A DNA stretch of 64,000 nucleotides from a virus (lineage: Duplodnaviria > Heunggongvirae > Uroviricota > Caudoviricetes), in IMG/VR virus record IMGVR_UViG_2909314774_000001. The stretch is one strand, 5' to 3'. Position 1 is the stretch's first letter. Each line of letters starts with the position of its first letter. The notes under the pieces are model-generated. The model was not told where the DNA came from. It did not search any database and saw only the letters and a list, made by a program, of their open reading frames with translations. Below, one piece after another: positions 1 through 64,000 of the stretch. The position numbers and the translations under genes were made by a program.

Positions 1-2443
1 TGGCGTTAATAATGCGGAATTTATTTATGTGTACAATGGCAGTGATTACTCGCCAGGCTGGCGTCGTTCTTATAATACTAGAAACAAACCAACAGCTTCT
101 GATGTAGGAGCATTATCGCTTTCTGGAGGAGCGTTAACTGGCGGATTAACTGCTGCTGGCGAGATTATTTCAAAATCGGCGAATGGTCTGCGCATTGCCT
201 ACGGAAACTACGGATTCTTTATCCGAAACGATGGTTCAAGCACATACTTCATGTTGACCGATTCGGGTAACAGCCTGGGAACCTATAATAGTTTAAGGCC
301 GCTTATCATTAACAATGCCAATGGTGCTGTTAGGATCGGTAATGGACTCAATGTTACTGGCGGCATCAATGGTAGTTTGAACGGTAATGCTTCAACAGCT
401 ACGAAGTTGCAAACAGCGAGAAACATCAATGGTGTTAAGTTTGATGGTTCAGGCGATATCAATATTAATACATTGGTATCTCGTGGCCGAGTTACGGCGT
501 TAAGCGGCTCTACTCAAGGCACTGCTGGCATTCAAATGTATGAGGCGTACAACAATAGCTACCCGACCACGTATGGCAACGTATTGCACATGAAAGGTGC
601 GAGTGCTGCTGGTGAGGGCGAGTTGCTTATTGGCTGGAGCGGAACGGATGGTGCTCATGCACCGGTTTATGTTCGTTCACGCCGTGATACTTCGACAGCG
701 AATTGGTCTGGTTGGGCGCAGGTCTATACCACTGCTCATAAACCCACAGCGAAAGATGTTGGGGCTGCACAGACGTTTAGCGCGTCATACAGTACTGGGG
801 CTGGCAACTGGACTACCGCTGAATTTATCGCATGGCTGAAGGAGCGTGGTGCTTTCGCCGTACCGTATTGGATGATGAAAGGCTCTTGGTCATATGCCGA
901 CAATAAAATTATCACTGATACAGGTGTCGGCAATATTTGTCTTGCTGGTGCGGTTATCGAGGTTTTAGGTCACGAAGGCGCAATGACCATCCGAGTTACT
1001 ACGCCTACAACGACAACCGGAGGTGGTATTGCCAGTGCTCAGTTCACCTATATTAATCACGGTAGCGCGTATGCCCCTGCCTGGCGCAGAGATTACAACA
1101 CGACTCTCAAACCAACTGCGGCTGATGTTGGTGCGTTGCCGAGCGGTGGCGGCACACTTTCCGGCGCACTCACATTATCTATGGTTGCGCCGAGTGTTCA
1201 ATTACGAGGGCAAGGTACTGATACCAGGCAGTACATCATGGCTTACAGAACCGATGGTGCTACATCATGGTATGTAGGTAAGGCTAACAACGGCTCTGAT
1301 AGCGCGATGCTCTGGAACTATACGGGGGCAAACGGAGTCGAGTTGGCTGCCGATGGCAATGTGCGCATTAATGCGAAGGGTAAGCAGTTTACGTTCGCAA
1401 ACAACGGCAATTTGGGGCTTGTCGCTTCGTTGGATCAAAGTTCTGTTCCACAGGGCATTTACCATCAAGTTGCTATGAACTCTGGAACCAGAGGTGCTAA
1501 ATCCTATCTTCGTAAGTTCAGGGGTGGGAACGCAGATACCGTCTGGCATGAAACCGTTCAAGACGGAAATTACCGACTTGCTACTGGTGACACTGATTCT
1601 CAGGGTGAAATGTACCTTTCGACTTCGGGTTGGGTTCGTTTCCGTGGTGAAGTTGTTTCAGAATCGGCCAATGGTTTGCGAGCCGCATTCGGTAACTTCG
1701 GTTTCTTTATCCGAAATGATGGAACGAACACTTATTTCCTTTTGACAGCTTCAGGTGACAAGTACGGTTCTTGGAATGGTTTGCGGCCTCTGACTATCAA
1801 CAATGTCAGTGGCGCAGTGTCAATGAGCAACGGACTAACTGTTGCTGGTGGACTTAATGTAACGAGCGGAAACCTGAAAATCTCGACGTCCAGCACATCG
1901 TGGATCGACATGAGAGCAGGCGTAGCCCTTTCGAACTCTTCAGCTGTTTCGACGTCATCCGCTTCGGCGATAGTCCGTCAAGAACACGCCGATCGCCATT
2001 TCATTCTTGGCGGTTTGGGTAACTCGCAGTTCGGGATTTACATGATTAACAAATCTCGAACTGCGAACGGCACTGACGCTGCCGCTTATCTCCAGAACGA
2101 CGGCACTTGGGTTTGCGCAGGCAACGGTAGTTTTAATGACGTTTACATCCGTTCCGACCGCCGTAGTAAGCGCAATATTCGCAAAATTGAGCGGGCGCTC
2201 GACAAGCTGGAGCAGATCGAAGGTGTTCTCTACGAGATTCAGGTCTGTGGCCGTTATGAGCAGTCTGGTGGCCTCATCGCTCAGGATGTCCAGAATGTTC
2301 AGCCTGAACTGGTAACGGTCGACCATAACGATCAGTCAGGAGAGCCTCGTCTGCGTCTTAACTACAACGGCGTTATCGGCATGTTGGTTGAGGCTGTCAA
2401 AGAGCTGCGCGAGGAAGTGCGCGAACTGAAGGCAAAAATGTAA
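1..2443 (+). CDS. Tail fibre protein, 5'-partial at window edge, with C-terminal intramolecular chaperone (peptidase S74-like) domain
   Basis: Frame is open from nt 2, so the gene continues upstream. Internally duplicated modules (SANGLR[IA]A[YF]GN[YF]GFFIRNDG... twice; Y[SA]P[GA]WRR.YNT..KPTA.DVGA three times). C-terminus ...RSDRRSKRNIRKIE...LVEAVKELREEVRELKAKM resembles autocleaving chaperone domains of tail fibres and endosialidases. Confidence 0.8.
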   Translation, partial: GVNNAEFIYVYNGSDYSPGWRRSYNTRNKPTASDVGALSLSGGALTGGLTAAGEIISKSANGLRIAYGNYGFFIRNDGSSTYFMLTDSGNSLGTYNSLRPLIINNANGAVRIGNGLNVTGGINGSLNGNASTATKLQTARNINGVKFDGSGDININTLVSRGRVTALSGSTQGTAGIQMYEAYNNSYPTTYGNVLHMKGASAAGEGELLIGWSGTDGAHAPVYVRSRRDTSTANWSGWAQVYTTAHKPTAKDVGAAQTFSASYSTGAGNWTTAEFIAWLKERGAFAVPYWMMKGSWSYADNKIITDTGVGNICLAGAVIEVLGHEGAMTIRVTTPTTTTGGGIASAQFTYINHGSAYAPAWRRDYNTTLKPTAADVGALPSGGGTLSGALTLSMVAPSVQLRGQGTDTRQYIMAYRTDGATSWYVGKANNGSDSAMLWNYTGANGVELAADGNVRINAKGKQFTFANNGNLGLVASLDQSSVPQGIYHQVAMNSGTRGAKSYLRKFRGGNADTVWHETVQDGNYRLATGDTDSQGEMYLSTSGWVRFRGEVVSESANGLRAAFGNFGFFIRNDGTNTYFLLTASGDKYGSWNGLRPLTINNVSGAVSMSNGLTVAGGLNVTSGNLKISTSSTSWIDMRAGVALSNSSAVSTSSASAIVRQEHADRHFILGGLGNSQFGIYMINKSRTANGTDAAAYLQNDGTWVCAGNGSFNDVYIRSDRRSKRNIRKIERALDKLEQIEGVLYEIQVCGRYEQSGGLIAQDVQNVQPELVTVDHNDQSGEPRLRLNYNGVIGMLVEAVKELREEVRELKAKM

Positions 2444-2509
2444 TCAAGGTGAATGGTGAGGGGCCACCCTCACCAATTCAGGATATTCACATCAAAAAGG
2501 AGATTAGAT

Positions 2510-3292
2510 GTGCCAATTGTCGGTGTTCCCGGTTGGATTGGGTCTTCGGCTGTCAGTGTGACAGGCCAGAGATGGATGAGTGCGGCTCGAACGGCGGTGC
2601 AACTGCCAGCGGCTGGTTCAATGTCTCAAATGGCCGGGCGATCTAAAGAAGTTCAGTACAGCATCGGTGCGAATCATAACTACAACAAAGACACACTGAT
2701 CAACTATTTAAAATCCCAGGGGGCGACGCCAGTCGTTGTTACCATTACAGGGGATCTGGTGTCGTCCAGTAGCGGCGTGCCATGTTTAGATTTCCCGAGT
2801 TCACTTACCAACTCTTATATCAGCCTTGTAATCAACGCAGGTGTGACTGTCTATGGACGCGGTGGCAATGGTGGTAGTAACGCTGCCGGTGCTGCTGGTG
2901 GTAACGCAATTAATAATGGCATCGGTACACGCTTGCGTATTACGAATAATGGTGCAATCGCTGGAGGTGGCGGCGGCGGTGGCGGCGGTAACAGGGGTAA
3001 ACTAATATTTGGTGGTGGCGGTGGTCGCCCATTCGGTGCTGGTGGGTCTTCCTCTCATATGAGTTCCGGTGCAACTGCTGGTACTATTTCCGCTCCTGGT
3101 AAAGGATCTGTTGGTGAGGGGTCTCTTAGTGCATATACAGGCGGTTCGGGTGGTAATGTCGGTGCTGCTGGAGGAAGATGTAATACTCAAGGTAACGGTA
3201 CAGAATATAACGGCGGAGCAGCTGGTAAAGCCGTAACTGGCAACGCGCCTACATGGACTAAAGCTGGGGCAATTTACGGCGCTCATGTGTAA
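2510..3292 (+). CDS. gp38-like tail fibre adhesin with glycine-rich motifs
   Basis: N-terminus VGVPGWIGSSAV..TGQRWMS and repeated poly-Gly tracts (GGGGGGGGGN, GGGGG) resemble T2/S16-type gp38 adhesins. Start moved to in-frame GTG 2510, which has AAGGAG 8 nt upstream; the ORF-track ATG at 2453 overlaps the previous gene. Confidence 0.55.
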   Translation: MPIVGVPGWIGSSAVSVTGQRWMSAARTAVQLPAAGSMSQMAGRSKEVQYSIGANHNYNKDTLINYLKSQGATPVVVTITGDLVSSSSGVPCLDFPSSLTNSYISLVINAGVTVYGRGGNGGSNAAGAAGGNAINNGIGTRLRITNNGAIAGGGGGGGGGNRGKLIFGGGGGRPFGAGGSSSHMSSGATAGTISAPGKGSVGEGSLSAYTGGSGGNVGAAGGRCNTQGNGTEYNGGAAGKAVTGNAPTWTKAGAIYGAHV

Positions 3293-3366
3293 GTACTTAC
3301 CTACCAAGTGTGGGCGTTTTATGATATAAAACCGCCATCCCGATTTGACGATTCATGGAGGAAATA

Positions 3367-3690
3367 ATGTCGAACGAGATGGCAGGCGTAACGCCAGAGC
3401 AGGTAGAGCGCATTGCCGCTATCGTTGCGCGTGAAGTTGTCGGCAAATTAGGTAAGGAGTTGCGTGAGGAAATTGGCCAGGAGGTCAACGACCAGCTCAA
3501 AACCTACTTTGGCGATATGACGCCTTCGCAACACAGCATTCAGCACTCCAACCTGGACAAACTACTTAATCGGCTAGACGCCATCTCCAGCGGGTTCTTT
3601 GGCGGCATTATCTCAAAGATAACGTCGTTCCTGATTACCGCGCTGCTGCTGGGTCTGGCCGCTTATGGCGTGAAGAATGGACTGCAATAA
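3367..3690 (+). CDS. Small protein with C-terminal transmembrane helix, putative holin
   Basis: GGAGGA RBS 4 nt upstream of ATG 3367; single hydrophobic helix ITSFLITALLLGLAAYGV at the C-terminus; sits directly upstream of a lysis-like cluster. Confidence 0.35.
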   Translation: MSNEMAGVTPEQVERIAAIVAREVVGKLGKELREEIGQEVNDQLKTYFGDMTPSQHSIQHSNLDKLLNRLDAISSGFFGGIISKITSFLITALLLGLAAYGVKNGLQ

Positions 3691-4396
3691 CAGGAGATCA
3701 AGGATGAAAACTCCGAGAGGCATTCGTAATAACAACCCTGGCAACCTCGACAAAGGTTCGCCGTGGCAGGGGCTAATCGACAACCCTGCCGAACCGCGCT
3801 TTTGCACGTTTAAAGACCCTGTTTGGGGGATTCGTGCGCTGGCGGTGACTCTAATTACCTACCACGATAAACGTCGCGCAAAAGACGGCACAAGTATCGA
3901 TACCATTCGTGAAGTTATTGAACGTTGGGCACCGCCGAATGAAAACAACACTGACGCCTACATTAATGAGGTGTCTAAAGCCGTTGGTGTAACCGCAGAC
4001 ATGATCATCGATCTGCATGATTACGACATTCTTCGACCTTTGGTTGAGGCAATCATTCGCCATGAGAATGGGCGAGGTCCGCTAAAAACGCTGAACACCT
4101 GGTATGCGGCAGAAGTTATTGAGGAAGGTCTGCGTCGAGCTGGCGTCGTTAAGCCGGTGAAAACCGTGAAGGCTGTTCCTGTAACTAAAGAAACTGCAGG
4201 CGCAACTGTTACAGCAGGTATTGGTCTGGCGCAGCTGGCCGATGTTATGCCGCAGGTTTCCGCTGCTATGGATAAAGCACAAGGTCATATCTCTAGCGGG
4301 GATACAGTACGCATCATCTTCGGTATTGCCACTATTGTTGTGGCAGGATTCATTGCCTGGTCGCAGGTAAGAAAACACCAGAAAGGGATGGTCTAA
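3677..4396 (+). CDS. Putative cell-wall hydrolase / endolysin-like protein with C-terminal membrane anchor
   Basis: Conserved-looking N-terminal motif GIRNNNPGNL...W.G and a C-terminal TM helix (IIFGIATIVVAGFIAW); lies between the holin-like and spanin-like genes. Function is inferred from context only. Confidence 0.3.
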   Translation: MDCNNRRSRMKTPRGIRNNNPGNLDKGSPWQGLIDNPAEPRFCTFKDPVWGIRALAVTLITYHDKRRAKDGTSIDTIREVIERWAPPNENNTDAYINEVSKAVGVTADMIIDLHDYDILRPLVEAIIRHENGRGPLKTLNTWYAAEVIEEGLRRAGVVKPVKTVKAVPVTKETAGATVTAGIGLAQLADVMPQVSAAMDKAQGHISSGDTVRIIFGIATIVVAGFIAWSQVRKHQKGMV

Positions 4397-4397
4397 T

Positions 4398-4649
4398 ATG
4401 CTAGGCAGCCTGATGACAAAGCTAAAAGTTGCTTTGATTACGCTGGCTGCCGTTCTTTTCGTTCTTGTCGGCGCTTACACGATGGGCGGGAATGCGGCGC
4501 GACGAGCAATGGAAGAGAAGGCAAAACAGGAAGACAGAAAACGACTTCAAAACACAGTGAAAGTGGTGAATGAGACGAGCAGTAAAATACGTCAGAAAGA
4601 TGCTTCTGCCGTTCATCGTGAGTTGTATGATAAGTGGGTGCGTCATTAA
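4398..4649 (+). CDS. Putative i-spanin (Rz-like)
   Basis: N-terminal TM helix followed by a charged coiled-coil region; position immediately after the putative lysin. Confidence 0.45.
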   Translation: MLGSLMTKLKVALITLAAVLFVLVGAYTMGGNAARRAMEEKAKQEDRKRLQNTVKVVNETSSKIRQKDASAVHRELYDKWVRH

Positions 4650-4785
4650 ACCACAAACAGCCAGCGTGTTGTTCTGCGATGGGGCTGAGCCTATCTATAT
4701 CAGCAATAATGATGTAATGACTGAAGAAACCGAACGCCAAATCCTTTTTCACAATACGATGGGAGAGAGGGTTTGTGGTTGGTGA
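4570..4785 (+). CDS. Putative o-spanin lipoprotein (Rz1-like), overlapping the i-spanin in another frame
   Basis: Signal peptide with lipobox MISGC; small Cys-containing protein; overlapping arrangement is typical of Rz/Rz1 pairs. Confidence 0.4.
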   Translation: MRRAVKYVRKMLLPFIVSCMISGCVIKPQTASVLFCDGAEPIYISNNDVMTEETERQILFHNTMGERVCGW

Positions 4786-4817
4786 TGTCGAAGTTCCCCT
4801 CAAATGAGGGGAACACA

Positions 4818-5339
4818 TTATTCTTCGAACAATTTTTCGATAGATTTTGTAGGATAGAACAAAGAACGCTCGTTGTTACCAACCAGCTGGATAAAGCCTA
4901 AACTTTTATAAAACGCCTTGGCTTTGTCATTTAACGCCTCAACGAAAAGTCCATGAATGCCTACAGCAAGAGATGCATTGTACACAACGCGCATTGCATG
5001 TGTTACAAGCATTGAGCCAAATCCTTGACCTTGAAGGGACTTGTCCAAAGCCAGCCTACCCAAAGTAACACTTGGAACATTCCGATAAGGAACCTTCTTT
5101 TGTTTGCTTCTTGAAGGTAAGGACTCCTTTTCAAAACAACTACCTGACAAAGTGTAATATCCTAACACTTTTGGCCTTTCTTCTTGAGTGCAAAGCACAT
5201 AAGCACGAAGAATTTTTCCCTCATGCTGCCTTTTTAAGTGGTTGGCTAAAAAGGCGTTTAGTGACTCTTCGCCGCAATCAAAACCGTTTAGATCATAATC
5301 TTTCTCTCCAGAGAAAATCTCTATCGTTGTATTGCTCAC
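4818..5339 (-). CDS. GNAT-family acetyltransferase toxin (TacT/AtaT-like)
   Basis: GNAT acetyl-CoA binding region (QGQGFGSML...); immediately downstream of a small RHH/DUF1778-like gene on the same strand, separated by 8 bp. Confidence 0.8.
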   Translation of the reverse strand: MSNTTIEIFSGEKDYDLNGFDCGEESLNAFLANHLKRQHEGKILRAYVLCTQEERPKVLGYYTLSGSCFEKESLPSRSKQKKVPYRNVPSVTLGRLALDKSLQGQGFGSMLVTHAMRVVYNASLAVGIHGLFVEALNDKAKAFYKSLGFIQLVGNNERSLFYPTKSIEKLFEE

Positions 5340-5346
5340 GAGTAAA

Positions 5347-5616
5347 CTACTCCATGCTTTTCAGACGATCAGCAGCTCGTTTCAGCTTGTCGTTCGGTGC
5401 CGGAGGATTGCTTATAGCGTCCATAACCAGATTCCAGGATTCTTCATTCAGAACTAGTCTACGGTGTTGCTCTATAACTTTCACGGCACGTTCAGATGCA
5501 CTGCTAACCATAAACTGAGTAATGCTCTGGTTAGACATTGCGGCAGCTTCCTCGATGATGCTTTTATCGTCATCGGTTAATCTCAAATCGATGCGCTGCT
5601 TTTTTAGTGCTGACAT
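5347..5616 (-). CDS. RHH/DUF1778-type antitoxin (TacA/AtaR-like)
   Basis: Start set at MSALKKQRIDLRLTDDDK with AGGAGG RBS upstream; partner of the downstream GNAT toxin. Confidence 0.75.
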   Translation of the reverse strand: MSALKKQRIDLRLTDDDKSIIEEAAAMSNQSITQFMVSSASERAVKVIEQHRRLVLNEESWNLVMDAISNPPAPNDKLKRAADRLKSME

Positions 5617-5934
5617 GTATTCCTCCTGATGGCCGTGATGTAGGAAGGCCATCAATCTCCTCTGTTCAAACTGAGTTTTCGACTCAAAAATTACTTTAAA
5701 AGGCTATAGCCCATTACGTGTGCATTATCAAATTGTGTACGGCATATCACCGTACTTGTAATATAGAGGTCATTGTTACTTTTTTCAACAGACAAATACA
5801 AGCTATGATTGCCAATTGTTAATCACAACCTACCATTTAACCTTTACACCGCAGCCGTAGGCATTTAGGCTATATCACATATAAGAAAACAAGTTGTTTC
5901 AGACGATAATTATATACGCAAAGGGAACTCTCCA

Positions 5935-6603
5935 ATGACCAAGATCTTTGTGGTTGGCGGCACAAAGGGCGGGCCTGGCAAATCCACCGTTGCCCAGCAA
6001 ATTGCCGTTTGCCTGAAAGTCAAAAAGAAGAAGAAGGTTTATATTACCGATATAGATATTCAGCGCACGACAACGAGCTGGTGTGAAGACCGTCGACAGA
6101 ACGAAGACCTTGAGCTGATTCCTTTTGCATACGTTCAGGATGACATCATTAAGCACCTAAAATCGCTTCAGGGTAGAGCTGAGTTTGTAGTGGTAGATGC
6201 CGGTGGCTTTGACTCCGAAATTCAGCGACAAGCGATGCTGATGGCTGACGTTATCATTATCCCGCTTCGTCCTAAGCGTCGTGATTTGAAATCTCTGCGT
6301 GACATTGATCCTATTATCGACAATGTTCGTAATGTAAACGATAAAGTGAAGGTCCGCGCGGTCATGAACCAGTGCCCGGCTTTGCCATCACAAGTGTCTC
6401 GCATTCTGGCGGCTAAAGAGATTGTCGAGACGTTTGGCATCGAGTCTGCGCCAGTCAATCTATATAACCGCAACGTCTATGATGATGCGGAAGAGTCTGG
6501 TCGTTCTATCTTTGAAATGACCGGTAGCGAGCGCGACAAAAAGGCGGAAGCCGAGTTTGAAGAATTTGTAGATTATCTGTTGAGTCTGGAGGAAGAAGAA
6601 TAA
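5935..6603 (+). CDS. parA: ParA-like partition ATPase
   Basis: Deviant Walker A GGTKGGPGKST near the N-terminus; followed by a small DNA-binding partner with a TAATG overlap. Confidence 0.85.
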   Translation: MTKIFVVGGTKGGPGKSTVAQQIAVCLKVKKKKKVYITDIDIQRTTTSWCEDRRQNEDLELIPFAYVQDDIIKHLKSLQGRAEFVVVDAGGFDSEIQRQAMLMADVIIIPLRPKRRDLKSLRDIDPIIDNVRNVNDKVKVRAVMNQCPALPSQVSRILAAKEIVETFGIESAPVNLYNRNVYDDAEESGRSIFEMTGSERDKKAEAEFEEFVDYLLSLEEEE

Positions 6604-6962
6604 TGTCCATGAAAATGGGTGACCTAGCAAAGCGCAAAGAGCCTGATGCACCGGCTAAGAACACAACTCCTTTGCGCCAACCAGTCAGACCACAGGGACG
6701 CCCGACTCGTGGCAAAGAGAAAATTAAAAGCCGCACAATGTCACTGGAGGACGAATACTTCGAACTGCTGGAGATGATGAAGTTCATCCCTCGCTTCGAG
6801 AAATTCACCCGCTCTGATGTGATTCGTGCTGCTATTTTCCATCTTGCGGAGAAGACACCGCAGGAAATCGAGGACATCGTGAAACTTAACGAGGCGATCA
6901 CAGCTGCCGATGTCACGATGCGTACCGATGAAATTAAACGCGAGTTGATGAAGAAAGGGTGA
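6603..6962 (+). CDS. Ribbon-helix-helix centromere-binding partition protein (ParG/ParB-like)
   Basis: Basic N-terminus and an RHH-like segment (SLEDEYFELLEMMKF...RSDVIRAAIFHL); translationally coupled to parA. Confidence 0.55.
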   Translation: MSMKMGDLAKRKEPDAPAKNTTPLRQPVRPQGRPTRGKEKIKSRTMSLEDEYFELLEMMKFIPRFEKFTRSDVIRAAIFHLAEKTPQEIEDIVKLNEAITAADVTMRTDEIKRELMKKG

Positions 6963-7013
6963 TTATATTGGGCGTTTGTTACGCCCAATATATGAGTTGA
7001 AGGATAGACACCA

Positions 7014-8720
7014 ATGGAATCGATAGAAGTATTTTTAAAAAATTTTTTGGACTCAGATCATCGGGTTGCTGTCATAAAAGGAAATTGGGGAGTAGGTAAA
7101 ACGCATTATTGGAATAGCTTTTATACTAAACATTCTAAAAAATTAGATTTTAATGCATATTCATATGTTTCTTTGTTTGGAATAAATTCTATTGGAGACA
7201 TTAAAAAAGCTCTTTATCATTGTGCCACACCAATTAATGAAAAGAAATATAAAGAACTGATTTTATCTGAAACGGATCGAACTATGATTCGTTATAGAAA
7301 TGGGTTTTGGGGATGGTTGAAATACAACTCCTTGTCAAAATTTTTAATACATTTTGGAAAGAACGATTTTTTTGGGTTCAAAACTGATAATCTGCTGTCA
7401 TCTCTTGAGTATAAATTTGTTAATAATTATTTGGTTTGCATTGATGATATTGAACGAAAAGGTAGTGCGCTAGAAATTAAAGAGATTATGGGGGTAATTG
7501 ATGAGTTGGCAAGAAGAAAAAATTGCAAGGTTGTTCTAATATTAAATGAAGATAACTTACATGAAGAAACTGCACAACAACAGTTTTTAGAGTATAGAGA
7601 AAAAATAATTGATGTGGAAATAAAATACGATCCCACGCCTGAGAAAAACTTAAGAAAAGTTTTTTATGAGACTGACCCTGATTTTCTTTTGTTAAAAAAC
7701 CTAGTAAATGATTTAAACATCAAAAACATTAGAATATTAAATAAAATAAAATCATCTCTAGTTATATTTAGAGATGTGCTAAAGTTAGCAGAGGATAAGG
7801 TTAGAGAAAGTTTTATTAATAGATTGGTCTTATTTTCAGTGGTTTACTATTTTGGTGTTCCTAGCGTTGATTATGCTTCATTTAAGGAGTCAATCAAAAA
7901 TATACATGCATTCGACTATATGTTAGATGATAAAGATGAAAAGGAAGAAGTTAACTCTGTATATTCATTTGTTAATAGCCTTGATGTTATTTATGAACGA
8001 GCAGAAAGTGCTTTCGATGATGATATAGATTTTTACCTTAAGAACGGTTATGTTTCTTCTGAAAGCAATATTCTAAATATAATAAAAGAAAAAAATGAAC
8101 AATATAGAGATAATAGGGTTTTATGTGAGGTTTATAAAATTTGGGATGTTTTTAGAAACTCTTTTAAAGATAATGAATCAGAGTTTATTTTTCAAATTGA
8201 GCGCGTAATTAACGATAGTCTGTTGCGTATACCAATTGGACAGTTCGTAGGTTTAATAAATGTCCTAATTAAATTGGATAGAGATTGTAATAATATTATA
8301 GAGGCATATGCAGATGCTTTTGTTAATAAAGAAAATGCGTATGCTACATTTAATTCTTTGCGAGTAGAGATCTTCGGAAATGAAGAATTAGGTTTCAGAA
8401 TTGAAAAAAAATTGAAAGATAGAAATCCAGATGACTATAACTTAGATAAAATTATAAAAAAAATAGCTGGTGGAAGATTTAACCATAGTGATGTGAATAT
8501 TCTTAACAGTTTTTCTAAAGATGATTACGTAAACTGGATATTATCCTGTGATCAGGATGCTTTGAATTTAGTAGAAGAGACTATGCTCAAGTTCAAGGGT
8601 ATGCAACACCCGACAGACGAACAGAAGAGCATCACTGATAAAGCAATAGAAGCTTTGGAGGAAGTTGCTTCAAAATCAACACTTAATAAGCTGCGTGTTA
8701 ATAAAATACTCAATCATTAA
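7014..8720 (+). CDS. KAP-family P-loop NTPase (PifA-like)
   Basis: Walker A GNWGVGKT at residues 22-29 and Walker B LVCIDDIERK; the gene is markedly more AT-rich than its neighbours. Confidence 0.65.
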   Translation: MESIEVFLKNFLDSDHRVAVIKGNWGVGKTHYWNSFYTKHSKKLDFNAYSYVSLFGINSIGDIKKALYHCATPINEKKYKELILSETDRTMIRYRNGFWGWLKYNSLSKFLIHFGKNDFFGFKTDNLLSSLEYKFVNNYLVCIDDIERKGSALEIKEIMGVIDELARRKNCKVVLILNEDNLHEETAQQQFLEYREKIIDVEIKYDPTPEKNLRKVFYETDPDFLLLKNLVNDLNIKNIRILNKIKSSLVIFRDVLKLAEDKVRESFINRLVLFSVVYYFGVPSVDYASFKESIKNIHAFDYMLDDKDEKEEVNSVYSFVNSLDVIYERAESAFDDDIDFYLKNGYVSSESNILNIIKEKNEQYRDNRVLCEVYKIWDVFRNSFKDNESEFIFQIERVINDSLLRIPIGQFVGLINVLIKLDRDCNNIIEAYADAFVNKENAYATFNSLRVEIFGNEELGFRIEKKLKDRNPDDYNLDKIIKKIAGGRFNHSDVNILNSFSKDDYVNWILSCDQDALNLVEETMLKFKGMQHPTDEQKSITDKAIEALEEVASKSTLNKLRVNKILNH

Positions 8721-8728
8721 TAGATTAT

Positions 8729-8791
8729 GACCTGCTTCCGTATGTATTTAATAAGTTACTTATTATTTGTATATACAGAAGCAGGTCTTTT
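8729..8791. terminator. Long palindromic element / putative bidirectional terminator
   Basis: Stem GACCTGCTTC...GAAGCAGGTC enclosing an AT-rich loop, then TTTT; a near-twin sits at 56152-56226. Confidence 0.5.
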
Positions 8792-8901
8792 AAAGACACC
8801 CACCAGAACAAGTCCCTTCCGTTTCCACTTCCAAAAACTGCCACCAGTCGCTATCATCCGCTCATTGTGATAAGTAAGTAACTACCTACCAGGTGAGCCA
8901 C

Positions 8902-9642
8902 ATGAGCCAAATCTTTTTCGATACCATCGACAACGACCAGTACGACTTCATGACAGAGTGGAATACCGCTGTTATGGACAAGTGGGTTGCTGAAAACATT
9001 GGTTTGTCGCGCTGCAAAGACGAGGCTGAACTGTTTGAGACGAAGTGGTTTGATTACCGCGATATGCATCCTCTCATGGCCACCTGTCTGTTTACGGAGG
9101 CATACAAACGTCAGTACTCAAATATCATGCTGACGCACGGTCGTGAACACTTTGAAACAGCTCCGTTCACCACCGGGTTAAAACGCTTGCCTTATCAGGA
9201 GTTGTCGACTGCTAATAAAACGTCGCTATGGAAAGCACGCCAGTTTGCGGATCGCTATTGCTGCTCATACGACTACTTTATCTCCACTGTTCTTTCCGCA
9301 GCTGCACGACGTCTGTGGGACAAGCTGCCTCGCCCACAGCATTTGTGGCAGCCAGAACTGATTGAGATATTTGAAGAGAAATTAGCCAGACGCGCAACAA
9401 CCCGTCTGGATGACTCTCTGGTTAGCTTTAAGCATATGGGAGACATGCAGTTCAACCCGATTCAGGAAAGCTATTTTGAGTGGATTCTGGAGCGTTTGCG
9501 CACCATCCCTCGCAGCAAGCGCATACGCGCAATTTTCTCCGCTATCTGGCTAATGGAAATCGTTCCAGAGCGCCTTATTTCCGACCACTTTCCAGAAGAA
9601 CTGGAAGAAGCACGGCGGTTTATTGATCCCCTATCTAATTAA
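8902..9642 (+). CDS. Hypothetical protein
   Basis: ORF with AGGTGA RBS 5 nt before ATG 8902; no recognisable motifs. Confidence 0.5.
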   Translation: MSQIFFDTIDNDQYDFMTEWNTAVMDKWVAENIGLSRCKDEAELFETKWFDYRDMHPLMATCLFTEAYKRQYSNIMLTHGREHFETAPFTTGLKRLPYQELSTANKTSLWKARQFADRYCCSYDYFISTVLSAAARRLWDKLPRPQHLWQPELIEIFEEKLARRATTRLDDSLVSFKHMGDMQFNPIQESYFEWILERLRTIPRSKRIRAIFSAIWLMEIVPERLISDHFPEELEEARRFIDPLSN

Positions 9643-9685
9643 CTAATACTAGAAAACAATTTGTTTAAAAAACAAAGGAAAGCAC

Positions 9686-11026
9686 ATGACCGAACTTTGC
9701 CATACAGGACGCGGGCTGTCCGAAGAGTTTGATGAAGATTTCCAGAACAGACTGACGGCATATTTTTGTCGTGATCACGAGTTTCTTACTCGTGCGGGAG
9801 ATCTGGTTGTGCCTAGCCAGTTTGCCAATGCGGCCAATGCCATATTGGTTAATATGGTTTCGGGCTATTACCGTATGTACAAGAGCGCGCCCTCTTCATC
9901 TGCAATTCTGGATATGCTTAAGCGTGCGAAACGCGATAAGACTATCCGTGAGGAACTATTCGCCGATGTTGTTGCTGCGTTTAAGCGCATTCTTGCAGAA
10001 AAATTGTCCGATACCTCGTACATGGTTGACCAGGTATCAACCTTCGCAAAAAGTGTAGCGTTTGATGATGCTCTGATTAAGGCTGCTGAACTGAAAGAGA
10101 AAGGCGACTTTCAGGGGGCGATGGCAATCATGGCCAAGGTTCAGCAGATTGGATCGAACGAAGCGACCGGAATCTATGACTACTACACCTCCGCAAGTGA
10201 GCGATTGAAAGCGCGTGAATATGAGGCTTCAGAGGAGTATGTACCAAACAGTATTACAACTGGACTCCCTCTTCTCGATAGGTTGCTGTACCAAAAAGGC
10301 TGGGCAAAGCGCGAAATGGTGCTCTTCATGGGGTTCGCTAAATCCGGTAAATCGACCGCAATGGGTGAGTTTTCCATAAACGCAACGCTTGCTGGCTACA
10401 ATGTTCTGTATCTCTCGCTGGAGGTTCACACCACCATTTTATCCGACCGTTTTGATGCAAGATTGTCGGAGACAGAAATGTCCAAGCTGGTGGAACGGCG
10501 CGATGAGGTTCATCGTAAGTTGGCAGAGTTGGGAGCCACGAAGGGGATTGGTAGTTTGTGGGTGGTTGAGCGTCCGTCAGGAAGTATGTCACCGGCAGAT
10601 CTGGACCGTATGCTTAACAGCATGAAAGCCAACGGCATGGTACCTGACATGGTTGTTGTCGACTACGCAGATTTGATGCGTGCCAGTTATGACCTTCGTG
10701 ATGATCGCGCCAACATTCGTAGTATCTACACCGATTTACGTGCTCTTTATGACAAGCATAACGTTGCTGGGATCACGGCATCGCAGACAAACCGTGAAGG
10801 TGGAGCGTCAGAAGTTGCCACAATGATGCACGCTGCCGACAACATCGAAAAAGTACGTATTGCTGACCTGGTAATAACGATCAACAAAACCGAAGAAGAA
10901 GAAGCGAAAGGAGAGGCTCGTCTCTACTTTGCTGGTTCACGTAACCAGCAGGGAGGGATCAGCATTCGCGTTAAACAAAACCTCGAACAAATGCGCTTCA
11001 TTGAGCGAATCTTAGACGTTACCTAA
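9686..11026 (+). CDS. DnaB-family replicative DNA helicase
   Basis: Walker A GFAKSGKST and RecA-like C-terminal domain; conserved AAAGGAAAGCACATG start context. Confidence 0.85.
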   Translation: MTELCHTGRGLSEEFDEDFQNRLTAYFCRDHEFLTRAGDLVVPSQFANAANAILVNMVSGYYRMYKSAPSSSAILDMLKRAKRDKTIREELFADVVAAFKRILAEKLSDTSYMVDQVSTFAKSVAFDDALIKAAELKEKGDFQGAMAIMAKVQQIGSNEATGIYDYYTSASERLKAREYEASEEYVPNSITTGLPLLDRLLYQKGWAKREMVLFMGFAKSGKSTAMGEFSINATLAGYNVLYLSLEVHTTILSDRFDARLSETEMSKLVERRDEVHRKLAELGATKGIGSLWVVERPSGSMSPADLDRMLNSMKANGMVPDMVVVDYADLMRASYDLRDDRANIRSIYTDLRALYDKHNVAGITASQTNREGGASEVATMMHAADNIEKVRIADLVITINKTEEEEAKGEARLYFAGSRNQQGGISIRVKQNLEQMRFIERILDVT

Positions 11027-11107
11027 AAAATAAGCGTGGAGAACACCTCCACGCTTGATTCATTGGTGAAACAACTTTTCTTTTGCCAAACCACAAAAGA
11101 AAAACAC

Positions 11108-12286
11108 ATGAGCCTTTATGTTATATCAACATTTAGGTTGGTCACAATATTGCCTGTTAAAAGTGGAATTATCGTGAGCGAGCTGAAAGAGCTAATTACC
11201 GAATTAGATTTTGAACAATGGTTGGATACTGAAGGTATCGTTTATCGACGTGGAGGCGTGAGTGCTCGCGGTCGTGAAGTGAATATCAAGGAATGTCCGG
11301 TATGCGGCAGCTCCAACTGGAAGGTATATTTCAATCTGACCAGTGGCGTCGGCAAATGCTTTGCTGGTGATCATCCCGAAGAGATTCAGTTCAATAAGCT
11401 GGTCTTCCTCAAGCACTACAGCGGCAAATCACGACGACAGTTCGAGGAATATGTGCAGAACGCCCTTCTTTCCCAGGGGTGGGCACCAAAGAAAGAAGAG
11501 ATAGTGCTTGCAAGCACAGTCGAGTTAGAGGGACCACTTGCACTCCCTCGTCATTACGAACTTCCTATAGATGGCCGTCTTCCAGACTATCTGGTTGAAC
11601 GAAACATATCGCCTGAAATGGCAAAGTATTTTGACCTACGATACTGCGTCGAAGGCAAGCACGCCTATGTAGATCCGTATACAGATCAGGTTAAAGGACA
11701 GATATTCGATATGCGAATACTGATACCGGTTTACGATCTGGATGGGGTAATGAAGACATTTCAGGGACGAGACATTACCGGTACAGCAGAACGCCGCTAC
11801 CTCTTTCCTATGCAGCTTCCAGCTTCAGGTAAGTTTCTCTACAACGGCCATAATGCAGTCGGCAAACAGACTGTAGTTGTCTGTGAGGGGGCGTTCGATG
11901 TTATGGGGGTTAAACGAGCTATTTTTGACGAAGAAACATTACGTGATTACGTGGAACCAATAGGAACGTTCGGGATGCATCTATCTGGTAACACCACTCA
12001 GGATGCAGAAGATCAGTTAGGCGCGTTCCTGACGCTCAAGGCGCGTGGGTTACGTAATGTGATCATGATGTGGGATAGTGAAAAGCAAGCTATACGTAAT
12101 ACGATGGCCGCAGCCAGGCGACTGACCAGTATTGGTCTTAATGTCAAAGTGGCGTGTTTGGGCGAGGAAGGACTCGACCCGGGCGATGCAACGCCAGAGC
12201 AAATCATCAAAGCCTATTATCGGGCAAAACCGTATACCAAGCAGTTGGAGTTACAAAGCAAGGTTTTGGGCATTAAGGCTCTATGA
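11108..12286 (+). CDS. DNA primase (zinc-finger + TOPRIM, DnaG-like)
   Basis: CPVCGSSNWKV...GKCF zinc ribbon and TOPRIM motif VVVCEGAFDVMGV; start moved to ATG 11108, which carries the conserved AAAAACACATG context. Confidence 0.75.
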   Translation: MSLYVISTFRLVTILPVKSGIIVSELKELITELDFEQWLDTEGIVYRRGGVSARGREVNIKECPVCGSSNWKVYFNLTSGVGKCFAGDHPEEIQFNKLVFLKHYSGKSRRQFEEYVQNALLSQGWAPKKEEIVLASTVELEGPLALPRHYELPIDGRLPDYLVERNISPEMAKYFDLRYCVEGKHAYVDPYTDQVKGQIFDMRILIPVYDLDGVMKTFQGRDITGTAERRYLFPMQLPASGKFLYNGHNAVGKQTVVVCEGAFDVMGVKRAIFDEETLRDYVEPIGTFGMHLSGNTTQDAEDQLGAFLTLKARGLRNVIMMWDSEKQAIRNTMAAARRLTSIGLNVKVACLGEEGLDPGDATPEQIIKAYYRAKPYTKQLELQSKVLGIKAL

Positions 12287-12364
12287 TAACAATCACCTTT
12301 AAAATAAGTAGATGATTACTTATCTTTCTGTGAGAATACTTTCATCTGTTAGCTAGGAGTTGGT

Positions 12365-13141
12365 ATGAAAGACGAAATTCAGAAATTAGCCTGCGACATC
12401 ATTGATAAAACTGGTTTAGAAATCAGCGAGAGCAATCGGCTAGACATCATTGAAAAAGCCGTAAAAACAGCAATGGATCATATCGCCACTCGTTTGGTCG
12501 AGATCCCGCTACCAGGGCTACCTTATCTGAAAGTTGAGTTACACGTATGGGGTGAACCTTCTTGTTCACGGCGTTCTGCATTAGTTGTTTTTATTAGCAA
12601 AGAAAACCCGCTCAGTCTTAAAGTGCAGGTTGGTGCATGGATGGATGGAAAAGTGATCTACACAAATACCGTTTTTTGTCTTTCAAACGACGAAACTATT
12701 GAAGCGGCCATTCAAGAAGCAGTTCTAGCAATGCGCAGCAGCGGTTTGATGAAGAATAACTACGAAGAGTACTTGCGTTCGATAAGTGGTGAAAAGACAT
12801 TATCTCTGAAAGCAGATTTCGTTACCCCGAAAAATCTGTTGGAAGTCTTGCTTAATAAAGGGGCTAATGATGCCGTAAATGTAATCAGAGAGAGTGAGTA
12901 TGCGTCTCTTTGCGACATGTGCAAAAGCCAGTTGGATCTGGTGCATATCGTTATTGATGCTGGGAAGGCATGTGATGGCGTAATGGCGGAATTTGCTTGG
13001 AAGGTGGTCAGGATTGCTAACGAATTACCGATGATAGAGCAAGAGGCCAAATCATACGCCACCAATCATGTCACAGAGCTTCTTGTCCCCTATCGCTTAG
13101 AAAGCAATCAGCGCAAGATGGTTAGCTGGGGAAGTTGGTAA
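12365..13141 (+). CDS. Hypothetical protein
   Basis: 258-codon ORF in the replication gene cluster. Confidence 0.5.
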   Translation: MKDEIQKLACDIIDKTGLEISESNRLDIIEKAVKTAMDHIATRLVEIPLPGLPYLKVELHVWGEPSCSRRSALVVFISKENPLSLKVQVGAWMDGKVIYTNTVFCLSNDETIEAAIQEAVLAMRSSGLMKNNYEEYLRSISGEKTLSLKADFVTPKNLLEVLLNKGANDAVNVIRESEYASLCDMCKSQLDLVHIVIDAGKACDGVMAEFAWKVVRIANELPMIEQEAKSYATNHVTELLVPYRLESNQRKMVSWGSW

Positions 13142-13196
13142 TCTCTCCGCGCGTCGTTTTTTACGCAAATAACGATAGGTAAGTACAAGATTATTT

Positions 13197-13679
13197 ATGG
13201 CGGTAGTTGTGAAAGCTGATTTGTCAAAAATCCCTTCTATTTCAGGAAATAACGGTTATTCACTTCGTTGTGAGGAAGTAAAGATAAACGGTGAGTCGGC
13301 ATATTGCAGCTATTCCGTTTGCCAGCACACCATTCTTGCCTTCAAAGAAAACCGTCTTCCTCGAACTTCTTTCCAGTCGTGCGCAACCGCTATCAAAGAA
13401 GGCAAATGCAAGGCGTTAAAAATGATGGTTGAAGAGATTCGTAAAGGAGAATCTCTGTATTTCGAAGATATGACCGCGCTCATTAAGGAGGTTGAAGAAC
13501 GGAATAAACAAGCCAGAACTATAAAACGAAAACGTGACAGTGTAACGATTAATAGCATGGTTAAGAAGAGCACCACATCACAAACAGCGATCACTGACGT
13601 GTATGCGGCGTTGCTTGAAGAAACAACAAAAGAAACACATGAGCAAATCGATCAACATATGGAGGCAAAACAACAATGA
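13197..13679 (+). CDS. Hypothetical protein
   Basis: 160-codon ORF with a Cys cluster; overlaps the ligase start (ATGA). Confidence 0.45.
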   Translation: MAVVVKADLSKIPSISGNNGYSLRCEEVKINGESAYCSYSVCQHTILAFKENRLPRTSFQSCATAIKEGKCKALKMMVEEIRKGESLYFEDMTALIKEVEERNKQARTIKRKRDSVTINSMVKKSTTSQTAITDVYAALLEETTKETHEQIDQHMEAKQQ

Positions 13680-14998
13680 AAAAGTTGATCGCACTTAAGC
13701 ATAAGCTGGACGAAATGAAAGCTATGGGAACCAATGCAAAAAAAGAGGCATTGGCCAACATGGATGACTTCGAGCAAAGCATGGTTTCATTGATGCTCAA
13801 CCCTTTCATCCGTTTTGGGGTAAAGAAATACAAAGTGGCAGAGCCGCTTAGTGAGTCCGTCCCAAGTGACGAAAAAGCCATTGATATACTGAATAAGCTG
13901 GCCTCTCGCGAGCTGACGGGGAACGCAGCAATAGCTGCTGTTGAGTCTATCGTGGCGTCAATGTGCGCCGATGGGCAGGACGTGTTCCGTCGTTTCCTCT
14001 TAAAAGATCCGAAAGCTGGCGTTGGGATTAGCCTATGCAACAAGGTTTTTGAAAATCCCATTCCGAAATTTGAGGTGCAGCTGGCGTCACCGTATAAAGA
14101 AAAAGGCGACAAATACCCCTTCAAGCCAAATCCTAAAGCCAAATGGCCGATGATTGGCAGCCTTAAGCTCGATGGTTTGCGAGTAATTTGTGAGGTTATT
14201 GTTGACGAGGAAGAGGTGAACTTCCTTTCTCGTACTGGTAATCCAATCACGTCTCTCGATCACCTAAAGCCAGCCATGCTCGAATTAGGCAAACTTTCAG
14301 GCCACAAACACATCTTCTTCGATGGTGAAGGAACAGCCGGTTCATTTAACCAGTCCGTATCTGCATTGCGCAAAAAGAACGTGCAGGCAATTGGCGCTAT
14401 TTATCATGTTTTCGACTTCTTCCTACCGGAATGGCGGGCACAGGCTAAATCCAAAGAGTATGCAAAGACAGGTATGAAGCTGAAAGAGCGCCTGGCTATT
14501 CTCGTGGCGTTGTTCAAAAACGATCGCAGTGAAGACTACGCGCAAGACATTCACCTACATCCGTTCTACATCATCCATAGCCACGAAGACTTCATCGAAC
14601 GCTTCATGAAACGCCTGGACGATAACGAAGAAGGGGAGATGGGCAAAGATCCGAACTCTGTTTACGAGTTTAAACGTACCCGCAGCTGGTGGAAGTTAAA
14701 AGACGAAGATTCAGAAGATGGTGAAATTATCGACTTTGAGCCTGGCGACCCGGACTCTGGTTTTGCCAACACGCTTGGAAAAATTGTTATTCGTCTTGAA
14801 AACGGCGTCATCGTTCGTGCGAGTGGCATTAAGCATAAATATCTGGACGAGATCTGGAACAACAAAGAGAAGTACCGTGGTCGTATTGTCGAGGTTCATT
14901 GTCACGAGAAAACACCTGATGGCAGCTTACGCCACCCACGACTGAAATGGCCGCGTTGCTTACGCGATACCGAAGATCGAATCGGAGATAAAGAATGA
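13676..14998 (+). CDS. ATP-dependent DNA ligase
   Basis: Adenylation motif I KLDG (GSLKLDGLRVICEV) and later ligase motifs. Confidence 0.8.
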   Translation: MKKLIALKHKLDEMKAMGTNAKKEALANMDDFEQSMVSLMLNPFIRFGVKKYKVAEPLSESVPSDEKAIDILNKLASRELTGNAAIAAVESIVASMCADGQDVFRRFLLKDPKAGVGISLCNKVFENPIPKFEVQLASPYKEKGDKYPFKPNPKAKWPMIGSLKLDGLRVICEVIVDEEEVNFLSRTGNPITSLDHLKPAMLELGKLSGHKHIFFDGEGTAGSFNQSVSALRKKNVQAIGAIYHVFDFFLPEWRAQAKSKEYAKTGMKLKERLAILVALFKNDRSEDYAQDIHLHPFYIIHSHEDFIERFMKRLDDNEEGEMGKDPNSVYEFKRTRSWWKLKDEDSEDGEIIDFEPGDPDSGFANTLGKIVIRLENGVIVRASGIKHKYLDEIWNNKEKYRGRIVEVHCHEKTPDGSLRHPRLKWPRCLRDTEDRIGDKE

Positions 14999-15210
14999 TC
15001 GTATTAAGTAAAAGGGAGAAAGAAACGCTTCATGAAATCAGTAAGTGGCCGGAGTTCCCTGAGTACTGGAAGCCTAAAACGCGAGCTAAGTTAGAGCGTT
15101 TAGGGTTGGTTGCAAACGTTTCTGAAACGTGGTGCTCGGCCAACTACCAGTTAACTGATAAAGGGAAAGTATTGCTACAGCAATTAGTAGAATCAGGAGT
15201 GTTAAAATGA
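14995..15210 (+). CDS. Hypothetical small protein
   Basis: 71-codon ORF, start overlaps the ligase stop. Confidence 0.4.
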   Translation: MIVLSKREKETLHEISKWPEFPEYWKPKTRAKLERLGLVANVSETWCSANYQLTDKGKVLLQQLVESGVLK

Positions 15211-15359
15211 TTCCATACATCTCATTAGCTTTTATGGGTGGCTTCCTTATCGGCTTCGGCATCTGTCGTGATTTAATTAAGCAGGAACTTAAAACCAAAA
15301 CACTGTGCATCGGAAAGCGTGTGTATCGGGTAGTTCATGAAACAAAGGTTAGAAAATGA
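15207..15359 (+). CDS. Small membrane protein (50 aa), translationally coupled
   Basis: ATGA overlaps at both ends; hydrophobic helix ISLAFMGGFLIGFGIC; below the ORF-track length cut-off. Confidence 0.35.
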   Translation: MIPYISLAFMGGFLIGFGICRDLIKQELKTKTLCIGKRVYRVVHETKVRK

Positions 15360-15646
15360 GCAATTTAACTTCTTGGGACTGGTGGTTGGCCACCTATTTC
15401 TTAGCGGCCGGAGTCGCATTCGCCTTTTACGTAGGTCAGTTAGTCGTAAAACTGCTGCTGATTAAATTTGCCAGTCATAAACGTATCGATGATGGTCTGT
15501 GGCGTCTTGGCACCCTGGTGGAAACTCGCTACGGGCAACTTAAGGAGAACGAAACCATTACTATCCAAGCGAAACGGTTCACTGCCACCATCACAAGAAC
15601 ACCTAGTCGTAGAGTGGCCTTGATCAAAAAAGTCACAACCGAATAA
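15356..15646 (+). CDS. Hypothetical membrane protein
   Basis: N-terminal TM helix (WWLATYFLAAGVAFAFYVG). Confidence 0.4.
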   Translation: MSNLTSWDWWLATYFLAAGVAFAFYVGQLVVKLLLIKFASHKRIDDGLWRLGTLVETRYGQLKENETITIQAKRFTATITRTPSRRVALIKKVTTE

Positions 15647-15881
15647 AAATACAATGATAAGTATTTACTTACTTATCTTTTATGTATAAGATGACTTTGT
15701 TTTCGTTGAGACGCGACTGTTTGAACTTAAATACAAGTGCAAACGAAGAAGTCTATCTGGCAGTAGCCTAATAAGCCAAACACCAGCGAGGTCAGTTTCC
15801 AGCCTCGTTACCGAAATGGGACACACTGAGCGAGTGTGATTGCAGAACGCAGGAGGGAACATTCATGTTCCCTCCGATGAA

Positions 15882-15960
15882 GTAACAGAATGGGCGGTTG
15901 GTATATTTTCAACTCCATATGACTCCCGGATTCTTAGCCACTGACCGCCCATCCTGTTAC
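15882..15960. repeat. Long imperfect hairpin A (candidate structured RNA)
   Basis: 17 bp arms GTAACAGAATGGGCGGT / ACCGCCCATCCTGTTAC around a ~45 nt loop. Confidence 0.5.
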
Positions 15961-16034
15961 GTCATTTTGTTCAATTATGCCGTTTATACTGGGTTAAAAA
16001 GCGGCGACGTAGCCCGGCTGGTATGGTTAGCCAG

Positions 16035-16160
16035 CACACAACGTTGAGGCCATTACATTTTTATCAATTCTAAGGTTCTATTCACAGAGATACCGGCGAG
16101 CGTTGATATGTAACATGTTGGGCAAACATTCAATCGGAGTAGTGGCCTCAACGTTGTGAA
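16035..16160. repeat. Long imperfect hairpin B (candidate structured RNA)
   Basis: Arms CACAACGTTGAGGCCA / TGGCCTCAACGTTGTG around a ~85 nt loop. Confidence 0.5.
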
Positions 16161-16424
16161 GACGGGATTGTTGTGTAGGTTTAACCACTGTTGCCATTGG
16201 TGCCTGTTTTCACAACAAATGATTCCATACATCACATTGTATAAATTACAAAGTAGGTGCTGTCCTCAGAAACATCATCTACTTAAAGATTTTGCCTTCT
16301 ACTATTGAGCGAAGTCGAAAGCGTCTGGCACTAACGAAAAGTGCAAGTAGCGGTGCGTTTCCTGGCAGAAACTAAACCGTCGCGATTGGCACTGTTGAGT
16401 AATAAATACTGGCAGTGCTGAATT

Positions 16425-16499
16425 GATGGTGTAGCTCAGCGGTAGAGCAGTTGGCTGTTAACCAACTGGTCGGTGGTTCGAATCCACCCACCATCGCCA
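16425..16499 (+). tRNA. tRNA-Asn (anticodon GTT)
   Basis: Hand-folded cloverleaf: acceptor GATGGTG/CACCATC, anticodon loop CTGTTAA, T-loop GGTTCGAATCC, 3' CCA encoded. Confidence 0.85.
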
Positions 16500-16504
16500 A
16501 TTTA

Positions 16505-16591
16505 GGGGAGTTAGTCCGTAGGGGCAGCGGGGTAGACTGTAAATCTACTGTCATTGCGACTCGGGTGGTTCGACTCCATCACTCCCCACCA
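16505..16591 (+). tRNA. tRNA-Tyr (anticodon GTA), class II with long variable arm; D-arm non-canonical
   Basis: Acceptor GGGGAGT/ACTCCCC, anticodon arm GTAGA-CTGTAAA-TCTAC, T-loop TTCGACT, CCA encoded; the D-arm would not fold canonically by hand. Confidence 0.6.
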
Positions 16592-16595
16592 AATT

Positions 16596-16671
16596 GCCGG
16601 TTTAGCTCAGTTGGTAGAGCGCCTGCCTTGTAAGCAGGATGTCAGCGGTTCGATCCCGTTAACCGGCACCA
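16596..16671 (+). tRNA. tRNA-Thr (anticodon TGT)
   Basis: Acceptor GCCGGTT/AACCGGC, D-arm GCTCAGTTGGTAGAGC, anticodon loop CTTGTAA, T-loop TTCGATC, CCA encoded. Confidence 0.85.
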
Positions 16672-16762
16672 ACACAACAGGTAAGAGCATTGGGCGAATC
16701 GGCGATACTGACCACAAGCCCGTAAATCGATAGAGTCAGACCAGTGCTCTTACCGTTGTGAG
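16672..16762. repeat. Long imperfect hairpin C (candidate structured RNA)
   Basis: Arms CAACAGGTAAGAGCATTGG / CCAGTGCTCTTACCGTTG, ~47 nt loop; begins right after tRNA-Thr. Confidence 0.5.
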
Positions 16763-16807
16763 GAAGTGCAGCTCTTTGAAGCAACCAGAAGATAAGCATC
16801 TGGCTTC

Positions 16808-16892
16808 ACAACACAACGATAAGATCATTACGGTTAATCGTCGTTCATGTGCACAATGACTGGTCGAAAGGTAGTGATCTTACCGTTGTGAT
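16808..16892. repeat. Long imperfect hairpin D (candidate structured RNA)
   Basis: Arms CAACGATAAGATCA / TGATCTTACCGTTG, ~48 nt loop. Confidence 0.5.
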
Positions 16893-16990
16893 GAATGCAC
16901 AGGCTGATGTGCCGCAACTACAGTAGTGCGCGCTTTGCGGGGCTTGCTACAACCCTGTGTCGGAGTTCAGCACCGACCATCACAATAGCT

Positions 16991-17074
16991 GGAGAGTAGG
17001 GAGCATGGTGCTCAAGCGGTCTTGAAATCCGTCCCATTGTGCAAACGATGATGGTTCGATTCCATTACTCTCCG
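16991..17074 (+). tRNA. tRNA-Ser (anticodon TGA), class II; D-arm and anticodon stem imperfect
   Basis: Acceptor GGAGAGT/ACTCTCC with discriminator G and CCA; anticodon loop CTTGAAA; T-loop TTCGATT; long variable arm. Confidence 0.55.
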
Positions 17075-17075
17075 C

Positions 17076-17157
17076 CAGACACAGCGTTGAGCGGTTTGGC
17101 CTTTTAATCAACCAGATTAAGACTCCGCTAACATAAACCAGACCGCTCAACGCTGTG
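17076..17157. repeat. Long imperfect hairpin E (candidate structured RNA)
   Basis: Arms ACAGCGTTGAGCGGTTTGG / CCAGACCGCTCAACGCTGT, ~38 nt loop; directly after tRNA-Ser. Confidence 0.5.
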
Positions 17158-17234
17158 ATAGACAATTACGGCAGACGTTCTTAACCATAGCTTGCTAACA
17201 TCCTAGCAACACTTTTTTCAGCGCAAAATTCAAA

Positions 17235-17254
17235 GGGGCTTCGGCCCCTTTTTT
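17235..17254. terminator. Intrinsic terminator, probably bidirectional
   Basis: GGGGC-TTCG-GCCCC followed by TTTTTT on the + strand, with a T-rich tract on the - strand as well; separates the tRNA cluster from the convergent gene at 17270-18532. Confidence 0.7.
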
Positions 17255-17269
17255 GTTGAACAGTGCAAT

Positions 17270-18532
17270 TTACTTTGCATAGTCGCCCAATTTTAATATT
17301 TCGCGCTTATATTCATTAACCATGCTACTGGATTCAGTATAAATTCGATTTAAAAGATTATCGTTATCTTTATTTTCATTTATCTTAATTAGTGCTAATT
17401 TATATTCATAGTCATCAAATGCCACAATTAAATGGTGGCCTGGGATTATATCTTCGTCACTCTTAAAGTATATATCTTCAAGTATGTAATCTAGTTGATT
17501 AGATTTTCTTTTCTCGATGTAATCTTCAGCCATAGCTATTACATCATTCCTGTCATTTAACCTGTTTTTTTCGGAAGGCACATCTTCGTAATGTTGCACG
17601 ATTGAACAACCAATAAGGCGTGGGATGTAAACGTCAAAATGAGTAACTCTATCATTCGCGGTTTTAAGTAGTTCCTCAAAGTAGTTTCTTACATGTAAAG
17701 GCAACTTCTCAAAGTAATCATTAATTATAGGAGAACAAGGAGTTTTATAATTCATAAGAACCGACGGTACGAGCTTTGGGTGTCGAAACATCCAGTCCCT
17801 TTTAACGTCCGATGGAACATAATAACTTTTAATGATATTATCAAAATAATTTATCATTCGAGATTTGAATATTTTGTTGAATCTAAGGTTTATGAATGTA
17901 TCCAGATAAGGCATATTTGAATAAGCATCATCAAAAAATATTTCATCATTGAAAAAATCATATTTATTCAATAAACAACACAGTTTTTCCGAATTAATAT
18001 GTTCACAATAATCGATTTTTAATCCAAAGATAGCAATGATCAACTTCATCTGAGGTGGGATTTTAAAAATTAATTGTGACACATACGCTCTTTTTTCCTT
18101 GAGACATTCCCCATCAATATAAAATGAACCATCCACATACTCAAATATATTAATAATATGCTTCACATACTGTATTACCTCATGCTGTCTTACCAATGGG
18201 TAATATAGTCTATGTAACTCATCGCTGTTTAAATTAATTTTGTGTTTATCGATAATTTGTTTTGCAAGAAGACATAACTCATCATGTTGATTTAATAAGG
18301 AATCAAACCATTGTTTAAATGCACTCTTTCGCATTTCGAACAATGATTCAGTTGTTAATTGAAGGGCTGAAAAAGCTGCTTTTGCACTTTTTCTCGCTTC
18401 GTAGGCATTCCATGCTGTTGCTATAAAAGCAAATGCTGTAGCCAATGTTCCAACAGTTTGACCATTTAAAACAACCCAATCCCAAAAAATGACGGTGAGC
18501 AGTAGTATAATAATGAAAATTAAAAAAGGCAT
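17270..18532 (-). CDS. Membrane-anchored protein of unknown function (420 aa), AT-rich island
   Basis: N-terminal hydrophobic helices (FLIFIIILLLTVIFWDWVVL; TLATAFAFIATAW) then a large Asn/Tyr/Lys/Phe-rich soluble domain; base composition far more AT-rich than flanking genes. Confidence 0.6.
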   Translation of the reverse strand: MPFLIFIIILLLTVIFWDWVVLNGQTVGTLATAFAFIATAWNAYEARKSAKAAFSALQLTTESLFEMRKSAFKQWFDSLLNQHDELCLLAKQIIDKHKINLNSDELHRLYYPLVRQHEVIQYVKHIINIFEYVDGSFYIDGECLKEKRAYVSQLIFKIPPQMKLIIAIFGLKIDYCEHINSEKLCCLLNKYDFFNDEIFFDDAYSNMPYLDTFINLRFNKIFKSRMINYFDNIIKSYYVPSDVKRDWMFRHPKLVPSVLMNYKTPCSPIINDYFEKLPLHVRNYFEELLKTANDRVTHFDVYIPRLIGCSIVQHYEDVPSEKNRLNDRNDVIAMAEDYIEKRKSNQLDYILEDIYFKSDEDIIPGHHLIVAFDDYEYKLALIKINENKDNDNLLNRIYTESSSMVNEYKREILKLGDYAK

Positions 18533-18706
18533 GTATGTATTTCACTCTACTAACTATAAAATATTAGGCTAATGTTAACCAAACAATGCCTTAATTAATA
18601 GATTGATCGAGGCTTTAATAGCTTTATAATGCAGATTGCAAAGATAAGTATGCACACACCTATCTTCTTTGTAAGTAAAGTTGCATATCAATTCTATGAG
18701 GTAACA

Positions 18707-18952
18707 ATGACAATCACTATCTACGGACGAGATAACTGCTCATACTGCAAACGTGCGGTCGAGCTGGCGAAGCAACTAAAGGGACATGGCTACGGTGATT
18801 ATGAGTACATCGACATCACTACTGCCGGTATCGACAAGGAAAAACTTAGTGAAATTGTTGGTAAACCGGTAGAGACTATCCCCCAAGTACTGATCGATGG
18901 TCAACCGATTGGCGGATACACAGAACTGGCTGCATACGTCAGCACCCTCTGA
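18707..18952 (+). CDS. Glutaredoxin (NrdH/Grx-like)
   Basis: Thioredoxin-fold N-terminus MTITIYGRDNCSYCKRA with CxxC active site; start moved to ATG 18707, with GAGG upstream. Confidence 0.75.
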   Translation: MTITIYGRDNCSYCKRAVELAKQLKGHGYGDYEYIDITTAGIDKEKLSEIVGKPVETIPQVLIDGQPIGGYTELAAYVSTL

Positions 18953-18958
18953 TTTTAA

Positions 18959-18981
18959 CGGCTCACAGGAGCCGTTTTTTA
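18959..18981 (+). terminator. Intrinsic terminator
   Basis: CGGCTC-ACAG-GAGCCG followed by TTTTTT. Confidence 0.65.
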
Positions 18982-19163
18982 TTCCCACCAAACTCACTCC
19001 TGTTTCCCTTAAAATTCAAAAAACAACGTCTAAATGATTCCATACCTACTATGTATGGAATCATTGCTGAAAATGAGTTACTTTTACTCTTGATCCTATA
19101 AGAATCTATGCCTAATATACTGTTTACTTATACAGTGCATCGGCGTAACTCGGTGATTGTCAT

Positions 19164-20267
19164 ATGAAAAATAGCTTTGACAGAGCACGCGCTGCGGAGA
19201 ACACCTCAAAAGAGGCGATAGAGTATCTCGAAAGAGCATCTCAAATGCAGGCCGTTATGATCTCCCAGGTCAGCAATGACATGAGATTCTCGGACGCATT
19301 CATGTTATTCACTCGCTTATCTCTGCTGATAACCAGACGTCGGCCAGAGATCGCTGTTCATTGTATTTTGATACATGTTTTGCCGCACATTGCCGATGTA
19401 AAAGTAAGTGACATTAATAGGTTCATGGTGAACCAACTGGTCAACCCACTAATACTGGATGGCAAAATTGTTATGGGCCGCCGCGTTTTCTCTCTGATGA
19501 AGCAGTTCCTTAGCTGGTGCGCCTTCCAGGGGATGATAGACGTGTCACCGTTAAACGATATGTCACTTAACAAAGTTGCCGGTGGCGCAAAGCCCACACC
19601 TCGCGAGCGGAAGCTGACCGACGCAGAGGTATGGGTGTTCTGGAATATATGGGACTACTTCAATGTGTGTGCTGGTACAAAATGGGCGGCCAGGCTATGT
19701 CTTGTATCCGCAAGACGACCTGACGAAGTACTGCGGGCTAAAAAAAGTGAGTTCAATCTTAAGCGTGGGGTTTGGAATCAAGGCAAGAGGAACAAATCTG
19801 CCCGTGAGCATTCTCTGCCTTTAAGCTCATTAATGCGCACTTGTATTGAAGAGTTGTTCGAATATGGTAAAGACAGCCAGTGGCTCGTGCCTTCGAATAA
19901 AAAAATCGGGAAAGACCTTCCTATGTCTAAAGTGGCAATAGCCCAGGCATTACGTCGTATTCTGGAACGACCAGAACTGATGGAGCTTGAGCCATTTACA
20001 CCCCGAGATTTGCGCCGTACTGCGCGTAGTTACTTCCCAGCATTAGGCATAAGCCAGGAGGTATCACGTAAAATCATGAACCACAGTCTTGAGGGGATAG
20101 ATCGGGTCTACGACCGGCACGATTATATGGACGAGATGCGAGACGCCTTAGAAAGTTTCTCGACGTACATCGCATCAATCGTAGAGCAACCGGATTTAGA
20201 CGAAATTGACCACAAATTTAAGGGAGATCGTCTATCAACAGAGCTTATTCGTGTAAATTTTTCATAG
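19164..20267 (+). CDS. Tyrosine recombinase (phage-integrase family) lacking an N-terminal arm-binding domain
   Basis: Core-binding and catalytic domains with R...H..R...Y-type segments (LVSARRPDEV..., ...RDLRRTARSYF..., HSLEGIDRVYDRHDY); nothing upstream resembles an arm-binding domain. Confidence 0.7.
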   Translation: MKNSFDRARAAENTSKEAIEYLERASQMQAVMISQVSNDMRFSDAFMLFTRLSLLITRRRPEIAVHCILIHVLPHIADVKVSDINRFMVNQLVNPLILDGKIVMGRRVFSLMKQFLSWCAFQGMIDVSPLNDMSLNKVAGGAKPTPRERKLTDAEVWVFWNIWDYFNVCAGTKWAARLCLVSARRPDEVLRAKKSEFNLKRGVWNQGKRNKSAREHSLPLSSLMRTCIEELFEYGKDSQWLVPSNKKIGKDLPMSKVAIAQALRRILERPELMELEPFTPRDLRRTARSYFPALGISQEVSRKIMNHSLEGIDRVYDRHDYMDEMRDALESFSTYIASIVEQPDLDEIDHKFKGDRLSTELIRVNFS

Positions 20268-20648
20268 AGACTTTATGGCCTCAACAACCTTTTGTGATGC
20301 GCCTTTCTCTTTACCGAATCGCTCGTTATATGCAGCAAGAACCTGTTTTTCGTCCTCGTTAAGAGGAGCAGTGCCTTCTTTGTATAAAAATGCTGCGAGT
20401 TCGGGTTGGCGTTCTTCCAGCACCATCATCATAAGACGACTTGGCTCAATACCCAGTGCCAGCGCCAGCGGACGAACCTTATCGATAGGCAAAGGAATTT
20501 TGCCGCTTTTAATTAAAGAAAGGTTGTTGGCGTTTTTATACCCAATTGTTTTGGCTATCTGGGCCTGGCTCATAGGTGAGGATTCAATCAACCCTGCGAT
20601 AAAAGCAGCGTAGCGACTTTCTATAAATTCAATCTTGTTATCAGACAT
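20262..20648 (-). CDS. XRE-family helix-turn-helix transcriptional regulator
   Basis: HTH segment SQAQIAKTIGYKNANNLSLIKSGK; divergent from the downstream + strand genes; its promoter region carries a GGTAAGTGCTTACC palindrome. Confidence 0.7.
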   Translation of the reverse strand: MSDNKIEFIESRYAAFIAGLIESSPMSQAQIAKTIGYKNANNLSLIKSGKIPLPIDKVRPLALALGIEPSRLMMMVLEERQPELAAFLYKEGTAPLNEDEKQVLAAYNERFGKEKGASQKVVEAIKSL

Positions 20649-20899
20649 GGTTACAACCTTTGCGCGTTCAATTCTCTCTGGTAAGTGCTTACCGATATTA
20701 CATCAAAGGTTAGGGTTGTAAAGCTATTATCATTTTTTTCGATAGGCACTTAAAAGACCGGTTAAAGGCCATTGCACGGAGAAAAATTAGCCCAAAACAG
20801 GTAAGAAAATCAACTTGCATATGATATGAATGTATTCAGTATTGATACAAATTTTAGTAGTATTCCTTACCATAATATAAGTTAGAATGGATTGATTGA

Positions 20900-21112
20900 A
20901 TGAACACCACTATTTCCAGCCTAATCGCTCTTGAGATCGGACACGTACAGAAATTAGCTGATGAGTGTGTAGCTGACATCCTCACCGATCTACCGAATGA
21001 GCAGATTCAGGTTGGTGTGAATGACACAACTGGATTTATATTCGAACTTAACAACAAACGCTTCACGCTTCTCAATACCGGCTCCGGGTCTTTAGCCGTC
21101 AGAATCTGTTAA
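20900..21112 (+). CDS. Hypothetical protein
   Basis: 70-codon ORF downstream of an AT-rich divergent promoter region. Confidence 0.4.
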   Translation: MNTTISSLIALEIGHVQKLADECVADILTDLPNEQIQVGVNDTTGFIFELNNKRFTLLNTGSGSLAVRIC

Positions 21113-21210
21113 CCCCTCTTCTCCCTGCGCGAATGGCTTAGTTCCCTGTTCGCGCAGTGCTACATTAAACACACTAGTAAATAATTTGTTTTCATAACAA
21201 AGGATTAGCC

Positions 21211-23319
21211 ATGTCTAAAAAACGTTCCATCAAAGAGGTTCAGGACTTCCGTGACAGTGTAAAACGAGTAGTCGCTCTCCTTTCAGGTAAAAACATCCCT
21301 GTTGCAGAACGAGGGGACGACGCTTATGTACGCTATAACGATGATGGAGAGCCAATTCTCGTAAACATCCCATCAATCCCGGATAACGCAACACCGGCAT
21401 TGATGAATGCTGTGCGCGGATTTCTCGATCATGAGGTTGCTCACATTTTGTTTACCGATATTCGTGTGTCCAACAAAATGAGAGAAAAAGGACGCGTTCC
21501 TTCCTGGTCGCTATGGAATGCCTTAGAAGACGTGTTCATCGAGCGAAAAATGGGTCAGGTCTTTAACGGAACAAGACGTAATCTGATGGCAACTCAGCGC
21601 CTTATAATCGAAAAAGTCTTTAAACCAAAGGCTTCAGAGGCTATTGCTTATTGTGGCAAAGATCAGCGCGCGCTTTTTCTAAACTTCTTTCTCTGTCCGG
21701 TTGTAAGAGCCTGGGATGGCCAAGCACCGTTCGTAGATTTCATGGATGAATATTGGCCTGTCATTGAGAAACCAATTTCATTATTAAAAGAACATGGTAT
21801 CGATGTGGCCGTGCGTAACATGTCTTGCACCGAGGATTGTGTAAAGGTGGCTGCGACCATAGCTAAGATCCTCAAAGACACTGAAAGTGAAAGCAAAGGT
21901 AAGGAGTCAGCTCCGGGAAAAACTTCCGATCCTTCAGACGCTGACCAGACGGATGCCTCTGGAGAAAACAATGAAGACAACGAAGATCATGAGACACCCT
22001 CATCGTTAGATAATCACAAATCTATTAAATCAGAGTCACATAGTAAGCACAAACATGATAATAACGACAGTGATGATTCAGATAATCCTGAATCATCAGA
22101 AACAATATTCGATGATACAGAAAATGATAAAGCGGTATCAGATTCTGATGCTTCTGATAACGCGGCGTCAGAATCATTAACCGCTGACCACGAAAAAAGA
22201 AAAACGACAGAAGACGGCTCTTCAGACATTCCAACTCCGTCAAAAATGAGTCTGGAAGAGGCTTTAGAGGAGTTGGATAGCATGGAAGATGAAGTCGGAG
22301 GCATGACAGAAGATGCGCTATCCGAAACGATTAAAAGCGAGTTAACAGAAAGCTCGAAAAGCGAATACAGGCCATACAATCGCTCATACGACTTCATCGG
22401 CTCGATTGATCAGGCAGAAGCCCATATCAAACGGCTTATTAAAACATTCTCCGATATTGATTTAGGTGGATATCCAATCAGCCGTTATCGCATCGTTCCT
22501 GAAGGCAACCAACTCTTCGACAAATATATTGAAAAGCACCTTTCGTCAGGTGTTTCGTCGACGCTGGCAAAAGACCTGGAACGTGCAATAGCAAGCAGAA
22601 ACAGAGTTCAGTTTATACCTGGCCAGCGTCGGGGGCGCATTCATGGTTCAAGTATCTACAGATTAACAATGAATGATGATCGCGTGTTTCGTAAAAAAGA
22701 AGAATCTAAAGCCGTTAACGCCTGTGTTCAACAAGTGATTGATTTATCGGGTTCAATGAGTGGCGAAACGATAAAACTAGCTCTTGCAAGTGCATATACC
22801 ATCGCCGATGCACTTGATCGAATAAATGTTCCCAACATTATCACCGGCTTCACTACATTTGGCAGTCATATGGCAGCAGGAGAACTTAAGGCTATCAAAT
22901 ATGAGTTCTCTCGCTTTGAATCTTTAATGCTACCTATCATCAAAAATTGGAATGAAAAAGCAAATTCTCGCGAAGTTCGCTCACGTATGGGGTGCGTAGG
23001 CTACACATTCCCACTTCTTAATAACGTGGATGGTGAAAGCATAGCCAGCCTTGCATCGTTATTTTCCGGTCGCTTGGAGGACAGGAAGATCATGCTTGTT
23101 CTGAGCGATGGCGCGCCGTGGGCTGTTGGGAGAGGTTTTGACGCCCATTTGCGTTCGGTTACGAAGCAAATTGAAACGCAGACTGACATTGATTTGATGG
23201 CAATTGGCATCATGACTGATGCACCGGAGAGATTTTACGCAAATCATGCCCTGGTAACTAGTGTTGATAGTCTTGGTTCATCTGTAGTTACTGAACTATC
23301 TCGTATCATTTTGAAGTAA
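21211..23319 (+). CDS. von Willebrand factor A domain protein (CobT-like) with long acidic Ser/Asp-rich disordered insert
   Basis: MIDAS motif DLSGSMSG in the C-terminal half; central ~110 residue low-complexity acidic segment. Confidence 0.65.
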   Translation: MSKKRSIKEVQDFRDSVKRVVALLSGKNIPVAERGDDAYVRYNDDGEPILVNIPSIPDNATPALMNAVRGFLDHEVAHILFTDIRVSNKMREKGRVPSWSLWNALEDVFIERKMGQVFNGTRRNLMATQRLIIEKVFKPKASEAIAYCGKDQRALFLNFFLCPVVRAWDGQAPFVDFMDEYWPVIEKPISLLKEHGIDVAVRNMSCTEDCVKVAATIAKILKDTESESKGKESAPGKTSDPSDADQTDASGENNEDNEDHETPSSLDNHKSIKSESHSKHKHDNNDSDDSDNPESSETIFDDTENDKAVSDSDASDNAASESLTADHEKRKTTEDGSSDIPTPSKMSLEEALEELDSMEDEVGGMTEDALSETIKSELTESSKSEYRPYNRSYDFIGSIDQAEAHIKRLIKTFSDIDLGGYPISRYRIVPEGNQLFDKYIEKHLSSGVSSTLAKDLERAIASRNRVQFIPGQRRGRIHGSSIYRLTMNDDRVFRKKEESKAVNACVQQVIDLSGSMSGETIKLALASAYTIADALDRINVPNIITGFTTFGSHMAAGELKAIKYEFSRFESLMLPIIKNWNEKANSREVRSRMGCVGYTFPLLNNVDGESIASLASLFSGRLEDRKIMLVLSDGAPWAVGRGFDAHLRSVTKQIETQTDIDLMAIGIMTDAPERFYANHALVTSVDSLGSSVVTELSRIILK

Positions 23320-23414
23320 TTAAAACAGCCTTAATGATAAGTAACTACTTACCATAGTTAATGGTATATTTATATAAGAACTTGAACGCTCATTAGAGAA
23401 CAAAGGAAAAGCGC

Positions 23415-24650
23415 ATGACTACTACTGCACTGCAAAATGATAAAAATCCTTCTGATTACCTTGTTTGCAAGTGGTGCGGCAAATCATTTCACTATTTTAA
23501 GTCCCATGTAGCCAATGGTAATTGCGAGGGCATTCCTGAGTCAGTAAAAGATGCCGATCCTGACACCGTACTGAAAATGTACACAACGCAGTTTCCAGAT
23601 GAACCAACGCTATCGAAAAAGGCACTTGATGCAATTCAAGCTAAACGTGCCGAGCAAAAAAGCGAAATGGCGAAATCTTCTGGCTTGACCAGTAGCCCAG
23701 GCTACACAGGCACAGTTGAGTACAAGACAGATCTGGTCGCAGCTCACGAACTGCTAAACGTAACGGTGGAAGAACTCGGAACAAAACGTGGGACGCCGCT
23801 CATGGTTAGCGTCAACGTCAATACGCCGTATCCAGAGTTCGTTCCAGAAGTGAAGAAGGGCTACGTATATGGCGACTTCGAACTGATCAAAGATATTTTC
23901 ATGATGCTTGAACTTGGCATACCTGGCTATTTGTGGGGTCATGCAGGAACAGGCAAATCGTCATTGCCTACACAGCTATGTGCTTTGCTCAATCGTCCGT
24001 TGATCCGTGCCCAACATACAGCATCAATGGAAGAGGCACATGTTACGGGGCAAATTCTGGCGCGTGATGGCTCTACGTATTTCGAGCCTGGCTTGCTTGC
24101 GCTCGCAATGAAGCATGGCTGGGTTTACCTCGCGGATGAATACGACTTTGCGTTTCCACAAATTCTTGGCGTGTATCAGCCAGTGCTGGAAGGTGAGGCG
24201 TTGGTCATCAAAGAGGCAACTCCAGAATGGCGTCGCATTACTCCGCATGAACGGTTTGCTTTCATTGGCACTGGCAACACAAACGGTTCTGGTGATGAAA
24301 CCGGCTTGTACCAGGGTACAAACATCCAGAACGCCGCGAACTTTTCACGTTTTGGCATCGTTTCGAATGTGAAATACATGAGCAAAGAGGCAGAGATCAA
24401 CATGTTGATAAATGCCGGCATCGTGGATGAATACGCTGAAAAGATGGTTAAGTTTGCCGGTATCGTTCGCGATGGATATGAAGAACACCTTATCAGCCAG
24501 CCAATTGGGCCTCGTGAGCTTTTGTTGTCGGCCAAGATTGGAATGATGCGAGGCGACTTTGTGACAGGTATTGAGCGTTCTTTCATTAACAAACTCCCTT
24601 CAGCTTCTGCGCAAGCGGCTCGTGAAGTTGTTCAAAAAATATTTGGTTAA
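23415..24650 (+). CDS. AAA+ ATPase (CobS/MoxR-like)
   Basis: Walker A GHAGTGKSS and Walker B VYLADEYD; adjacent to the VWA protein, the usual pairing. Confidence 0.7.
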   Translation: MTTTALQNDKNPSDYLVCKWCGKSFHYFKSHVANGNCEGIPESVKDADPDTVLKMYTTQFPDEPTLSKKALDAIQAKRAEQKSEMAKSSGLTSSPGYTGTVEYKTDLVAAHELLNVTVEELGTKRGTPLMVSVNVNTPYPEFVPEVKKGYVYGDFELIKDIFMMLELGIPGYLWGHAGTGKSSLPTQLCALLNRPLIRAQHTASMEEAHVTGQILARDGSTYFEPGLLALAMKHGWVYLADEYDFAFPQILGVYQPVLEGEALVIKEATPEWRRITPHERFAFIGTGNTNGSGDETGLYQGTNIQNAANFSRFGIVSNVKYMSKEAEINMLINAGIVDEYAEKMVKFAGIVRDGYEEHLISQPIGPRELLLSAKIGMMRGDFVTGIERSFINKLPSASAQAAREVVQKIFG

Positions 24651-24652
24651 TC

Positions 24653-24856
24653 GTGCGTAAAGGATGTTTCGGCTCTCTTATCGCTGCTTCTGAAACTGGC
24701 AAGGCTTGTCTGGGGTGTCCAGACAAGCCCGATTGTCACCAATCAGCAAAAGAAGTTGCGATTTCGATGTATGGGAAGTTCGTAGGCTTCCCCAATGACA
24801 AAATCAAAAAAACCAGAAAGGTAAAAACACATGAAGGCACTGATGGTTCGAACTGA
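24653..24856 (+). CDS. Small Cys-rich protein
   Basis: 67-codon ORF with C..C...C pattern; overlaps the start of the polymerase gene. Confidence 0.35.
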   Translation: MRKGCFGSLIAASETGKACLGCPDKPDCHQSAKEVAISMYGKFVGFPNDKIKKTRKVKTHEGTDGSN

Positions 24857-27800
24857 CTTCTCACTTGGGGAGTCGGCTCTAAAAGCAGAAAACGCGGTGA
24901 AGATTGCCAGAGAAGCTGGCTACACCGCTGTAATTTCAGCAGATAGCATGAATATTGCAAGTGTTATTCCACTACAACGTGCCGCTGGTGACGACATGGC
25001 GGTTATTTGTGGTGTGAAACTAAACATTGTTGATGATCCCACATACGAGCACCGGGCTAAACTTGCTAAAGAATCTATGAGATGTATGGAATCATTAGAG
25101 CGGGGACGTAACTACTCGTTTACCGCTCTAATTAAAAATGAGCAAGGATATCGCGACATCTGCGAACTAATGACGGCGGCCAACACACGAGAACAGTTCT
25201 ACTTTGTACCGCGTCTCTCGCTCGAACAGTTGGTTTCTACATATGCCAAAGGCAACATCATCCTGCTTACTTCCGACATCGGTAGCGTGTTCCAACGCAA
25301 CGATTTTGCAAAAATCATAAGCACACTGATTACAGCGGGTGGAAAAGACAACTTCTATAGTGTGGTTTATCCGCACCCTACCCCATTCTACGACCAGATT
25401 AACGTCCGGGCGATGAAAGTCGCCAGCGCATTGAAAATAGAGCCAGTGGCGTTCTATCCCGCTTATTACGAATCGATCGACGATGCAGACATTAAAGACA
25501 TTGCGCACATGGTTACGAACAACATCAAAATCGACCAGCCGCATCGTCTGCGTATCCCCCACCAGCGAGATAACGCCGTCAATGGTCGCCGCCATCTCCT
25601 TGAGGCGCTTAAAGCCTTCTCCGTTCGCATGGATGTGCCGGTAACAGCTGCAATGGCCTCAACAACGCAGGATACCATTATCGATGCCTGCACATGGCGC
25701 TGGCATGAATTGCCGCCAGCACTGCCAAAGATGGCAGACGACGAGCCTGCAACGCTTATGAAACTGGCTGTTGCAGGGCTGCGTAAACGTCTTACCACAA
25801 AAGAGTTTGGCTACACACCACCTGCTTCTGAGAACAGGGTTTATGTTGAGCGGCTAAAGTACGAAATGGACACGCTGACTCGCCTGGGATTTTGTGGTTA
25901 CTTCCTGATGGTACGCGATCTGATGAATCATAGTCGTGAAACTGGCATTCCCGTTGGGCCTGGTCGTGGTTCCTCTGCCGGTTCTCTGGTGGCGTGGTGC
26001 ATAGGCATAACCAACGTCGACCCAATCCGTCACGGTCTTCTGTTTGAGCGTTTCATCAACCCTGAGCGTCTCGACTTGCCGGATGCGGACTTGGACTTCA
26101 GCCAGGCACGTCGCCATGAGGTGATCGAGTATCTGAATGAACGCTACGGCGAAGATTACGTTGCGGGTATTCCGAACTTCACCTACCTGGGCGCAGCCTC
26201 TGCACTACGTGATACCGCTCGTATTTATGGTGTGGAGTCCGCAGATATGGCGGTATCAAAAGAACTGAAGAACGCTGAGGATGATAGCCTTCCATTGGAA
26301 GAACTGCGCGAACAACTGGCAAGTCTCGACAAATACGCAACAAAATATCCTGATGCATTCAATGCAGCCTGCAAGTTACAAAGCCTTATGCGTGGCTTTG
26401 GTAGACATGCGGCAGGGATGATCGTAGCAGGTGTTCCTCTGACAGAACGTACACCGGTTGAGCGCCGTGGTGACGCGCGTTGTATCGCATTTGACAAGCG
26501 TTACTGCGAGGCTATGGGCCTAATTAAGCTGGACGTGCTTGGCCTGGCAACTCTCGATTTGCTCGATAGTGCAAAACGCTACATAAAAGAGAACACAGGT
26601 GAAGATATCAATCTTGATGCCATTTCTCTTGAAGATCGCAAGGTGCTGGATGGTTTTGCTGCTGGGTACACTCAAGGTGTTTTCCAGCTTGAATCAGGCC
26701 CAATGCGCAAGCTGCTTAAAGATTTAGGTGGTGGAATTGAGCCAATGAGCTTTAAAACGGTCGTCGCTACAACTGCGCTCTTCCGGCCGGGGCCAATTCA
26801 ATCAGGCATGTTGGATGACTATGTTTCTGTCGCCAAAGGCTTTATGACGCCGGAATCATTACACCCCGTTCTTGATGAACTTACCGCGGAAACAAATGGC
26901 GTGATTCTCTATCAGGAACAGACGATGAACGCGACTCGATTGCTTGCCGGCTTCACAATGGCTGAAGCTGACGCTGTGCGTTCCGCAATCGGTAAGAAGA
27001 ACATGGAAAAAATGAAGAGCATGGGCGAGAAGTTCATCGTTCAGGCTCAAGCTGGCTGGATAGACGTTGAGCTGGAAGATGGCACTACACAGCGCATTCA
27101 CCGTGCGGAACATTTTAAATGCGAAGACGGAACTCTGAAAACTGTCGAAGAGGCACTTGAGCACGGCGCAAAACTACCTATAAACGCAGTACGCGTTACA
27201 GCGTCACATCCAGGGCTATCAGAGATGAAAGCGAAGGAGATCTGGACCGCATTTGAGAAAAACGGAGCCTATCAGTTCAATAAATCACACTCCGTTGCTT
27301 ATTCTTTAATCAGTTATCAGTCTATGTGGCTAAAGACGCACTACCCTGCTGAGTTCTTCGCAGCTGCGCTCACCATTCTGGGCGAGGATAAGCATCAGGG
27401 GCTGGTGAAGGATGCGCTGACCTATGGCATTCGCGTATTGCCACCAGACGTTAATGTGTCATCTAACCGAATTGAGATCCGCACACTCGAAGACGGCAGT
27501 CAGGCACTGTATGCGCCATTCTCTGCTGTGAAAGGCTGTTCTGAAAATGGTTGTCAGGCAATTATGCGTGCGCGTGAGAAAGTTGGTGGCAAATTCGAGT
27601 CAGTGGCACAATTCGATGAAGCGGTCGAGAAGCGTGCATGTAACAGTCGTGTACGCGAGTCGCTTCATAAAGTAGGGGCTTTTGCGTCAATTGAGCCAGG
27701 CAGTCTTCCAGCAACTGATCCTGAACGACTGCGCGACCAGGCTGAGCTGATGGGCAATCTCATCATTGACGCTGTTAAAGCATCACGTCCGTTCGAAATG

Positions 27801-28349
27801 AATCCTAAGCGTTCTGCCGAAATCAACGTACTCATGACACGTATGGCGGCTGAAATGGGCTTGGGTGAGGAGTTGATACGCCCGACTATTGGTATTAAAC
27901 CCAAAATCATGATCATTCTGGACAATGCGAACGGCAATGACGCTCGTACCGGCTACTTCATGGAGAACGGATACGACGACTTTAAGGCAAAACTACTGAC
28001 AGTTGGAGATCTGCGCATGGGCGATCTTTATGTCACGGGTGTTTGTAAGAAGGTTAAGGACAAAGAGAAAGACTATACCAAAGACGAGATAGGCCAGTTC
28101 ACAGACTTTATGCGGGAAGAAATTAATCTTGTACGACCAACCTACATTTTGACGTGTGGTAGTCGTTCAACCGCACTATTTAACAATAAGAGTAAACCAT
28201 CAGATCTGATTGGTCGTAAGGAGTACTTCCCAGAGCTTGATGCAACCGTCTTCTACGGATTTAACCCGAATATCCTGTACTTCCGACCGGAAGAAGGAGA
28301 GCGACTGGAGGCCATTCTGGCTGATATCGCGGAGACAATAAATAAGTAA
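24831..28349 (+). CDS. DnaE-type DNA polymerase III alpha-like replicative polymerase with extra C-terminal domain
   Basis: PHP N-terminal domain and Pol III alpha core motifs (GFCGYF..., GPGRGSSAGSLVAW..., LLFERFINPER..DAD.DF); C-terminal ~170 residues are not part of the canonical core. Confidence 0.85.
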   Translation: MKALMVRTDFSLGESALKAENAVKIAREAGYTAVISADSMNIASVIPLQRAAGDDMAVICGVKLNIVDDPTYEHRAKLAKESMRCMESLERGRNYSFTALIKNEQGYRDICELMTAANTREQFYFVPRLSLEQLVSTYAKGNIILLTSDIGSVFQRNDFAKIISTLITAGGKDNFYSVVYPHPTPFYDQINVRAMKVASALKIEPVAFYPAYYESIDDADIKDIAHMVTNNIKIDQPHRLRIPHQRDNAVNGRRHLLEALKAFSVRMDVPVTAAMASTTQDTIIDACTWRWHELPPALPKMADDEPATLMKLAVAGLRKRLTTKEFGYTPPASENRVYVERLKYEMDTLTRLGFCGYFLMVRDLMNHSRETGIPVGPGRGSSAGSLVAWCIGITNVDPIRHGLLFERFINPERLDLPDADLDFSQARRHEVIEYLNERYGEDYVAGIPNFTYLGAASALRDTARIYGVESADMAVSKELKNAEDDSLPLEELREQLASLDKYATKYPDAFNAACKLQSLMRGFGRHAAGMIVAGVPLTERTPVERRGDARCIAFDKRYCEAMGLIKLDVLGLATLDLLDSAKRYIKENTGEDINLDAISLEDRKVLDGFAAGYTQGVFQLESGPMRKLLKDLGGGIEPMSFKTVVATTALFRPGPIQSGMLDDYVSVAKGFMTPESLHPVLDELTAETNGVILYQEQTMNATRLLAGFTMAEADAVRSAIGKKNMEKMKSMGEKFIVQAQAGWIDVELEDGTTQRIHRAEHFKCEDGTLKTVEEALEHGAKLPINAVRVTASHPGLSEMKAKEIWTAFEKNGAYQFNKSHSVAYSLISYQSMWLKTHYPAEFFAAALTILGEDKHQGLVKDALTYGIRVLPPDVNVSSNRIEIRTLEDGSQALYAPFSAVKGCSENGCQAIMRAREKVGGKFESVAQFDEAVEKRACNSRVRESLHKVGAFASIEPGSLPATDPERLRDQAELMGNLIIDAVKASRPFEMNPKRSAEINVLMTRMAAEMGLGEELIRPTIGIKPKIMIILDNANGNDARTGYFMENGYDDFKAKLLTVGDLRMGDLYVTGVCKKVKDKEKDYTKDEIGQFTDFMREEINLVRPTYILTCGSRSTALFNNKSKPSDLIGRKEYFPELDATVFYGFNPNILYFRPEEGERLEAILADIAETINK

Positions 28350-28355
28350 TAAAGA

Positions 28356-28380
28356 AAACCCGCCTGTTGGCGGGTTTATA
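28356..28380 (+). terminator. Intrinsic terminator
   Basis: AACCCGCC-TGTT-GGCGGGTT followed by a T-rich tract. Confidence 0.6.
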
Positions 28381-28652
28381 AAGAATTATGGCGCTTGTTG
28401 AGGAAGTCACTCCTCTTACGCACTTTGTTTTGCCATGCCGGCAGTTAGCTTCTGCCTTTGACTATTCATGCGGCAACCCCGCATTTCGCCACAATGGGCA
28501 ATTCACTTTTATGGAATAAACTGGCCGTTGTGTCGATTTAATTAGCATGGCCTTACCATGCTAATTTATTCAACTTGTACAATCCTGCAAATCTATCCAC
28601 TCAGGCTTACACCGTCTTCGTTATTGTAGAAATGAGGATCATCAGCGTTGAA

Positions 28653-28868
28653 TCAGCTTAGAGCAATGACATTTGCTGCTGCTGGGCCTTTAGCCCCATT
28701 CTCGATAGAGAATTCGACCTGCTGGCCTTCTTCCAAAGTGCGGAAATTATTACTCTGAATTGCCGAAAAATGTACAAAAACATCTTTACTGCCATCAGCA
28801 GGAGAAATAAAGCCAAAGCCTTTATCAGAGTTAAACCATTTTACTAAACCAGTCATTTTATTAGACAT
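28653..28868 (-). CDS. Cold-shock protein (CspA family)
   Basis: [23 protein letters not shown]...VFVHFSAIQ... closely matches the E. coli CspA-family sequence; start set at the conserved MS.KMTG. Confidence 0.95.
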
Positions 28869-29197
28869 AGATATTACCTTCTTAATTTTGTGAGCCACAT
28901 AGTGCGGCGAGAATTTGATCTGTATAGATTGGGACTTACTTAGGCACTTAAGGAGGAGACTCACGAAGAAGGGAAATCAGAAGATAACACTGAACTGAGA
29001 CTGCTTTACTAAAACTGCTTACATAAGGTCTGTCTTGCAAACCAACGATGCTATTAACGCATACCCCTTCTTTTCATGCAACCTTTATTTTTCAAAGATA
29101 ACTAATTTTTGTCACCATTGGTTTAGTAAACGTTAACGAACCAGACGATGCCAGACACCTTTACAGAGAACAGATGCCCGCCAATTGGCGGGCATCA

Positions 29198-29761
29198 TTA
29201 TGCGCATTTCGCAATATCTTTGCGGCGTTTAATCAGTTTCTCCGCAATTTGCTCTATTTCGTTGAAATCTTTCGAGACGCTGTTTCGAAGCGCCAGATTC
29301 CATTTACTCAAAGTTCGGGCATTTTGGACAATTTGATCGCCCTCTTTAAGTCGTCCGTTATTCATGAGCCATTCAGCCACATCAGCCCAATCCCAGAGAG
29401 GAGACTGGCCTTTTATGCGTTGTACAGGGCAAGGGAAGTCGCCGCTTCCGCGCTTACCGTCTTTGAGCAACGCCACTGCCTGGCGAGACAGGTCTGTCAG
29501 TTCCGCGATATCGCTTAAGCCCACAAGAGCCGAGTCGACGGATTCAACAATTGCACCGATACCGGCTGATTCAATATTGTCGACCGCAGATGCGATAGCT
29601 GCATCAAGTGATTGTGCTTCGCGGTCAAATTCTACATAGACGGAGTTTCCATATGCGCAAATTAGCGCATCGTCACAGCCGTTTTGGTACAGCGCGTCTT
29701 CCAGTCCTTCCGTCTCATACGATACGCCTGAGAGCGTCAGAGTGAAGTTATAAAGCGCCAT
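29198..29761 (-). CDS. Hypothetical protein with HTH-like C-terminal segment
   Basis: Start set at MALYNF; C-terminal ...SDIAELTDLSRQAVALL... is HTH-like. Confidence 0.4.
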   Translation of the reverse strand: MALYNFTLTLSGVSYETEGLEDALYQNGCDDALICAYGNSVYVEFDREAQSLDAAIASAVDNIESAGIGAIVESVDSALVGLSDIAELTDLSRQAVALLKDGKRGSGDFPCPVQRIKGQSPLWDWADVAEWLMNNGRLKEGDQIVQNARTLSKWNLALRNSVSKDFNEIEQIAEKLIKRRKDIAKCA

Positions 29762-29821
29762 AGTTTTCCTTTGAAGATAGTTGGACAGTTTCTGCAAAAG
29801 GCGGCTAATGCCGCCTTGAAA

Positions 29822-30046
29822 TCATTTACAACGATCAACCATTCGTTTGATCTGTTTGGCATGGTTTTCGGGATTACCCGGAGTCGACCATACGCTCATT
29901 TGGTGAGTTTTGTGTTCACCTTCTGGATTACCGCATCGCAGTCTGCAAAAACAATGTGCAGCACCACCAGCTGCTACCCAGATCCAGCCTTTACTTAATG
30001 CATAGTCAATGGCTGCTTGAATATGCTTATTCGGATGTTGCTTCAT
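29822..30046 (-). CDS. Hypothetical small protein
   Basis: 74-codon ORF immediately upstream, on the same strand, of 29198-29761. Confidence 0.35.
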   Translation of the reverse strand: MKQHPNKHIQAAIDYALSKGWIWVAAGGAAHCFCRLRCGNPEGEHKTHQMSVWSTPGNPENHAKQIKRMVDRCK

Positions 30047-30300
30047 TCGCCTCCGATAATAGTATTCTATTCACAGTGTTGACATCTGTCAACGGCGACT
30101 GAATTTCATCCGTTCATGCCACACCCCCATCCATCTCATGTATGTGACCTAAAGATGGTCAGCACAGCTTACCAAAATAAGACAACTAATTATCTTCGGT
30201 GATCTCAATATTTTCCCCTGAACAAAGTTGACATGACGCCATAAACCCGTTCTCTGTTTGATATAATTGATACAGATTTTATAAGTAGGAACCTATTAGA

Positions 30301-30732
30301 GTGAACACTGATATTTTTTCTAAAATCATGGCCGATCTGGAGTTCGACCGCGACAACCTTGAGGAAGTATGGCGTAAACAGCCACGGCTTTTAATGGAGT
30401 ATGGGTCAAAACTAGCGCAGGCAGATCGAGATGTCGCAGAGGCAAAACTTAACCTTGAAGCTGTTGAAGCAAAGCTATACGACACAGAGCGTAAGAACTT
30501 GAGTATGAACGGCATTAAGTTCAACGAGTCTGTACTGGACGCTAAGGTTAAAACAAACCCACAGTATCTGTCTAAACGGCAGAAGTTGGATGAAGCACGG
30601 CACATCGCAGACATATACAAACATGCTGTCGCCGCCTTTTCGCATCGCCGAGACATGATCGTTCAGGCGTCAAAGATGGCCATCGTTGAATTAGAGCGAT
30701 TAGGCTCTGAACGCTTTATTACTCCCCGTTGA
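30301..30732 (+). CDS. Hypothetical protein
   Basis: 143-codon ORF (GTG start) upstream of the SSB-like gene. Confidence 0.4.
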   Translation: MNTDIFSKIMADLEFDRDNLEEVWRKQPRLLMEYGSKLAQADRDVAEAKLNLEAVEAKLYDTERKNLSMNGIKFNESVLDAKVKTNPQYLSKRQKLDEARHIADIYKHAVAAFSHRRDMIVQASKMAIVELERLGSERFITPR

Positions 30733-30849
30733 TTTTTGATAGATAATAAGTAAGTACTGATCTATCATTTAACAGCTCGAAAGAGCCACGAATGAACGAA
30801 AGCCCAACGCGCATAGCGCCATCGGCCAAATCACAACAAGGAGAAACAC

Positions 30850-31878
30850 ATGTCTAAGACATTACTTGATTTGCTTAACAAAACTCGTGAAGACATTGCC
30901 GCCAAACGTGGCAACAACGTTGATCTGACTCGCTTAAAAGACGGCGTCAACTATATCCGCATCTTCCCGAATAAAGACGACCCAAACGGTAAGTTCTTCC
31001 AGACTTTCGGTATGCACTACGTTAAGTATCAGAACGAGGAAGGTAAAGAAGCAACCAACGCTTATATTTGTGAGCAACATACTCACGGTCGCGCTTGTCA
31101 GCTATGCGAAATGGTTATGGAAGGTCGCGCTCGTCACAAGGGTAACAAAGCAATGGAAGAACGCATCGGTCAAATGCGTGCCACTCCTCGCTACCTGGTC
31201 AACGGCATTCTTTCTGCTCGTGAGGATTTCGCAGATGCTGAGAAATGCCAGTTAATCGAGCTGCCGTCTACTGTATTCGATGATATCTGCAAAGCAATCA
31301 CCGAAGACATCGCTGATGATATCGGCAATCCACTGAGCAAAGAGGAAGGCTACGCATTCCTGATTAAACGTACTGGCTCTGGTCGCGATACCAAATATGA
31401 CGTCTCGCCTAAGCGTAAAGTCTACAAAGGCGATATCGAAGATAAATTCTGGAACACCCAGCATGATCTGATCGCATACGCAAATCAGGCTGATGAAACT
31501 CGTCTTCTGTCGACAGTTCGCACTATGGGTCGTCTGATTGGCATCGCTGCACCAACTGCCGCAGCATCTGCACCAGCAATTTCCTCAACCGCGAAAACAT
31601 CGGCTGCGGCACTACCTGGATTTGGCTCTGTCACTGGTCATACGGAGGGTGCGACTGCTGTAGCAACCGCTCACACCCCAGCTTCTGAACCAACCAGTCT
31701 GGTTGATGAAGAAATCCTCCGTGCCGTTGAAACTGAATTTAAACCAGAAGCAAGTTCCGCTGCCGTTGCCGTATCAGTCAAAGAGTCTGAAGCAGTCGCA
31801 GCGACATCTGTAGCAGCCGCATCTGCGACGGAAGACGAAGGTCTGGATGACCTACTGAGAGAGCTGGACTCTCTGTAA
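30850..31878 (+). CDS. Putative single-stranded DNA-binding protein
   Basis: Cys/His cluster (C..H...C..C), Ala/Ser/Thr-rich linker and acidic C-terminal tail DEGLDDLLRELDSL typical of SSBs; sits with FEN and RecA. Confidence 0.5.
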   Translation: MSKTLLDLLNKTREDIAAKRGNNVDLTRLKDGVNYIRIFPNKDDPNGKFFQTFGMHYVKYQNEEGKEATNAYICEQHTHGRACQLCEMVMEGRARHKGNKAMEERIGQMRATPRYLVNGILSAREDFADAEKCQLIELPSTVFDDICKAITEDIADDIGNPLSKEEGYAFLIKRTGSGRDTKYDVSPKRKVYKGDIEDKFWNTQHDLIAYANQADETRLLSTVRTMGRLIGIAAPTAAASAPAISSTAKTSAAALPGFGSVTGHTEGATAVATAHTPASEPTSLVDEEILRAVETEFKPEASSAAVAVSVKESEAVAATSVAAASATEDEGLDDLLRELDSL

Positions 31879-31893
31879 TCCCATTACGTGACC

Positions 31894-31923
31894 AGTAAGG
31901 CGTCTACGGACGCCTTACTTTTT
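31894..31923 (+). terminator. Intrinsic terminator
   Basis: AGTAAGGCGTC-TACG-GACGCCTTACT followed by TTTTT; lies inside the ORF-track extension of the next gene. Confidence 0.6.
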
Positions 31924-31938
31924 GGAAGGAATGTACCG

Positions 31939-32883
31939 GTGAATTATCTCTTCGTAGATGGCAATAGCCTGGGTTATTACCACCAACAATCTGACAAATT
32001 GCACAACGGCGAAATGGAAGTACAGGCTGCTTTCGGCTTTGTTAAGAACGTCCGTCGTTATGCCTCCATCCTCCATGCCCGACCTATGATTCTTTGGGAT
32101 GGATTTAGTGACAAGCGTCGCGACTTTTACCCGGACTACAAAGCAAATCGCGACGACGATCCTGATATGAAAAAGATGAAGGAAGGCTTTGCTATCCAGA
32201 AGCCATACATCCTCAAAATGATGACCGCGCTTGGAGTTACCCAACTCATTGCAAAAGATGCAGAAGCGGATGATCTGGCCGGGCTGCTGGTATCCCGCAT
32301 GGCACCGCAGCCAACCGTTGAACACATCTATCTGTTAACAGGCGATAGCGACTGGCTTCAGTTAGTTCGTGAAAACGTAAGCTGGGTAAGCCTGCGTGAA
32401 GACGCCAAAAACAAGCAGGTTAATTTTGAGCAATTTGCGGAGCTGACAGGATTCGCCACGCCTCGCGCATTTTTGGAAGCAAAAGCATTACAAGGCGATA
32501 ACTCGGACAACATTAGCGGTGTTGGTGGCATTGGTGCTGGCGGTGCGAAAGAGCTGCTGCATGAATGGGGAAGTGTCGCAACGATGGTACGCGGCATCAA
32601 CGACGGCTCAATCGTGGTTAATAAAGGGCGTCATAAGACCGCCTTCAACAAACTAGCGAAGAATGCCTTCAACGAGAAAACAGGCTGTCGAATGCTCGAA
32701 GCGTTCAAGAGAAACATCACGCTAATGAACCTGATTGAGACGAAGTTTCCGCCTACCGAAATCGAAACAATCAAAGGCAATCGTGACGTGAAAGCATTCG
32801 AGCAACTGTGCTACGAGCTGAATTTCCGTTCGTTCCTTGAAGACCTTGAAGTGTTTGTTCTTCCATTCGAAAGGTATTGCTAA
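31939..32883 (+). CDS. 5'-3' exonuclease / flap endonuclease (FEN)
   Basis: N-terminal nuclease motifs (LFVDGNSLGYY, ILWDGFSDKRRDFYP, LLTGDSDWLQL) and helix-3-turn-helix (GDNSDNISGVGGIG); start moved to GTG 31939 to exclude the terminator hairpin. Confidence 0.8.
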   Translation: MNYLFVDGNSLGYYHQQSDKLHNGEMEVQAAFGFVKNVRRYASILHARPMILWDGFSDKRRDFYPDYKANRDDDPDMKKMKEGFAIQKPYILKMMTALGVTQLIAKDAEADDLAGLLVSRMAPQPTVEHIYLLTGDSDWLQLVRENVSWVSLREDAKNKQVNFEQFAELTGFATPRAFLEAKALQGDNSDNISGVGGIGAGGAKELLHEWGSVATMVRGINDGSIVVNKGRHKTAFNKLAKNAFNEKTGCRMLEAFKRNITLMNLIETKFPPTEIETIKGNRDVKAFEQLCYELNFRSFLEDLEVFVLPFERYC

Positions 32884-33149
32884 TGCTTAAATCGATTATC
32901 AATGGCGCTACAACCACCCCTGCCCAACTGGCAAAAGAGATTGTCTTTTATCACGGTGAGTACGCTGTCATCGCACTGCCGTCAATTCTAGGCGCTGCCG
33001 GAATGAAAGCGACAGATCGCGAGTTTGGATTAGTCAGCGAGCAGGTCGTAAAAATCCTCGCTCGTGTATCCAGACTCCTTAACCACGATGCGATTGTATT
33101 CGATGAATCCGCCGCTTTAAAACGAATCAACGAAACAAAAGGAGCCTGA
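32877..33149 (+). CDS. Hypothetical protein
   Basis: 90-codon ORF between the FEN and RecA genes. Confidence 0.4.
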   Translation: MLMLKSIINGATTTPAQLAKEIVFYHGEYAVIALPSILGAAGMKATDREFGLVSEQVVKILARVSRLLNHDAIVFDESAALKRINETKGA

Positions 33150-33151
33150 TC

Positions 33152-34225
33152 ATGGCAAAAGGAAAATCCGCACTGGCACTTGCTCTGAAAAAGAAAATCG
33201 GTAGCAACGACGAAATTCAGAAAGTAACTCATTGGATTGATACAGGCTTTCCACCGTTAAACAAAGCTATTTCTGGTCGTTACGATGGCGGCTTCCCATG
33301 TGGTCGTATCGTCGAAGTATTCGGTCCTCCAAGTGCAGGGAAAACGTTCCTTGCAACAGCAGCGATGATCTCCGCTCAAAAACAAGATGGTCTGGCGGTA
33401 TTCCTCGATCATGAAAACAGTTTTGACGTTGGCCTGGCTGTAGCCAATGGCCTGAACGCAGATGAGGATGACGGTCAGTGGGTATACAAGCAGCCAGATA
33501 CCTTCGAAGACTCTGTAGAGTTGATCGGCACAATACTTAAATTGGTTCGTGATGAAGAGCTTATCCCCGAATCAGCACCTATCTGTATCGTGGCTGACTC
33601 TCTTGCGTCTATGGTTCCGAACTCCAAAGCCGAGAAGTTCGAAAAGATGGCTGAAGGCACTGCCAAAGACAAAGATCAGCTAAACATGAACGACAATACG
33701 GCACTGGCTCGTGCGACGAGTGCGAACTTCCCTACTCTGGCTTTGTGGGCACGCAAATACAACGCCTGCATCATCTTCTTGAATCAGGTTCGCACAAAAA
33801 TCGGTGTAATGTTTGGCGACCCTACTACGTCGCCAGGTGGAGATTCACCGAAGTTCTACGCTTCTGTACGTATCCGTCTTGGTGCATCGGTGATGAAGGA
33901 TGGTAAAGAGAAGATCGGCCAGGACGTAGGCGCAGAATGCATCAAAAACAAAGTTGCACCACCGTATGGCAAATGCACCTGGAAATTCTACTTCGATCCT
34001 ACTCGTGGCCTCGACGTTATCGAATCGCTCGTCGAGTACATGCTGGAAGAAGGATACCTGCCAAAGAACGCCAGCGGGCGAGTTGAAATTGGTGACAAGA
34101 AATACACCAAATCGCAGATCGTTGAGATGTATCGGGAGAAGCCACTGGCTGAAATCATTGCGGCTTTGCAGGCAATCGACGACCGAAGAGCAAAAGACAA
34201 CCCCACCGAGTCAGTAGAAGAGTAA
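33152..34225 (+). CDS. RecA-family recombinase
   Basis: Walker A GPPSAGKT and RecA-like core. Confidence 0.8.
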   Translation: MAKGKSALALALKKKIGSNDEIQKVTHWIDTGFPPLNKAISGRYDGGFPCGRIVEVFGPPSAGKTFLATAAMISAQKQDGLAVFLDHENSFDVGLAVANGLNADEDDGQWVYKQPDTFEDSVELIGTILKLVRDEELIPESAPICIVADSLASMVPNSKAEKFEKMAEGTAKDKDQLNMNDNTALARATSANFPTLALWARKYNACIIFLNQVRTKIGVMFGDPTTSPGGDSPKFYASVRIRLGASVMKDGKEKIGQDVGAECIKNKVAPPYGKCTWKFYFDPTRGLDVIESLVEYMLEEGYLPKNASGRVEIGDKKYTKSQIVEMYREKPLAEIIAALQAIDDRRAKDNPTESVEE

Positions 34226-34227
34226 AC

Positions 34228-34256
34228 ACAAGGCGTCCACAGGACGCCTTGTTTAT
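34228..34256 (+). terminator. Intrinsic terminator
   Basis: AAGGCGTCC-ACAG-GGACGCCTT followed by a T-rich tract. Confidence 0.6.
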
Positions 34257-34317
34257 CTCTTGAAAATATATAAGTACTTACTTATTATTTTCGCATAACA
34301 ACCACATAGGAAAACAC

Positions 34318-34518
34318 ATGATCAAAATCTATCTATTGGCAGTAGCCACAGGCCTTTCAGTGGCTCTCATCTACGGTTTACTGGTTCCGTCGCTGATTTC
34401 TACCAAGAGTGATTTAGCCGTCATGTTTGGAGTTATCGTTGGTTTTGGTGCTCCTGTAATCGGTCTTATTGCTGGTCGTAAGTTTATCAACTCATTAATC
34501 AAAGCAAAGGGGAAATAA
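34318..34518 (+). CDS. Small two-helix membrane protein
   Basis: 66-codon ORF, almost entirely hydrophobic; 3 nt upstream of the SPFH gene. Confidence 0.5.
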   Translation: MIKIYLLAVATGLSVALIYGLLVPSLISTKSDLAVMFGVIVGFGAPVIGLIAGRKFINSLIKAKGK

Positions 34519-34521
34519 GTA

Positions 34522-35352
34522 ATGAAGAAAGGTTTACTTGCAGTTGCTCTGGCGGCTATTTGCACAATGGGTCTTACTGGCTGCGATCGCGTGGAGCCTG
34601 GATACGTTGGCATCAAAGTAAACAAATTAGGTGAAGACAAAGGGATTGGTGAAGTGGTTGGCGTTGGTCGCCAATGGACAGGTCTTAACACCGAACTTTA
34701 CGTATTCCCGACCTTCAAACAAATGAAGACCTACGACGAGCCGTTCACATTCCAGATGAGTGACGGTACTGCTATTGGTCACAAAATTGGCGTTGCGTAT
34801 CTGGTTAATCGTGACAAGGTAACGACGGTGTTCCAGACCTATCGCAAAGGCGTAGACGATATCACCGAATCAGATCTGCGTCAGAAAATTGCCGACTCTC
34901 TAAACCGTTTGGCCAGCCGTATGACCACTGACTCATTTATCGACGGTGGTAAGGCACAATTGCTGGACAACGCACTGAAAGATATTCAGAAAGAGATGTC
35001 TCCGGTTGGTATTGAGGTACTGAGCCTGTCATGGGTTGGAAAGCCTGATTACCCAAAAACTGTCATTGAATCTATTAACGCCAAAGTAACGGCTAACCAG
35101 CGTACTCTGCAACGTCAGCAGGAAGTTGAACAACGTAAAGCTGAGGCGAATATGCTACGTGAACAGGCTAATGGTGAAGCTGATGCTATCCGTGCTCGTG
35201 CGCAAGCAGAAGCAGACGCCATTCGTCTACGCGGTGAAGCTCTGCGTCAAAACCCGAACGTTATGGAACTGGAAGCCATCAATAAATGGAATGGCCAGTT
35301 ACCGCAGTACATGACTCAAGGGGCTAACACTCCTTTCATTACAGTGAAATAA
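34522..35352 (+). CDS. SPFH/Band-7 domain lipoprotein
   Basis: Lipoprotein signal peptide with lipobox LTGC; SPFH-like core and Ala/Glu/Arg/Gln-rich C-terminal coiled coil. Confidence 0.6.
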   Translation: MKKGLLAVALAAICTMGLTGCDRVEPGYVGIKVNKLGEDKGIGEVVGVGRQWTGLNTELYVFPTFKQMKTYDEPFTFQMSDGTAIGHKIGVAYLVNRDKVTTVFQTYRKGVDDITESDLRQKIADSLNRLASRMTTDSFIDGGKAQLLDNALKDIQKEMSPVGIEVLSLSWVGKPDYPKTVIESINAKVTANQRTLQRQQEVEQRKAEANMLREQANGEADAIRARAQAEADAIRLRGEALRQNPNVMELEAINKWNGQLPQYMTQGANTPFITVK

Positions 35353-35368
35353 CTCCCCTAAAAAGTTC

Positions 35369-35394
35369 AGGCGTCCAGTTGGACGCCTTTTTTA
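35369..35394 (+). terminator. Intrinsic terminator
   Basis: AGGCGTCC-AGTT-GGACGCCT followed by TTTTTT. Confidence 0.7.
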
Positions 35395-35443
35395 TCGCAA
35401 TTATCTTATTAAGAAAACAATTTGTTTAAAAGGATAAGAAAAC

Positions 35444-35869
35444 ATGACAACTATTAAGAAACTCTACGATGCCGCAAACGTGGCTCTGGATGTTATTGAT
35501 GATGAAGTAGCAAAAGGCTTTCCTGAACCTGATTGGGCGCATCAGCTACGAAACGCTATCGCAGAAATGACCCCACCAGATCCAACCCCCGACGAGACAG
35601 ACTGGCAGCGATTCATCCGTATGTACGCTCAGGAAATAGGTCCAACGCCAACGGCAGAGCAGGCAATGCTGCTGAAATACTTCAAAGAGGCGGGAGAGGA
35701 TTTACCAATTGATGACTCAGCATATTGGTTCCACTGCGCATGGCGTAAGTATGACGTGATATTCACACAAGGCATGGGAAGCAAAGATATGGTTGTGTGG
35801 CATCTACTCCATATAGACACAGCCGTTGACAGAGTTATTGAACAGTTTTTCCCTAAACAAGAAGATTGA
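35444..35869 (+). CDS. Hypothetical protein
   Basis: 141-codon ORF preceded by the GAAAACAATTTGTTTAA palindrome. Confidence 0.5.
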   Translation: MTTIKKLYDAANVALDVIDDEVAKGFPEPDWAHQLRNAIAEMTPPDPTPDETDWQRFIRMYAQEIGPTPTAEQAMLLKYFKEAGEDLPIDDSAYWFHCAWRKYDVIFTQGMGSKDMVVWHLLHIDTAVDRVIEQFFPKQED

Positions 35870-35924
35870 TCGCCTATTCATAACTAACAAAATAAGTAAA
35901 CACTAACCACAAAAGGAAAAACAC

Positions 35925-36200
35925 ATGAGAGTTTTAGTTCGAATCGTTACCAGCACTGTCTATGACGTGTTTCCGCTTTTTATGGTCAAAGCCGATGGCC
36001 TTAACGACGAAGAAACTGACGCGCTGATCCAGCGTATTCTCGTTGAATATACAGGTCATGACGCTGATTCAGTGATGGTTGATGATGATGGTGTTTGTTG
36101 GCATAACGGCAACTGTTGGTACGTAGAAGAGACTCAACAAATCAGTGATGAAGATGCCGAACATCTTGAGCGTATTTTAAGCATCAGCACTTTTGAGTGA
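35925..36200 (+). CDS. Hypothetical protein
   Basis: 91-codon ORF with conserved AAAGGAAAAACACATG start context. Confidence 0.45.
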   Translation: MRVLVRIVTSTVYDVFPLFMVKADGLNDEETDALIQRILVEYTGHDADSVMVDDDGVCWHNGNCWYVEETQQISDEDAEHLERILSISTFE

Positions 36201-36415
36201 GTTTACAGTAAAATTTATATAAGTTAGTATCTACCTATCATGAAGATTTTTATTGAATACTTGTTACTCATCGTTTCAATAGCTTTTGTCATCGACTGCA
36301 TTTTCACTGGTGTCATTCGTAAAGTCTTTTCCCCGGTGCACGACGTAGTCATAAACGCTTTGGCTATCGTGCTCGTATTTAATTCAGCATTTGATGTAAT
36401 CAAAGAGGTGGCAGC

Positions 36416-36751
36416 ATGAAGGCCATCCCATTCGCGCTGTTGTTCCTTTCTTCGATCGTTGTGGCCGACACCACTGTTTATCAGTGTGAAATGTCTGTAG
36501 CCGACGTTAAGAATGGCGCTCTTACCGACGTCATAAAAGCACCATATGGAGCGATGGTCGTAGACAGCGGCGACCAGTTCTATGTTGTGCGTGACGATCG
36601 AGTGTTGTCATCCCCATATCTCACAAATCGTAATGGCAAATTAACCGGCGTCGGAGAAGACCACTTCGTATACAACAAATACAAGGGCTTCTATGGCGTT
36701 CACGCTTCTCAGCAAAGCTACCTTTTCGATGACTGCAAGGAGGTTGGATAA
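36416..36751 (+). CDS. Hypothetical secreted protein
   Basis: N-terminal signal peptide MKAIPFALLFLSSIVVA. Confidence 0.45.
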   Translation: MKAIPFALLFLSSIVVADTTVYQCEMSVADVKNGALTDVIKAPYGAMVVDSGDQFYVVRDDRVLSSPYLTNRNGKLTGVGEDHFVYNKYKGFYGVHASQQSYLFDDCKEVG

Positions 36752-36963
36752 TGGCATTAACACTGGCAGGTCTGGAAATCGAGAAAACAAGCGGCTACTG
36801 GCGTGCTAAGGGTTTCAAGCAGCCTGGCATTCTTGAGCGTCTGGAACGTGAAGATGGGTATATCGTCCACCAGCGGCGTGAATGGCGTATGTACGATCCA
36901 GAAACAGGAAAACTGACTACAAAAGCCGGAACACTTTGGGGTCTGTTGAAGAAAATTCACTGA
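36751..36963 (+). CDS. Hypothetical protein
   Basis: 70-codon ORF, start overlaps the previous stop. Confidence 0.35.
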   Translation: MALTLAGLEIEKTSGYWRAKGFKQPGILERLEREDGYIVHQRREWRMYDPETGKLTTKAGTLWGLLKKIH

Positions 36964-36972
36964 TAACACCAA

Positions 36973-37450
36973 CCACTGCGGTGAGTAGTCTGCTCACCGC
37001 ATTCGTATCCAGCTCATTATCCACTGTAGTCAGTAACAAAACCTTCCTACATATCTGCTAACCACTGTAGCGAGTAGACAGCCTTTCATTCGCATCAAAC
37101 AACCACTATGGTGAGTATTGGAGTGAGATGTCCAGCGGGTATCCACTATGGTGAGTAAGCCTTTGCTGTTTTCAGTGGATATCCACTCGCCACAGTGGAT
37201 ACGCTCAAAGATGAGGGCGACAACAACCACTATAGACAGTAAATTTTCCAAGATACCCAGTGACCACTAACCTCGCAGCCCTTGTTTCATCAGTGTTAGT
37301 GATCACTAACATTTAATTCAGTATTTGCATTCTACTGCCTACAGTGGTTATCAACAGATAACGATACTCACTATAGTGGATAGCGAATTACAGATATAAG
37401 TAAGGCTCACTACAGTGGATAGTGAGCCTTACTACTAACTACAGTGGTTG
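36973..37450. repeat. Iteron array downstream of repA (incA-like)
   Basis: At least six direct copies of the 15-mer CCACTRYRGNSAGTA (36973, 37021, 37062, 37103, 37144, 37227) plus inverted copies (37173-37201, 37339, 37375, 37406, 37439) and a perfect 16 bp palindrome GTTAGTGATCACTAAC at 37303. Confidence 0.8.
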
Positions 37451-37452
37451 GG

Positions 37453-38508
37453 CTATTTGCGAGTCTTTGCCTTGCGCAACTCTTCGAGAAGCGCCAGTTC
37501 TTCTTTACTCAACATGACCATTTTGCCTTCTTTTTCGTCAGGCACAACGTCGATAATGTCATCTTGATTCTCATCTGGGAGGCTATATTCCGTCTCATCA
37601 TTATCGATTTTTGTTGATATTTGTGCCTGGCGTAACTTTGGCCGCCTATAGTGGATGACGAAGTAGACCGAGTTTCCGCGCTTAACTTCCGTGTAATCGA
37701 GATATCCTATCTCTCGCAGCTGTTCCATAGCCTTTCTTACCGTCGCATTCTGAGTAATAGTGCGACTTGTCAGATTAAGTCTGGCGCGTAAACGGGCTAG
37801 TGATATTGGTGCCGGATCAGGCGGCAAACTTTCAATAAAAGTATAAAGCGCCTGAGCGGATTCTTTTCTTGAGAGTTCGTTTATAGCCCGGAGTTGCAGA
37901 AGAACCTTTTTGTCGAACTGGTAGAGTTCGAAAATCTTGGGATCTGCTTTCAGTTCGACCGTATCGTGCTTGACACTATATTTTGCCGTTTGCACAAGAT
38001 GCGTTACGTAAAACTCATCAGAGCCTTTGCTACGGAACGAGATGGTATTTGTGGCAATACGGCTTAGCGAACTGTCCAGGCGTTTGCGTAACTTCGCTGA
38101 TGACCTGGCGGTCGGAATGCCACACAGCCTTACAAACTCAACGAACGGCAATGTGACAGTATCGCCAACGACCTTGTGTTTGGCAAACGCGTGGATTATT
38201 CCCACCCACGTTTTAAAGTCGTTATCCATATCAAGCCGAAGGCCAGAGATCCTTATGTCTTCGTACCCTTCGGCTTTTGCCAGAGACAGCTGTTTGAGTT
38301 CAGCAGAGGCATCCATAGAGACCATTTGCCCCTTTCTTCCTCTGGATGTCGATTTCAGCGTCGGAACGAAGAGGCCCAGACGCATCAAAGCAACAGGCTG
38401 AACAGTGTTATTAGTGTTAGGAACCAACGTAACAACTTCGCCTGTCTTTTTATCTGTTTCTGAAAATGCTTCAACGATCGCTATGTTTTTATTGCCGTTT
38501 TCGCTCAT
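37453..38508 (-). CDS. repA: RepA-type plasmid replication initiator (P1 RepA-like)
   Basis: N-terminal ...[16 protein letters not shown]... and ...[25 protein letters not shown]... match my recollection of P1 RepA; flanked by iterons on both sides. Confidence 0.8.
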
Positions 38509-38551
38509 TCCAAATGTCTCTTGTTATTCGACGGCTTTGGTGGCCTTTGCT

Positions 38552-38671
38552 GATTACAGTGGATAGTAGCACTCATCACAGCGGTTATCCTACCGTCTAT
38601 AGTGGTTTTTCTCCTCTCTATAGTGGTTGCTTTGCTCCCTATAGTGGATTATTCGCTCTCTATAGTGGATA
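38552..38671. repeat. Iteron array upstream of repA (origin-proximal)
   Basis: Five direct copies of CTCTATAGTGG[AT]T-like repeats at ~21 bp spacing (38552, 38597, 38617, 38638, 38659). Confidence 0.8.
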
Positions 38672-38699
38672 TCGATCATGTCTGAAGGCAGATGGCACA

Positions 38700-38838
38700 A
38701 CGGTTTGAGGTTGGCGGGGATCTTATTGGGTCTTTATGGGTCTCTTTGGTTCTCTTTGTGATCTGAATTACTGGATCGGGCCTGTGGATAAAAATCAGAG
38801 GATTTCAAGAACAGGTAACTCTACTCTTCTGTGGATAT
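38700..38838. promoter_or_regulatory. Origin core: AT-rich GATC-containing repeats plus DnaA boxes
   Basis: GGATCTTATT / GGGTCTTTAT / GGGTCTCTTT / GTGATCT repeats (GATC at 38719, 38759, 38774); perfect DnaA box TGTGGATAA (reverse of TTATCCACA) at 38784-38792; near-consensus TGTGGATAT at 38830-38838. Confidence 0.7.
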
Positions 38839-38950
38839 TTAAGGACATAAGAATCATGACTAAGAGTAGAGTTGAGATATATCTATGTATATCAGTATGT
38901 TAATGAAGAATTAAGTCATTAAGTTATCCATAAAAGACAATGTGCTCTAC

Positions 38951-39053
38951 TCTCTACAGTGGATATATACAGCTCTCCAGAGTGGTTGTTTTACTCTTCA
39001 TAGCGGTTATTCAGCTCTCTACAGAGGTTTCTTTGCTCTCCATAGTGGATGGC
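38951..39053. repeat. Second upstream iteron array
   Basis: Five direct copies of CTCTMYAGWGGWT-like repeats at ~21 bp spacing (38951, 38973, 38995, 39015, 39037). Confidence 0.7.
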
Positions 39054-39091
39054 AACACCCTTTCAGACCAGTAACCGCAACGGCTAGAGGC

Positions 39092-39165
39092 GATCGGGGA
39101 TCTCTTTGGATCTTCTATTTGATCTTACTTGGGATCTCTTATTTGGATCTATCCAGTGGATAACT
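39092..39165. promoter_or_regulatory. GATC cluster with 13-mer-like AT-rich repeats and a DnaA-box-like site
   Basis: GATC at ~39092, 39100, 39111, 39121, 39133, 39146; repeats GATCTCTTTGG / GATCTTCTATTT / GATCTTACTTGG / GATCTCTTATTTG resemble oriC 13-mers (GATCTnTTnTTTT); AGTGGATAA at 39156. Confidence 0.6.
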
Positions 39166-39250
39166 GGGATAAGTAAAACAGGCAAATGCAGATTAAGGTA
39201 TGCCTAATGAGTTATCGTAGCATCGGCCAATAACTACTGAAAAAACGATT

Positions 39251-39895
39251 ATGGATCTAAAACGCACGCGCTGGGTTCGTCGTCTTGAGGACGGCTCCTA
39301 CACTATCGAATCAAATTCCAACCTGAATAAGCAGAAGTTACTTTGTGATATCTGCGGTATAGCGGCGAAGTGCCCGATCTACGAAACCAGAATTAAACTT
39401 GATAAGGCTGGTGTGAACTTTCATTTGAATAGTTGTATCAGGTACGTTCCATTGCTCGCATTTCGTAAACCGATCATCGGATTGGATGCGCCCTACTTCA
39501 ACACACTCCGTTCAGGAGTAACGTGGCGAGATCGTTTATCACCAGACAAACTGATTTGCCTTGTATCCGCAGATACAGGAAAAATCATTCGTTTTGGGAA
39601 AGTAGACAAGGTTTACTCAGGCCCAGTTGACGAGATGTTGCGGAAACACAGCCGGTTTAATCACCTCTGCATGGGTGGTGAGAAAATCGAGAAGGTTGAA
39701 GAAGTGATCCGCAAATCCTACGGACACTTCCTGACCAAAGATAGCCTGCTCACTGCAATCTACATCAGACATGTAAAACGTGAGTTCGACCTTGAATACC
39801 ATAGCGAAGAAGAACTGAACCTTGTCGATCCACGTCCTAAAGCTGGCGTCATAAGCATAAATGCAGCGCGTAAAAAGCCCACTGACGCGCTGTAA
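39251..39895 (+). CDS. Hypothetical protein
   Basis: 214-codon ORF next to the origin. Confidence 0.5.
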   Translation: MDLKRTRWVRRLEDGSYTIESNSNLNKQKLLCDICGIAAKCPIYETRIKLDKAGVNFHLNSCIRYVPLLAFRKPIIGLDAPYFNTLRSGVTWRDRLSPDKLICLVSADTGKIIRFGKVDKVYSGPVDEMLRKHSRFNHLCMGGEKIEKVEEVIRKSYGHFLTKDSLLTAIYIRHVKREFDLEYHSEEELNLVDPRPKAGVISINAARKKPTDAL

Positions 39896-40150
39896 CCCTC
39901 CAGATCGTATATTGGCGTAGATAGAATCTACGCCCCCTCAAAATAGCTCTCATAGCGTTCTACAGTGATCCTGTCTTATTTTTAGTCATACAGACAAGCA
40001 AAGTTGCGCCACGATAAATAGGTATATACTTACTTATAAATTTTTGTATATTAAGGCGCTCGTTTCATTCCTAACATACCGTTATGCATAGTTGTTTACC
40101 TCCTCATTGCTCTTAGAATTTGTATCAAAATAACCACAAAGGAAAAACAC

Positions 40151-41236
40151 ATGACTTTGCCATACGGCGTCATTTCTGACTGCCACTACCATAAATGGGA
40201 TGCGTTCTCCACGACGAACGCTGAGGGGCTTAACTCCAGACTTGAAATACAGTTGGAAGCAACGAAAGAAGCAGCCATCGCCATGAAGAAGGCCGGTTGT
40301 AAGTACATGTTGGTTGCCGGTGATACATTTCACGTCCGAGGAACTGTGTCCCCTTCTGTTTTGCATTACGTAACTGAAACGTACAAGTGGATTATCAACG
40401 AGCTTGATCTGACAGTAGTAATGCTGGCCGGTAATCACGATCTTGAAACCAACGATTCAGTATATAGCGCCAACGCAGCAGCATCGCTGAGTTCTATCGG
40501 CGTGGTAATCGTATGTGGCAAGCGCCCACACTCAATAAAAATTGGTGATGTGACTGTCCACCTGATTAGCTGGCGTAACAATCATGCGGAGCTTATCAGC
40601 GATCTGAAAGCATTACGTAAGAGCGTAGAAGGTGATAATCATGACGTTGTTATCCATACATCCATTAACAAAGCCATTCCAACAATGCCTGACGTCGGTA
40701 TCGATGCGCAGGAGTTAAAGGATATCGGCTTTCGTCTCGTGCTTAGTGGGCATTACCACAACCACAAAGAGGTCATTCCTGGAGTTATCAGTGTCGGTGC
40801 ACTGACTCATCAAAATTGGGGAGATGTTGGATCTCTGGCTGGCTACATGATCGTAAACCCGGACGGCAGTTTCAGTCACTACGAAACCAGTGCGCCTAAA
40901 TTCATTAACCTGGAAGATGATGTTGCTGATGACCAAATTCGCGGCAACTACGTGCGTTTCCGCGCCGTAATTGAGAACGATGAAGAAGGCATTAAGTACC
41001 AGAACATCCTCAAAACAATGGGTGCAAAAGGTGTCGTGTGCAACTTCATCCGTAAGTCATCAATGATGGAAGGTACAGCCAGCACAACTGAAACCAGCAA
41101 AATCGATAGCCTGGGAGAGTCGGTATCTGCTTATTGCAAGATTGTCCACGATACTGACGGCGGATTTGATCTGAGCAAATTGGATATTTTGTGTCAGGAA
41201 ATCCTCACCGAAGCGGAGAGTTCGGAGGCTGTGTGA
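40151..41236 (+). CDS. SbcD/Mre11-like nuclease
   Basis: Calcineurin-like phosphoesterase motifs (DCHYH, GDTFH, GNHD). Confidence 0.8.
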   Translation: MTLPYGVISDCHYHKWDAFSTTNAEGLNSRLEIQLEATKEAAIAMKKAGCKYMLVAGDTFHVRGTVSPSVLHYVTETYKWIINELDLTVVMLAGNHDLETNDSVYSANAAASLSSIGVVIVCGKRPHSIKIGDVTVHLISWRNNHAELISDLKALRKSVEGDNHDVVIHTSINKAIPTMPDVGIDAQELKDIGFRLVLSGHYHNHKEVIPGVISVGALTHQNWGDVGSLAGYMIVNPDGSFSHYETSAPKFINLEDDVADDQIRGNYVRFRAVIENDEEGIKYQNILKTMGAKGVVCNFIRKSSMMEGTASTTETSKIDSLGESVSAYCKIVHDTDGGFDLSKLDILCQEILTEAESSEAV

Positions 41237-41277
41237 AGCAAAGTCGTTATGGGAGCTTTCGAGACTTTGCCATCACG

Positions 41278-41469
41278 ATGAAAAGACTTGAACGAGGCCA
41301 GACGGTGATGTTTCACAAGCCCTACCCGCCACAAGGAAATCCCGTAGCGTTTTATCTTGGAAGGTTAACAAGAAAAGGCGTATTGAGGCGCAGATCCTTC
41401 CCGGCGCATACGGAGTTCAGATTGAAAGAAGGCCAAAAGCTAACACACGGTATCAGAGGTGTTATATGA
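41278..41469 (+). CDS. Hypothetical small basic protein
   Basis: 63-codon ORF filling the SbcD-SbcC gap; its stop overlaps the SbcC start. Confidence 0.3.
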   Translation: MKRLERGQTVMFHKPYPPQGNPVAFYLGRLTRKGVLRRRSFPAHTEFRLKEGQKLTHGIRGVI

Positions 41470-43382
41470 AGTTTTTAAAGCTCCAGGTTGAGAATTTTAT
41501 GGCTATCGCCAGCGCGGAGGTCGAGTTAGATCAGCGTGGTTTAGTGCTTATTCAGGGTGTTAATAGTGATGATAGTTCCGCATCAAGTAATGGCTCTGGA
41601 AAGTCAACTCTAATGAATAGCCTGATGTGGTGTCTTTATGGCGAAACAGCTCATGGTGTGAAGGGTGACGATGTGTTGTCTACCGACCATGAAAAGAACT
41701 GTCGTGTTGCAGTAACCATCGAGGATGAAGGCAAGAGATACGCAATCATTCGTCACCGTAAACACAAAGAGTTCAAAAATCGTCTTATCGTTCGTGGTGA
41801 AGATGGCGATATGACGAAAGGCAAAGATGCGCTGACGCAGGAGTTCGTCGAGCGTCTGATCGGTGCATCTAAAGAGGTTTTCATGGCTTCCATCTATGCG
41901 AGCCAAGAAGCTATGCCAGATTTACCTGGAATGTCCGACAAAAACCTCAAAACCATCGTAGAAGAAGCCGCTGGCGTTGACAGACTGACACGCGCCTACG
42001 CTATTGCTCGTGAGCGAGCTAATGCAGCTGCCGCACGTATGGATGTGGTTAAAACCAAATTGGAGTCGACAATCTCGACCATTGAGGCAACACAGTCAGA
42101 AATTGAGTCAGCGAAAGCCTCCTCTGAATCATGGGAGCAAGAGCGTTCTAAACGTTATGACGATGCCCTGGCTGGGCTGGCCAGTGCCGAAGTTGAGTTA
42201 ACGGAAGTTGAACTTGAGATCCGCACTCTTCCCGAACAGATACGTGATACCGAGAAGGCAATCGAAAGTGAGCGCAAAAAGTTAGCCTCAAAAGAAGAAC
42301 ATGACGCCAAGTTGCTCAAAGTTCGTGGTGCGATAACTGATATTCGGGCAAGCATCAAAGCTACAGAAAATAGTCAGGCTGATGCAATGAGCCGCGCGCG
42401 TAATTTTAAGACCAAAGCAGAAGAGGTTGGTACTAAAGTGGGATCACCATGCCCTACTTGTGGCAAAGCCTACTGCGAAGAAGATCTATCAACGGTGAAG
42501 GAGAATTTCATTGAACAAGCACGTCAGGAAATTGGTCAGGCGAAGACACTTGCAGAGGCAATGGCTAAACACAAAACGAATCTTGAGAAAGCGTTAAGCA
42601 TTGAGTCTGCCCTTGTTAAAACGACACCTGATGTAACGGCTATCATTGCCCGGATTGAAGAGCTTACGAAACAACTCTCATCTTTGCGTCATCGTGAGAA
42701 GGAGGTTGTTGCTATTGAGTCTCTTGTGACTCGTGCTCGTACTGAGGTCGATCGTATATCAAAAGAGATTAATCCGTTTATTGCTCTTATCGCCAGACAC
42801 GAAGATAACCTGGTATCCAGTAAGTCTACCTTCAAGTCCTTAAAAGATGAGTTGAAGGCTATTCAGGAACAAACGTTGCTATTGGAAAAAGCTCGTCAGG
42901 TCTACTCTCCTGCCGGGGTGCGTTCTCATATTTTGACGTCTGTTACGCCTTTCCTGAATACACGCACTGCCGAGTATCTCAATACGTTGTCTGACGGGAA
43001 TATTACTGCTGAGTGGTCGACGATGGATGTCACTAAAAAAGGTGAGTATCGCGACAAATTCAACATTAGTGTGCAGAAGAAAGGTTCAAGTAAGTCGTTC
43101 CAGACCCTCTCTGGTGGTGAGAAGCGGAAGGTTCGCATTGCGTGTTCTTTGGCATTGCAGGATCTGGTTAGTAACCGGGCGAGTAAAAACATCGATTTGT
43201 TTATCGGCGACGAAATTGACGATGCACTCGATACAGCCGGTCTTGAACGCCTCATGGGTATTCTGGAGTCCAAAGCTCGCGAGCGAGGTACTGTGCTGAT
43301 TATCTCCCATAAAGAGATGAAGTCATGGTTCCGGGAAACTATTACGCTGGAAGTTAAAGAGGGGCGCAGCTATGTCGTTTAA
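41466..43382 (+). CDS. SbcC/Rad50-like ATPase
   Basis: N-terminal Walker A (NGSGKST), central coiled coil with CPTCG zinc hook, C-terminal signature LSGGEKRK and Walker B LFIGDEID. Confidence 0.85.
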   Translation: MKFLKLQVENFMAIASAEVELDQRGLVLIQGVNSDDSSASSNGSGKSTLMNSLMWCLYGETAHGVKGDDVLSTDHEKNCRVAVTIEDEGKRYAIIRHRKHKEFKNRLIVRGEDGDMTKGKDALTQEFVERLIGASKEVFMASIYASQEAMPDLPGMSDKNLKTIVEEAAGVDRLTRAYAIARERANAAAARMDVVKTKLESTISTIEATQSEIESAKASSESWEQERSKRYDDALAGLASAEVELTEVELEIRTLPEQIRDTEKAIESERKKLASKEEHDAKLLKVRGAITDIRASIKATENSQADAMSRARNFKTKAEEVGTKVGSPCPTCGKAYCEEDLSTVKENFIEQARQEIGQAKTLAEAMAKHKTNLEKALSIESALVKTTPDVTAIIARIEELTKQLSSLRHREKEVVAIESLVTRARTEVDRISKEINPFIALIARHEDNLVSSKSTFKSLKDELKAIQEQTLLLEKARQVYSPAGVRSHILTSVTPFLNTRTAEYLNTLSDGNITAEWSTMDVTKKGEYRDKFNISVQKKGSSKSFQTLSGGEKRKVRIACSLALQDLVSNRASKNIDLFIGDEIDDALDTAGLERLMGILESKARERGTVLIISHKEMKSWFRETITLEVKEGRSYVV

Positions 43383-44115
43383 ATTAAGCCGCTCGCAGTT
43401 TTTGCAGGTATTTGCAGTGATGCAGTCGATAAAACTGATCAATGGGCATACTTCCAATGGTGCGGCTCCACGTATTCTGTGGGGCAGCAACAATATTGAC
43501 GGAGTACAATTCGCCGCGTTGCTTGGTCTAATATCCGAGACGCCATTGATGCAAAGTTTGAAATCACTACCACCTGGATGTATTGCGCCGATCCTGATTA
43601 ATCCTTTTGTTGAGGGGGGATATCTTCCCAACGTCGGGCCTGGGTTTATTGCATCCCATGAAACTGAAGATCTTAACATTAATAGCGAAGGGTTCTTTGG
43701 GGGAATGGGTGCGCATCACTGTATGGCTTTCACGAACCTTATTCGACTTGCCAATAAGCGGGTGGATAGTTTGGCATCGCCAGGTGATGCTTTTACTGGT
43801 TTCCTTATCCAAAGGAGGGATAAAAAGTACAGTGCGGACAAACTACAGTTTGTTGGTAAGTATGGAGAAATGGTAGAAATCGAACTTCAGCTCCCTCATG
43901 TTTTAGCAAACGATAGTGCAGACAGTCGGAGGCTATTGGGCATCATGCGTCATTTCATAGCAAGTGGTGTTAAACATGCCGCAGATAAACGTGTCACGCA
44001 GGAAAATGAGTATTCAGACTTTGCAAACTATCCCCAACCAACGTTGCAAACGGCAATAGTAGCCAATTCGTTGGAGGCGAGATTATTGGAAAACCCTATA
44101 TGGGGAACATGGTAA
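43372..44115 (+). CDS. Hypothetical protein
   Basis: 247-codon ORF between the SbcC and resolvase genes. Confidence 0.5.
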   Translation: MSFKLSRSQFLQVFAVMQSIKLINGHTSNGAAPRILWGSNNIDGVQFAALLGLISETPLMQSLKSLPPGCIAPILINPFVEGGYLPNVGPGFIASHETEDLNINSEGFFGGMGAHHCMAFTNLIRLANKRVDSLASPGDAFTGFLIQRRDKKYSADKLQFVGKYGEMVEIELQLPHVLANDSADSRRLLGIMRHFIASGVKHAADKRVTQENEYSDFANYPQPTLQTAIVANSLEARLLENPIWGTW

Positions 44116-44124
44116 GGAGACTAT

Positions 44125-44694
44125 ATGAGTAAAAAAATCAGCGTAGTTGGTGTTGATCCCTCAATGAGCAACTTTGGGCTTGCTGTGGGCACTTTAGACC
44201 TTGAGACGGACGAACTTGAGATTCACGGCCTTACTCTTGTTGAGACTAAAGCGGGGAGTAACAAAAAGACCGTTCGTGTGAACAGTGACGATCTGCGCCG
44301 CGCCAGTGAAATATGGCGTGTTGCGAAGCCAATCATTGATAAGGCAAATATGGTTTTTTGTGAGCTACCGGTTGGGAGCCAAAACTCTCGTTCGCAGACG
44401 TCTTACGGTATTTGTATCGGTGTACTTGCGTGTGTGGATAAGCCATTGATCCAGGTTACTCCAAACGAAATCAAGCATTTTGTCGGCAATAAACTTACTA
44501 CATCGAAAGAAGAGATTATCCAGTGGGCTACGAAAAAACACCCTAAAGCACCGTGGCTGCGTCGTAAGCAATCTGGACAGGATGTTCTCGTGAACAAAAA
44601 CGAACATTTGGCTGATGCGGTGGCTGCCATCCATACCGGTATGCAAACAGATCAGTTCCGCCAGGTGCGCGATGTTCTTAAGTCTCTCATTTGA
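44125..44694 (+). CDS. RuvC-like Holliday junction resolvase
   Basis: N-terminal VGVDPSMSNFGLAV resembles the RuvC catalytic start; placement with recombination genes. Confidence 0.5.
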   Translation: MSKKISVVGVDPSMSNFGLAVGTLDLETDELEIHGLTLVETKAGSNKKTVRVNSDDLRRASEIWRVAKPIIDKANMVFCELPVGSQNSRSQTSYGICIGVLACVDKPLIQVTPNEIKHFVGNKLTTSKEEIIQWATKKHPKAPWLRRKQSGQDVLVNKNEHLADAVAAIHTGMQTDQFRQVRDVLKSLI

Positions 44695-44767
44695 TTTCAT
44701 TGATAGGTAAGTGCTTATCTATTAACATGGGCCACTATATTTAGTGGCCCTCTTTATTTGGTGATAC

Positions 44768-47083
44768 ATGATAAGCATCGTAAAACGTAACGGCCAAACA
44801 GAGCCGTTATCCGAAGAAAAATACAACCGCGTCGTAATGTATGGCGTAGAAGGCATTCGTGGTGTAAGCGCATCCGCTGTAGCAATGGGAGCTGCGGCCA
44901 GCATTTTTGATGGGATTACCACCAGCCAGTTGCATGAGGCTTTGGTTAAATCTGCCGCTGATTTGATCTCACCAGAAGCACCAAATTACTCACAGGTGGC
45001 TGCCCGCCTGAACATTTTTAAAATCCGCAAAGATGCCTTCGGTCGTTACGACTATCCGAACTTCTACCAACACATTGTCAAGAACGTTAACAAGGGCGTT
45101 TATGACAAGGATTTGCTGACACATTATTCGTTTGAAGAGATCGAAGAACTCGGCAATTACATTAAGCCGAAACGTGACGATCTTTTTGGCTATGCAGCTA
45201 CGGTGCAGTTGCAAAGCAAATACCTCGTTCAAAACCGTGTTACTGGTGAGATTCATGAGGGGCCGCAACATATCTATATGCTGGTAGGCATGTGTCTGTT
45301 CCAGAATTGGGAAGACGACTGCGCTGGCAAAACACGTATGGAGATGGTCAAAGGTTTCTATGACGTTACAAGTACGTTCAAACTGTCTCTGCCCACACCA
45401 ATCATGGCCGGCGTCCGTACTCCAACCCGTCAGTTCTCCAGTTGTGTGCTGATTGAGTCTGGCGATAGTCTGAAAGGGATTAGTGCAGCTTCAGCCGCAA
45501 TTATCGACTACGTTTCACGTCGTGCTGGAATTGGTATTGGTTTTGGCCGTATCCGTGCGCTGGGCAGCGAGATCCGCAATGGTGAAGCCACCCATACCGG
45601 AGTTATTCCATTCCTGAAGCATTTCCAGACTGCTGTTAAATCTTGCTCGCAAGGTGGTGTCCGTGGTGGCGCAGCAACAGCGTTTTACCCGATCTGGCAT
45701 CTTGAAGTTGAAAGTCTGCTGGTGGTGAAAAATAACCGTGGTATCGATGAAAACCGCGTTCGCCATCTTGATTACGGCGTCATGAGTAACCGTCTGATGT
45801 ACCGTCGACTCGTCAGAAGCGAGAACATCACTCTGTTCAGCCCGCATGATGTGCCTGATATGTACGAAGCCTTCTTCACAGATCAGGATCTGTTTGAAAA
45901 GCTGTACCATAAATACGAAGCCGATGATTCAATTCGCAAGAAGTCAGTACCTGCCATTGAGCTGTTCTCATCTCTGATGCAGGAACGAGCGTCCACGGGC
46001 CGAATTTATATTGCGAACGTCGATCATATTAACGAGCATGGCGCTTTCATTCCTGCTCTTGCACCTGTTCGCCAGTCAAACCTGTGCATGGAGATCACTC
46101 TACCCACCCGTCCACTGGCATTTACCGACGACCCGAACGGTGAGATCGCGCTATGCACTTTATCCGCTTTTAACCTCGGAGCCATCCGTTCACTGGAGTC
46201 TCTTAAAGAGGTGGCGTTCTATGCCGTTGCTGCACTGGATTCGTTACTGGATTATCAAGACTATCCGATGGAGGCAGCCGAAGTGCCTGCCAAAGCTCGT
46301 CGTAGCTTGGGAATTGGTGTAACCAACTTTGCTTATTACCTGGCAAAGAATGGCGTTCGTTATTCTGATACCGCTGGCAATAAACTGGTGCATGAAACGT
46401 TCGAAGCTATCCAGTATTACCTTCTTGATGCCAGCTGCCGACTTGCTGAAGCAAAAGGTGAGTGTGACTGGTTTGAGCAGACCAAGTACGCAATTGGTCA
46501 GTTGCCGATCGACCATTACCGTTCTTCATTAGACGAAAGTGGCGAAACCAACTTTGAGTTAAAGATGCCGTGGGAAGAACTGCGTGAACGTATTGCAAAA
46601 TACGGCCTTCGCAACTCCACACTGACGGCACAAATGCCATGCGAGACTTCCAGCCAGATCACTAATTCCACCAACGGCATCGAACCGCCTCGTGGCCCGG
46701 TGTCGGTGAAATCTTCTAAGGACGGCATCGTTAAGATGGTCGTGCCTGAGTTTGAAAAACTGAAGGAACAGTATGAATACCTGTGGGATATGCCGGACAA
46801 CCGCGGCTATCTGACAAAGGTGGCGATCATCCAGAAGTTCTTTGACCAGGCTATTTCAGCCAATACCAACTATGACCCTTCTCGCTTTGAAGGCGATAAA
46901 GTCCCAATGATGACGCTACTGTCAGATTTGCTTCTCGCCTACAAGATGGGAGTTAAAACGCTTTACTACCACAACACCAGAGATGGGGCAGGAAAGCGTG
47001 ATGACGACGAACCGCAGAATCCACTGACGCAAGCTGTAGCCGTCGAGCCAGAAGATGAGTGCGACGGGGCCTGCAAAATCTGA
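44768..47083 (+). CDS. nrdA: Ribonucleotide reductase class Ia large subunit
   Basis: N-terminal ATP-cone, catalytic SNLCMEI motif, C-terminal Cys pair (CDGAC). Confidence 0.9.
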   Translation: MISIVKRNGQTEPLSEEKYNRVVMYGVEGIRGVSASAVAMGAAASIFDGITTSQLHEALVKSAADLISPEAPNYSQVAARLNIFKIRKDAFGRYDYPNFYQHIVKNVNKGVYDKDLLTHYSFEEIEELGNYIKPKRDDLFGYAATVQLQSKYLVQNRVTGEIHEGPQHIYMLVGMCLFQNWEDDCAGKTRMEMVKGFYDVTSTFKLSLPTPIMAGVRTPTRQFSSCVLIESGDSLKGISAASAAIIDYVSRRAGIGIGFGRIRALGSEIRNGEATHTGVIPFLKHFQTAVKSCSQGGVRGGAATAFYPIWHLEVESLLVVKNNRGIDENRVRHLDYGVMSNRLMYRRLVRSENITLFSPHDVPDMYEAFFTDQDLFEKLYHKYEADDSIRKKSVPAIELFSSLMQERASTGRIYIANVDHINEHGAFIPALAPVRQSNLCMEITLPTRPLAFTDDPNGEIALCTLSAFNLGAIRSLESLKEVAFYAVAALDSLLDYQDYPMEAAEVPAKARRSLGIGVTNFAYYLAKNGVRYSDTAGNKLVHETFEAIQYYLLDASCRLAEAKGECDWFEQTKYAIGQLPIDHYRSSLDESGETNFELKMPWEELRERIAKYGLRNSTLTAQMPCETSSQITNSTNGIEPPRGPVSVKSSKDGIVKMVVPEFEKLKEQYEYLWDMPDNRGYLTKVAIIQKFFDQAISANTNYDPSRFEGDKVPMMTLLSDLLLAYKMGVKTLYYHNTRDGAGKRDDDEPQNPLTQAVAVEPEDECDGACKI

Positions 47084-47188
47084 CATATGGTGGGGTATAA
47101 CCCCACCTTCTCTTTGATTTGTAAGCCTTGTTTAAACAAATAAGATAACAACTTGTTTAAACACATCAAAAAGCAAAAGGAAAAACAC

Positions 47189-48331
47189 ATGTCATATTCA
47201 ACGTTCCGTTTGGGTGCTAATGATGCAACCAAAGAGCCTATGTTCCTCGGACAATCTGTCAACGTGGCACGTTACGATCAGCAAAAATACCGTGATTTTG
47301 AAAAGTTGATTGAACGTCAATTGTCTTTCTTCTGGCGGCCGGAAGAAGTTGATATTTCGAGCGATCGTATCGACTTCAACACGAAGCTGCGGGACCACGA
47401 ACGTCACATTTTTCTGAGCAATCTCCGTTATCAAACGTTACTCGATTCAGTTCAGGGACGTAGCCCAAATGCAACGCTGCTGCCGCTTATCTCTATTCCT
47501 GAACTGGAAACGTGGGTTGAAACATGGTCTTTCTCTGAGACTATCCATAGCCGCAGCTACACCCACATTATTCGTGGCATGGTGGACGATCCGAGCATTG
47601 TTTTTGACGGTATTGTTACGGATGAAGAAATCATCAACCGAGCGATCAGTATCTCTGCTGAATATGACAGGCTTTATGGGATGACCTGCGAGCGCCAGTC
47701 GTTAGGTGAGAAGGAGTTTGAACGTCTGTACGTAAATGAATATGGCTGGGAGCCATACCCTTTGCACCGTCAGCTTTTCCGCACGTTGGTGTCCATTAAT
47801 GCGCTTGAGGCGATCCGTTTCTATGTAAGTTTTGCATGTACGTTTGCCTTTGGCGAACGGAAGTTGCTTGAGGGTAACACCAAAATTATGCGCTTTATTG
47901 CCCGTGATGAAGCTCTGCATTGCGAAGGAACTGAACGCATGATCCGCTTCATGCGTACCGGTCGCGAAGGTTTATTGTGGAAAGAGATTGCTGCTGATGA
48001 AGAAAACGTCATTTACGACACCATGAAATCAGTAGCCGAACAAGAAATGAACTGGGCAGACTATCTCTTCAAAGACGGTTCGATGATTGGTTTAAACGCG
48101 GACATTCTCAAAACCTATGTAAAATACCGCACCAATCTGGCTATGAATCGTCTTGGCCTGAAGGCTTTATTTCCAGAAGTTACCACTGATCCGCTGGTCT
48201 GGATGAACAAGTGGTTGTTAACCGACACACTGCAAATTGCACCACAAGAGGCAGAGCAAAGTACATATCTGGTAGGTCAGATCGATTCTACCGTGGATAA
48301 GGCTTCTCTAAGCCAGTTTGCTGACCTGTAA
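47189..48331 (+). CDS. nrdB: Ribonucleotide reductase class Ia small subunit
   Basis: Di-iron ligand motifs (E..H in FGERKLLEG...DEALHCEG); start moved to ATG 47189 with the conserved AAAAGGAAAAACACATG context. Confidence 0.9.
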
Positions 48332-48408
48332 ACCGATACAAAGCATTATGTGGCCTGGCAACGCTGGGCCACAATGGATCACAAGAATTAAGAAGGAACA
48401 AAACTAGC

Positions 48409-49278
48409 ATGAACTTTACCAAACTGACTGACCACCTGAAACTTGCCACCGATCGACTCATTGGATTTAAGCCAGAACCATATGAGTTGCATGAAGGTCA
48501 TGGTGTAGCTACTGAAAGTATTTACAAGATGGTCGATCAGTTTCATGAACTATTCCAGCATCCGAGACGCGTTATGCCGACACCAGAGCTGCTTCGTCTC
48601 CGTGCAAGCCTGATTCATGAAGAAGCTGTAGTGGAAGGTATTCCAGCCGCAATGAATGGGGATATTGAGCAACTGCTGGATGCAATGGCCGACTTTTTAT
48701 ACGTTGGTGTTGGTACGATGGTCGCCATCAAAGGTGGTATTTCTACCGGCATGACCTATTACACGCAGGAACAGAGCATTGATCGCTTTATGCAGACAAT
48801 TTTTGTGCCCGGTAACACTGTTTTCGATGATATGGCAATGCCATTTCAGGAAGCTCGTGAGGCGTCATGTATGCTCGAAGAGCTGGCAGATAAACTTGAG
48901 AACAAGACTGTTAAGGATTCTGAGCTGATTCAGGAACTGCGCCGTGTCATGAACAAAATCTATGTGGCGTGCATGATGACCTATCGACTGGCTGATTTCC
49001 TCGGTATCAATGTAGTCGAGCTGGTTGGCGAAATTCATCGGTCTAACATGACAAAATTATGGCCTGCTGATGTTGAGGAACGTCGCCAGGCTGTGGCCAA
49101 CTGCAAATACGACTCTTCAGATCTGGGATTCCGCCATGCTGATGGCACCGATAAGATGATCGGTTTTCGAATTTCCGATGGAAAGATTCTGAAGTCTCCA
49201 ACCTATAGTGATGTCGATTTATCCTCCTTTGTTGAGCAAGCTAAAGCCTCAGCAATGTACGGAATGATCAAAAAATAA
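48409..49278 (+). CDS. Hypothetical protein, possibly an all-alpha nucleotide pyrophosphohydrolase (MazG/dUTPase-like)
   Basis: Sits between nrdB and thyA; the functional guess rests on context and a loosely MazG-like E..E...D pattern. Confidence 0.3.
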   Translation: MNFTKLTDHLKLATDRLIGFKPEPYELHEGHGVATESIYKMVDQFHELFQHPRRVMPTPELLRLRASLIHEEAVVEGIPAAMNGDIEQLLDAMADFLYVGVGTMVAIKGGISTGMTYYTQEQSIDRFMQTIFVPGNTVFDDMAMPFQEAREASCMLEELADKLENKTVKDSELIQELRRVMNKIYVACMMTYRLADFLGINVVELVGEIHRSNMTKLWPADVEERRQAVANCKYDSSDLGFRHADGTDKMIGFRISDGKILKSPTYSDVDLSSFVEQAKASAMYGMIKK

Positions 49279-49449
49279 TTGTAGGTAGTTATCTATCTGT
49301 GTATATTGCGTTGGCGCGTTAAATTTCTGAAACAACTATTCGTTTTTGGTGGCCTATGGCCACCATTTTTTTATCTATCTGGTCTTGTTCTCTCAATAAA
49401 TGTAAACTCACGCAATGAATAAGTGGTTACTTATCTTTGTGAGGTTTTT

Positions 49450-50553
49450 GTGTCACTCCTTTTGAATCGTGAGCATACGAACGGTCAGGTAACAAACGCA
49501 TCGTATGCAAAAGTTATTGAGACGGTGCTTAAAAGCGGCGTGCAGGCTGATGATCGCACAGGCACTGGTACTTTAAGCACCTGCTACGTTCCCTCTTACT
49601 ACATGCTTACTGGTGGGACTGTGCCGCTTATTTCTGGAAAGGCGGTAAATCTTAAGCCACTGCTTGTCGAACTTGAGTGGTATCTGAAAGGCACGGGCAA
49701 CATCCAATTTCTCAAGGATAACGGCGTTAAGATTTGGGATGCATGGGCCGATGAGAATGGCGATTTGGGGCCGGTTTACGGTAAGCAGTGGCGTCGATGG
49801 GAAGATACCCGCATCGTGAGCCATAGTGAATATCTGAGCAAGATCGCTACTTTCCGTGAACGCGGGTACAAAGTCGAGGGATACCTGGGTATCAGTGAAG
49901 ATCGCGTAGTGCTGTCCCGTGAAATCGATCAGCTACAGCGTATTGTCGATACACTGCGCACGAACCCTACCGATCGTCGCATCATGCTTAACGCATGGAA
50001 CGTAGGCGAGCTTGAGGATATGAAACTGCCACCTTGCCACTTTGTCTTCTCTTTGTGGAGTCGTGAGCTGGATTTTGAAACCCGTTTAACGATGGCAACT
50101 GACATTGGTCTTCAACACAGTCGCCTCGGTTACGAGTCTATCTACACCAAGATGCTATACGATCTGGAGATGGACGGCAGTGTTACTGAAGCTGAACTGG
50201 ATGAACTTGGAATCCCCAAACGCATCCTCAACTCCTGCCTCGTACAGCGTAGCGTAGACACTTTTGTTGGTATGCCATTCAATATTGCTGGCTATGGCAT
50301 TCTCACTCATTTTCTCGCGAAGATTACGGGTCACATGGCCGGTGCATTTGTGCATTTTGGCTTTGACGTGCATTTGTACAACAACCACATGGAAGGTGTG
50401 TGTGAGCTAATGAAACGACAGGCTCCAGAGCATTCAGATCCGGTCGTTATTTTCCCTCATGAATGGTCAGAGTTGGATGATTTCAAATGGGACGAGGTTT
50501 TAATTCTTGGCTATGACCCTCTATCGTGGATCAAGGTTCCAGTGGCGGTGTGA
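49450..50553 (+). CDS. thyA: Thymidylate synthase (ThyA family) with two internal insertions
   Basis: Motifs DRTGTGT, IWDAWADENGDLGPVYGKQWRRW, DRRIMLNAWNVGELEDMKLPPCH, VGMPFNIAGY, FDVHLYNNH, GYDP...KVPVAV; start set at GTG 49450 with GAGG upstream. Confidence 0.85.
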   Translation: MSLLLNREHTNGQVTNASYAKVIETVLKSGVQADDRTGTGTLSTCYVPSYYMLTGGTVPLISGKAVNLKPLLVELEWYLKGTGNIQFLKDNGVKIWDAWADENGDLGPVYGKQWRRWEDTRIVSHSEYLSKIATFRERGYKVEGYLGISEDRVVLSREIDQLQRIVDTLRTNPTDRRIMLNAWNVGELEDMKLPPCHFVFSLWSRELDFETRLTMATDIGLQHSRLGYESIYTKMLYDLEMDGSVTEAELDELGIPKRILNSCLVQRSVDTFVGMPFNIAGYGILTHFLAKITGHMAGAFVHFGFDVHLYNNHMEGVCELMKRQAPEHSDPVVIFPHEWSELDDFKWDEVLILGYDPLSWIKVPVAV

Positions 50554-50554
50554 T

Positions 50555-50968
50555 ATGGCAAGAGGTATGTATGTCTTATGCGAAATTGAAGGTGTGCTGG
50601 CAAATGCCAGCCATCGTAAATCAGTATCTGACGCGGATGCAGGCCAGCTCATTGCCGGTGATGAACTCATTTTCCCCACCAGCCGTATGTTGCGTGGTTT
50701 TGCTCGCTCAGGGGCTGAAGTGGTGCTTATCAGTAGCCGCTCTGAAACTCTTGAAGCGCCCACTAAACGATGGCTGAAAGATTTTGGCGTTGATTACGAC
50801 TGGCTTCATCTCGTACCGAATAGCACCAGTTATGAGAAGCATATTAAGCGCACATTAGCGGAGCATAAAGGCGATCTGCTTATCGCTGCGCTGGTGCACG
50901 ATCCTCGACTCCGTGCCGCTTTAGCTGACTCTCATCATAGACCGGTCATCTATGAGGTGAGCAAATGA
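50555..50968 (+). CDS. Hypothetical protein
   Basis: 137-codon ORF between thyA and the DHFR gene. Confidence 0.4.
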   Translation: MARGMYVLCEIEGVLANASHRKSVSDADAGQLIAGDELIFPTSRMLRGFARSGAEVVLISSRSETLEAPTKRWLKDFGVDYDWLHLVPNSTSYEKHIKRTLAEHKGDLLIAALVHDPRLRAALADSHHRPVIYEVSK

Positions 50969-51441
50969 AGATGATAGCTGCTGTTGGCCGTAACTATGAG
51001 ATCGGCATAGCGAACGAACTGCCCTGGCGTTGTTCTACCGATCTGAAGCTATTTAAGAGACTCACCAAAAACGCCACTGTCGTTATGGGGCGTAAAACGA
51101 TGGAAAGTCTCAAACGCCCTCTTCCAGAGCGTCATAACCTCGTTTTGACGCGCTCTCATGGCTTTGTACCAAATGGATTCTACCCTGCTGGTGTGGATGA
51201 TGTGTTGCGATTACCAGAGCCTGTGTGGGTGATTGGCGGGGAACAAATTTACTCGCTATTCATGCCGCATGTTGAAGAGATTTGGCTCTCCCACATCGGC
51301 GTTGATGTACCAAACGCCGATGCATTCTTCCCGGCAAGCATGATGCGTAACTTAGGCTTTGTGCCTGTTGAAACAGCTTATACCCAACGAGCCAGCGAGG
51401 AAGAGCCTGGCTTTTCGCAGATCGTATACAGAAGGTCGTAA
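50965..51441 (+). CDS. folA: Dihydrofolate reductase
   Basis: MIAAVGRNYEIGIANELPW...VVMGRKT...VIGGEQIY matches DHFR. Confidence 0.85.
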   Translation: MKMIAAVGRNYEIGIANELPWRCSTDLKLFKRLTKNATVVMGRKTMESLKRPLPERHNLVLTRSHGFVPNGFYPAGVDDVLRLPEPVWVIGGEQIYSLFMPHVEEIWLSHIGVDVPNADAFFPASMMRNLGFVPVETAYTQRASEEEPGFSQIVYRRS

Positions 51442-52085
51442 TGGATTACCGGATTGGGATCACTGGTGCTCAGGGCAGTGGGAAAACAACCCTGGCTAAA
51501 TATATCGACAAACATTACGGAATCCCTTACGTGGATGCTGGTGTCGGAAGTTTGATGAGCCGCCTCGGTGTTCTAGTAGGTGAGTCTATGCCTCTATATG
51601 AGCGGCTTCAGATTCAAATGGAAATAGCAAAGCATATAGAGCTACTTACACGTGGTGTTGAAGGCTTTATTATCGATCGCACACCTGCTGATGTTATGGC
51701 CTACACGTTGGATTTGGTCGGCCATACAAATGAAGATCGGTGTATTGAGTTAGCCCTCGATATCGAAAAGTTTTGCCACAAAACTGCTATTTCAAACTTT
51801 AACGCCATTGCTGGCTTACGCCCGGGAGTCGCTCTCTCAGAGCGAGATTACTTGCGATCACAACGAGCATCATTAGACCGTCTGTATGTCGCTCGTATTG
51901 ATGCGTTGATGTGCGGGGAACTGACAAAAATTCACCTGCATCCGCAAAGGGGAGATCTGCAAACCTTCGTCGTTTCCAACCGATATCGCACGGTTGAAGC
52001 AAGAGCCAGATCAGTGATGAGAATGCTAGATAACGCTGTAGAAAAGATAGAAAACCGGTTCTGTGGCCGAGTAACCGTTCATTAG
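51441..52085 (+). CDS. P-loop nucleotide kinase-like protein
   Basis: Walker A GITGAQGSGKTTLAKY; sits in the nucleotide-metabolism cluster. Confidence 0.5.
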   Translation: MDYRIGITGAQGSGKTTLAKYIDKHYGIPYVDAGVGSLMSRLGVLVGESMPLYERLQIQMEIAKHIELLTRGVEGFIIDRTPADVMAYTLDLVGHTNEDRCIELALDIEKFCHKTAISNFNAIAGLRPGVALSERDYLRSQRASLDRLYVARIDALMCGELTKIHLHPQRGDLQTFVVSNRYRTVEARARSVMRMLDNAVEKIENRFCGRVTVH

Positions 52086-52146
52086 AAATTGTTCGCCTCT
52101 TCAACATTGCGACAATAAAACTCTCAAAATGGGTTAAGGATAAAAA

Positions 52147-52566
52147 ATGTTTAGTGAAATGTTGCTTGAAGATGAACTGGATCGGAAAACAACAGAGGCT
52201 TTGATTCGTGTAGCGGACGAACATTCCCGGTCGCTTATGAGCGATCGAGAGGCTCGTCTGGCTATTCGTGCCATATTCGAAACTGCGCAGGGGCTTGTTG
52301 GCGCACAAGTAGGTGAAGCCATTAACATCGCCATGTCTCAGTTCAGTGAAGACAGTAAAAAGCCTCTGTTTCCTATGCATTTGATGCTGGCTGGTGGCAC
52401 GGTGCTTTATATCTCTGTTTGTCTGGATAGCAACCAAATCAATATTCTCAACACTGCGTCAGGTAAGTGGAAAGATCCGATTGTCTGTGAAACCAGTGAA
52501 GAAACTTTGAAAAAAGCGGCTCAATTTGTACGTAGCGCACTACTTAAGGGCGCTAAGAAGTTGTAA
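52147..52566 (+). CDS. Hypothetical protein
   Basis: 139-codon ORF. Confidence 0.45.
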   Translation: MFSEMLLEDELDRKTTEALIRVADEHSRSLMSDREARLAIRAIFETAQGLVGAQVGEAINIAMSQFSEDSKKPLFPMHLMLAGGTVLYISVCLDSNQINILNTASGKWKDPIVCETSEETLKKAAQFVRSALLKGAKKL

Positions 52567-52575
52567 GGAGTTCTG

Positions 52576-53130
52576 ATGACAACGATTGTTGCAGGCATCG
52601 ATATCGAGTCTACGGGACTGGATTTCCTTGCTGGTCATAAAATTATTGAAATCGCAATTACCCGCTATGAACTGGAGACACAGACAATGGTTGATAGTTT
52701 TGTAATGCGGTTCAACCCGCGTCGCAGTATCGATCCGAAAGCGCAAGCGGTACACGGCATCAGTCTTGAAGATTTAGCCGCCGAGCCGTTACTAGCCGAT
52801 CACGCTTCATCTGTCGCTTCGTATCTCTCTTCTTCCGATATTTGGATAGCCCACAACGGCGAAGCGTTCGATATTCCGTTTATTAGGCATGAGCTGAAAA
52901 GTTACGGTTTTTCGCTTCCAGACATCCCATTGATTGACACTCTATTTTCCCTGTGGGCCACAGAAGACGGTAAACGTCCTCGCCTTGAAGAATTGGCCTT
53001 CTCTCTTGGCTTTATATACGATCATGCCAAAGCACATAGTGCCTTATATGACACAAACTTAATGATGCAATGCTTCTTTAAGGCACGTAATAAATACGGA
53101 TTTTTTAAATTACCCTCTGAAATTGTGTAA
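52576..53130 (+). CDS. DnaQ-like 3'-5' exonuclease (DEDDh)
   Basis: Exo I GIDIESTG, Exo II HNGEAFDIPF, Exo III HSALYDTNL. Confidence 0.8.
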   Translation: MTTIVAGIDIESTGLDFLAGHKIIEIAITRYELETQTMVDSFVMRFNPRRSIDPKAQAVHGISLEDLAAEPLLADHASSVASYLSSSDIWIAHNGEAFDIPFIRHELKSYGFSLPDIPLIDTLFSLWATEDGKRPRLEELAFSLGFIYDHAKAHSALYDTNLMMQCFFKARNKYGFFKLPSEIV

Positions 53131-53145
53131 AACAAAAGCCTGCTT

Positions 53146-53185
53146 TAAAGAGAGTTTGAAGCAGGCTTTCTTTTAAAGAACAGTC
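53146..53185 (+). terminator. Intrinsic terminator
   Basis: AAGCCTGCTT...AAGCAGGCTT followed by TCTTTT. Confidence 0.55.
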
Positions 53186-53907
53186 GCCTTTCAATCATTT
53201 CCTGCCTGTATTTAATACTTTTCCGCCTGATAGGTTTAGTCAAAATGTAGCCATCGAAACGCAAATGCAACTAAACAGAAGGAGACTTACATGAGTTCGG
53301 TTGAAAATGTAATGACAAATGATGATCTGGATGAGCTGACAGCCATGTTGCAATCACTTGATGAACCAGTAAAAAAAGCCGCACAGGTTGAAAATACTGA
53401 TGATATTGACGATCTGCTGCTCGGCCTCGATGCTGGCGTAGCCATGAGTTCTGATGATGTTGCCGAAGAACTGTTCAATGAAGAAAAAGCAGGTGATTTC
53501 AGCTCTGCTTTAAATGAGTTGGAGTTAGCGCATGAGCCTATAAACGTAATTAACGCTGAAAGTGTTGAATCTGCCGAAAACGAGCCAGAACAATTGGGAT
53601 TGATTGAGGTTGAAGAGTGTGTTGAGGTTAATGATGAATTAAAAGTTCAACAGTCAAATGATAGCAATACAAATAAAAAAGCTCGTGCTGCAAGAGGTCC
53701 TCGTTTTACTTTAAGTGATAAAGATGATTCGTTTTTCAATAAAGCGGGCTTAGAAAAAGATATTTTCTTAGACGCTTACGATAACGCGCCTGTCAAAGCA
53801 AAGGATAAGATATTAAACCTTCTTAATTGGTTTAGCGGAGGTCCAGATATTAGTGTTTACACGGTAATTTCCATGAGTGAAGTGGTCAACAAAAACTGGC
53901 CACCGAG

Positions 53908-55055
<1,148 letters not shown>

Positions 55056-55536
55056 TATGGCACCTGTGTTGTTCTGAGGTGAGCATATCACCTCTGTTCA
55101 GGTGGCCAAATTCAGTAAACCACTTCAGAGACACCTTCTCACAGAAAAGAAGGCTACAAGTAATAGTATTAAGATTGCTTTAATGAGCAATCCAGAAAAA
55201 CCGTATCCGCTTAACACTGCGTCAACTCAGGCTGGGCAAATGATGGCTGTATTTCCAGCGACAGGAATTGCCGTTAGAGGCGGTGGAAATCTAACATTGA
55301 ACGAAGAATCACCGATCGTTAAGAAGTTTGTCGCGGAGTACACTATTGGATGACGTTCCCCTACTGAAAATAAAGCCCATAGAGAGCTTTATAGTGCTGG
55401 GTAAGCCAATCACATACCCAGCACCACAAAAACGCGCCAGAGAGCTTCTCGTTTGCATTTCTGGCGCGTTTTATTTGATTGCCAGACATAAAATCAAATG
55501 CAAAAATAGGTATTTACTTACCTATCGAGAAAGAAG

Positions 55537-56130
55537 ATGATTGCAGCCGAAAAAATCAAACAGCGAAAGCGCGACAACTCTCTTCGTGACCTCTGGAGAA
55601 CACCTGACTGGCTGTTTTCTGCCATTCAACGTTATCTTGGAGTGACATTTGATGTTGACGTTGCCTGCAACAAGGACAATGCAAAGCTGCCTAATTTCAT
55701 AGGCGTTGAGCGTGATGCTTTGAAATCTGAATGGGGACAGCCAGGTACAATTGCCTTCCTCAATCCACCCTACTCCAAAATCTCCCCCTGGATTGATGCG
55801 GCTATACGTGAGCAGGCTCGCGGAGTTACAACAGTGATGCTAATTCCTCAATCCCTAGATACAAAGTGGTATGAGCGTGCAACAGAGTGTGCGAATGAGA
55901 CGATTATTCTGTCTGGTGGCCGCGTAGCGTTTGTCGAGCCTGACGTCAATCTGGGTCAGGTAGAAGTAAACATCAACCCAGGTGGCAGTATGCTCGTTGT
56001 TTTTCGAGGATTCTGTCAGGACGCTGGGCACTCTATAAGCAAGATCCCTTTGGACGTCATGAAAAGTCTGGGAGGGTATGATCCTGCGAATGTGATCAGG
56101 AAAAAAAGACCATCAAAGAAGGCTGCTTAG
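55537..56130 (+). CDS. DNA N6-adenine methyltransferase (phage Dam-like)
   Basis: Catalytic motif NPPYS with the upstream W.TPDWLF segment typical of small phage adenine methyltransferases. Confidence 0.7.
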   Translation: MIAAEKIKQRKRDNSLRDLWRTPDWLFSAIQRYLGVTFDVDVACNKDNAKLPNFIGVERDALKSEWGQPGTIAFLNPPYSKISPWIDAAIREQARGVTTVMLIPQSLDTKWYERATECANETIILSGGRVAFVEPDVNLGQVEVNINPGGSMLVVFRGFCQDAGHSISKIPLDVMKSLGGYDPANVIRKKRPSKKAA

Positions 56131-56151
56131 TTTGTTCTGGCGTCTGTAATT

Positions 56152-56226
56152 AGCCTGCTTCTGTATATATAAATAACTACATATTAATTATTAATATACG
56201 GAAGCAGGCTGTTTTGTATCAGAGAC
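56152..56226. terminator. Long palindromic element / putative terminator (twin of 8729-8791)
   Basis: Stem AGCCTGCTTC...GAAGCAGGCT around an AT-rich loop containing TGTATATATA, followed by GTTTTG. Confidence 0.5.
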
Positions 56227-56291
56227 TCCAGACCTGAACATCACTACAGAATCCACTAGAACCCCTTCCCAGACGCTTTAAAATCGATTTT

Positions 56292-56546
56292 ATGAATCAC
56301 TTTAAGGAAACTAACATGTCATACCCGACTAATGTCGTTGCGCTCGTAGAGAGCGATTTTCTGGCCCAGGCCCGTGAAATGATGAAAGATCGCGAGCAGG
56401 CTTTCAACTTGTACGAATGGGCAATTAAGTGCTTGCATCTTGGGGAGCATCGCGAACTTGTTGAACAGCTTTTAGGTGAGTTGATTAACGAGGTGTTTGC
56501 CTTGAATGTTCAACTACATGGTCGAGAAAATAATCAATCGAAATGA
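56292..56546 (+). CDS. Hypothetical protein
   Basis: 84-codon ORF. Confidence 0.4.
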   Translation: MNHFKETNMSYPTNVVALVESDFLAQAREMMKDREQAFNLYEWAIKCLHLGEHRELVEQLLGELINEVFALNVQLHGRENNQSK

Positions 56547-57130
56547 TAGATAAGTACAAACTATTCATAAAGTGAATTGTAAGTGCTAAGATCTGATAGT
56601 TTCCAGTCGTAGACTGGAGACTCGACCTGATGGGTGGGGGTAAGCGTCACTGGCGTCAGGTTTAAAAAAGCTCACTACCAGCGTAGAACCGGTGCCGTTT
56701 AGGTGTCGGGGAAGGGGGAACCAAAGTGAGCGGAGACAAGGGTCACTTTATGATTGTCGAGTCTGGGGTGTTTCGAGAGGTTGAATCCAGTACTCCCCTT
56801 CATAAAGTGTGGGAAGATCTCGGTTCTGGGGTGCTGTCATCCATAACTTCCCAAGTCTAAGCTGGCAGTAGACTTAGGCCATAACTTTTCAGGTTATGAA
56901 ACGACCAGGTTGGTGAGGGATTTTTATACTCACCTCCCTGGGAGAGTATTACCTGAAAAGACAACCTCTCACTTCGTTCGAGGTGAACTTCACTCACTTC
57001 GTTCGTTCAGTTCAGGTTTATAAAAACCTGTTCTGGGAAGTAATTTGTTTATTTTAATAATTATTAACACGCACGCGTGTGCGCACGCGCGAGGAAAAAA
57101 ATCGGCGCGGCGCTTGATTCAGGAGTTTAT

Positions 57131-57724
57131 ATGACGACGAAGACACCAGCCCGATCGCAAGAAAAAACTCGCAAAAAAGCCAAAAACAAAAATTCTCCCC
57201 GCACCAATTCCACAACGCCTGTCGTAGAGTTCAATCCCCAGCTTAAAACCGTGAAAATCTTCAGTGATGGCTCTTGCCTTAAAAATCCGGGTGGCCCGGG
57301 CGGTTACGGTATAGTTCTCCAGTATCGTGGTGAGGAACGCGAGTTCTCAGATGGTTTTCATAGCACCACCAATAACCGCATGGAGATGATGGGGGCACTT
57401 ATCGGGCTGGAGCGTTTGAAATATCCATGCAACGTTATTTTGCACTCTGATAGCCAGTATCTGAAAAACGGCATGACACAGTGGATGAAATGGTGGAAAC
57501 GCAATGGATGGGTGACTTCTGACAAAAAACCGGTAAAGAATGTTGATCTGTGGAAGCGTCTGGATGAGGCTGCAAGTCGACATAATGTTCGCTGGAAGTG
57601 GGTTAAAGGTCACGCCGGGCATCGTGAAAATGAAATATGTGATCGACTCGCGAAGATCGCAGCTTTTTCCGCAGCAGATATGCCTCACAAGAAAGATATT
57701 GGTTTTGTTTACAACAAGCAGTAA
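57131..57724 (+). CDS. rnhA: Ribonuclease HI with basic N-terminal extension
   Basis: RNase H motifs (FSDGSC...[25 protein letters not shown]); start moved to ATG 57131 (AGGAG 6 nt upstream) to leave the GC-alternating tract upstream. Confidence 0.85.
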
Positions 57725-57869
57725 GTAAGTGTTTACCTATCATTTTAAATCATGTATCTTATCAGCGTCAGGATGACAATGTGTCGGTAAGACACAGTTC
57801 CAGGATGGAACGAGAAAGGCGGCTGGCAATCGCCAGCCGCAACTCTTTCTGACACTGGATGGAGTCCAC

Positions 57870-58364
57870 ATGGCACGTCAAACCTATTTCACTTCTGCAA
57901 CTAAACGTCCTCGTTCACTACGTCAAATTTTGGCCGAATTATTTAGCGGTCGTGTTCTGTCACGTCTTGATGAACTAGAGACTGCCGTTCGGTTGCTGAA
58001 TGAACGTTTAGATAAGCAAGCGTCAGTTGTTGCGAACGTGGGGGCGATTGTTACCTCTGGTTCTTCACGCGAAGCGAAAAGTACACGGCCTTTAGTGAAG
58101 GAGAAAAACAACAAGGACAGTTCGAATGGAAAATTTTCAAAGAAAGAGGCTGAAACCAATGGCCTACGTTCTCATTATAGTTTCACTGGCGACGATAGCC
58201 GTTCCAGCCGGCCAGAGCCTTTTGATGCCGGGTTCATCCATCACCACACCTCCGTCGACGACAATTACCACCACTCCAGTAGAGCGTCCTGTCACTCTGG
58301 ATGGGATGACGGTGGATGCGATACCTCAAGTTCATCCAGTTACTCAGGATCATGCTGTGACTAA
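57870..58364 (+). CDS. Hypothetical protein; 3' half uncertain
   Basis: First ~90 codons look protein-like; the Ser/Cys/Asp-rich tail overlaps the better-looking ORF at 58159-58377. Confidence 0.3.
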   Translation: MARQTYFTSATKRPRSLRQILAELFSGRVLSRLDELETAVRLLNERLDKQASVVANVGAIVTSGSSREAKSTRPLVKEKNNKDSSNGKFSKKEAETNGLRSHYSFTGDDSRSSRPEPFDAGFIHHHTSVDDNYHHSSRASCHSGWDDGGCDTSSSSSYSGSCCD

Positions 58365-58377
58365 GGCGGTTGTATGA
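58159..58377 (+). CDS. Hypothetical small membrane/secreted protein
   Basis: Hydrophobic N-terminus MAYVLIIVSLATIAVPAG followed by a Thr/Pro-rich region. Confidence 0.35.
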   Translation: MAYVLIIVSLATIAVPAGQSLLMPGSSITTPPSTTITTTPVERPVTLDGMTVDAIPQVHPVTQDHAVTKAVV

Positions 58378-58571
58378 ACTGGTTTTCAAATCACTTTGGA
58401 AAAACTTGGCTGGCGATTCTGGCTTTCATAGCTCTCATGGCCGCCGGTTGGGTATCGAACATTGTAAAACTCGTTTGCTCTGGTGATCTCCAGTTTCAGG
58501 CTGGTATGACCTTGGCTCGTGTTGTTGGGATTTTTGTTTTTCCAGTCGGTTCGGTACTTGGTTATTTCTGA
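58374..58571 (+). CDS. Hypothetical small membrane protein
   Basis: 65-codon ORF with two hydrophobic helices. Confidence 0.4.
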   Translation: MNWFSNHFGKTWLAILAFIALMAAGWVSNIVKLVCSGDLQFQAGMTLARVVGIFVFPVGSVLGYF

Positions 58572-58664
58572 CGGTTGTTAGTGCATATGCATTGACCGTC
58601 TTTTCGTAAGCAATTCATGTAACTAGAAAACAACTTGTTTTAACAAATAACAAAAGGAAAGCAC

Positions 58665-59090
58665 ATGTTAGGTTTATTCAAAAAGAAAACTCGTAAAGCT
58701 GTTATCGAGGTCAAAAAAATGGAGAACCGAGATGCGGTTGAAGCCACCGTGTGGGGCGCGTACATGATCTCCTATGCCGATGGCACATGCGACGCAAAGG
58801 AAATTTCCATTCTTGAGAAAACAATTGCAGCTCTGCCTGCGTTTTCTCCGTTTGCTGGTGAGATTGCCCAAATGAGCGCCAATATCCGTGCTCAATACGA
58901 AGCCTCACCGCGCCGCGCTAATGCCCAGGCTTTACGTGAGCTGGCTGATGTGGCCGGGACTAATGATGCAGTAGATGTACTGTGTCTGTGCCTTGATATT
59001 GCCGACCAAGACGGTATTGGCGAACAAGAAGAGCTGGCCCTGAAAAAGATCGCACAGGCGCTTCAGTTGTCACTGGATGCTTATCTCTAA
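58665..59090 (+). CDS. TerB-like domain protein
   Basis: ...YMISYADGTCDAKEISILEK...DVLCLCLDIADQDGIGEQEELALKKIAQAL... resembles TerB-fold proteins. Confidence 0.5.
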   Translation: MLGLFKKKTRKAVIEVKKMENRDAVEATVWGAYMISYADGTCDAKEISILEKTIAALPAFSPFAGEIAQMSANIRAQYEASPRRANAQALRELADVAGTNDAVDVLCLCLDIADQDGIGEQEELALKKIAQALQLSLDAYL

Positions 59091-59248
59091 TGCTTGAGAG
59101 ATTCCGGCTTGTGACCGTCATTGCTCTTCTGGTGATGGCGGTGTTGGTGGATTTTACGGGAAAGATGATGTCTGTCATTTCTGATGGCGTCCTCATTGGT
59201 CTGGCGATCTACTTCGCTTATCCGCTAGTCCGTAAAGCAACGTGTTAA
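59090..59248 (+). CDS. Small hydrophobic protein (52 aa), translationally coupled to the TerB-like gene
   Basis: TAATG overlap with the previous stop; two hydrophobic segments; followed by a hairpin (GACAAGGGCC...GGCCCTTGTG); below the ORF-track length cut-off. Confidence 0.4.
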   Translation: MLERFRLVTVIALLVMAVLVDFTGKMMSVISDGVLIGLAIYFAYPLVRKATC

Positions 59249-59387
59249 TGACAAGGGCCAAATGGCCCTTGTGTTTCGTTGACCGAAATAGAGAGTTTGC
59301 ACCTTTACGTTTAGCTTGCTCCCCTTTTATGCCACATCACAATAAAGCCAATAAGAAAACAACTTGTTTAAGCATTAGGAAAAACAC

Positions 59388-59957
59388 ATGTGCAAGAAAT
59401 GCAAAGCGATAGCTGATGAACAAAACGCCTTATTCGAAGAAATGGATGCTAATGAACTGGTCAAAATGTTAGCCATTCTTCGAGGAATAGAAGACGTTTC
59501 CATATTTGAGAGAGTGGTTACAGCACTTAATTTTGAGTCCACCTTTGAAGAGCCAACTCAGGTTGTAGCTTTAGCACATCATTTCGGTGTTCATTATCTT
59601 GCTGAAAAAGAGCGCGCTGATAAGTTGCAGGCGACTTTGGATATGGTGAGCGAGACTCAACGAACTGATGACACTAACAAGAGTGAGGCGATTATTGCCA
59701 GCAAAGATCGTGAAATTGCTGGGCTTAAATCCTCTCTAACGATGTTGATGTCTGCGTTCAATCTTATGTCTTCTCAGGCGGGTTATAAAATGCCATCACT
59801 AAACAGCGATGATCCGATGGCCGTTCGTCAGCTTTTGGGAGCAATGGCCGACCAACTCGACGACACAAAGAGTCGGCTTGAAGACATGATGCGTGAGTTA
59901 AGCCATCGACATAACCTCGCAACACAGCCACACAAAGCCTTTCAAAGCTCTAATTGA
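59388..59957 (+). CDS. Hypothetical protein (coiled-coil)
   Basis: 189-codon ORF with the conserved upstream palindrome and AAAAACACATG context. Confidence 0.5.
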   Translation: MCKKCKAIADEQNALFEEMDANELVKMLAILRGIEDVSIFERVVTALNFESTFEEPTQVVALAHHFGVHYLAEKERADKLQATLDMVSETQRTDDTNKSEAIIASKDREIAGLKSSLTMLMSAFNLMSSQAGYKMPSLNSDDPMAVRQLLGAMADQLDDTKSRLEDMMRELSHRHNLATQPHKAFQSSN

Positions 59958-60012
59958 TCTGATATGGCCGCATGATCGGCCATATTGTGTTGATAAAAAA
60001 CAAGGATGAAAA

Positions 60013-60294
60013 ATGGCATACGGTACAGGGATTTACAACAATAAAGGAATTAACGTTACTGGCTTCCTTACTCCTATTTTTTTTCTTGATCGATTTACTG
60101 CGTCATCAGGCTCTAAGACGTACTCCAATCCGCCACCGGGTAAATCGCTACATGCCGTGTGGTCATTGATGCCTCTTAACAACGACAACTACATTAATTT
60201 ACCTGTTCCAACAGTTACTATTAATGGAAATACGGTTAGTTGGTCAAATTTATATACGGGGCTTGGTTCTTACATATACACATACTGGGGATAA
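60013..60294 (+). CDS. Hypothetical protein
   Basis: 93-codon ORF. Confidence 0.4.
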   Translation: MAYGTGIYNNKGINVTGFLTPIFFLDRFTASSGSKTYSNPPPGKSLHAVWSLMPLNNDNYINLPVPTVTINGNTVSWSNLYTGLGSYIYTYWG

Positions 60295-60296
60295 TT

Positions 60297-60911
60297 ATGT
60301 TCGGGATGTCAATTACTCAATCAGATGGAAGTTTGTGGATGAGTCCAGAATTTACTCCGCAAAATCTGATTAATAAAGGGACAATGTCTACATCTAAAGG
60401 TTCTGTTTTTCAAACATCAATCCCATCAAACAAATCATGCTTTTTCTTCATAAAAAGCAGTAATAAGGCGAACATGATGTTTATTCATGAGCATAGTAAC
60501 GGATACAATGCTCTCAGATTGCATCAGGTAAATGGTAGCCCCGGAACAATAACAGTTTATGCTTTTTCTGATATGGTGTTACCACATTCTGGCTATGGCA
60601 TTGCCATGTATAACAGCGCAGGCGCAATGGTGTATCACGGTGAGATGATGCCCCTTGATGCGAAACTTATCACTATTTCTGACCCTCAATTTACAATAGA
60701 TATGGGGTATCCATGTGCGGTAATGCCTGCTATGGTTGGGGTATATAACTATAGACGAACCGATTACGACAGACCTGTCTATGTAACAATGACAGGTGCA
60801 ACTGGAAACCAAGTATATAACGGTCAATGGTATTCCGGTAATGTCACATGGGATATTAAGAAGATTTATACAAACAAAATTCTGGTGATAAATACCTCCA
60901 AGTATGATTAG
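60297..60911 (+). CDS. Hypothetical protein
   Basis: Start set at ATG 60297, directly after the previous stop. Confidence 0.4.
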   Translation: MFGMSITQSDGSLWMSPEFTPQNLINKGTMSTSKGSVFQTSIPSNKSCFFFIKSSNKANMMFIHEHSNGYNALRLHQVNGSPGTITVYAFSDMVLPHSGYGIAMYNSAGAMVYHGEMMPLDAKLITISDPQFTIDMGYPCAVMPAMVGVYNYRRTDYDRPVYVTMTGATGNQVYNGQWYSGNVTWDIKKIYTNKILVINTSKYD

Positions 60912-61014
60912 CCAATGCCTTTATTTGAAGGATTGCCTGTTTATTTCTATTTAGTACCTTTTCATTTTTGAAATAATTGCACCATTAAACAAATCACTTC
61001 TTAATGGTGCAATT

Positions 61015-62700
61015 ATGAATACAGCCCTTTCCATCATCGACGATGCCAACTCAAACACTGCTATCGACTATCGGCAGGAAATGAACGTCATCCACGAAAT
61101 TGTGGCCGAGTGCGAGAAAGAGATCGCCTTCATGTATCAGGTACACGACTTCGTTTATGGCGACGAACGCCACAACATGATTAATCGCCTGCTGAGACTA
61201 AACCATCGACCAGATGAAGATCGCTCGCGTTTAAATCGAGGTTGGTTGGATAAAGTCGATCTGGAATGGGTGAAACAGAATATTTGGGCCGAGTACTGGA
61301 GGAAGGTCACGGACATGACTAACGTTTTGCTGATCATGCCAGCTTCCCGTCGAGATGAGTGGCGCGAGCAGTTTATAGAGGGCAAACAGGAAGTCATCAA
61401 AACTGACAGAACCGGCTACCAGATGAAGGTTAAAGAGTTCGTTGGTGTACCGGAGTTCAAAGCAGAAACGGTCATACCCACGATGCTTAATTTGCTGAAT
61501 GACAGGCACAAATATCTCTCTGAGCGCGTGTATGGCTTGTTTAAGGCGCTGAGTCCTGCGCACAAGACAAATAAGACAAACGGTTTCAGCGAACGTCTGA
61601 TAATCGCTGACTGCATTTCTGATTTCTGGCGGGACAGCGTTAGTGTGAACTATCGCAAAGAGGACTATATCGACGATCTGCGTGTCTTGCTTCATTTCTT
61701 CGCGCACAAAGAATTTATTACCATCAACCGCACTGCTGAGGTGCTATCAGCTGCGTATCGGGCAAACGACTGCCAGACCGGTGACTGGATGAACGTCGAT
61801 GGAAATCTAATGCGCGTGAAGATGTTCAAGAACGGCAACGTTCACTTTGAAATACATCCTGACGTGGCCTGGAAGTTGAATGAGGTGCTGGCTTACAGTA
61901 TGCCTGCTGCAATCCCCGCGCCATGTCGCACCGCGCCAAAAACACGGGCACCAAAGCAGTTCGGGTTAATCCAGAAGACGATCTCCGTGCCGGTTCGCAC
62001 TGCGCTTCGTGACGGGCGATTAAGCAAAGACAAAGGCGTATGGTACTTCTCTGATTCAGCTCTCCAGAAGTCGCAGGTGGAAGAGCTTGAGCGCACACTG
62101 AGCTTCATTGGCGGCGTGCAGGAGAAAAAGCACTGGCAGTTCCCGTATGAGATCGGCCATACGCTAAATACGATTGTGGCTACCGGATTAATACCGGATA
62201 CAAAATCACACCAGTTCTACCCTACCCCACGCTTGATTGCTGAGTACGTTGCCAGAGCCACTGAATTGAAGTCTGGTGAGAAGCTGCTGGAGCCTCAAGC
62301 CGGACGTGGGGATCTTCTGGCCTATATCAACGCCGATCTGGAAGATGTTACCTGCATAGAAATCGCACCTCTCTTCGCTGATATCCTGCGCGGAAAAGGG
62401 TATACGAACACGATTTGCTGCGACTTCATAAAGTGGTCTGAGGACAACGTAGGTTATCAGTTCGACAAAATCGTTATGAACCCGCCGTACTCGCTTGGTC
62501 GTCATAGAGAGCACACGCTGGCTGCGCTGGGGCATCTGAAAGTCGGCGGGCGTCTTGTAGCAGTATTGCCGGGCACTGCGCCAATACTGGACTGGATGAC
62601 GATGGATAATTACGTTTATGCCAGAGGGAAGTCGTTTACCAACGAGTTTGAAGACACAGGGATCACAGTCAGCGTATACGTTTTCAAACGCGTTAAATGA
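61015..62700 (+). CDS. Two-domain protein with C-terminal SAM-dependent N6-adenine methyltransferase domain
   Basis: Motif I LLEPQAGRGDL and motif IV NPPYS in the last ~160 residues; ~400 residue N-terminal domain of unknown function. Confidence 0.65.
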   Translation: MNTALSIIDDANSNTAIDYRQEMNVIHEIVAECEKEIAFMYQVHDFVYGDERHNMINRLLRLNHRPDEDRSRLNRGWLDKVDLEWVKQNIWAEYWRKVTDMTNVLLIMPASRRDEWREQFIEGKQEVIKTDRTGYQMKVKEFVGVPEFKAETVIPTMLNLLNDRHKYLSERVYGLFKALSPAHKTNKTNGFSERLIIADCISDFWRDSVSVNYRKEDYIDDLRVLLHFFAHKEFITINRTAEVLSAAYRANDCQTGDWMNVDGNLMRVKMFKNGNVHFEIHPDVAWKLNEVLAYSMPAAIPAPCRTAPKTRAPKQFGLIQKTISVPVRTALRDGRLSKDKGVWYFSDSALQKSQVEELERTLSFIGGVQEKKHWQFPYEIGHTLNTIVATGLIPDTKSHQFYPTPRLIAEYVARATELKSGEKLLEPQAGRGDLLAYINADLEDVTCIEIAPLFADILRGKGYTNTICCDFIKWSEDNVGYQFDKIVMNPPYSLGRHREHTLAALGHLKVGGRLVAVLPGTAPILDWMTMDNYVYARGKSFTNEFEDTGITVSVYVFKRVK

Positions 62701-62761
62701 TAGGTAAATACTTACCTAATTTGTGTAAGAATGTAGTTACTAAACGATAAGAGAAAAACAC

Positions 62762-63466
62762 ATGAACAACCTCCAGTTAGAGCATTTTAACGTCACAGGC
62801 CATTCTGATTTTCCTTTCAAGTTTACATTGAAAGGTTATGCAGAGGATGCGGTAGGCCAGATCATTATTGATAAAGGCATCGTTAAGTTTGAGGGGGATT
62901 TTGATGAATCCGCGAAAACATTCATAGACTTCGTTGCCAAACGTTGGAGCGAGCAATGGAAAAACCTGGAAAAGCGCGCCAATGAGTTTGATCGGTTCAT
63001 GGATGCAATGGATACAGCAAAAGAGGCTCTTGATGCCGGGACTCCGTTAGATCTGGAGTCACTTTTCAACGGCGAAGTGGCCTCTGCGATGTTCGCCACC
63101 ATGTTCGCGGGTGAGTTCGTCCGCAGCGGTGCCAAAAACTACCTTGAGCTGGATTACAACGTCCCTGCAATTGGCGATTTCGTCGTTACCATCCAACGCA
63201 AAGAAGGTAAGACGCCAGGTGAACGCGTCGCAGAACTTGAGGCTGTTGTGGATCAGCGTAACGGAGAGTGTGACCGTTTGATCAACGAGCTTCATGCACT
63301 TCGGGAAGAAAGAATATGCGCGGGTAGCAATACACGTAATGCAGCGGATATCTACTTCCAGTTAGTTGAGGAATGCCAGATTCCACCAGGCGGCTCTCTT
63401 GTCGATTACGTCAGACATTTAATGACGGAAGTTAACTCCAGCCATAAAGATGGTGAGGTGCGCTGA
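62762..63466 (+). CDS. Hypothetical protein
   Basis: 234-codon ORF with the conserved AAAAACACATG start context. Confidence 0.5.
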   Translation: MNNLQLEHFNVTGHSDFPFKFTLKGYAEDAVGQIIIDKGIVKFEGDFDESAKTFIDFVAKRWSEQWKNLEKRANEFDRFMDAMDTAKEALDAGTPLDLESLFNGEVASAMFATMFAGEFVRSGAKNYLELDYNVPAIGDFVVTIQRKEGKTPGERVAELEAVVDQRNGECDRLINELHALREERICAGSNTRNAADIYFQLVEECQIPPGGSLVDYVRHLMTEVNSSHKDGEVR

Positions 63467-63846
63467 TGTTTGGCATTGACGCACAGCGTATAGCCGCTTT
63501 TGCAAAAAGCCCTCTTGATAATCCCTTGTCTCGTAGTGAGCAAATGGAGCTGGCAAGGCTTTTTCTTCACATTCAAAAACAGGCAGACGTTTTCAATAAC
63601 ATGCCTGATCAACCTATTCTGGATGGTCACATCCAGATGGTCATTAACAGTCATGAGAAAGGCTGGGCTGCAATCGTCCCCTGCACAATTACATACAAGT
63701 TGGCGAAAGAGGTTCAAGAGTTTCGAAAAGTCAGCGTCGAATCAGAGTCTACCAAAGCCGCAATAAACACTCTTATTCGCATGGGGTTCACATGGGACGG
63801 TGGAGCTTACTGGCAAGCACCTCACCCCATTTTATCCGGCAATTAG
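63466..63846 (+). CDS. Hypothetical protein
   Basis: 126-codon ORF, start overlaps the previous stop. Confidence 0.45.
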   Translation: MFGIDAQRIAAFAKSPLDNPLSRSEQMELARLFLHIQKQADVFNNMPDQPILDGHIQMVINSHEKGWAAIVPCTITYKLAKEVQEFRKVSVESESTKAAINTLIRMGFTWDGGAYWQAPHPILSGN

Positions 63847-63984
63847 ACGCTACAAATCCTTCGGCATGAATAAATAAAGGCCATAAGTTGTGGCCTTAAA
63901 TAAATTGTTTTCTACCTTTTCTTATTTGTGAAAATAAACCAGCACTTGGTAGTGCTTATGTAACAGCAAAGAAGAGAAAAACAC

Positions 63985-64000
63985 ATGAGTAACAAAATCG
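63985..64000 (+). CDS. Hypothetical protein, 3'-truncated by window edge
   Basis: ATG 63985 carries the conserved GAGAAAAACACATG context; only 5 codons fall inside the window. Confidence 0.3.

What the first reader, a model, noticed from the sequence alone, without database searches (positions are those of the whole stretch)
7014..8791. AT-rich island with a lone KAP-family (PifA-like) P-loop NTPase next to the partition genes
A 568 aa protein with Walker A GNWGVGKT and Walker B LVCIDDIERK is far more AT-rich than its neighbours and is closed off by a 60 bp palindromic element, so it looks like a recently acquired single-gene cassette. The KAP family is named in part after PifA, the F-plasmid protein that excludes phage T7, so this could be an exclusion or abortive-infection function carried by a phage-plasmid. 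I see no second gene inside the island.
Basis: partly seen in the sequence, partly recalled or inferred. Interest (0 to 1): 0.75.

Follow-up and report, generated by a model that had tools for sequence, protein, structure and literature searches.

The report
Swappable defence-gene slot in a phage-plasmid
The AT-rich gene is a real, intact, soluble P-loop ATPase sitting in a fixed "cargo slot" of an SSU5-like E. coli phage-plasmid, a slot that in sister plasmids holds known anti-phage genes instead, so it is most likely an untested single-protein anti-phage (or anti-mobile-element) function, but it is not a PifA relative and not a recent arrival.

Summary
Observation confirmed. ORF 7014-8720 (+) encodes 568 aa with Walker A and B motifs. 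The island has 29.7% GC, the lowest of the 64-kb window (mean 45.5%). It holds one gene.

Correction: the 59-bp palindrome (8729-8787) is not part of the island. It is a backbone hairpin followed by a T-run. It is conserved in every relative, whatever the slot holds, including an empty slot and Salmonella phage SSU5.

The variable segment is 6964-8723. It lies between the parA/119-aa operon and the replication genes of an SSU5-like phage-plasmid. Among 5,426 complete E. coli genomes about 250 carry this backbone. Counts from separate cargo searches:
- GIY-YIG PD-T4-3-like gene: 107
- 352-aa unknown: 37
- this NTPase: 27 (two alleles, 76% aa identity)
- DUF2971 (PDC-S31): 21

A sample of backbones also showed DUF2971+PD-T7-5, a 225-aa unknown, and nothing.

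The protein passes Pfam KAP_NTPase only marginally. It matches PADLOC candidate PDC-S49 over its N-terminal half only. It has no transmembrane segment and no similarity to PifA beyond the P-loop core. Its C-terminal alpha-solenoid domain is specific to the family, and no enzymatic effector domain is found.

Orthologues at 38-42% identity occupy the same slot in Klebsiella and Salmonella phage-plasmids. All have about 30% GC, so low GC is a family trait and not a sign of recency.

Best reading: an untested, NTP-driven single-gene defence moron.

The parts
5935..6603 (+). parA-type partition ATPase (222 aa), conserved left backbone
   Evidence: ORF. 100% aa identical to the p09EL50 gene annotated as AAA family ATPase, and called ParA in SSU5 and Cyrano. 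Orthologues carry Pfam CbiA/ParA/MipZ. Promoter-like sites lie upstream at 5782-5836.
6603..6962 (+). 119-aa gene overlapping the parA stop; probable small partition partner; last conserved gene on the left of the slot
   Evidence: phrog_5111, full length. No Pfam hit. Weak RHH-like aCcr1 hit, 21 bits, below cutoff. 90-99% aa conserved in relatives. Its Cyrano orthologue CYRAN_29 is transcribed 9x above prophage background (PMC9928086).
6964..8723 (.). Variable cargo segment (the AT-rich island proper)
   Evidence: Homology to relatives with other cargo ends at 6958-6967 and resumes at 8724-8725. GC 0.297.
6964..6992 (+). Cargo-specific perfect hairpin (12-nt arms, 5-nt loop) right after the stop codon of the 119-aa gene; no T-run
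   Evidence: -20.4 kcal/mol, z -4.2. Shared only with the other NTPase allele. Each other cargo type has a different hairpin at this position.
7014..8720 (+). 568-aa soluble P-loop NTPase (KAP superfamily, PDC-S49-related, phrog_4740)
7080..7103 (+). Walker A GNWGVGKT (residues 23-30)
   Evidence: Read directly from the sequence. Invariant in 59 homologues.
7431..7460 (+). Walker B LVCIDDIERK (residues 140-149)
   Evidence: Translation. D144, D145, E147 and R148 are invariant.
7239..7412 (+). About 58-residue insert between Walker A and B (residues 76-133), aromatic-rich and partly disordered in the model. Classical KAP NTPases carry transmembrane hairpins at this position (from memory of the family description)
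   Evidence: AF2 model: pLDDT <50 for residues 98-124. No 19-residue window in the protein exceeds Kyte-Doolittle 1.6, and that maximum lies at residue 403, not in the insert.
8001..8717 (+). C-terminal all-alpha (solenoid-like) domain, residues 330-568; family-specific; the fastest-diverging part between the two E. coli alleles
8729..8787 (.). Backbone palindrome / terminator-like hairpin followed by TTTT; right border of the slot, not part of the cargo
8788..8892 (+). Conserved non-coding leader of the downstream replication genes
   Evidence: Near-invariant in the alignment of six relatives, including SSU5.
8893..9642 (+). 249-aa conserved gene (phrog_2500), first gene on the right of the slot
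   Evidence: 85-98% aa conserved.
9686..11026 (+). DnaB-like replicative helicase, right backbone
   Evidence: 93-94% aa identical in the Klebsiella and Salmonella relatives.

Best explanation
The window is an SSU5-like E. coli phage-plasmid of the Cyrano/pLF82, p09EL50 type. Between the partition operon (parA plus a 119-aa gene) and the replication module (orf249, dnaB, primase) there is a fixed cargo slot. The slot is bounded on the left by the stop codon of the 119-aa gene and on the right by a conserved terminator-like palindrome. Sister plasmids hold unrelated single-gene or two-gene cargo there, several from anti-phage families. Here the cargo is a 568-aa cytosolic P-loop NTPase. It has an AAA+/STAND-like core of the KAP superfamily, a flexible insert between Walker A and B instead of transmembrane helices, and a family-specific C-terminal alpha-solenoid domain.

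Proposed mechanism (inferred, not shown):
1. The gene is expressed as a lysogeny-phase moron. It is probably read through from the parA promoter and terminated at the backbone palindrome.
2. The rapidly diverging C-terminal domain recognises a component of an infecting phage or competing mobile element.
3. Recognition triggers an NTP-dependent switch or oligomerisation of the NTPase core.
4. No nuclease, TIR, protease or pore domain is present. The output is therefore most likely direct ATP-dependent interference with, or sequestration of, the invader's target, possibly on DNA as in ORC/TnsC/MuB-type AAA+ assemblies. An enzymatic suicide effector is less likely.

Cargo is exchanged between phage-plasmids by homologous recombination in the conserved flanks.
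For: Shown:
- Intact ORF with invariant Walker A and B residues.
- Pfam KAP_NTPase 25.8 bits against a cutoff of 20.
- PADLOC PDC-S49 E = 1.6e-21, and all 59 family members hit it.
- phrog_4740, full length.
- Purifying selection between the two E. coli alleles: dN/dS 0.09 at the N-terminus rising to 0.33 at the C-terminus.
- The C-terminal domain has only generic helical-repeat matches and is restricted to this family.
- Slot variability: separate cargo searches in complete E. coli genomes found a PD-T4-3-like GIY-YIG gene (PADLOC 1.3e-23) in 107 genomes, a 352-aa unknown in 37, the NTPase in 27 and DUF2971/PDC-S31 (1e-40) in 21. The backbone was found in 249 genomes. All hits are on plasmids and none on chromosomes. 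A sample of backbones also showed DUF2971 plus PD-T7-5 (1.8e-139), a 225-aa unknown and an empty slot.
- The window's flanks are closer to pLF82, which carries DUF2971 (98.8-99.1% nt), than to the plasmid carrying the other NTPase allele (97.7-97.8%). Cargo therefore does not track the backbone.
- Orthologues occupy the same slot in Klebsiella and Salmonella phage-plasmids.
- Distant homologues are always solitary. One lies in a Pseudomonas prophage beside the S24 repressor, one lies two small genes from an OLD-like TOPRIM ATPase, and one is immediately followed by a DUF2971 gene.

Literature:
- Other KAP P-loop NTPases with uncharacterised C-terminal regions protect E. faecalis from phage in a Walker-B-dependent way (PMC12632615).
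- PD-T4-3 is active in a native E. coli host (10.1101/2024.12.20.629700).
- PD-T4-3 and PD-T7-5 were detected in SSU5-group phage-plasmids (10.1101/2025.09.12.675607).
- The slot cargo of Cyrano (CYRAN_30) is listed among genes transcribed 6x above prophage background in lysogens (PMC9928086).
Against: - No phenotype exists for this protein or its family. PDC systems are explicitly untested candidates (10.1101/2024.01.29.577857).
- The PDC-S49 profiles align only to the N-terminal half (residues 3-326 on profile positions 8-325 of 624). The score is low for a true member: 75 bits on a 624-position profile, against 463 bits on 346 positions for the PD-T7-5 cargo.
- The Pfam KAP score is marginal.
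- No effector domain was found, so the output step is speculation.
- Two of the slot's cargo types have no defence annotation at all.
- Three of six chromosomal contexts show no defence or mobile-element neighbours. The Oleispira locus has only an IS66 element nearby.
- No own promoter was detected in the 50 bp upstream, and a hairpin sits between the 119-aa gene and the start codon. Expression is therefore inferred from a different cargo in a different plasmid.
- dN/dS stays below 1 everywhere, so there is no direct signature of an arms race.
Confidence: 0.62

Rival explanations
1. A PifA-type exclusion protein. It would be an orthologue or close functional analogue of F-plasmid PifA that aborts T7-like infection on sensing specific phage proteins.
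For: Both proteins pass Pfam KAP_NTPase. Both are plasmid-borne single proteins.
Against: - BLASTP against PifA gives 23% identity over 245 residues of the P-loop core only, E = 0.15. There is no similarity elsewhere, and the lengths are 568 and 741 aa.
- PifA scores 148 bits on the KAP model against 25.8 bits here.
- The PADLOC PifA model does not hit the window protein. It hits 1 of 59 family members, at 2.4e-4.
Confidence: 0.05
2. A plasmid-maintenance or replication accessory. It would be an AAA+ protein acting with ParA and the 119-aa protein in partition, or as a loader or initiator for the adjacent DnaB/primase module.
Against: - It is present in only 27 of about 250 E. coli backbones. 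Elsewhere unrelated genes, including a nuclease, replace it. At least one plasmid, pOkiPb01698_2, has an empty slot with an intact backbone.
- Chromosomal and prophage homologues are not next to par or rep genes.
- The structural matches cover only the generic AAA+ core.
Confidence: 0.07
3. A moron with another benefit or selfish function. Examples are a toxin-like addiction or post-segregational module, a lysis-lysogeny or induction sensor for the phage-plasmid itself, or an anti-defence factor protecting the element from host immunity.
For: - Toxin-antitoxin genes lie immediately upstream: a GNAT/KacT-type toxin and a DUF1778 antitoxin at 4818-5655.
- Two of the slot's cargo types have no defence annotation.
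- STAND-like NTPases are generic signalling switches.
- The protein has no recognisable killing domain.
Against: - No antitoxin partner lies in the cassette.
- Alternative cargo includes two families that PADLOC lists as anti-phage systems (PD-T4-3 active in a native host), not anti-defence genes.
- Homologues occur in chromosomes without any phage-plasmid, so a function specific to this element's life cycle is unlikely.
Confidence: 0.15
4. A decaying or silenced passenger. It would be an AT-rich xenogeneic gene kept silent (for example by H-NS) with no current function.
For: Very low GC (0.29). No own promoter was detected. The window's allele is rare: 6 of 5,426 complete genomes.
Against: - The 568-codon ORF is intact.
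- dN/dS is 0.09-0.33 between alleles.
- Full-length conservation, with invariant catalytic residues, holds across hundreds of clusters from many genera.
- The slot position is retained in three host genera.
Confidence: 0.05

Closest known systems
PADLOC candidate PDC-S49 (untested 'guilt-by-embedding' single-gene candidate; Payne et al., bioRxiv 10.1101/2024.01.29.577857)
   Same: It is the best hit in PADLOC-DB (E = 1.6e-21). All 59 family members hit it. It is a single-gene P-loop NTPase of about 600 aa.
   Different: Only the N-terminal NTPase half aligns (profile positions 8-325 of 624), and the score per position is low. The C-terminal domain here is not covered. The present family is at best a sister group. 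PDC-S49 itself has no experimental support.
KAP P-loop NTPases shown to defend Enterococcus faecalis (EF_KAP and three metagenomic KAPs; PMC12632615)
   Same: The architecture is a KAP-type NTPase followed by a roughly 300-aa C-terminal region with no known domain. These are single proteins. Walker B is required. EF_KAP is reported not to act by abortive infection.
   Different: EF_KAP has two N-terminal transmembrane helices, and this protein has none. The hosts and the mobile-element context differ.
PifA of plasmid F (T7 exclusion)
   Same: Same Pfam superfamily (PF07693). It is a plasmid-encoded single protein.
   Different: There is no significant pairwise similarity (E = 0.15). PifA is 741 aa against 568 aa here. 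The C-terminus differs. The PADLOC PifA model does not hit. This protein is not an orthologue of PifA.
Tmn (transmembrane YobI/KAP-like NTPase; PMC13001434, PMC11846954)
   Same: It is a single-protein P-loop NTPase defence. ATP turnover is triggered by a phage protein.
   Different: Tmn is a membrane protein reported to act through Mg2+ export and plasmolysis. The window protein has no transmembrane segment and gets no PADLOC Tmn hit.
STAND/Avs-type NTPase sensors, and RdrA of RADAR
   Different: There is no N-terminal effector domain. The Pfam nSTAND3 score is below threshold (19.6 against 27.2 bits). The protein is much shorter.
Defence hotspots of temperate phages and satellites, such as the P2 and P4 hotspots (Rousset et al. 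2022, from memory)
   Same: The position is fixed between conserved core genes. Unrelated cargo, rich in anti-phage genes, is mutually exclusive at that position. Empty variants exist. Exchange is by flank homology.
   Different: Here the element is an SSU5-like phage-plasmid, and the slot lies between the partition and replication modules. In the papers I searched I found no description of this particular slot as a hotspot.

Membership tests
KAP family P-loop NTPase (Pfam PF07693) | Profile HMM score above the curated gathering threshold | tested here: met
   25.8 bits against a cutoff of 20, E = 7.7e-6, residues 18-258 on profile positions 22-282 of 293. This is marginal; PifA scores 148.5 bits.
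KAP family P-loop NTPase (Pfam PF07693) | Walker A GxxGxGK[ST] and Walker B hhhhDD motifs | tested here: met
   GNWGVGKT (23-30) and LVCIDDIERK (140-149). The key residues are invariant in 59 homologues.
KAP family P-loop NTPase (Pfam PF07693) | Transmembrane helices inserted within the NTPase domain between Walker A and B (typical of many prokaryotic KAPs; from memory of the original family description) | tested here: not met
   A ~58-residue insert is present (residues 76-133; 109 residues between the motifs), but no 19-residue window exceeds Kyte-Doolittle 1.6 and that maximum lies elsewhere. AF2 models helices and a disordered loop there.
PifA (F-plasmid T7 exclusion protein) | Significant sequence similarity to PifA over its length | tested here: not met
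   BLASTP: 23% identity over 245 aa of the P-loop core only, E = 0.15.
PifA (F-plasmid T7 exclusion protein) | Hit to the PADLOC PifA model | tested here: not met
   No PifA hit at E <= 1 for the window protein. Only 1 of 59 family members hits, at 2.4e-4.
PifA (F-plasmid T7 exclusion protein) | Exclusion of phage T7 | not testable with these tools
   Needs a plaque assay.
PADLOC PDC-S49 | HMM hit to the PDC-S49 models | tested here: met
   PDLC05031 E = 1.6e-21, PDLC05029 3.2e-15, PDLC05030 6.6e-13.
PADLOC PDC-S49 | Alignment over most of the profile (full-length membership) | tested here: inconclusive
   The best stretch covers profile positions 8-325 of 624. The C-terminal ~240 aa is not aligned. 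The best family member reaches only 2.1e-29. PADLOC's own coverage thresholds were not available.
PADLOC PDC-S49 | Demonstrated anti-phage activity | not testable with these tools
   PDC systems are described as 145 untested candidates (10.1101/2024.01.29.577857). No paper in the library mentions PDC-S49.
Tmn (transmembrane NTPase defence) | Transmembrane helices, and a hit to a Tmn model | tested here: not met
   No transmembrane segment. No Tmn model among the PADLOC hits at E <= 1.
STAND / Avs-like NTPases | STAND NTPase profile above threshold, plus an N-terminal effector domain | tested here: not met
   nSTAND3 scores 19.6 bits, below the 27.2 cutoff. The NTPase starts at residue ~15, so there is no room for an N-terminal effector. 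Only fold-level similarity is seen.
Mobile-element defence hotspot (cargo slot) | Fixed position between conserved core genes, with sharp homology breakpoints | tested here: met
   Breakpoints at 6958-6967 and 8724-8725 in five relatives. Flanks are 97.7-99.1% identical within E. coli.
Mobile-element defence hotspot (cargo slot) | Multiple unrelated, mutually exclusive cargo types, and an empty state | tested here: met
   At least six cargo types plus an empty slot.
Mobile-element defence hotspot (cargo slot) | Cargo enriched in known anti-phage systems | tested here: met
   PD-T4-3 (1.3e-23), PD-T7-5 (1.8e-139), PDC-S31 (1e-40) and PDC-S49-like. Two cargo types have no hit.

The most novel reading that the evidence does not exclude
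The protein may found an uncharacterised class of single-protein immunity. It would be a soluble KAP/STAND-like NTPase with no effector domain and a private alpha-solenoid sensor, and it would stop phages or rival plasmids by ATP-driven assembly on the invader's protein or DNA, not by an enzymatic suicide domain. It would be carried as one of at least six interchangeable cargoes in a previously undescribed defence hotspot that SSU5-like phage-plasmids of E. coli, Salmonella and Klebsiella keep between their partition and replication modules. A second such slot lies near the tRNA/integrase region.
Probability: 0.3. Interest if true: 0.7.

Novelty: new variant of a known kind. Interest (0 to 1): 0.5.

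Why it matters
SSU5-like phage-plasmids are common in clinical E. coli, Shigella, Salmonella and Klebsiella. About 4.6% of complete E. coli genomes here carry this backbone.

A defined and easily recognised cargo slot that shuffles anti-phage genes between these elements would help predict phage-therapy failure. It is also a cheap place to mine for new immunity genes. The 352-aa and 225-aa cargoes and this NTPase are all uncharacterised.

The NTPase is a tractable test case for how KAP-type ATPases without a membrane anchor or a recognisable effector can act. It comes with two natural alleles whose C-terminal halves differ strongly, which sets up a ready-made specificity-swap experiment.

Tried and rejected
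- **PifA orthology:** rejected by direct BLASTP against F-plasmid PifA and by the PADLOC PifA model.
- **Tmn-like membrane NTPase:** rejected. There is no transmembrane segment and no Tmn hit.
- **Palindrome as a cassette end, att site or transposon inverted repeat:** rejected. It is backbone sequence present with every cargo, in the empty slot and in SSU5.
- **Transposition signatures:** no flanking direct repeats beyond chance-level AT-rich matches, and no transposase or integrase inside the island. One relative carries an IS1 in this region, which is secondary.
- **Low GC as evidence of recent acquisition:** rejected. Orthologues diverged to 38-42% identity keep the same ~30% GC in three host genera and in Pragia.
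- **A non-coding RNA in or around the island:** Rfam gives only sub-threshold chance hits.
- **Solved-structure homologues by sequence:** none at E <= 1.
- **NCBIfam:** no family.
- **Literature:** searches for PDC-S49 and for the RefSeq protein WP_014962310 found nothing.
- **Replication-initiator reading of the Cdc6/ORC/TnsC structural hits:** judged generic AAA+ similarity, given that the gene is dispensable across relatives.
Full report
**1. The observation**

The ORF at 7014-8720 (+) is real: 568 codons, an ATG start and an AAGGA ribosome-binding site 9 nt upstream. It carries GNWGVGKT (residues 23-30) and LVCIDDIERK (140-149). In an alignment of 59 homologues, G23, W25, G26, G28, K29, T30, D144, D145, E147 and R148 are invariant. 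So are N238, R240 and K244, and N178 is nearly invariant.

The segment 6964-8723 has 29.7% GC and the CDS has GC3 of 23%. The four flanking genes have 47-50% GC and 50-57% GC3. This is the lowest of all 1760-bp windows in the 64 kb (mean 45.5%, sd 3.5%). No second plausible gene lies inside.

The palindrome exists at 8729-8787, folds at -28.3 kcal/mol (z = -6.7) and is followed by TTTT. The description is therefore correct, with one exception covered in section 2.

**2. What the surroundings show**

Megablast places the window in the SSU5-like phage-plasmids of E. coli. Relatives include Escherichia phage Cyrano (pLF82), CMS-2020a, p09EL50 of O104:H4, and 723 PLSDB plasmids, 690 of them non-mobilizable. 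Cyrano is described as a phage-plasmid, and encapsidated Cyrano DNA was detected by qPCR (PMC9928086).

Aligning the window to five relatives gives sharp breakpoints. Homology ends at 6958-6967, which is the stop codon of the 119-aa gene after parA. It resumes at 8724-8725.

The palindrome therefore lies in conserved backbone. It is present in plasmids whose slot holds quite different genes, in Salmonella phage SSU5 (80% backbone identity), and in a plasmid with an empty slot. It is best read as a terminator or insulator in front of the replication genes, not as a cassette end.

By contrast, the perfect 12-nt hairpin at 6964-6992 belongs to the cargo. Each cargo type brings a different hairpin at that spot.

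**3. The slot is a cargo hotspot**

Cargo found at the same position in relatives:

| Cargo | Example | Best PADLOC/Pfam hit |
|---|---|---|
| Second allele of the same NTPase, 564 aa, 76% aa identity | p09EL50 | PDC-S49; KAP_NTPase |
| DUF2971 protein | pLF82, SSU5 | PADLOC PDC-S31, 1e-40 |
| 255-aa GIY-YIG protein | pMB3825A_2 | PADLOC PD-T4-3, 1.3e-23; Pfam LEM-3_GIY-YIG |
| 352-aa protein | pU_B2_3 | none; phrog_22329 |
| 225-aa protein | pLR1-109k | none; phrog_1353 |
| DUF2971 plus PD-T7-5 pair | pR7-S2K78-1 | PD-T7-5, 1.8e-139 |
| Empty | pOkiPb01698_2 | not applicable |

In the empty slot, 30 bp separate the stop codon from the palindrome. That stretch retains a remnant resembling the 3' end of the SSU5 DUF2971 gene.

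Counts in 5,426 complete E. coli genomes, from separate searches:

| Query | Genomes |
|---|---|
| Backbone | 249 (always on plasmids) |
| GIY-YIG gene | 107 |
| 352-aa gene | 37 |
| NTPase | 27 (6 with the window's allele, 21 with the other) |
| pLF82-type DUF2971 gene | 21 |

None of these cargo genes was found on a chromosome.

The window's flanks are closer to pLF82, a DUF2971 carrier (98.8-99.1% nt), than to p09EL50, which carries the other NTPase allele (97.7-97.8%). Cargo is therefore exchanged independently of the backbone. The most simple mechanism is homologous recombination in the flanks (inference). A DefenseFinder survey has already reported PD-T4-3 and PD-T7-5 in SSU5-group phage-plasmids, without locating them or mentioning this NTPase (10.1101/2025.09.12.675607).

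**4. The protein**

- **Family searches.** Pfam gives KAP_NTPase at 25.8 bits against a cutoff of 20, and a sub-threshold nSTAND3 hit. PADLOC gives only PDC-S49 (1.6e-21), and the alignment covers only the N-terminal half of the 624-position profile. All 59 family members hit PDC-S49, but none better than 2e-29. The family is thus related to that candidate and not clearly the same. PHROGs places it full-length in phrog_4740, of unknown function. NCBIfam and PDB sequence searches find nothing.
- **Insert.** A ~58-residue insert lies between Walker A and B and is partly disordered in the model. Classical KAPs carry transmembrane hairpins at that position (from memory of the family description), but here no segment is hydrophobic enough.
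- **No effector.** No nuclease, TIR, protease, pore or other effector fold was detected.

**5. PifA**

F-plasmid PifA (741 aa) was retrieved and compared. BLASTP gives 23% identity over 245 residues of the P-loop core, E = 0.15, and nothing elsewhere. PifA scores 148 bits on the KAP model. 'PifA-like' is therefore true only at superfamily level.

**6. Age and evolution**

The family is broad, with 976 hits. Members are full length at 28-35% identity in chromosomes of Shewanella, Pragia, Oleispira, Pseudomonas and others.

Klebsiella and Salmonella SSU5-like phage-plasmids carry orthologues at 38% and 42% identity in exactly the same slot, in the order parA, 119/120-aa gene, NTPase, 241-aa gene, dnaB. 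Their backbone proteins are 82-94% identical to the window's. In a midpoint-rooted NJ tree without bootstrap support, the phage-plasmid copies form one clade apart from the chromosomal ones.

All copies have ~30% GC, including in backbones of 48-50% GC. The Pragia copy has 27% against 45% in its flanks. Low GC is thus a stable property of the family and not a mark of recent arrival.

Between the two E. coli alleles:

| Measure | N-terminus | C-terminus |
|---|---|---|
| aa identity | 95% (residues 1-120) | 56% (residues 461-568) |
| dN/dS | 0.09 | 0.33 |
| dS | 0.31 | ~0.9 |

. The gene is under purifying selection and is functional. The C-terminal half is either older, pointing to a mosaic gene, or less constrained. 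Both fit a specificity module, but this is not proof of positive selection.

**7. Context of distant homologues**

In all six chromosomal or prophage loci examined, the gene is solitary and has no conserved partner.

- One lies in a Pseudomonas prophage next to the S24-peptidase repressor, a typical moron position.
- One lies two small genes from an OLD-like TOPRIM ATPase in Shewanella.
- One is immediately followed by a DUF2971 gene in a Pseudomonadales MAG, the same pair of families that alternate in the slot.
- The Oleispira copy sits beside an IS66 element and otherwise among ordinary genes.
- Two sit among housekeeping genes.

N-terminal-only relatives occur in SPbeta-like, Burkholderia and Campylobacter temperate phages.

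**8. Mechanism**

Shown: an intact, selected, soluble P-loop NTPase with an AAA+/STAND-like core and a private helical C-terminal domain, located in a slot that otherwise carries anti-phage genes.

Inferred:

- **Expression.** The gene is probably transcribed from the parA promoter region (promoter-like sites at 5782-5836; none between 6603 and 7013 on the + strand) and terminated at the backbone palindrome. This fits the report that the Cyrano slot gene CYRAN_30 and the upstream CYRAN_29 are transcribed 6x and 9x above prophage background in lysogens (PMC9928086).
- **Sensing.** The C-terminal domain would act as sensor.
- **Switch and output.** An NTP-dependent switch or oligomerisation would follow. 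The output would then be direct, non-enzymatic interference or sequestration.

The nearest experimental precedent is the 2025 preprint showing that several KAP P-loop NTPases with uncharacterised C-terminal regions protect E. faecalis in a Walker-B-dependent manner, non-abortively in one case (PMC12632615). Tmn shows ATP turnover triggered by a phage protein, but through a membrane mechanism that cannot apply here (PMC13001434).

**9. Rivals**

- **Partition or replication accessory.** Contradicted by dispensability: 27 of ~250 backbones carry the gene and an empty slot exists.
- **PifA orthology.** Contradicted by direct comparison.
- **Silent junk.** Contradicted by selection and wide conservation.
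- **Another moron function** (addiction, life-cycle sensing, anti-defence). Cannot be excluded, and I give it about 15%.

**10. Verdict**

- This is an untested, architecture-wise distinct member of the KAP-type NTPases, a group that is emerging as anti-phage proteins.
- Its most useful context is a clear cargo hotspot in SSU5-like phage-plasmids. I did not find this hotspot described in the papers searched.
- Interest is moderate (0.5).
- Novelty: new variant of a known kind.

Noticed in passing
window 17101-18700 (ORF 17270..18532, - strand): A second AT-rich island (GC 0.27-0.33) holds a 420-aa ORF with a hydrophobic N-terminus. It matches phrog_18168 (unknown function) and has no Pfam, PADLOC or NCBIfam hit. 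It lies between a tRNA cluster and grxA plus a tyrosine integrase (19164-20267). Only 34 complete E. coli genomes cover at least 80% of the 4.5-kb query around this island. Relatives carry Gp49-family or AbiGi-family genes at this place, so it looks like a second cargo slot.
   Followed up: partly
window 4818-5655 (- strand): A GNAT/KacT-type acetyltransferase toxin (173 aa) and a DUF1778 antitoxin (102 aa) lie just upstream of parA. Many relatives match the window only from about 5828 onward, so this toxin-antitoxin module is itself variable. In Cyrano both genes are among the lysogeny-expressed morons.
   Followed up: partly
L015 (pOkiPb01698_2) 1229-1262: The only empty slot seen keeps 30 bp between the stop codon and the palindrome. 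That stretch resembles the 3' end of the SSU5 DUF2971 gene (CTGGCAGCTTCAAT(T)CAGAACCTG). The 'empty' state therefore looks like a deletion of a DUF2971 cargo, not a virgin site.
   Followed up: partly
L021 10001-12613 (Pseudomonadales MAG): A distant homologue of the NTPase is immediately followed by a DUF2971 gene. These are the same two families that alternate in the phage-plasmid slot. In pR7-S2K78-1, DUF2971 is paired with PD-T7-5.
   Followed up: no
window 6603-6962: The 119-aa gene after parA is annotated 'RelE/ParE putative toxin' in phage Cyrano. It has no Pfam hit and only a weak RHH-like (aCcr1) match. A small ParG-type centromere-binding partner of ParA seems more likely.
   Followed up: partly
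window 6964-6992 and the equivalent positions in L002-L004, L010, L012: Every cargo type, on either strand, carries its own different GC-rich hairpin directly after the stop codon of the 119-aa gene. Position and form are conserved and sequence is not. The function is unknown; it could be an operon terminator or attenuator, or an RNA stabiliser.
   Followed up: partly
proteins P0122, P0123, P0138, P0155 and others: About a dozen representative proteins of 258-270 aa consist of the C-terminal domain alone, starting near residue 20-35. They could be split-gene versions of the family or truncated metagenomic gene calls.
   Followed up: no
NZ_CP041423.1 (hits H21, H151): One relative carrying the second NTPase allele also has an IS1A annotated within the matched parA-to-dnaB region, whose span is about 775 bp longer than in its siblings. 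Its exact position was not checked.
   Followed up: no

What the first reader, a model, noticed from the sequence alone, without database searches (positions are those of the whole stretch)
15882..17157. Family of five long covarying hairpins interleaved with the tRNA genes
Five elements of 80-125 nt each fold as a 14-19 bp imperfect stem around a 38-85 nt loop. Four share flanks of the form CACAAC...GTTGTGA, but the stem sequences differ between copies while pairing is kept (for example GTTGAGGCC / GGCCTCAAC against GGTAAGAGC / GCTCTTACC). That compensatory variation argues for selection on structure rather than recent duplication of a mobile repeat. They fill most of a 1.6 kb ORF-free locus that otherwise holds only four tRNAs, two of them directly abutting a tRNA 3' end. 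They could be structured small RNAs or processing signals; I do not recognise them as a described family.
Basis: seen in the sequence. Interest (0 to 1): 0.6.

Follow-up and report, generated by a model that had tools for sequence, protein, structure and literature searches.

The report
Conserved hairpins punctuating phage RNA arrays
The five hairpins are real members of a large, unannotated family of covarying RNA stem-loops that separate tRNAs and other small structured RNAs in non-coding arrays of many enterobacterial phages, and they most likely act as cutting sites (probably for RNase III) that release the individual RNAs.

Summary
All five hairpins exist at the stated places. They fold far better than shuffles (z -4.2 to -9.9). 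In 22 copies, 18 of 20 stem pairs show changes on both sides, and 95.7% of cells are paired. G.U outnumbers A.C 36 to 15, and the + strand outscores the - strand by 6-15 bits. So the tRNA-sense RNA is the folded molecule.

The window is an SSU5-like phage-plasmid. The family is not specific to tRNAs. At least 70 distinct copies occur in SSU5-like, P1-like and lambdoid phages, including HK620's late leader. They sit in ORF-free arrays downstream of lytic-cycle or prophage promoters.

The hairpins alternate with other structured modules closed by the inverse helix GUUGUG...CACAAC. One module type weakly resembles the prophage sRNA family STnc100/PasD. No Rfam family matches the hairpins, and RefSeq leaves the E. 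coli copies unannotated.

The best-conserved stem pairs lie symmetrically about pairs 7-8. They roughly fit RNase III's proximal and distal boxes. I therefore read the hairpins as RNase III-type punctuation of a polycistronic tRNA/sRNA precursor (confidence about 0.45).

Separately, the array's 5' end carries a tmRNA-like 10-codon tag template with no recognisable tRNA-like domain.

The parts
15739..15774 (+). tmRNA-like tag template, GCA AAC GAA GAA GTC TAT CTG GCA GTA GCC TAA TAA (ANEEVYLAVA**). It lies in a conserved module of about 15700-15850 at the 5' end of the array. It is not one of the five hairpins but belongs to the same non-coding locus.
   Evidence: Sequence. Alignments across relatives. 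Weak tmRNA hits in Rfam. ARAGORN negative.
15852..15875 (+). Short perfect hairpin 'E0' (GGAGGGAACAT/ATGTTCCCTCC). In relatives the same stem encloses loops of 14 to about 50 nt.
15877..15965 (+). Hairpin E1, the divergent member with flanks GTAACAG...CCTGTTAC. Its loop motif UCCCGGNUUC is conserved in orthologues.
   Evidence: z -5.1; 40.6 bits +, 25.5 bits -.
16037..16158 (+). Hairpin E2 (CACAACGTTGAGGCC.../...GGCCTCAACGTTGTG, 82-nt loop).
   Evidence: (z -5.9). Orthologues L009 2887-3007 and L005 1921-2023 score 40.8 and 42.3 bits. The window copy itself was not retrieved by model R1.
16153..16216 (+). Inverse hairpin S' (GTTGTGAAGACGGG...CCTGTTTTCACAAC). It shares its GTTGTG with the 3' arm of E2.
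   Evidence: z -3.3. Compensatory changes in L005, L009 and L014 are read by eye from the alignment.
16425..16671 (+). tRNA-Asn(GTT), tRNA-Tyr(GTA) and tRNA-Thr(TGT), packed 4-5 nt apart.
16673..16760 (+). Hairpin E4. It begins 2 nt after the CCA of tRNA-Thr. Its loop carries a roughly 45-nt motif that sits in other stems in relatives.
   Evidence: z -5.6; 40.6 bits +, 34.4 bits -.
16755..16812 (+). Module S (GTTGTGAGG...CTTCACAAC). It is 92-97% conserved in Klebsiella, Citrobacter, Cronobacter, Salmonella and P1-like plasmids.
16812..16890 (+). Hairpin E5.
   Evidence: z -4.2; 46.7 bits +, 35.1 bits -.
16885..16985 (+). Module K. It is closed by GUUGUGAUG/CAUCACAAU. The 5' hairpin is GCACA-GGCUGA-UGUGC and the 3' hairpin is GUCGG-AGUUCAGCA-CCGAC, and their loops are complementary (GCUGA/UCAGC). 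It is a distant relative of STnc100/PasD.
16991..17077 (+). tRNA-Ser(TGA).
17080..17157 (+). Hairpin E6. It begins 3 nt after the CCA of tRNA-Ser. Its loop motif AAGACUCCGC is conserved.
   Evidence: z -9.9; 47.4 bits +, 35.7 bits -.
17232..17251 (+). Intrinsic terminator-like hairpin plus T-run that ends the array on the + strand.

Best explanation
**What it is.** The five hairpins belong to one family, which I call H. Each has a stem of about 20 bp with the consensus 5'-CACAAC-GGUAAG/GUUGAG-NNC-AUUGG ... CCAGUG-NN-CUYAMC-GUUGUG-3'. The stem encloses a variable loop of 30-85 nt.

**Where it acts.** H is transcribed as part of a long ORF-free precursor on the + strand. In this window the precursor runs from about 15700 to the terminator at 17251.

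**Proposed role.** I propose that H elements are punctuation marks of this precursor, recognised by host RNase III. The lower and middle stem would be a double-stranded site, with the cut predicted near CACAACGG^UAAG on the 5' arm and 2 nt offset on the 3' arm.

**Predicted consequences of cutting**
1. It frees the upstream RNA with a short 3' trailer. For tRNA-Thr and tRNA-Ser this trailer can be trimmed back to CCA.
2. It releases the upper stem plus loop as a small hairpin RNA.
3. It frees the downstream module with a 5' GUUGUG end. That end can pair with the CACAAC left by the next cut, which closes and protects the excised S or K module.

**Shown:** the hairpins, their covariation, the strand, the alternation with modules, and the wide distribution.

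**Inferred:** transcription as one precursor, RNase III as the enzyme, the cut positions, and the closing of excised modules.
For: **Structure and strand**
- Structure and covariation.
- G.U 36 against A.C 15, p=0.005, with symmetric scoring.
- The + strand beats the - strand by 6-15 bits for the four window copies the model retrieves.

**Conserved stem pairs, 70 distinct copies**

| Pair | Composition |
|---|---|
| 4 | A-U 70/70 |
| 11 | A-U or U-A 70/70 |
| 12 | G-C 64/70 |
| 3 | C-G 53/70 |
| 18 | U-A 62/65 |
| 17 | often U.G |

- Pairs 3/12 and 4/11 are symmetric about pairs 7-8. This is what two proximal boxes 2 bp apart would give.
- PMC1540722 defines pb1 as G-C, pb2 as A-U/U-A (the strongest determinant) and the distal box as UA/UG. 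From its nucleotide numbering I infer that the distal box lies 7-8 bp from pb2.
- Stems of 20-25 bp are the size RNase III needs.

**Placement**
- 36 of 70 copies are followed by GUG/AUG, the start of a K or S module.
- Module-closing helices covary beyond the shared 6-mer. P1 has GUUGCGGUG/CACCGCAAC and L002 has GUUGUGGUGG/CCACCACAAC.
- H sits directly after tRNA CCA ends, and in L005/L014 it overlaps the CCA.
- The arrays lie in ORF-free stretches downstream of known or apparent phage promoters: pR'/qut in HK620, Pban in P1, and after cI plus operator-like repeats in L042.

**Precedent**
- An RNase III cut just downstream of tRNA metY releases that tRNA (cited in PMC5371410).
Against: - There is no transcript or cleavage data.
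- The distal-box register is off by 0-1 bp, and the required U.G is at the expected pair in only a minority of copies.
- Pair 6, which would be pb4 of the lower box, is C-G. PMC1540722 calls this a catalytic antideterminant.
- Natural RNase III sites rarely match the consensus, so a match carries limited weight (PMC5371410).
- Conserved loop motifs (UCCCGGNUUC, AAGACUCCGC, T-loop-like GAGUUCGACUC, and the 45-nt motif) are not explained by a pure processing role.
- tRNA-Asn, tRNA-Tyr and tRNA-Thr are packed without any H between them, so H is not needed for every tRNA.
- In HK620 the H copy upstream of the tag module has a different lower stem, so self-closing of excised modules is not universal.
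Confidence: 0.45

Rival explanations
1. Each hairpin is itself a functional small RNA or RNA domain. The long stem is only a scaffold, and the loop does the work, for example through a base-pairing seed, protein or ligand binding, or tertiary docking through T-loop-like motifs. Processing, if any, is incidental.
For: - Orthologous loops keep specific motifs while their stems change. E1 keeps UCCCGGNUUC even in K. oxytoca, where the stem is rewritten. E6 keeps AAGACUCCGC. E2 keeps CACAGAG, ACATGTTGGG and AATCGG.
- The 45-nt motif in the E4 loop recurs inside three unrelated stems, with internal compensatory changes CUGAC/GUCAG to CAGCC/GGCUG.
- T-loop-like GAGUUCGACUC or GGGUUCGAAUCCC occurs in 8 of 70 loops.
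Against: - Across the family the stem sequence is conserved, not the loop. There are at least 25 unrelated loop types, and loops run from 2 to about 85 nt.
- Large parts of orthologous loops are unalignable.
- No Hfq-type 3' end or terminator follows the hairpins.
Confidence: 0.25
2. The elements act at the DNA level. They would be short inverted-repeat boundary sequences, like linkers or MITEs, at which phages exchange RNA-gene cassettes by recombination. On this view the hairpin potential is a by-product.
For: - Near-identical relatives differ by whole modules, with junctions inside the CACAAC/GTTGTG repeats. Cyrano lacks 16678-16985 between CAnCACAA repeats. SCU-107 lacks E4+S. SCU-175 carries other cassettes.
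- The same modules are shared between unrelated phage backbones: P1-like, SSU5-like and lambdoid.
Against: - G.U exceeds A.C (36 against 15), and scores are strand-asymmetric.
- Within the annotated tRNA-bearing loci I oriented, H copies score better on the tRNA-sense strand.
- 18 of 20 pairs covary.
- No target-site duplications are visible at the flanks.
- Recombination at repeats is expected anyway and does not exclude an RNA role.
Confidence: 0.12
3. The hairpins are passive structural insulation. Dense secondary structure would keep a long untranslated transcript free of Rho loading sites and of 3' exonuclease entry, and would let neighbouring tRNAs and sRNAs fold independently. No specific cleavage is involved.
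For: - The arrays are 0.7-1.6 kb of untranslated RNA placed upstream of protein genes in P1 (tciABC-ban) and HK620 (holin S).
- Almost every segment of the window locus folds into a hairpin.
Against: - Insulation would not require near-invariant base pairs at fixed positions or a shared stem sequence across distant phages.
- It would not require the terminal 6-mers shared with neighbouring modules.
Confidence: 0.1

Closest known systems
RNase III processing hairpins in polycistronic transcripts. Examples are the site just downstream of tRNA metY in the E. coli metY-nusA-infB operon, the phage T7 early sites such as R1.1, and the rRNA processing stalks.
   Same: - A double helix of about 20 bp sits between functional RNAs.
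- One lies directly 3' of a tRNA.
- It occurs in phage lytic-cycle transcripts.
- The conserved pairs fall where the proximal and distal boxes would be.
   Different: - H is a sequence-conserved multi-copy family with large variable loops.
- It shares its terminal 6-mers with neighbouring inverse hairpins.
- Cleavage is untested and the match to the consensus is imperfect.
STnc100 (Rfam RF02076) / PasD prophage sRNAs
   Same: - The K-type module that follows many H copies has the STnc100 core architecture: a closing stem, a 5' hairpin, a central region, and a 3' hairpin CCGGG-AGGCA-CCCGG abutting the closing stem.
- The P1 copy scores 33.4 bits, E 6e-6.
- Both lie in prophage regions near Q (bioRxiv 10.64898/2026.05.13.724894).
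   Different: - The score is below the gathering score of 47.
- The window's K copy and HK620's give no STnc100 hit (at E<=10 and E<=1 respectively).
- The H hairpins themselves are not covered by that model.
Integron attC sites
   Same: - Imperfect hairpins of 60-140 nt whose structure rather than sequence is kept.
- Inverse core ...AAC and core GTT... at the two ends.
- They alternate with cassettes.
- A tyrosine recombinase gene lies 2 kb away.
   Different: - The cores do not fit RYYYAAC/GTTRRRY (ACACAAC, GTTGTGA).
- There are no consistent extrahelical bases.
- The cassettes are RNAs, not ORFs.
- The same elements occur in P1 and HK620, whose recombinases differ.
- The folded strand is the transcript sense.
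tRNA-linked hairpin RNAs of viruses: murine gammaherpesvirus 68 tRNA-pre-miRNA units, and the stable RNA species 1 and 2 in the phage T4 tRNA cluster (from my own knowledge, not tested here).
   Same: Long hairpins or small stable RNAs are co-transcribed with viral tRNAs and released by tRNA-processing or RNase III-class enzymes.
   Different: There is no sequence relation. H also occurs without tRNAs. Bacteria have no miRNA pathway.
tmRNA (ssrA). This applies to the module at 15700-15850, not to the hairpins.
   Same: - A 10-codon open frame without a start codon.
- It begins GCA AAC GA. and ends in hydrophobic (L/M)xxA plus UAA.
- UAA sits at -5..-3.
- The stop codon lies in the loop of a covarying hairpin.
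   Different: - No acceptor stem, T-arm, CCA end or G3:U70 was found.
- ARAGORN is negative in 62 sequences (the window, 17 related loci and 44 viral loci).
- Rfam tmRNA models reach only 11-24 bits.

Membership tests
Any Rfam 15 family | Covariance-model score at or above the family's gathering score | tested here: not met
   Only three tRNAs and cspA reach the gathering score in the window. At E<=10 the hairpins get only chance-level miRNA or snoRNA hits.
tRNA / tRNA pseudogene | Cloverleaf detectable by ARAGORN or the Rfam tRNA model | tested here: not met
   ARAGORN finds only the four tRNAs. The window and P1 H positions that were scanned give no tRNA-clan hit at E<=10. Some loops in relatives contain a T-arm-like GGGUUCGAAUCCC, but none in the window.
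Y RNA-like YrlA (RF02553) | Match to the YrlA model (long stem plus tRNA-like domain) | tested here: not met
   No hit in the window at E<=10. The single weak P1 hit (25.6 bits, gathering score 69) lies over the real tRNAs.
Integron attC | R''/R' cores RYYYAAC and GTTRRRY | tested here: not met
   ACACAAC fails at position 3. GTTGTGA fails at positions 5 and 7 (sequence).
Integron attC | Conserved extrahelical bases and an IntI-type integrase nearby | tested here: inconclusive
   A bulged A is present in only some copies. ORF 19164-20267 is a generic Phage_integrase, and the IntI-specific insertion was not examined. The same hairpins occur in P1 and HK620, which have other recombinases.
MITE / REP-type mobile palindromes | Target-site duplications, both orientations, and scattering through the genome | tested here: not met
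   No duplications at the flanks. All four window copies the model retrieves score better on the + strand. Outside this locus the 64-kb window holds only one weak hit, at 28487-28535.
E. coli RNase III substrate | About two turns (>=20 bp) of mostly regular double helix | tested here: met
   20-25 pairs per hairpin. 95.7% of cells are paired.
E. coli RNase III substrate | Proximal box (pb1 G-C, pb2 A-U/U-A, pb3 A-U, pb4 A-U/U-A) and distal box UA/UG at fixed spacing (PMC1540722) | tested here: inconclusive
   - Pair 12 is G-C in 64/70 and pair 11 is W-W' in 70/70.
- Pair 10 is A-U in 39/70 and pair 9 is U-A in 52/70.
- Pair 18 is U-A in 62/65.
- U.G is at pair 17 in 24 copies or at pair 19 in 9.
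- The register is uncertain by 1 bp, and the lower-box pb4 is C-G.
E. coli RNase III substrate | Cleavage by RNase III in vivo or in vitro | not testable with these tools
   No transcript data were available. No paper found in the library addresses these elements.
STnc100 / PasD (for module K, 16885-16985) | RF02076 score at or above 47 bits | tested here: not met
   The P1 copy scores 33.4 bits. The window copy and the HK620 copy give no hit. The architecture is shared.
tmRNA (for module 15700-15850) | Tag reading frame with a resume codon, no start codon, and the stop codon in the helix-5 loop | tested here: met
   Ten codons plus TAA in all 55 aligned copies, which were pre-selected with a pattern that fixes this frame. 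Synonymous changes are present, and the stop-codon hairpin covaries in the copies I compared.
tmRNA (for module 15700-15850) | tRNA-like domain: acceptor stem with G3:U70, T-arm and a 3' CCA | tested here: not met
   ARAGORN calls no tmRNA in the window or in 61 related loci. None was found by reading the window, P1, HK620 and the K. oxytoca plasmid.

The most novel reading that the evidence does not exclude
The hairpins may be the processing grammar of a widespread, undescribed phage 'translation RNA island'. In this reading, one precursor is cut at H sites into three kinds of product: tRNAs, tRNA-shaped decoy or regulatory RNAs (the K and S modules), and a free-standing tmRNA-like tag template that lacks its own tRNA-like domain. 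That template would have to be decoded by a mechanism not yet known, or act as a mimic that interferes with host trans-translation. The excised upper hairpins would themselves be functional small RNAs, making this a bacterial counterpart of RNase III-processed miRNA clusters.
Probability: 0.12. Interest if true: 0.9.

Novelty: new variant of a known kind. Interest (0 to 1): 0.6.

Why it matters
P1, HK620, Stx-type lambdoid phages and SSU5-like phage-plasmids are among the best-studied or clinically most relevant enterobacterial elements. Yet 0.7-1.6 kb of their genomes in ORF-free regions next to lytic-cycle or prophage promoters is unannotated, or annotated as doubtful ORFs such as P1 plp/upl on the opposite strand.

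Showing that this space is a modular array of covarying RNAs with a common punctuation element would have three consequences:
1. It gives a handle for annotating it. One covariance model already finds more than 70 distinct copies.
2. It explains how phage tRNAs and prophage sRNAs such as STnc100/PasD are matured and shuffled between phages.
3. It exposes a tmRNA-like tag template whose mode of action is open.

If RNase III is the enzyme, rnc hosts should be defective in maturing these phage tRNAs and sRNAs. That is directly testable.

Tried and rejected
- **Integron attC sites.** The cores do not fit, extrahelical bases are inconsistent, and the cassettes are RNAs.
- **Degraded tRNAs or tRNA-like elements.** ARAGORN and Rfam give nothing.
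- **YrlA/Y RNA, GOLLD/ROOL-type large RNAs, and any other Rfam family.** No hits.
- **MITE/REP elements.** There are no target duplications, all copies share one orientation, and they are confined to the array.
- **A complete or permuted tmRNA around the tag template.**
  - I looked for an acceptor/T-arm/CCA partner of the conserved 5' GUUUUCG and GCGACUUUGCGG. A 17-pair long-range helix seen in P1 conflicts with a local hairpin that covaries across 8 loci. It is absent from HK620 and the window, so I dropped it.
  - A CGAAAAG partner near tRNA-Asn proved to be a hairpin loop that varies.
- **boxA.** UGCUCUUA in the 3' arm resembles the Nus-factor boxA, but the positions vary among copies and lie inside a duplex, so it remains an unpursued lead.
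- **Extended pairing between the 3' arm of one H and the 5' arm of the next.** This holds for E4/E5 (16 nt, 88%) but not for other neighbours.
- **Model R1 with filters off.** It gave collapsed scores and no information.
- **Literature searches.** Searches on P1 plp/upl, phage-plasmid tRNA hairpins and phage tmRNA-like RNAs found nothing relevant. The P1 genome paper and Krinke & Wulff 1990 are not held.
Full report
**Setting.** The window is an SSU5/pHCM2-like phage-plasmid.
- The best matches to 15600-17300 are Escherichia phage CMS-2020a and phage Cyrano, at 95-98% identity.
- The finding lies in an ORF-poor stretch between a small upstream ORF that ends at 15646 and an ORF on the opposite strand that starts at 17270.
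- ARAGORN finds four tRNAs on the + strand: Asn 16425-16499, Tyr 16505-16591, Thr 16596-16671 and Ser 16991-17077.
- An intrinsic terminator-like site at 17232-17251 (+) closes the stretch.

**Check of the observation.** All five hairpins are there.

| Hairpin | Coordinates | Arms |
|---|---|---|
| E1 | 15877-15965 | 22 nt, 91% |
| E2 | 16037-16158 | 20 nt, 95% |
| E4 | 16673-16760 | inner arms 14 nt, 93% |
| E5 | 16809-16893 | 23 nt, 87% |
| E6 | 17080-17157 | 20 nt, 95% |

- As RNA they fold with z-scores of -5.1, -5.9, -5.6, -4.2 and -9.9, and 0 of 200 shuffles fold as well.
- The flank pattern CACARC-N50-80-GYTGTG occurs four times in 64 kb against 0.5 expected. All four are here and all are on the + strand.
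- The five hairpins cover about 465 nt, so they do not fill 'most' of the locus.

**Covariation.** I aligned the arms of 22 copies, with loops replaced by GAAA. In four copies I removed a bulged A so that the pairs stay in register. The copies come from the window, two CMS-2020a relatives, P1, a Klebsiella phage, SSU5, and Citrobacter, Cronobacter and K. oxytoca plasmids.
- On the 20-pair helix, 95.7% of cells are standard pairs and 18 of 20 pairs change on both sides.
- The covariation score is 0.70, against 0.23 for shuffles (0 of 500 reach it) and 0.08-0.18 for slid partners.
- Caveat: the arms were chosen because they pair, which inflates the percentage paired. It does not inflate the count of compensatory types.

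**Which molecule folds.** With scoring that treats G.T and A.C alike, the stems of 25 distinct copies hold 36 G.U and 15 A.C mismatches (p=0.005). Counted as distinct events the numbers are 28 and 11 (p=0.009).
- A covariance model built from the arms (R1) scores E6, E5, E1 and E4 at 47.4, 46.7, 40.6 and 40.6 bits on the + strand. On the - strand the scores are 35.7, 35.1, 25.5 and 34.4 bits.
- The folded strand is therefore the sense strand of the tRNAs, which argues for RNA.

**The family is much wider than this locus.**
- A degenerate arm pattern finds 64 viral contigs.
- R1 finds 130-144 matches in the loci examined, or 83 places once the two strands are merged. These make 70 distinct sequences of 66-115 nt.
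- Many sit beside the same tRNA set in P1-like and SSU5-like elements. About 25 of the 60 pattern-matched loci scanned have no tRNA within about 5 kb, and several of these hold true members: L025, L027, L036, L041, L042, L058, L064.
- In phage HK620 the array lies between the late promoter pR'/qut and the holin gene.
- In contig L042 it follows a cI-like gene, a terminator-like hairpin and operator-like repeats.
- In P1 it lies in the C1-controlled Pban operon. There two of its modules are annotated as ORFs plp and upl on the opposite strand.
- RefSeq annotates nothing under the matches in 410 of 5426 complete E. coli genomes.
- Rfam has no family for the hairpins.

**Anatomy of the array.** Every H hairpin ends in CACAAC...GUUGUG.
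- The same 6-mers also close inverse hairpins, GUUGUG...CACAAC, that lie between H copies. These are S' at 16153-16216, S at 16755-16812 and K at 16885-16985.
- These inverse modules are real. By eye, the stem of S' changes with compensation in L005, L009 and L014.
- The closing helices of K covary beyond the shared 6-mer: GUUGUGAUG/CAUCACAAU here, GUUGUGGUGG/CCACCACAAC in L002, and GUUGCGGUG/CACCGCAAC in P1.
- K has a 5' hairpin and a 3' hairpin whose loops are complementary. The pairs seen are GCUGA/UCAGC here, ACUGAU/AUCAGU in L003 and GCUGAU/AUCAGC in L041 and HK620. One position covaries, which is thin evidence.
- The P1 copy of K matches Rfam STnc100 at 33.4 bits (E 6e-6, below the gathering score of 47) and shares its architecture.
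- STnc100 and PasD are prophage sRNAs found near gene Q (bioRxiv 10.64898/2026.05.13.724894).
- S is 92-97% conserved across Klebsiella, Citrobacter, Cronobacter, Salmonella and P1-like plasmids.
- Of the 70 distinct H copies, 36 are followed by GUG or AUG, the start of a K or S module.

**Modularity.** Close relatives differ by whole modules.
- Cyrano lacks tRNA-Tyr and everything from 16678 to 16985, with the junction inside CAnCACAA repeats.
- SCU-107 lacks E4 and S.
- SCU-175 carries a different H after tRNA-Thr and an extra H-K unit.
- Loop contents also move. The roughly 45-nt motif in the E4 loop sits inside a different stem in the K. oxytoca plasmid and a third stem in the Klebsiella phage, with internal compensatory changes.
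- The short hairpin at 15852-15875 has loops of 2 to about 50 nt in relatives.

**What is conserved in H.** Across 70 copies the loops fall into at least 25 unrelated types, but the stem is partly fixed.

| Pair | Composition |
|---|---|
| 4 | A-U 70/70 |
| 5 | A-U 65/70 |
| 11 | A-U or U-A 70/70 |
| 12 | G-C 64/70 |
| 3 | C-G 53/70 |
| 18 | U-A 62/65 |
| 17 | U.G in 24 |

- Pairs 3/12 and 4/11 are mirror images about pairs 7-8.
- Pertzev and Nicholson (PMC1540722) define an E. coli RNase III site as follows: a 4-bp proximal box (pb1 G-C; pb2 A-U/U-A, where G-C blocks binding; pb3 A-U; pb4 A-U/U-A next to the cut) plus a distal box UA/UG. Substrates cut on both strands have two proximal boxes. 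From the nucleotide numbers given in the paper I infer that the distal box lies 7-8 bp beyond pb2.
- H fits the proximal boxes at 9-12 and, mirrored, at 3-6, and it has a U-A 7 bp beyond pb2.
- The U.G is one pair off in most copies, and pair 6 is C-G, so the fit is suggestive only.
- Natural sites seldom fit fully (PMC5371410). That paper also cites the RNase III cut that releases tRNA metY.

**Most likely mechanism (confidence about 0.45).** H elements are RNase III-type punctuation of a polycistronic tRNA/sRNA precursor.
- Cuts near CACAACGG^UAAG and 2 nt offset on the 3' arm would leave tRNA-Thr and tRNA-Ser with trailers of about 10 nt for exonuclease trimming.
- They would release the upper hairpins as small RNAs.
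- They would give the S and K modules ends (CC)GUUGUG...CACAAC(GG) that pair with each other. This would explain why all copies keep the same lower stem.
- All steps after 'the hairpins exist, covary and are RNA-sense' are inferred.

**Rivals**
- The loops are the functional part (0.25). Conserved loop motifs support this. Loop diversity and stem conservation count against it.
- DNA-level cassette boundaries (0.12). Module indels at the repeats support this. The G.U bias, the strand asymmetry and the covariation count against it.
- Passive insulation against Rho and exonucleases (0.10). This does not explain the invariant pairs.

**Noticed alongside.** The 5' end of the array holds a tmRNA-like tag template at 15739-15774: GCA AAC GAA GAA GTC TAT CTG GCA GTA GCC TAA TAA.
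- All 55 aligned copies have 10 codons plus TAA, but they were selected with a pattern that fixes this frame. The tags include ANEEVYLAVA, ANEEMYLAVA, ANDDLMMVAA, ANDDVVLMAA and ANDEQFLAVA.
- Synonymous changes occur, and most copies have UAA at -5..-3. The stop codon sits in the loop of a hairpin that covaries in the copies compared.
- No conserved start codon exists.
- No tRNA-like domain was found by ARAGORN in the window or in 61 related loci, or by reading the sequences. Rfam tmRNA models reach only 11-24 bits.
- I found no description of it in the searchable library.
- How it would be decoded is unexplained.

**Verdict.** The family is real, widespread and undescribed in Rfam and RefSeq. 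It is best seen as a new variant of phage RNA-processing stem-loops, embedded in a modular RNA array that deserves experimental attention.

Noticed in passing
window 15700-15850 (tag 15739-15774, + strand): A tmRNA-like tag template (ANEEVYLAVA**) with no start codon sits at the 5' end of the array.
- Relatives have UAA at -5..-3, while the window copy has CAA there.
- The stop codon lies in a covarying hairpin loop.
- It is conserved with synonymous changes in P1, D6, SSU5, HK620 and more than 120 viral contigs.
- No tRNA-like domain was found.
   Followed up: partly
window 16885-16985 (+); L004 2183-2302; L082 1512-1606; L041 5693-5822: Module K is tRNA-shaped: a closing stem plus 5' and 3' hairpins with complementary loops. 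It is distantly similar to Rfam STnc100/PasD (33 bits in P1) and follows about half of all H hairpins.
   Followed up: partly
window 16755-16812 and 16153-16216 (+): Inverse hairpins S and S' (GUUGUG...CACAAC) share their terminal 6-mers with the flanking H hairpins, so the two foldings exclude each other over 6 bp. S is 92-97% conserved across five genera.
   Followed up: partly
window 16694-16740 (E4 loop); L017 1800-1851; L005 about 2230-2290: A roughly 45-nt motif (AAUCGGCGAUACUGAC...GUCAGAC) recurs inside three unrelated closing stems, with internal compensatory changes. It may be an independent structured RNA domain, and it matches no Rfam family.
   Followed up: no
L004 (P1) 1575-2144; L001 (Cyrano) 3950-4162: The P1 ORFs plp and upl, and Cyrano CYRAN_40, are annotated on the strand opposite to the tRNAs. 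They lie over H, S and K modules or over tRNAs, so they are probably not genes. The P7 record annotates nothing there.
   Followed up: partly
L004 1620-1670; L003 2870-2885; L041 5650-5665: Some H loops in relatives contain T-arm-like sequences (GGGUUCGAAUCCC, GAGUUCGACUC). In P1 one of these is preceded by UUUUGCGACG, which resembles the D-loop region of tmRNA. The window copies have none.
   Followed up: no
L017 (K. oxytoca plasmid) 2283-2363 and 2400-2530: Two tRNA-like stretches have a GGTTCGA T-arm and a GCCA 3' end, and ARAGORN does not call them. This locus has the tag module and H hairpins but no called tRNA.
   Followed up: no
window 28487-28535 (-) and 28628-29046 (-): A cspA thermoregulator (Rfam, 183 bits) marks a phage-borne cold-shock gene. 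Just downstream, after a terminator-like hairpin, lies a weak H-like hairpin (19 bits) followed by a K-like start, GUGGCGAAAUGCGG.
   Followed up: partly
window 16501-16595 versus L001 3901-3904: tRNA-Tyr is present or absent among near-identical relatives. The junction falls in the similar 3' ends of tRNA-Asn and tRNA-Tyr (..CCAATTT / ..CCAAATT).
   Followed up: partly
window 16741-16760 and similar 3' arms: The 3' arm of many H copies reads UGCUCUUA(CC), which resembles the boxA sequence bound by NusB/NusE. The arrays lie in ORF-free leaders downstream of phage promoters. The positions vary and lie in a duplex, so this may be chance.
   Followed up: no

Follow-up and report, generated by a model that had tools for sequence, protein, structure and literature searches.

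Between a cluster of tRNA genes and grxA, an Escherichia coli phage-plasmid carries one long AT-rich gene that runs against its neighbours. What kind of protein it encodes, and what this protein does for the element that carries it, is the question addressed here. The DNA analysed (the window, 64 kb in length) is an SSU5/pHCM2-like E. coli phage-plasmid. A sequence-only reading had described the product as a membrane-anchored protein whose large cytoplasmic domain it could place in no family, and which might act in superinfection exclusion or abortive infection. It had also asked for a remote-homology search, a structure prediction of the soluble domain and a comparison with related elements. 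The features of the locus are collected in Table 1.

Table 1. Features of the locus, with positions in the window and residue numbers of the 420-aa product.
Feature	Coordinates	Strand	Basis
G+C-rich hairpin terminator, common to the tRNA-Ser transcript (+) and the AbiC-like gene (-)	17232..17251	both	terminator scan
Variable cargo slot of SSU5-like phage-plasmids, here AbiC-like gene and 5' region	17256..18695		BLASTN breakpoints, five relatives
AbiC-like CDS, 420 aa and stop	17270..18532	-	ORF listing; ATG start
Hypervariable C-terminal half, residues 200-420	17273..17935	-	conservation profile; AF2 secondary structure
Residues 16-288, homologous to established putAbiC proteins	17669..18487	-	hhalign and BLASTP
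putAbiC core, residues ~118-199	17936..18181	-	PF16872 matches equivalent paralogue residues; conservation profile
Juxtamembrane motif ATAWNAYEARKSAKAA, residues 38-53	18374..18421	-	invariant columns in close-relative alignment
Predicted TM helix 2, residues ~27-44	18401..18454	-	hydropathy 1.3-1.45, weaker; helix in AF2
Predicted TM helix 1, residues 2-22	18467..18529	-	Kyte-Doolittle 19-residue mean up to 2.83; helix in AF2
Weak sigma-70-like promoter candidate, TTGGTT-18-TATAGT	18553..18582	-	relaxed scan, 8/12 matches, low confidence

The gene and its surroundings

The product is 100% identical to WP_001718056.1, whose database name is 'hypothetical protein', and matches PHROG 18168 (function unknown) with an E-value of 2e-217. 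It is a real gene under selection: the ORF is uninterrupted in 38 complete E. coli genomes and gives a dN/dS of ~0.33 against the E. albertii allele. The same locus is present, identical, in pMTY18780-3, and the N-terminus MP(F/V/I)L is common to all homologues in the alignment of close relatives. The G+C content of the ORF is 31.5% (GC3, 28%), compared with 45.5% for the window, which contains only two GC troughs, at 7-9 kb and 17-19 kb. The neighbouring genes for a ligase, four tRNAs (Asn, Tyr, Thr and Ser), grxA and a tyrosine recombinase all lie on the plus strand; the nearest further minus-strand gene, at 20262-20648, encodes an HTH regulator. The sequence-only reading was therefore accurate in describing an AT-rich island opposite in orientation to its surroundings and set near tRNAs and a tyrosine recombinase.

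The hairpin at the 3' end of the gene has the sequence AAAGGGGC-TTCG-GCCCCTTT and is followed by a T-run on the plus strand. In the minus-strand reading, it is followed by TTTGAATTTT, 15 nt past the stop codon of the gene. Because of the T-run on one side and TTTGAATTTT on the other, termination in both directions is plausible, as had been supposed. The accompanying description of the gene as bracketed by this terminator is too strong, because the hairpin stands at its 3' end only. On the 5' side, the -10 hexamer of the promoter candidate ends 20 nt upstream of the ATG, and a stricter promoter scan did not pick up this candidate.

A variable slot between tRNA-Ser and grxA

BLASTN comparison with five relatives placed the edges of the variable region at 17252-17255 and 18695-18707. 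The boundaries are sharp, with tRNA-Ser on one side and grxA on the other, and the hairpin also forms the left edge, where the homology of the relatives ends. The flanks are 95-100% identical among phage-plasmids that differ in slot contents. The alternative cargoes are AbiGi with a 403-aa partner, a nuclease-like two-gene set that includes a PDC-M68A/SduA-like nuclease gene, a paralogue on pEC00678_4 (WP_169329645.1) with 31% identity to the window protein, and Gp49 alone; because the last of these states exists, the gene is dispensable. Both in E. coli and in Klebsiella, paralogues occupy this slot, and further E. coli SSU5-like elements beyond those with the present allele carry them. In a Klebsiella relative, the neighbouring slot holds a YafO toxin. 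The allele itself is found in 38 of the 211 flank-bearing E. coli genomes (about one-fifth) and is missing from the other 173. The gene is also missing from phages Cyrano, CMS-2020a and SSU5, and a tblastn search of 50,697 phage records gave no match to the 420-aa protein.

The slot contents are mutually exclusive, AT-rich and independently transcribed cargoes between conserved genes, and known defence genes are among them. The gene studied here combines low G+C content, antisense orientation and its own terminator with presence or absence at fixed borders, and its promoter is weakly supported. By these sequence features, it is shown to be moron-type accessory cargo in a discrete swappable slot. 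Both the suggestion of a landing site for accessory cargo and the question whether the locus varies among related elements were thus answered positively by near-identical phage-plasmids with different contents, including AbiGi and the nuclease gene. The P2 tin/old locus and the P4 hotspot are likewise discrete slots with fixed borders and swapped AT-rich cargo, and the cargo resembles phage morons. Unlike P2 tin/old and the P4 hotspot, the slot in the window belongs to SSU5-supergroup phage-plasmids and extends from the tRNA-Ser terminator to grxA. We found no description of this slot in the literature, and a preprint that lists the defence systems of SSU5 phage-plasmids omits both it and AbiC (10.1101/2025.09.12.675607).

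Remote homology to putAbiC proteins

Direct searches of Pfam, PADLOC and NCBIfam with the window protein were empty, at E<=10 in the case of Pfam and PADLOC. Accordingly, the protein does not belong to PF16872 (putAbiC) by its own score, and at the same cutoff it has no match to the PADLOC AbiC and AbiP profiles, which are reached by relatives only. An exhaustive profile search yielded a small family of 66 representatives, and PF16872 was matched by 38 of the 51 full-length members, with a best E-value of 1.4e-11; a word-indexed profile search added no further named relatives. The slot paralogues score 18.0 and 21.7 bits, slightly under the gathering score of 22 bits. Two other members, P0024 and P0028, align over their full length with the query profile (E=1e-36 and 5e-30, respectively) and exceed the Pfam threshold with 32.7 and 36.2 bits. 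BLASTP aligned residues 26-238 of the window protein with P0047, which scores 34.7 bits against PF16872, at E=7e-20. In hhalign, the close subfamily was compared with seven putAbiC proteins, six of which were checked to be above the Pfam threshold and one of which was taken by annotation only. This comparison gave a probability of 99.9% and an E-value of 6e-32 over 265 columns.

These alignments show that residues 16-288 are homologous in sequence to putAbiC proteins, and by this measure the window protein is a remote homologue, a very divergent member of the putAbiC / AbiC-AbiP superfamily. Because the protein itself has no direct match in the three databases, the family link is transitive and runs through intermediate sequences. 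The sequence-only reading, which could not place the cytoplasmic domain in any family, is thus correct for direct searches, but the remote-homology search that it had proposed does reach the putAbiC family through intermediates. The link to the lactococcal AbiC and AbiP themselves is weak. The PADLOC AbiC model (PDLC02343) is matched by seven and the AbiP model (PDLC02351) by four of the 51 members, at E-values of ~1e-6 to 1e-4. Among them, P0028 matches AbiC at 4.5e-6, and P0031 matches AbiC at 1.3e-6 and, through its core, AbiP at 2e-4.

Family members were also located on other mobile elements. One adjoins darA/ddrB in a P1-like phage-plasmid, one lies within an ICE among transfer genes, and one is on a colicin plasmid beside the colicin operon. 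In a P2-like prophage, a further member separates gpA from the portal gene, which is the position of the P2 tin/old defence hotspot as reported by Rousset et al. in 2022. We found no mention of PF16872, putAbiC or WP_001718056 in the literature, and no phenotype for enterobacterial members.

Assignment to the HEPN RNases (Abi_C / AbiJ, PF14355) was considered and rejected, as there is no Pfam match and no R-phi-x(3-5)-H motif. In two papers, 'AbiC' refers to this unrelated Abi_C/AbiJ HEPN domain, and the names are easily confused.

Protein architecture and structure model

The N-terminal TM helices noted in the sequence-only reading were recovered, the first strongly and the second more weakly by hydropathy. 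The second is the TM segment found in nearly all members; close members have two TM helices and distant members one. Small residues are abundant in this helix (T32, A35, A38, T39, A40 and A43), and T32, T39 and A43 are kept in 71-90% of the family members. Because the K/R-rich stretch EARKSAKAA follows, the positive-inside rule predicts that the large domain (~370 aa) is cytoplasmic, in agreement with the earlier description. At the level of predicted topology, the protein is thus shown to have an N-terminal TM hairpin, with its bulk in the cytoplasm. The juxtamembrane motif ATAWNAYEARKSAKAA is unchanged across relatives that are just 32% identical overall, and its K/R cluster would mark the cytoplasmic face. 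Within the ORF, the DNA-level alignment to the Klebsiella paralogue is limited to 18375-18432, the region of this motif.

In the core, Y122, F193 and F194 are invariant in the family, and at least 90% of the 51 members keep L130, I158, A167 and L188. The core signature Y...L...I..A...LL...FF is present at the expected place after the TM segment and the stalk. The conserved columns are nearly all hydrophobic or aromatic and include no R...H pair, and neither the conservation profile nor fold searches revealed a recognisable enzymatic fold or catalytic motif. The C-terminal half is far more variable, with a mean top-residue frequency of ~0.2 compared with 0.5-0.6 in the core. Many distant homologues (450-495 aa) align to positions 1-200 only, and dN is greater in the C-terminal half than in the N-terminal half. 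We propose that the C-terminal half may be a specificity or sensor module.

The AF2 model built from the 51-sequence alignment has a pLDDT of 90.7 and was used throughout; a model from seven close sequences only (pLDDT 61.6) was set aside. The C-terminal half consists of helices and a small alpha/beta subdomain. Foldseek against the PDB and a fold search against BFVD returned no match at E<=0.001, and no hit of a sequence profile search of the PDB fell below E=0.046. The fold searches with the model revealed no known nucleic-acid-binding fold. The structure prediction called for at the outset therefore yielded a confident model with no match to a solved structure.

Comparison with known systems

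The nearest kind of protein is putAbiC (PF16872; 'putative phage abortive infection protein'), exemplified by the 440-aa WP_128085368.1 of Pantoea deleyi. The window protein shares with this group the N-terminal TM anchor, the long stalk helix, a core with the Y...FF signature, a length within ~420-495 aa and carriage on mobile elements. The differences are that neither the window protein nor its closest subfamily reaches the Pfam model, and that no similarity to most members is detectable in the C-terminal 130-220 residues of the window protein.

AbiC of Lactococcus lactis, at ~344 aa, is shorter than the window protein. Both have two N-terminal TM helices and are encoded by a single gene on mobile DNA, the plasmid pTN20 in the case of AbiC (Prf), and the helical AF2 model of the window protein recalls the all-helical domain without assignable function in AbiC (PMC13064643). 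The two differ in host (a Gram-positive bacterium versus an enterobacterium) and have no direct sequence match. With AbiP, which is a far shorter protein, it has in common a membrane anchor and a cytoplasmic soluble part. AbiP has a single TM helix (PMC13064643), and so do the distant family members. One or two N-terminal TM helices anchoring a soluble helical protein, the architecture of AbiC and AbiP, is also what hydropathy and AF2 predict here.

The steps hit by AbiC and AbiP come after DNA entry and concern late proteins or the transcription switch; less major capsid protein is made in the presence of AbiC, whereas AbiP deregulates early transcripts, and the two may differ in mechanism (PMC13064643). 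AbiP requires its TM anchor, binds RNA, and is toxic when co-expressed with the phage major tail protein (PMC13064643, PMC12184496). PdpSau of a Staphylococcus aureus prophage, reported to be structurally similar to AbiP, is likewise a membrane-anchored single prophage protein, and aborts infection by lytic phages (PMC10127798). It shares the ecological logic of a temperate element shielding its own host. In PdpSau, a single TM helix is combined with an OB-like C-terminus of positive charge, whereas the model of the window protein is helical.

Proposed function and alternatives

The remote putAbiC/AbiC/AbiP homology and the variable slot so far support the earlier guess of abortive infection or exclusion, and a defence role is likely on this sequence evidence. 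We think it reasonably probable that the gene encodes an anti-phage system of abortive-infection type made up of one protein, belonging to the AbiC/AbiP (putAbiC) superfamily and carried as moron cargo. On the model of AbiP and AbiC, the protein would be produced in the lysogen and sit in the inner membrane. Its variable C-terminal half would recognise a product of the superinfecting phage, as AbiP is triggered by the major tail protein, and the conserved module (TM2, juxtamembrane helix and putAbiC core) would then halt the infection. This module might interfere at the membrane with phage gene expression or the making of late proteins, in line with the AbiP and AbiC phenotypes, or it might oligomerise through the small-residue TM2 and damage the membrane. 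Either route would protect the population of lysogens and thereby the phage-plasmid that they carry.

A more specific version, speculative and rather unlikely in our estimate, holds that the enterobacterial ~420-aa branch is a distinct modular single-protein immune sensor of prophages and phage-plasmids. Its conserved, membrane-embedded effector module would comprise the small-residue TM2, an invariant AWNAYEARKSAKAA collar and the putAbiC core, and its C-terminal recognition domains would be rapidly exchanged. Binding of a phage structural protein would cause oligomerisation and, in turn, membrane failure.

Among the alternatives, the gene could encode a membrane-anchored accessory protein of lysogenic conversion, envelope physiology or competition between plasmids or mobile elements, with the putAbiC homology reflecting ancestry only. 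We found no verified function for any Gram-negative member, relatives lie inside ICE transfer genes and beside a colicin operon, and there are neither catalytic motifs nor a fold match. Moreover, an AbiC-like gene whose product has 38% identity to AbiC was inactive in Lactococcus against the phages tried (PMC11381338). We nevertheless consider a non-defence role unlikely, because defence cargo is typically found in positions like this slot and the other contexts, and the combination of conserved and hypervariable modules under relaxed purifying selection fits an arms-race gene.

Superinfection exclusion, in which DNA entry or an early membrane step is blocked without killing, as by P22 SieA, T4 Imm and lactococcal Sie2009, would suit a membrane-anchored, moron-like protein of a temperate element whose most conserved part is TM2 with the juxtamembrane segment. 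Known Sie proteins are mostly small, whereas a domain of ~370 aa is predicted here to be cytoplasmic, and neither Pfam and PHROGs nor the fold searches brought up a similarity to a Sie family. AbiC and AbiP, to which the protein is homologous, act post-entry, with phage DNA and transcripts present (PMC13064643), and we judge exclusion to be distinctly unlikely.

It is very improbable that the protein is the toxin of an addiction or toxin-antitoxin module stabilising the plasmid prophage. The carrier is a low-copy plasmid prophage, membrane-inserting toxins exist, and the YafO toxin occurs in the neighbouring slot of the Klebsiella relative, but the gene is the sole ORF in its slot, with no partner ORF. 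A search of the slot for an antitoxin RNA or tandem repeats found none, the Rfam RNAs being tRNAs only. In addition, 420 aa far exceeds the size of membrane TA toxins, and many stable relatives lack the gene. That the gene serves phage housekeeping (lysis, morphogenesis or replication) and is AT-rich by chance, a reading for which nothing speaks except the location in a phage genome, is scarcely credible and is effectively refuted by the absence of the gene from 173 of 211 E. coli relatives with the same flanks and from the three phages named above. A holin or lysis role was rejected on grounds of size and of this pattern.

Significance

AbiC (1992) and AbiP (2004) are classical abortive-infection systems whose mechanism is still unsolved. 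According to a 2026 review, no function can be assigned to either from structure (PMC13064643). The window gene reveals that clinically widespread enterobacterial phage-plasmids commonly carry a divergent branch of the AbiC/AbiP superfamily as cargo. Defence censuses of SSU5-like elements probably undercount this branch, because Pfam, PADLOC and NCBIfam all miss the window protein. The finding is incremental in that a divergent member of the AbiC/AbiP kind is new, whereas the kind of system is already known. The sharply bounded tRNA-Ser/grxA slot could be mined for more systems, and the gene may offer a way into the AbiC/AbiP mechanism that is tractable in E. coli. If the modular-sensor version were true, tRNA-Ser/grxA would be a defence hotspot of the SSU5-supergroup phage-plasmids, and the 30-year-old AbiC/AbiP class would gain a mechanism that can be studied in E. 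coli.

Location and composition of the window gene

The window gene (Table) lies antisense to all of its flanking genes, which are on the + strand, and has a GC content of 31.5% (GC3 28%), compared with 45.5% across the window. A 1-kb profile contains only two GC troughs this low in the 64 kb, at 7–9 kb and 17–19 kb. The sequence-only reading had described an AT-rich, oppositely oriented gene for a protein with transmembrane (TM) helices and a large cytoplasmic domain; analyses of the ORF, GC content, and hydropathy agree with this description in each respect. On the − strand, the G+C-rich hairpin is followed by TTTGAATTTT and is located 15 nt past the stop codon of the window gene. Because a T-run follows it on the + strand and TTTGAATTTT on the − strand, this putative terminator can be used by both the tRNA-Ser transcript and the window gene. 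The two-way use claimed earlier is thus retained, but the hairpin does not bracket the gene, since it is present at one end only. The promoter candidate is weak (8/12 matches). The true start of grxA is the ATG at 18707.

The product of the other AT-rich island (29–33% GC), 568 aa long, contains a P-loop NTPase domain of the KAP family (PF07693, 25.8 bits) and weakly matches nSTAND3. Its gene directly follows a ParA-like gene with a small partner, and probably represents a second cargo gene of the accessory or defence type. In the 702-aa CobT-like protein, which has a VWA domain (PF06213 and PF11775), residues ~225–345 form a long low-complexity insert that is acidic and rich in serine; the protein is conserved in SSU5-like elements, where its annotations vary among cobalamin-biosynthesis proteins.

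Features of the window and of its relatives (relatives in the coordinates of their own loci)
Feature	Coordinates	Strand	Description
Window gene ORF	17270-18532	-	1,263 nt, 420 aa, ATG start
G+C-rich hairpin	17232-17251	both	T-run after it on + strand
Upstream-side neighbours		+	ATP-dependent DNA ligase, small ORFs, four tRNAs (Asn, Tyr, Thr, Ser)
Downstream-side neighbours		+	GrxA glutaredoxin, tyrosine recombinase
Second AT-rich island	7014-8720	+	568-aa protein
tRNA-Tyr	16505-16591
Terminator-like hairpin	18957-18976		separate from 17232-17251
34-nt sequence	19033-19066		upstream of integrase gene
CobT-like gene	21211-23319	+	702-aa protein
Slot, Cyrano and pAMPD1			Gp49-family gene only
Slot, L003 (E. 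coli plasmid unnamed920)	1262-3321	-	AbiGi and 403-aa partner
Slot, L004 (E. coli p899037_3)	1381-2755	+	two genes, one matching PADLOC nuclease models PDC-M68A and SduA
Slot, another relative		-	432-aa protein, 31% identical to window protein
Second slot, Cyrano		-	184-aa ORF
Second slot, L003	4049-4972		307-aa ORF
Second slot, Klebsiella L012			colicin-immunity and YafO-toxin cluster
Second slot, pMTY18780-3 (L002)	9008-13601		whole chaperone-usher fimbrial operon
Family member, P1-like phage-plasmid (L008)	8001-9317
Family member, P2-like prophage (L017)	9001-10407

A variable cargo slot in an SSU5-like phage-plasmid

The DNA around the window gene shares 94–98% identity with Escherichia phages Cyrano and CMS-2020a, with Salmonella phage SSU5 as a more distant relative. 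The gene region matches non-mobilizable E. coli plasmids of ~110 kb, pMTY18780-3 among them, at 100% identity; the gene product is annotated there as hypothetical protein WP_001718056.1. Because of these similarities, the window is identified as an SSU5/pHCM2-like phage-plasmid. The flanking sequence occurs in 211 of 5,426 complete E. coli genomes, always on plasmids, and the window gene in only 38 of them; no record in the phage collection contains it, whether searched as DNA or as protein. A housekeeping phage role is contradicted by the absence of the gene from most relatives.

In BLASTN comparisons with five relatives, similarity ends at 17252–17255 (the hairpin end) and returns at 18695–18707 (just ahead of the grxA start). 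Because these breakpoints coincide in every relative compared, we regard 17256–18695 as a discrete cargo site. Its contents are exchanged between the fixed borders, and a Klebsiella SSU5-like plasmid carries another paralogue antisense to its neighbours, with its 3′ end at the same tRNA-Ser terminator. In these sequence comparisons, the slot between tRNA-Ser and grxA has the behaviour of a clean hotspot for defence cargo, which bears out the earlier suggestion of a variable accessory-cargo site near tRNAs and a recombinase.

The 262-aa protein of the L004 cassette matches the PADLOC models for PDC-M68A, for SduA, and for endonuclease effectors of the CBASS type (lowest E 6e-25), and its 184-aa partner gave no match; the two genes may together form an uncharacterised defence system. 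In L003, the partner of AbiGi (PF10899, E = 9e-25) is a 403-aa protein; it matches none of the AbiGii models and only weakly HSDR_N_2, and may be a non-canonical AbiG partner. Homology to relatives also breaks at ~18937–19015, between grxA and the integrase gene, in a second variable slot that is empty in the window. The 34-nt sequence has an inverted self-match (91%) in all relatives and may be a recombinase site, a regulatory site, or a terminator. The annotated tRNA cluster of Cyrano consists of Asn, Thr, and Ser only, lacking the tRNA-Tyr of the window, and region 16692–16960 also differs between relatives; therefore, the tRNA array itself is variable.

At the codon level, the window gene is real and under selection. 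All 420 codons are kept in alleles of 83–98% protein identity, and comparison with the E. albertii allele gave a dS of 0.20, a dN of 0.067, and a dN/dS of 0.33, the ratio rising from 0.26 in the N-terminal half to 0.36 in the C-terminal half.

Assignment to the putAbiC superfamily

The window protein had been described as unplaceable in any family. Direct searches agree, with no match in Pfam (even at E ≤ 10), PADLOC, or NCBIfam and only one unannotated family in PHROGs, but this view is overturned when intermediates are used. An exhaustive HMMER search of 1.84 billion representative proteins, for which the profile was built from seven close homologues, yielded 66 proteins at E ≤ 0.001, and the family is therefore small. 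Fifty-one full-length members were aligned and individually compared with Pfam and PADLOC. PF16872 (putAbiC) was matched by 38 of the 51, with a best E of 1.4e-11, and the PADLOC models of AbiC and AbiP by seven and four members, respectively.

Two members, P0024 and P0028, align over their full length to the query profile (E = 1e-36 and 5e-30) and score 32.7 and 36.2 bits for PF16872 against a gathering threshold of 22. The PADLOC AbiC model is matched by P0028 (4.5e-6) and another member, P0031 (1.3e-6), the latter also matching AbiP over the same segment (2e-4). A further member above the Pfam threshold, P0047, aligns directly with residues 26–238 of the window protein (BLASTP E = 7e-20) and, as a tblastn query against 7.3 Gb of plasmids, recovers the window gene itself at 1e-7. 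Using hhalign, the close subfamily aligned with seven putAbiC proteins (six verified above the Pfam threshold, one by annotation only) over residues 16–288 with a probability of 99.9% (E = 6e-32). The same-slot paralogues fall just under the PF16872 threshold (21.7 and 18.0 bits). Thus, the window protein fails the direct HMM test and is connected by homology through intermediates; it almost certainly belongs, as a divergent member, to the putAbiC superfamily, of which lactococcal AbiC and AbiP are also part.

Membrane anchor and domain organization

Hydropathy analysis located a strong TM segment at residues 2–22 and a weaker one at ~27–44, followed by the basic stretch EARKSAKAA. By the positive-inside rule, the remaining ~370 residues, the bulk of the protein, are therefore predicted to be cytoplasmic. 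Family conservation is focused on TM2, the juxtamembrane collar, and residues ~60–200. The collar, ATAWNAYEARKSAKAA, is invariant even among relatives with just 32% overall identity; Tyr122, Phe193, and Phe194 are invariant in 51/51 aligned members, and Phe72, Leu79, Leu80, His83, Leu130, Ile158, Ala167, and Leu188 are kept in at least 90% of them. The conserved residues are nearly all hydrophobic or aromatic, and the conserved columns of the 51-member alignment contain neither a catalytic-looking constellation nor a HEPN motif. Because the mean top-residue frequency drops to ~0.2 beyond residue 200 and many distant members (450–495 aa) are alignable only at positions 1–200, the C-terminal half is either exchanged or very fast-diverging.

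The AF2 model, calculated from the 51-sequence alignment, was confident (pLDDT 90.7, pTM 0.78). It predicts a TM hairpin, a long helix (residues 24–96) extending from TM2, the putAbiC core inside a helical bundle, and a C-terminal helical region with three short strands. Foldseek found no resemblance to the model at E ≤ 0.001 among solved and viral predicted structures, and a sequence-profile search of the PDB was empty.

Genomic company of the family

In 7.3 Gb of plasmids (tblastn), family members on SSU5-like plasmids were found in Escherichia (59), Klebsiella (35), and Enterobacter (18), and also in Salmonella and Pantoea. Two members occupy accessory positions in other temperate elements, one adjoining ddrB/darA in a P1-like phage-plasmid and one located, in an apparently rearranged P2-like prophage, in the interval from gpA to the portal gene. 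In P2, this interval reportedly carries tin/old (Rousset et al. 2022). The P2-like prophage also has an Eco47II-type restriction-modification pair. One member is antisense within ICE transfer genes and another is beside a colicin operon; the gene is always on a mobile element where the contig is long enough to show its surroundings.

Possible mode of action

AbiP requires its TM anchor, binds RNA more readily than ssDNA, and causes deregulation of the early-to-late switch (PMC13064643). It is toxic when co-expressed with a phage major tail protein, in which escape mutations are found (PMC12184496). AbiC lowers major-capsid-protein production and leaves DNA replication untouched (PMC13064643). 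The window protein itself has a membrane anchor, a predicted cytoplasmic bulk, a conserved N-module with a variable C-module, homology to AbiC/AbiP, no enzymatic fold, and a gene in a hotspot and moron context. By analogy with the AbiP and AbiC phenotypes, we propose a lysogen-made, membrane-sited infection-aborting protein. The protein would be produced in the lysogen and located in the inner membrane, where its variable C-terminal half would sense a product of a superinfecting phage. The conserved module would then abort the infection, either by disturbing phage RNA or late-protein production at the membrane or by oligomerising through the face of TM2 that is lined with small residues, with subsequent loss of membrane integrity. 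We somewhat favour the assignment of the window gene as an anti-phage gene, and any particular effector step is rather doubtful.

An AbiC-like gene of 38% identity showed no activity against the phages used (PMC11381338), and the window protein may have an accessory role other than defence. Another possibility is superinfection exclusion at the stage of DNA entry, but the AbiC/AbiP homologues act post-entry and the large cytoplasmic domain also argues against it. A toxin-antitoxin system is a rival explanation opposed by the slot itself, in which no partner gene or RNA was found.

Relation to known abortive-infection systems

AbiC has two TM segments, like close members of the family, and AbiP has one, like distant members (PMC13064643). 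Annotated putAbiC proteins of ~430 aa, such as a 440-aa Pantoea protein, have the same TM anchor, putAbiC core, and long tail. Because they share this architecture, the design is already known, and the window protein is a divergent addition to the AbiC/P (putAbiC) single-protein Abi systems. Its branch is overlooked by current Pfam, PADLOC, and NCBIfam models, and a recent survey of SSU5 phage-plasmid defence systems lists neither AbiC nor the tRNA-Ser/grxA locus (10.1101/2025.09.12.675607). The window gene offers an E. coli system for working out the AbiC/P mechanism.
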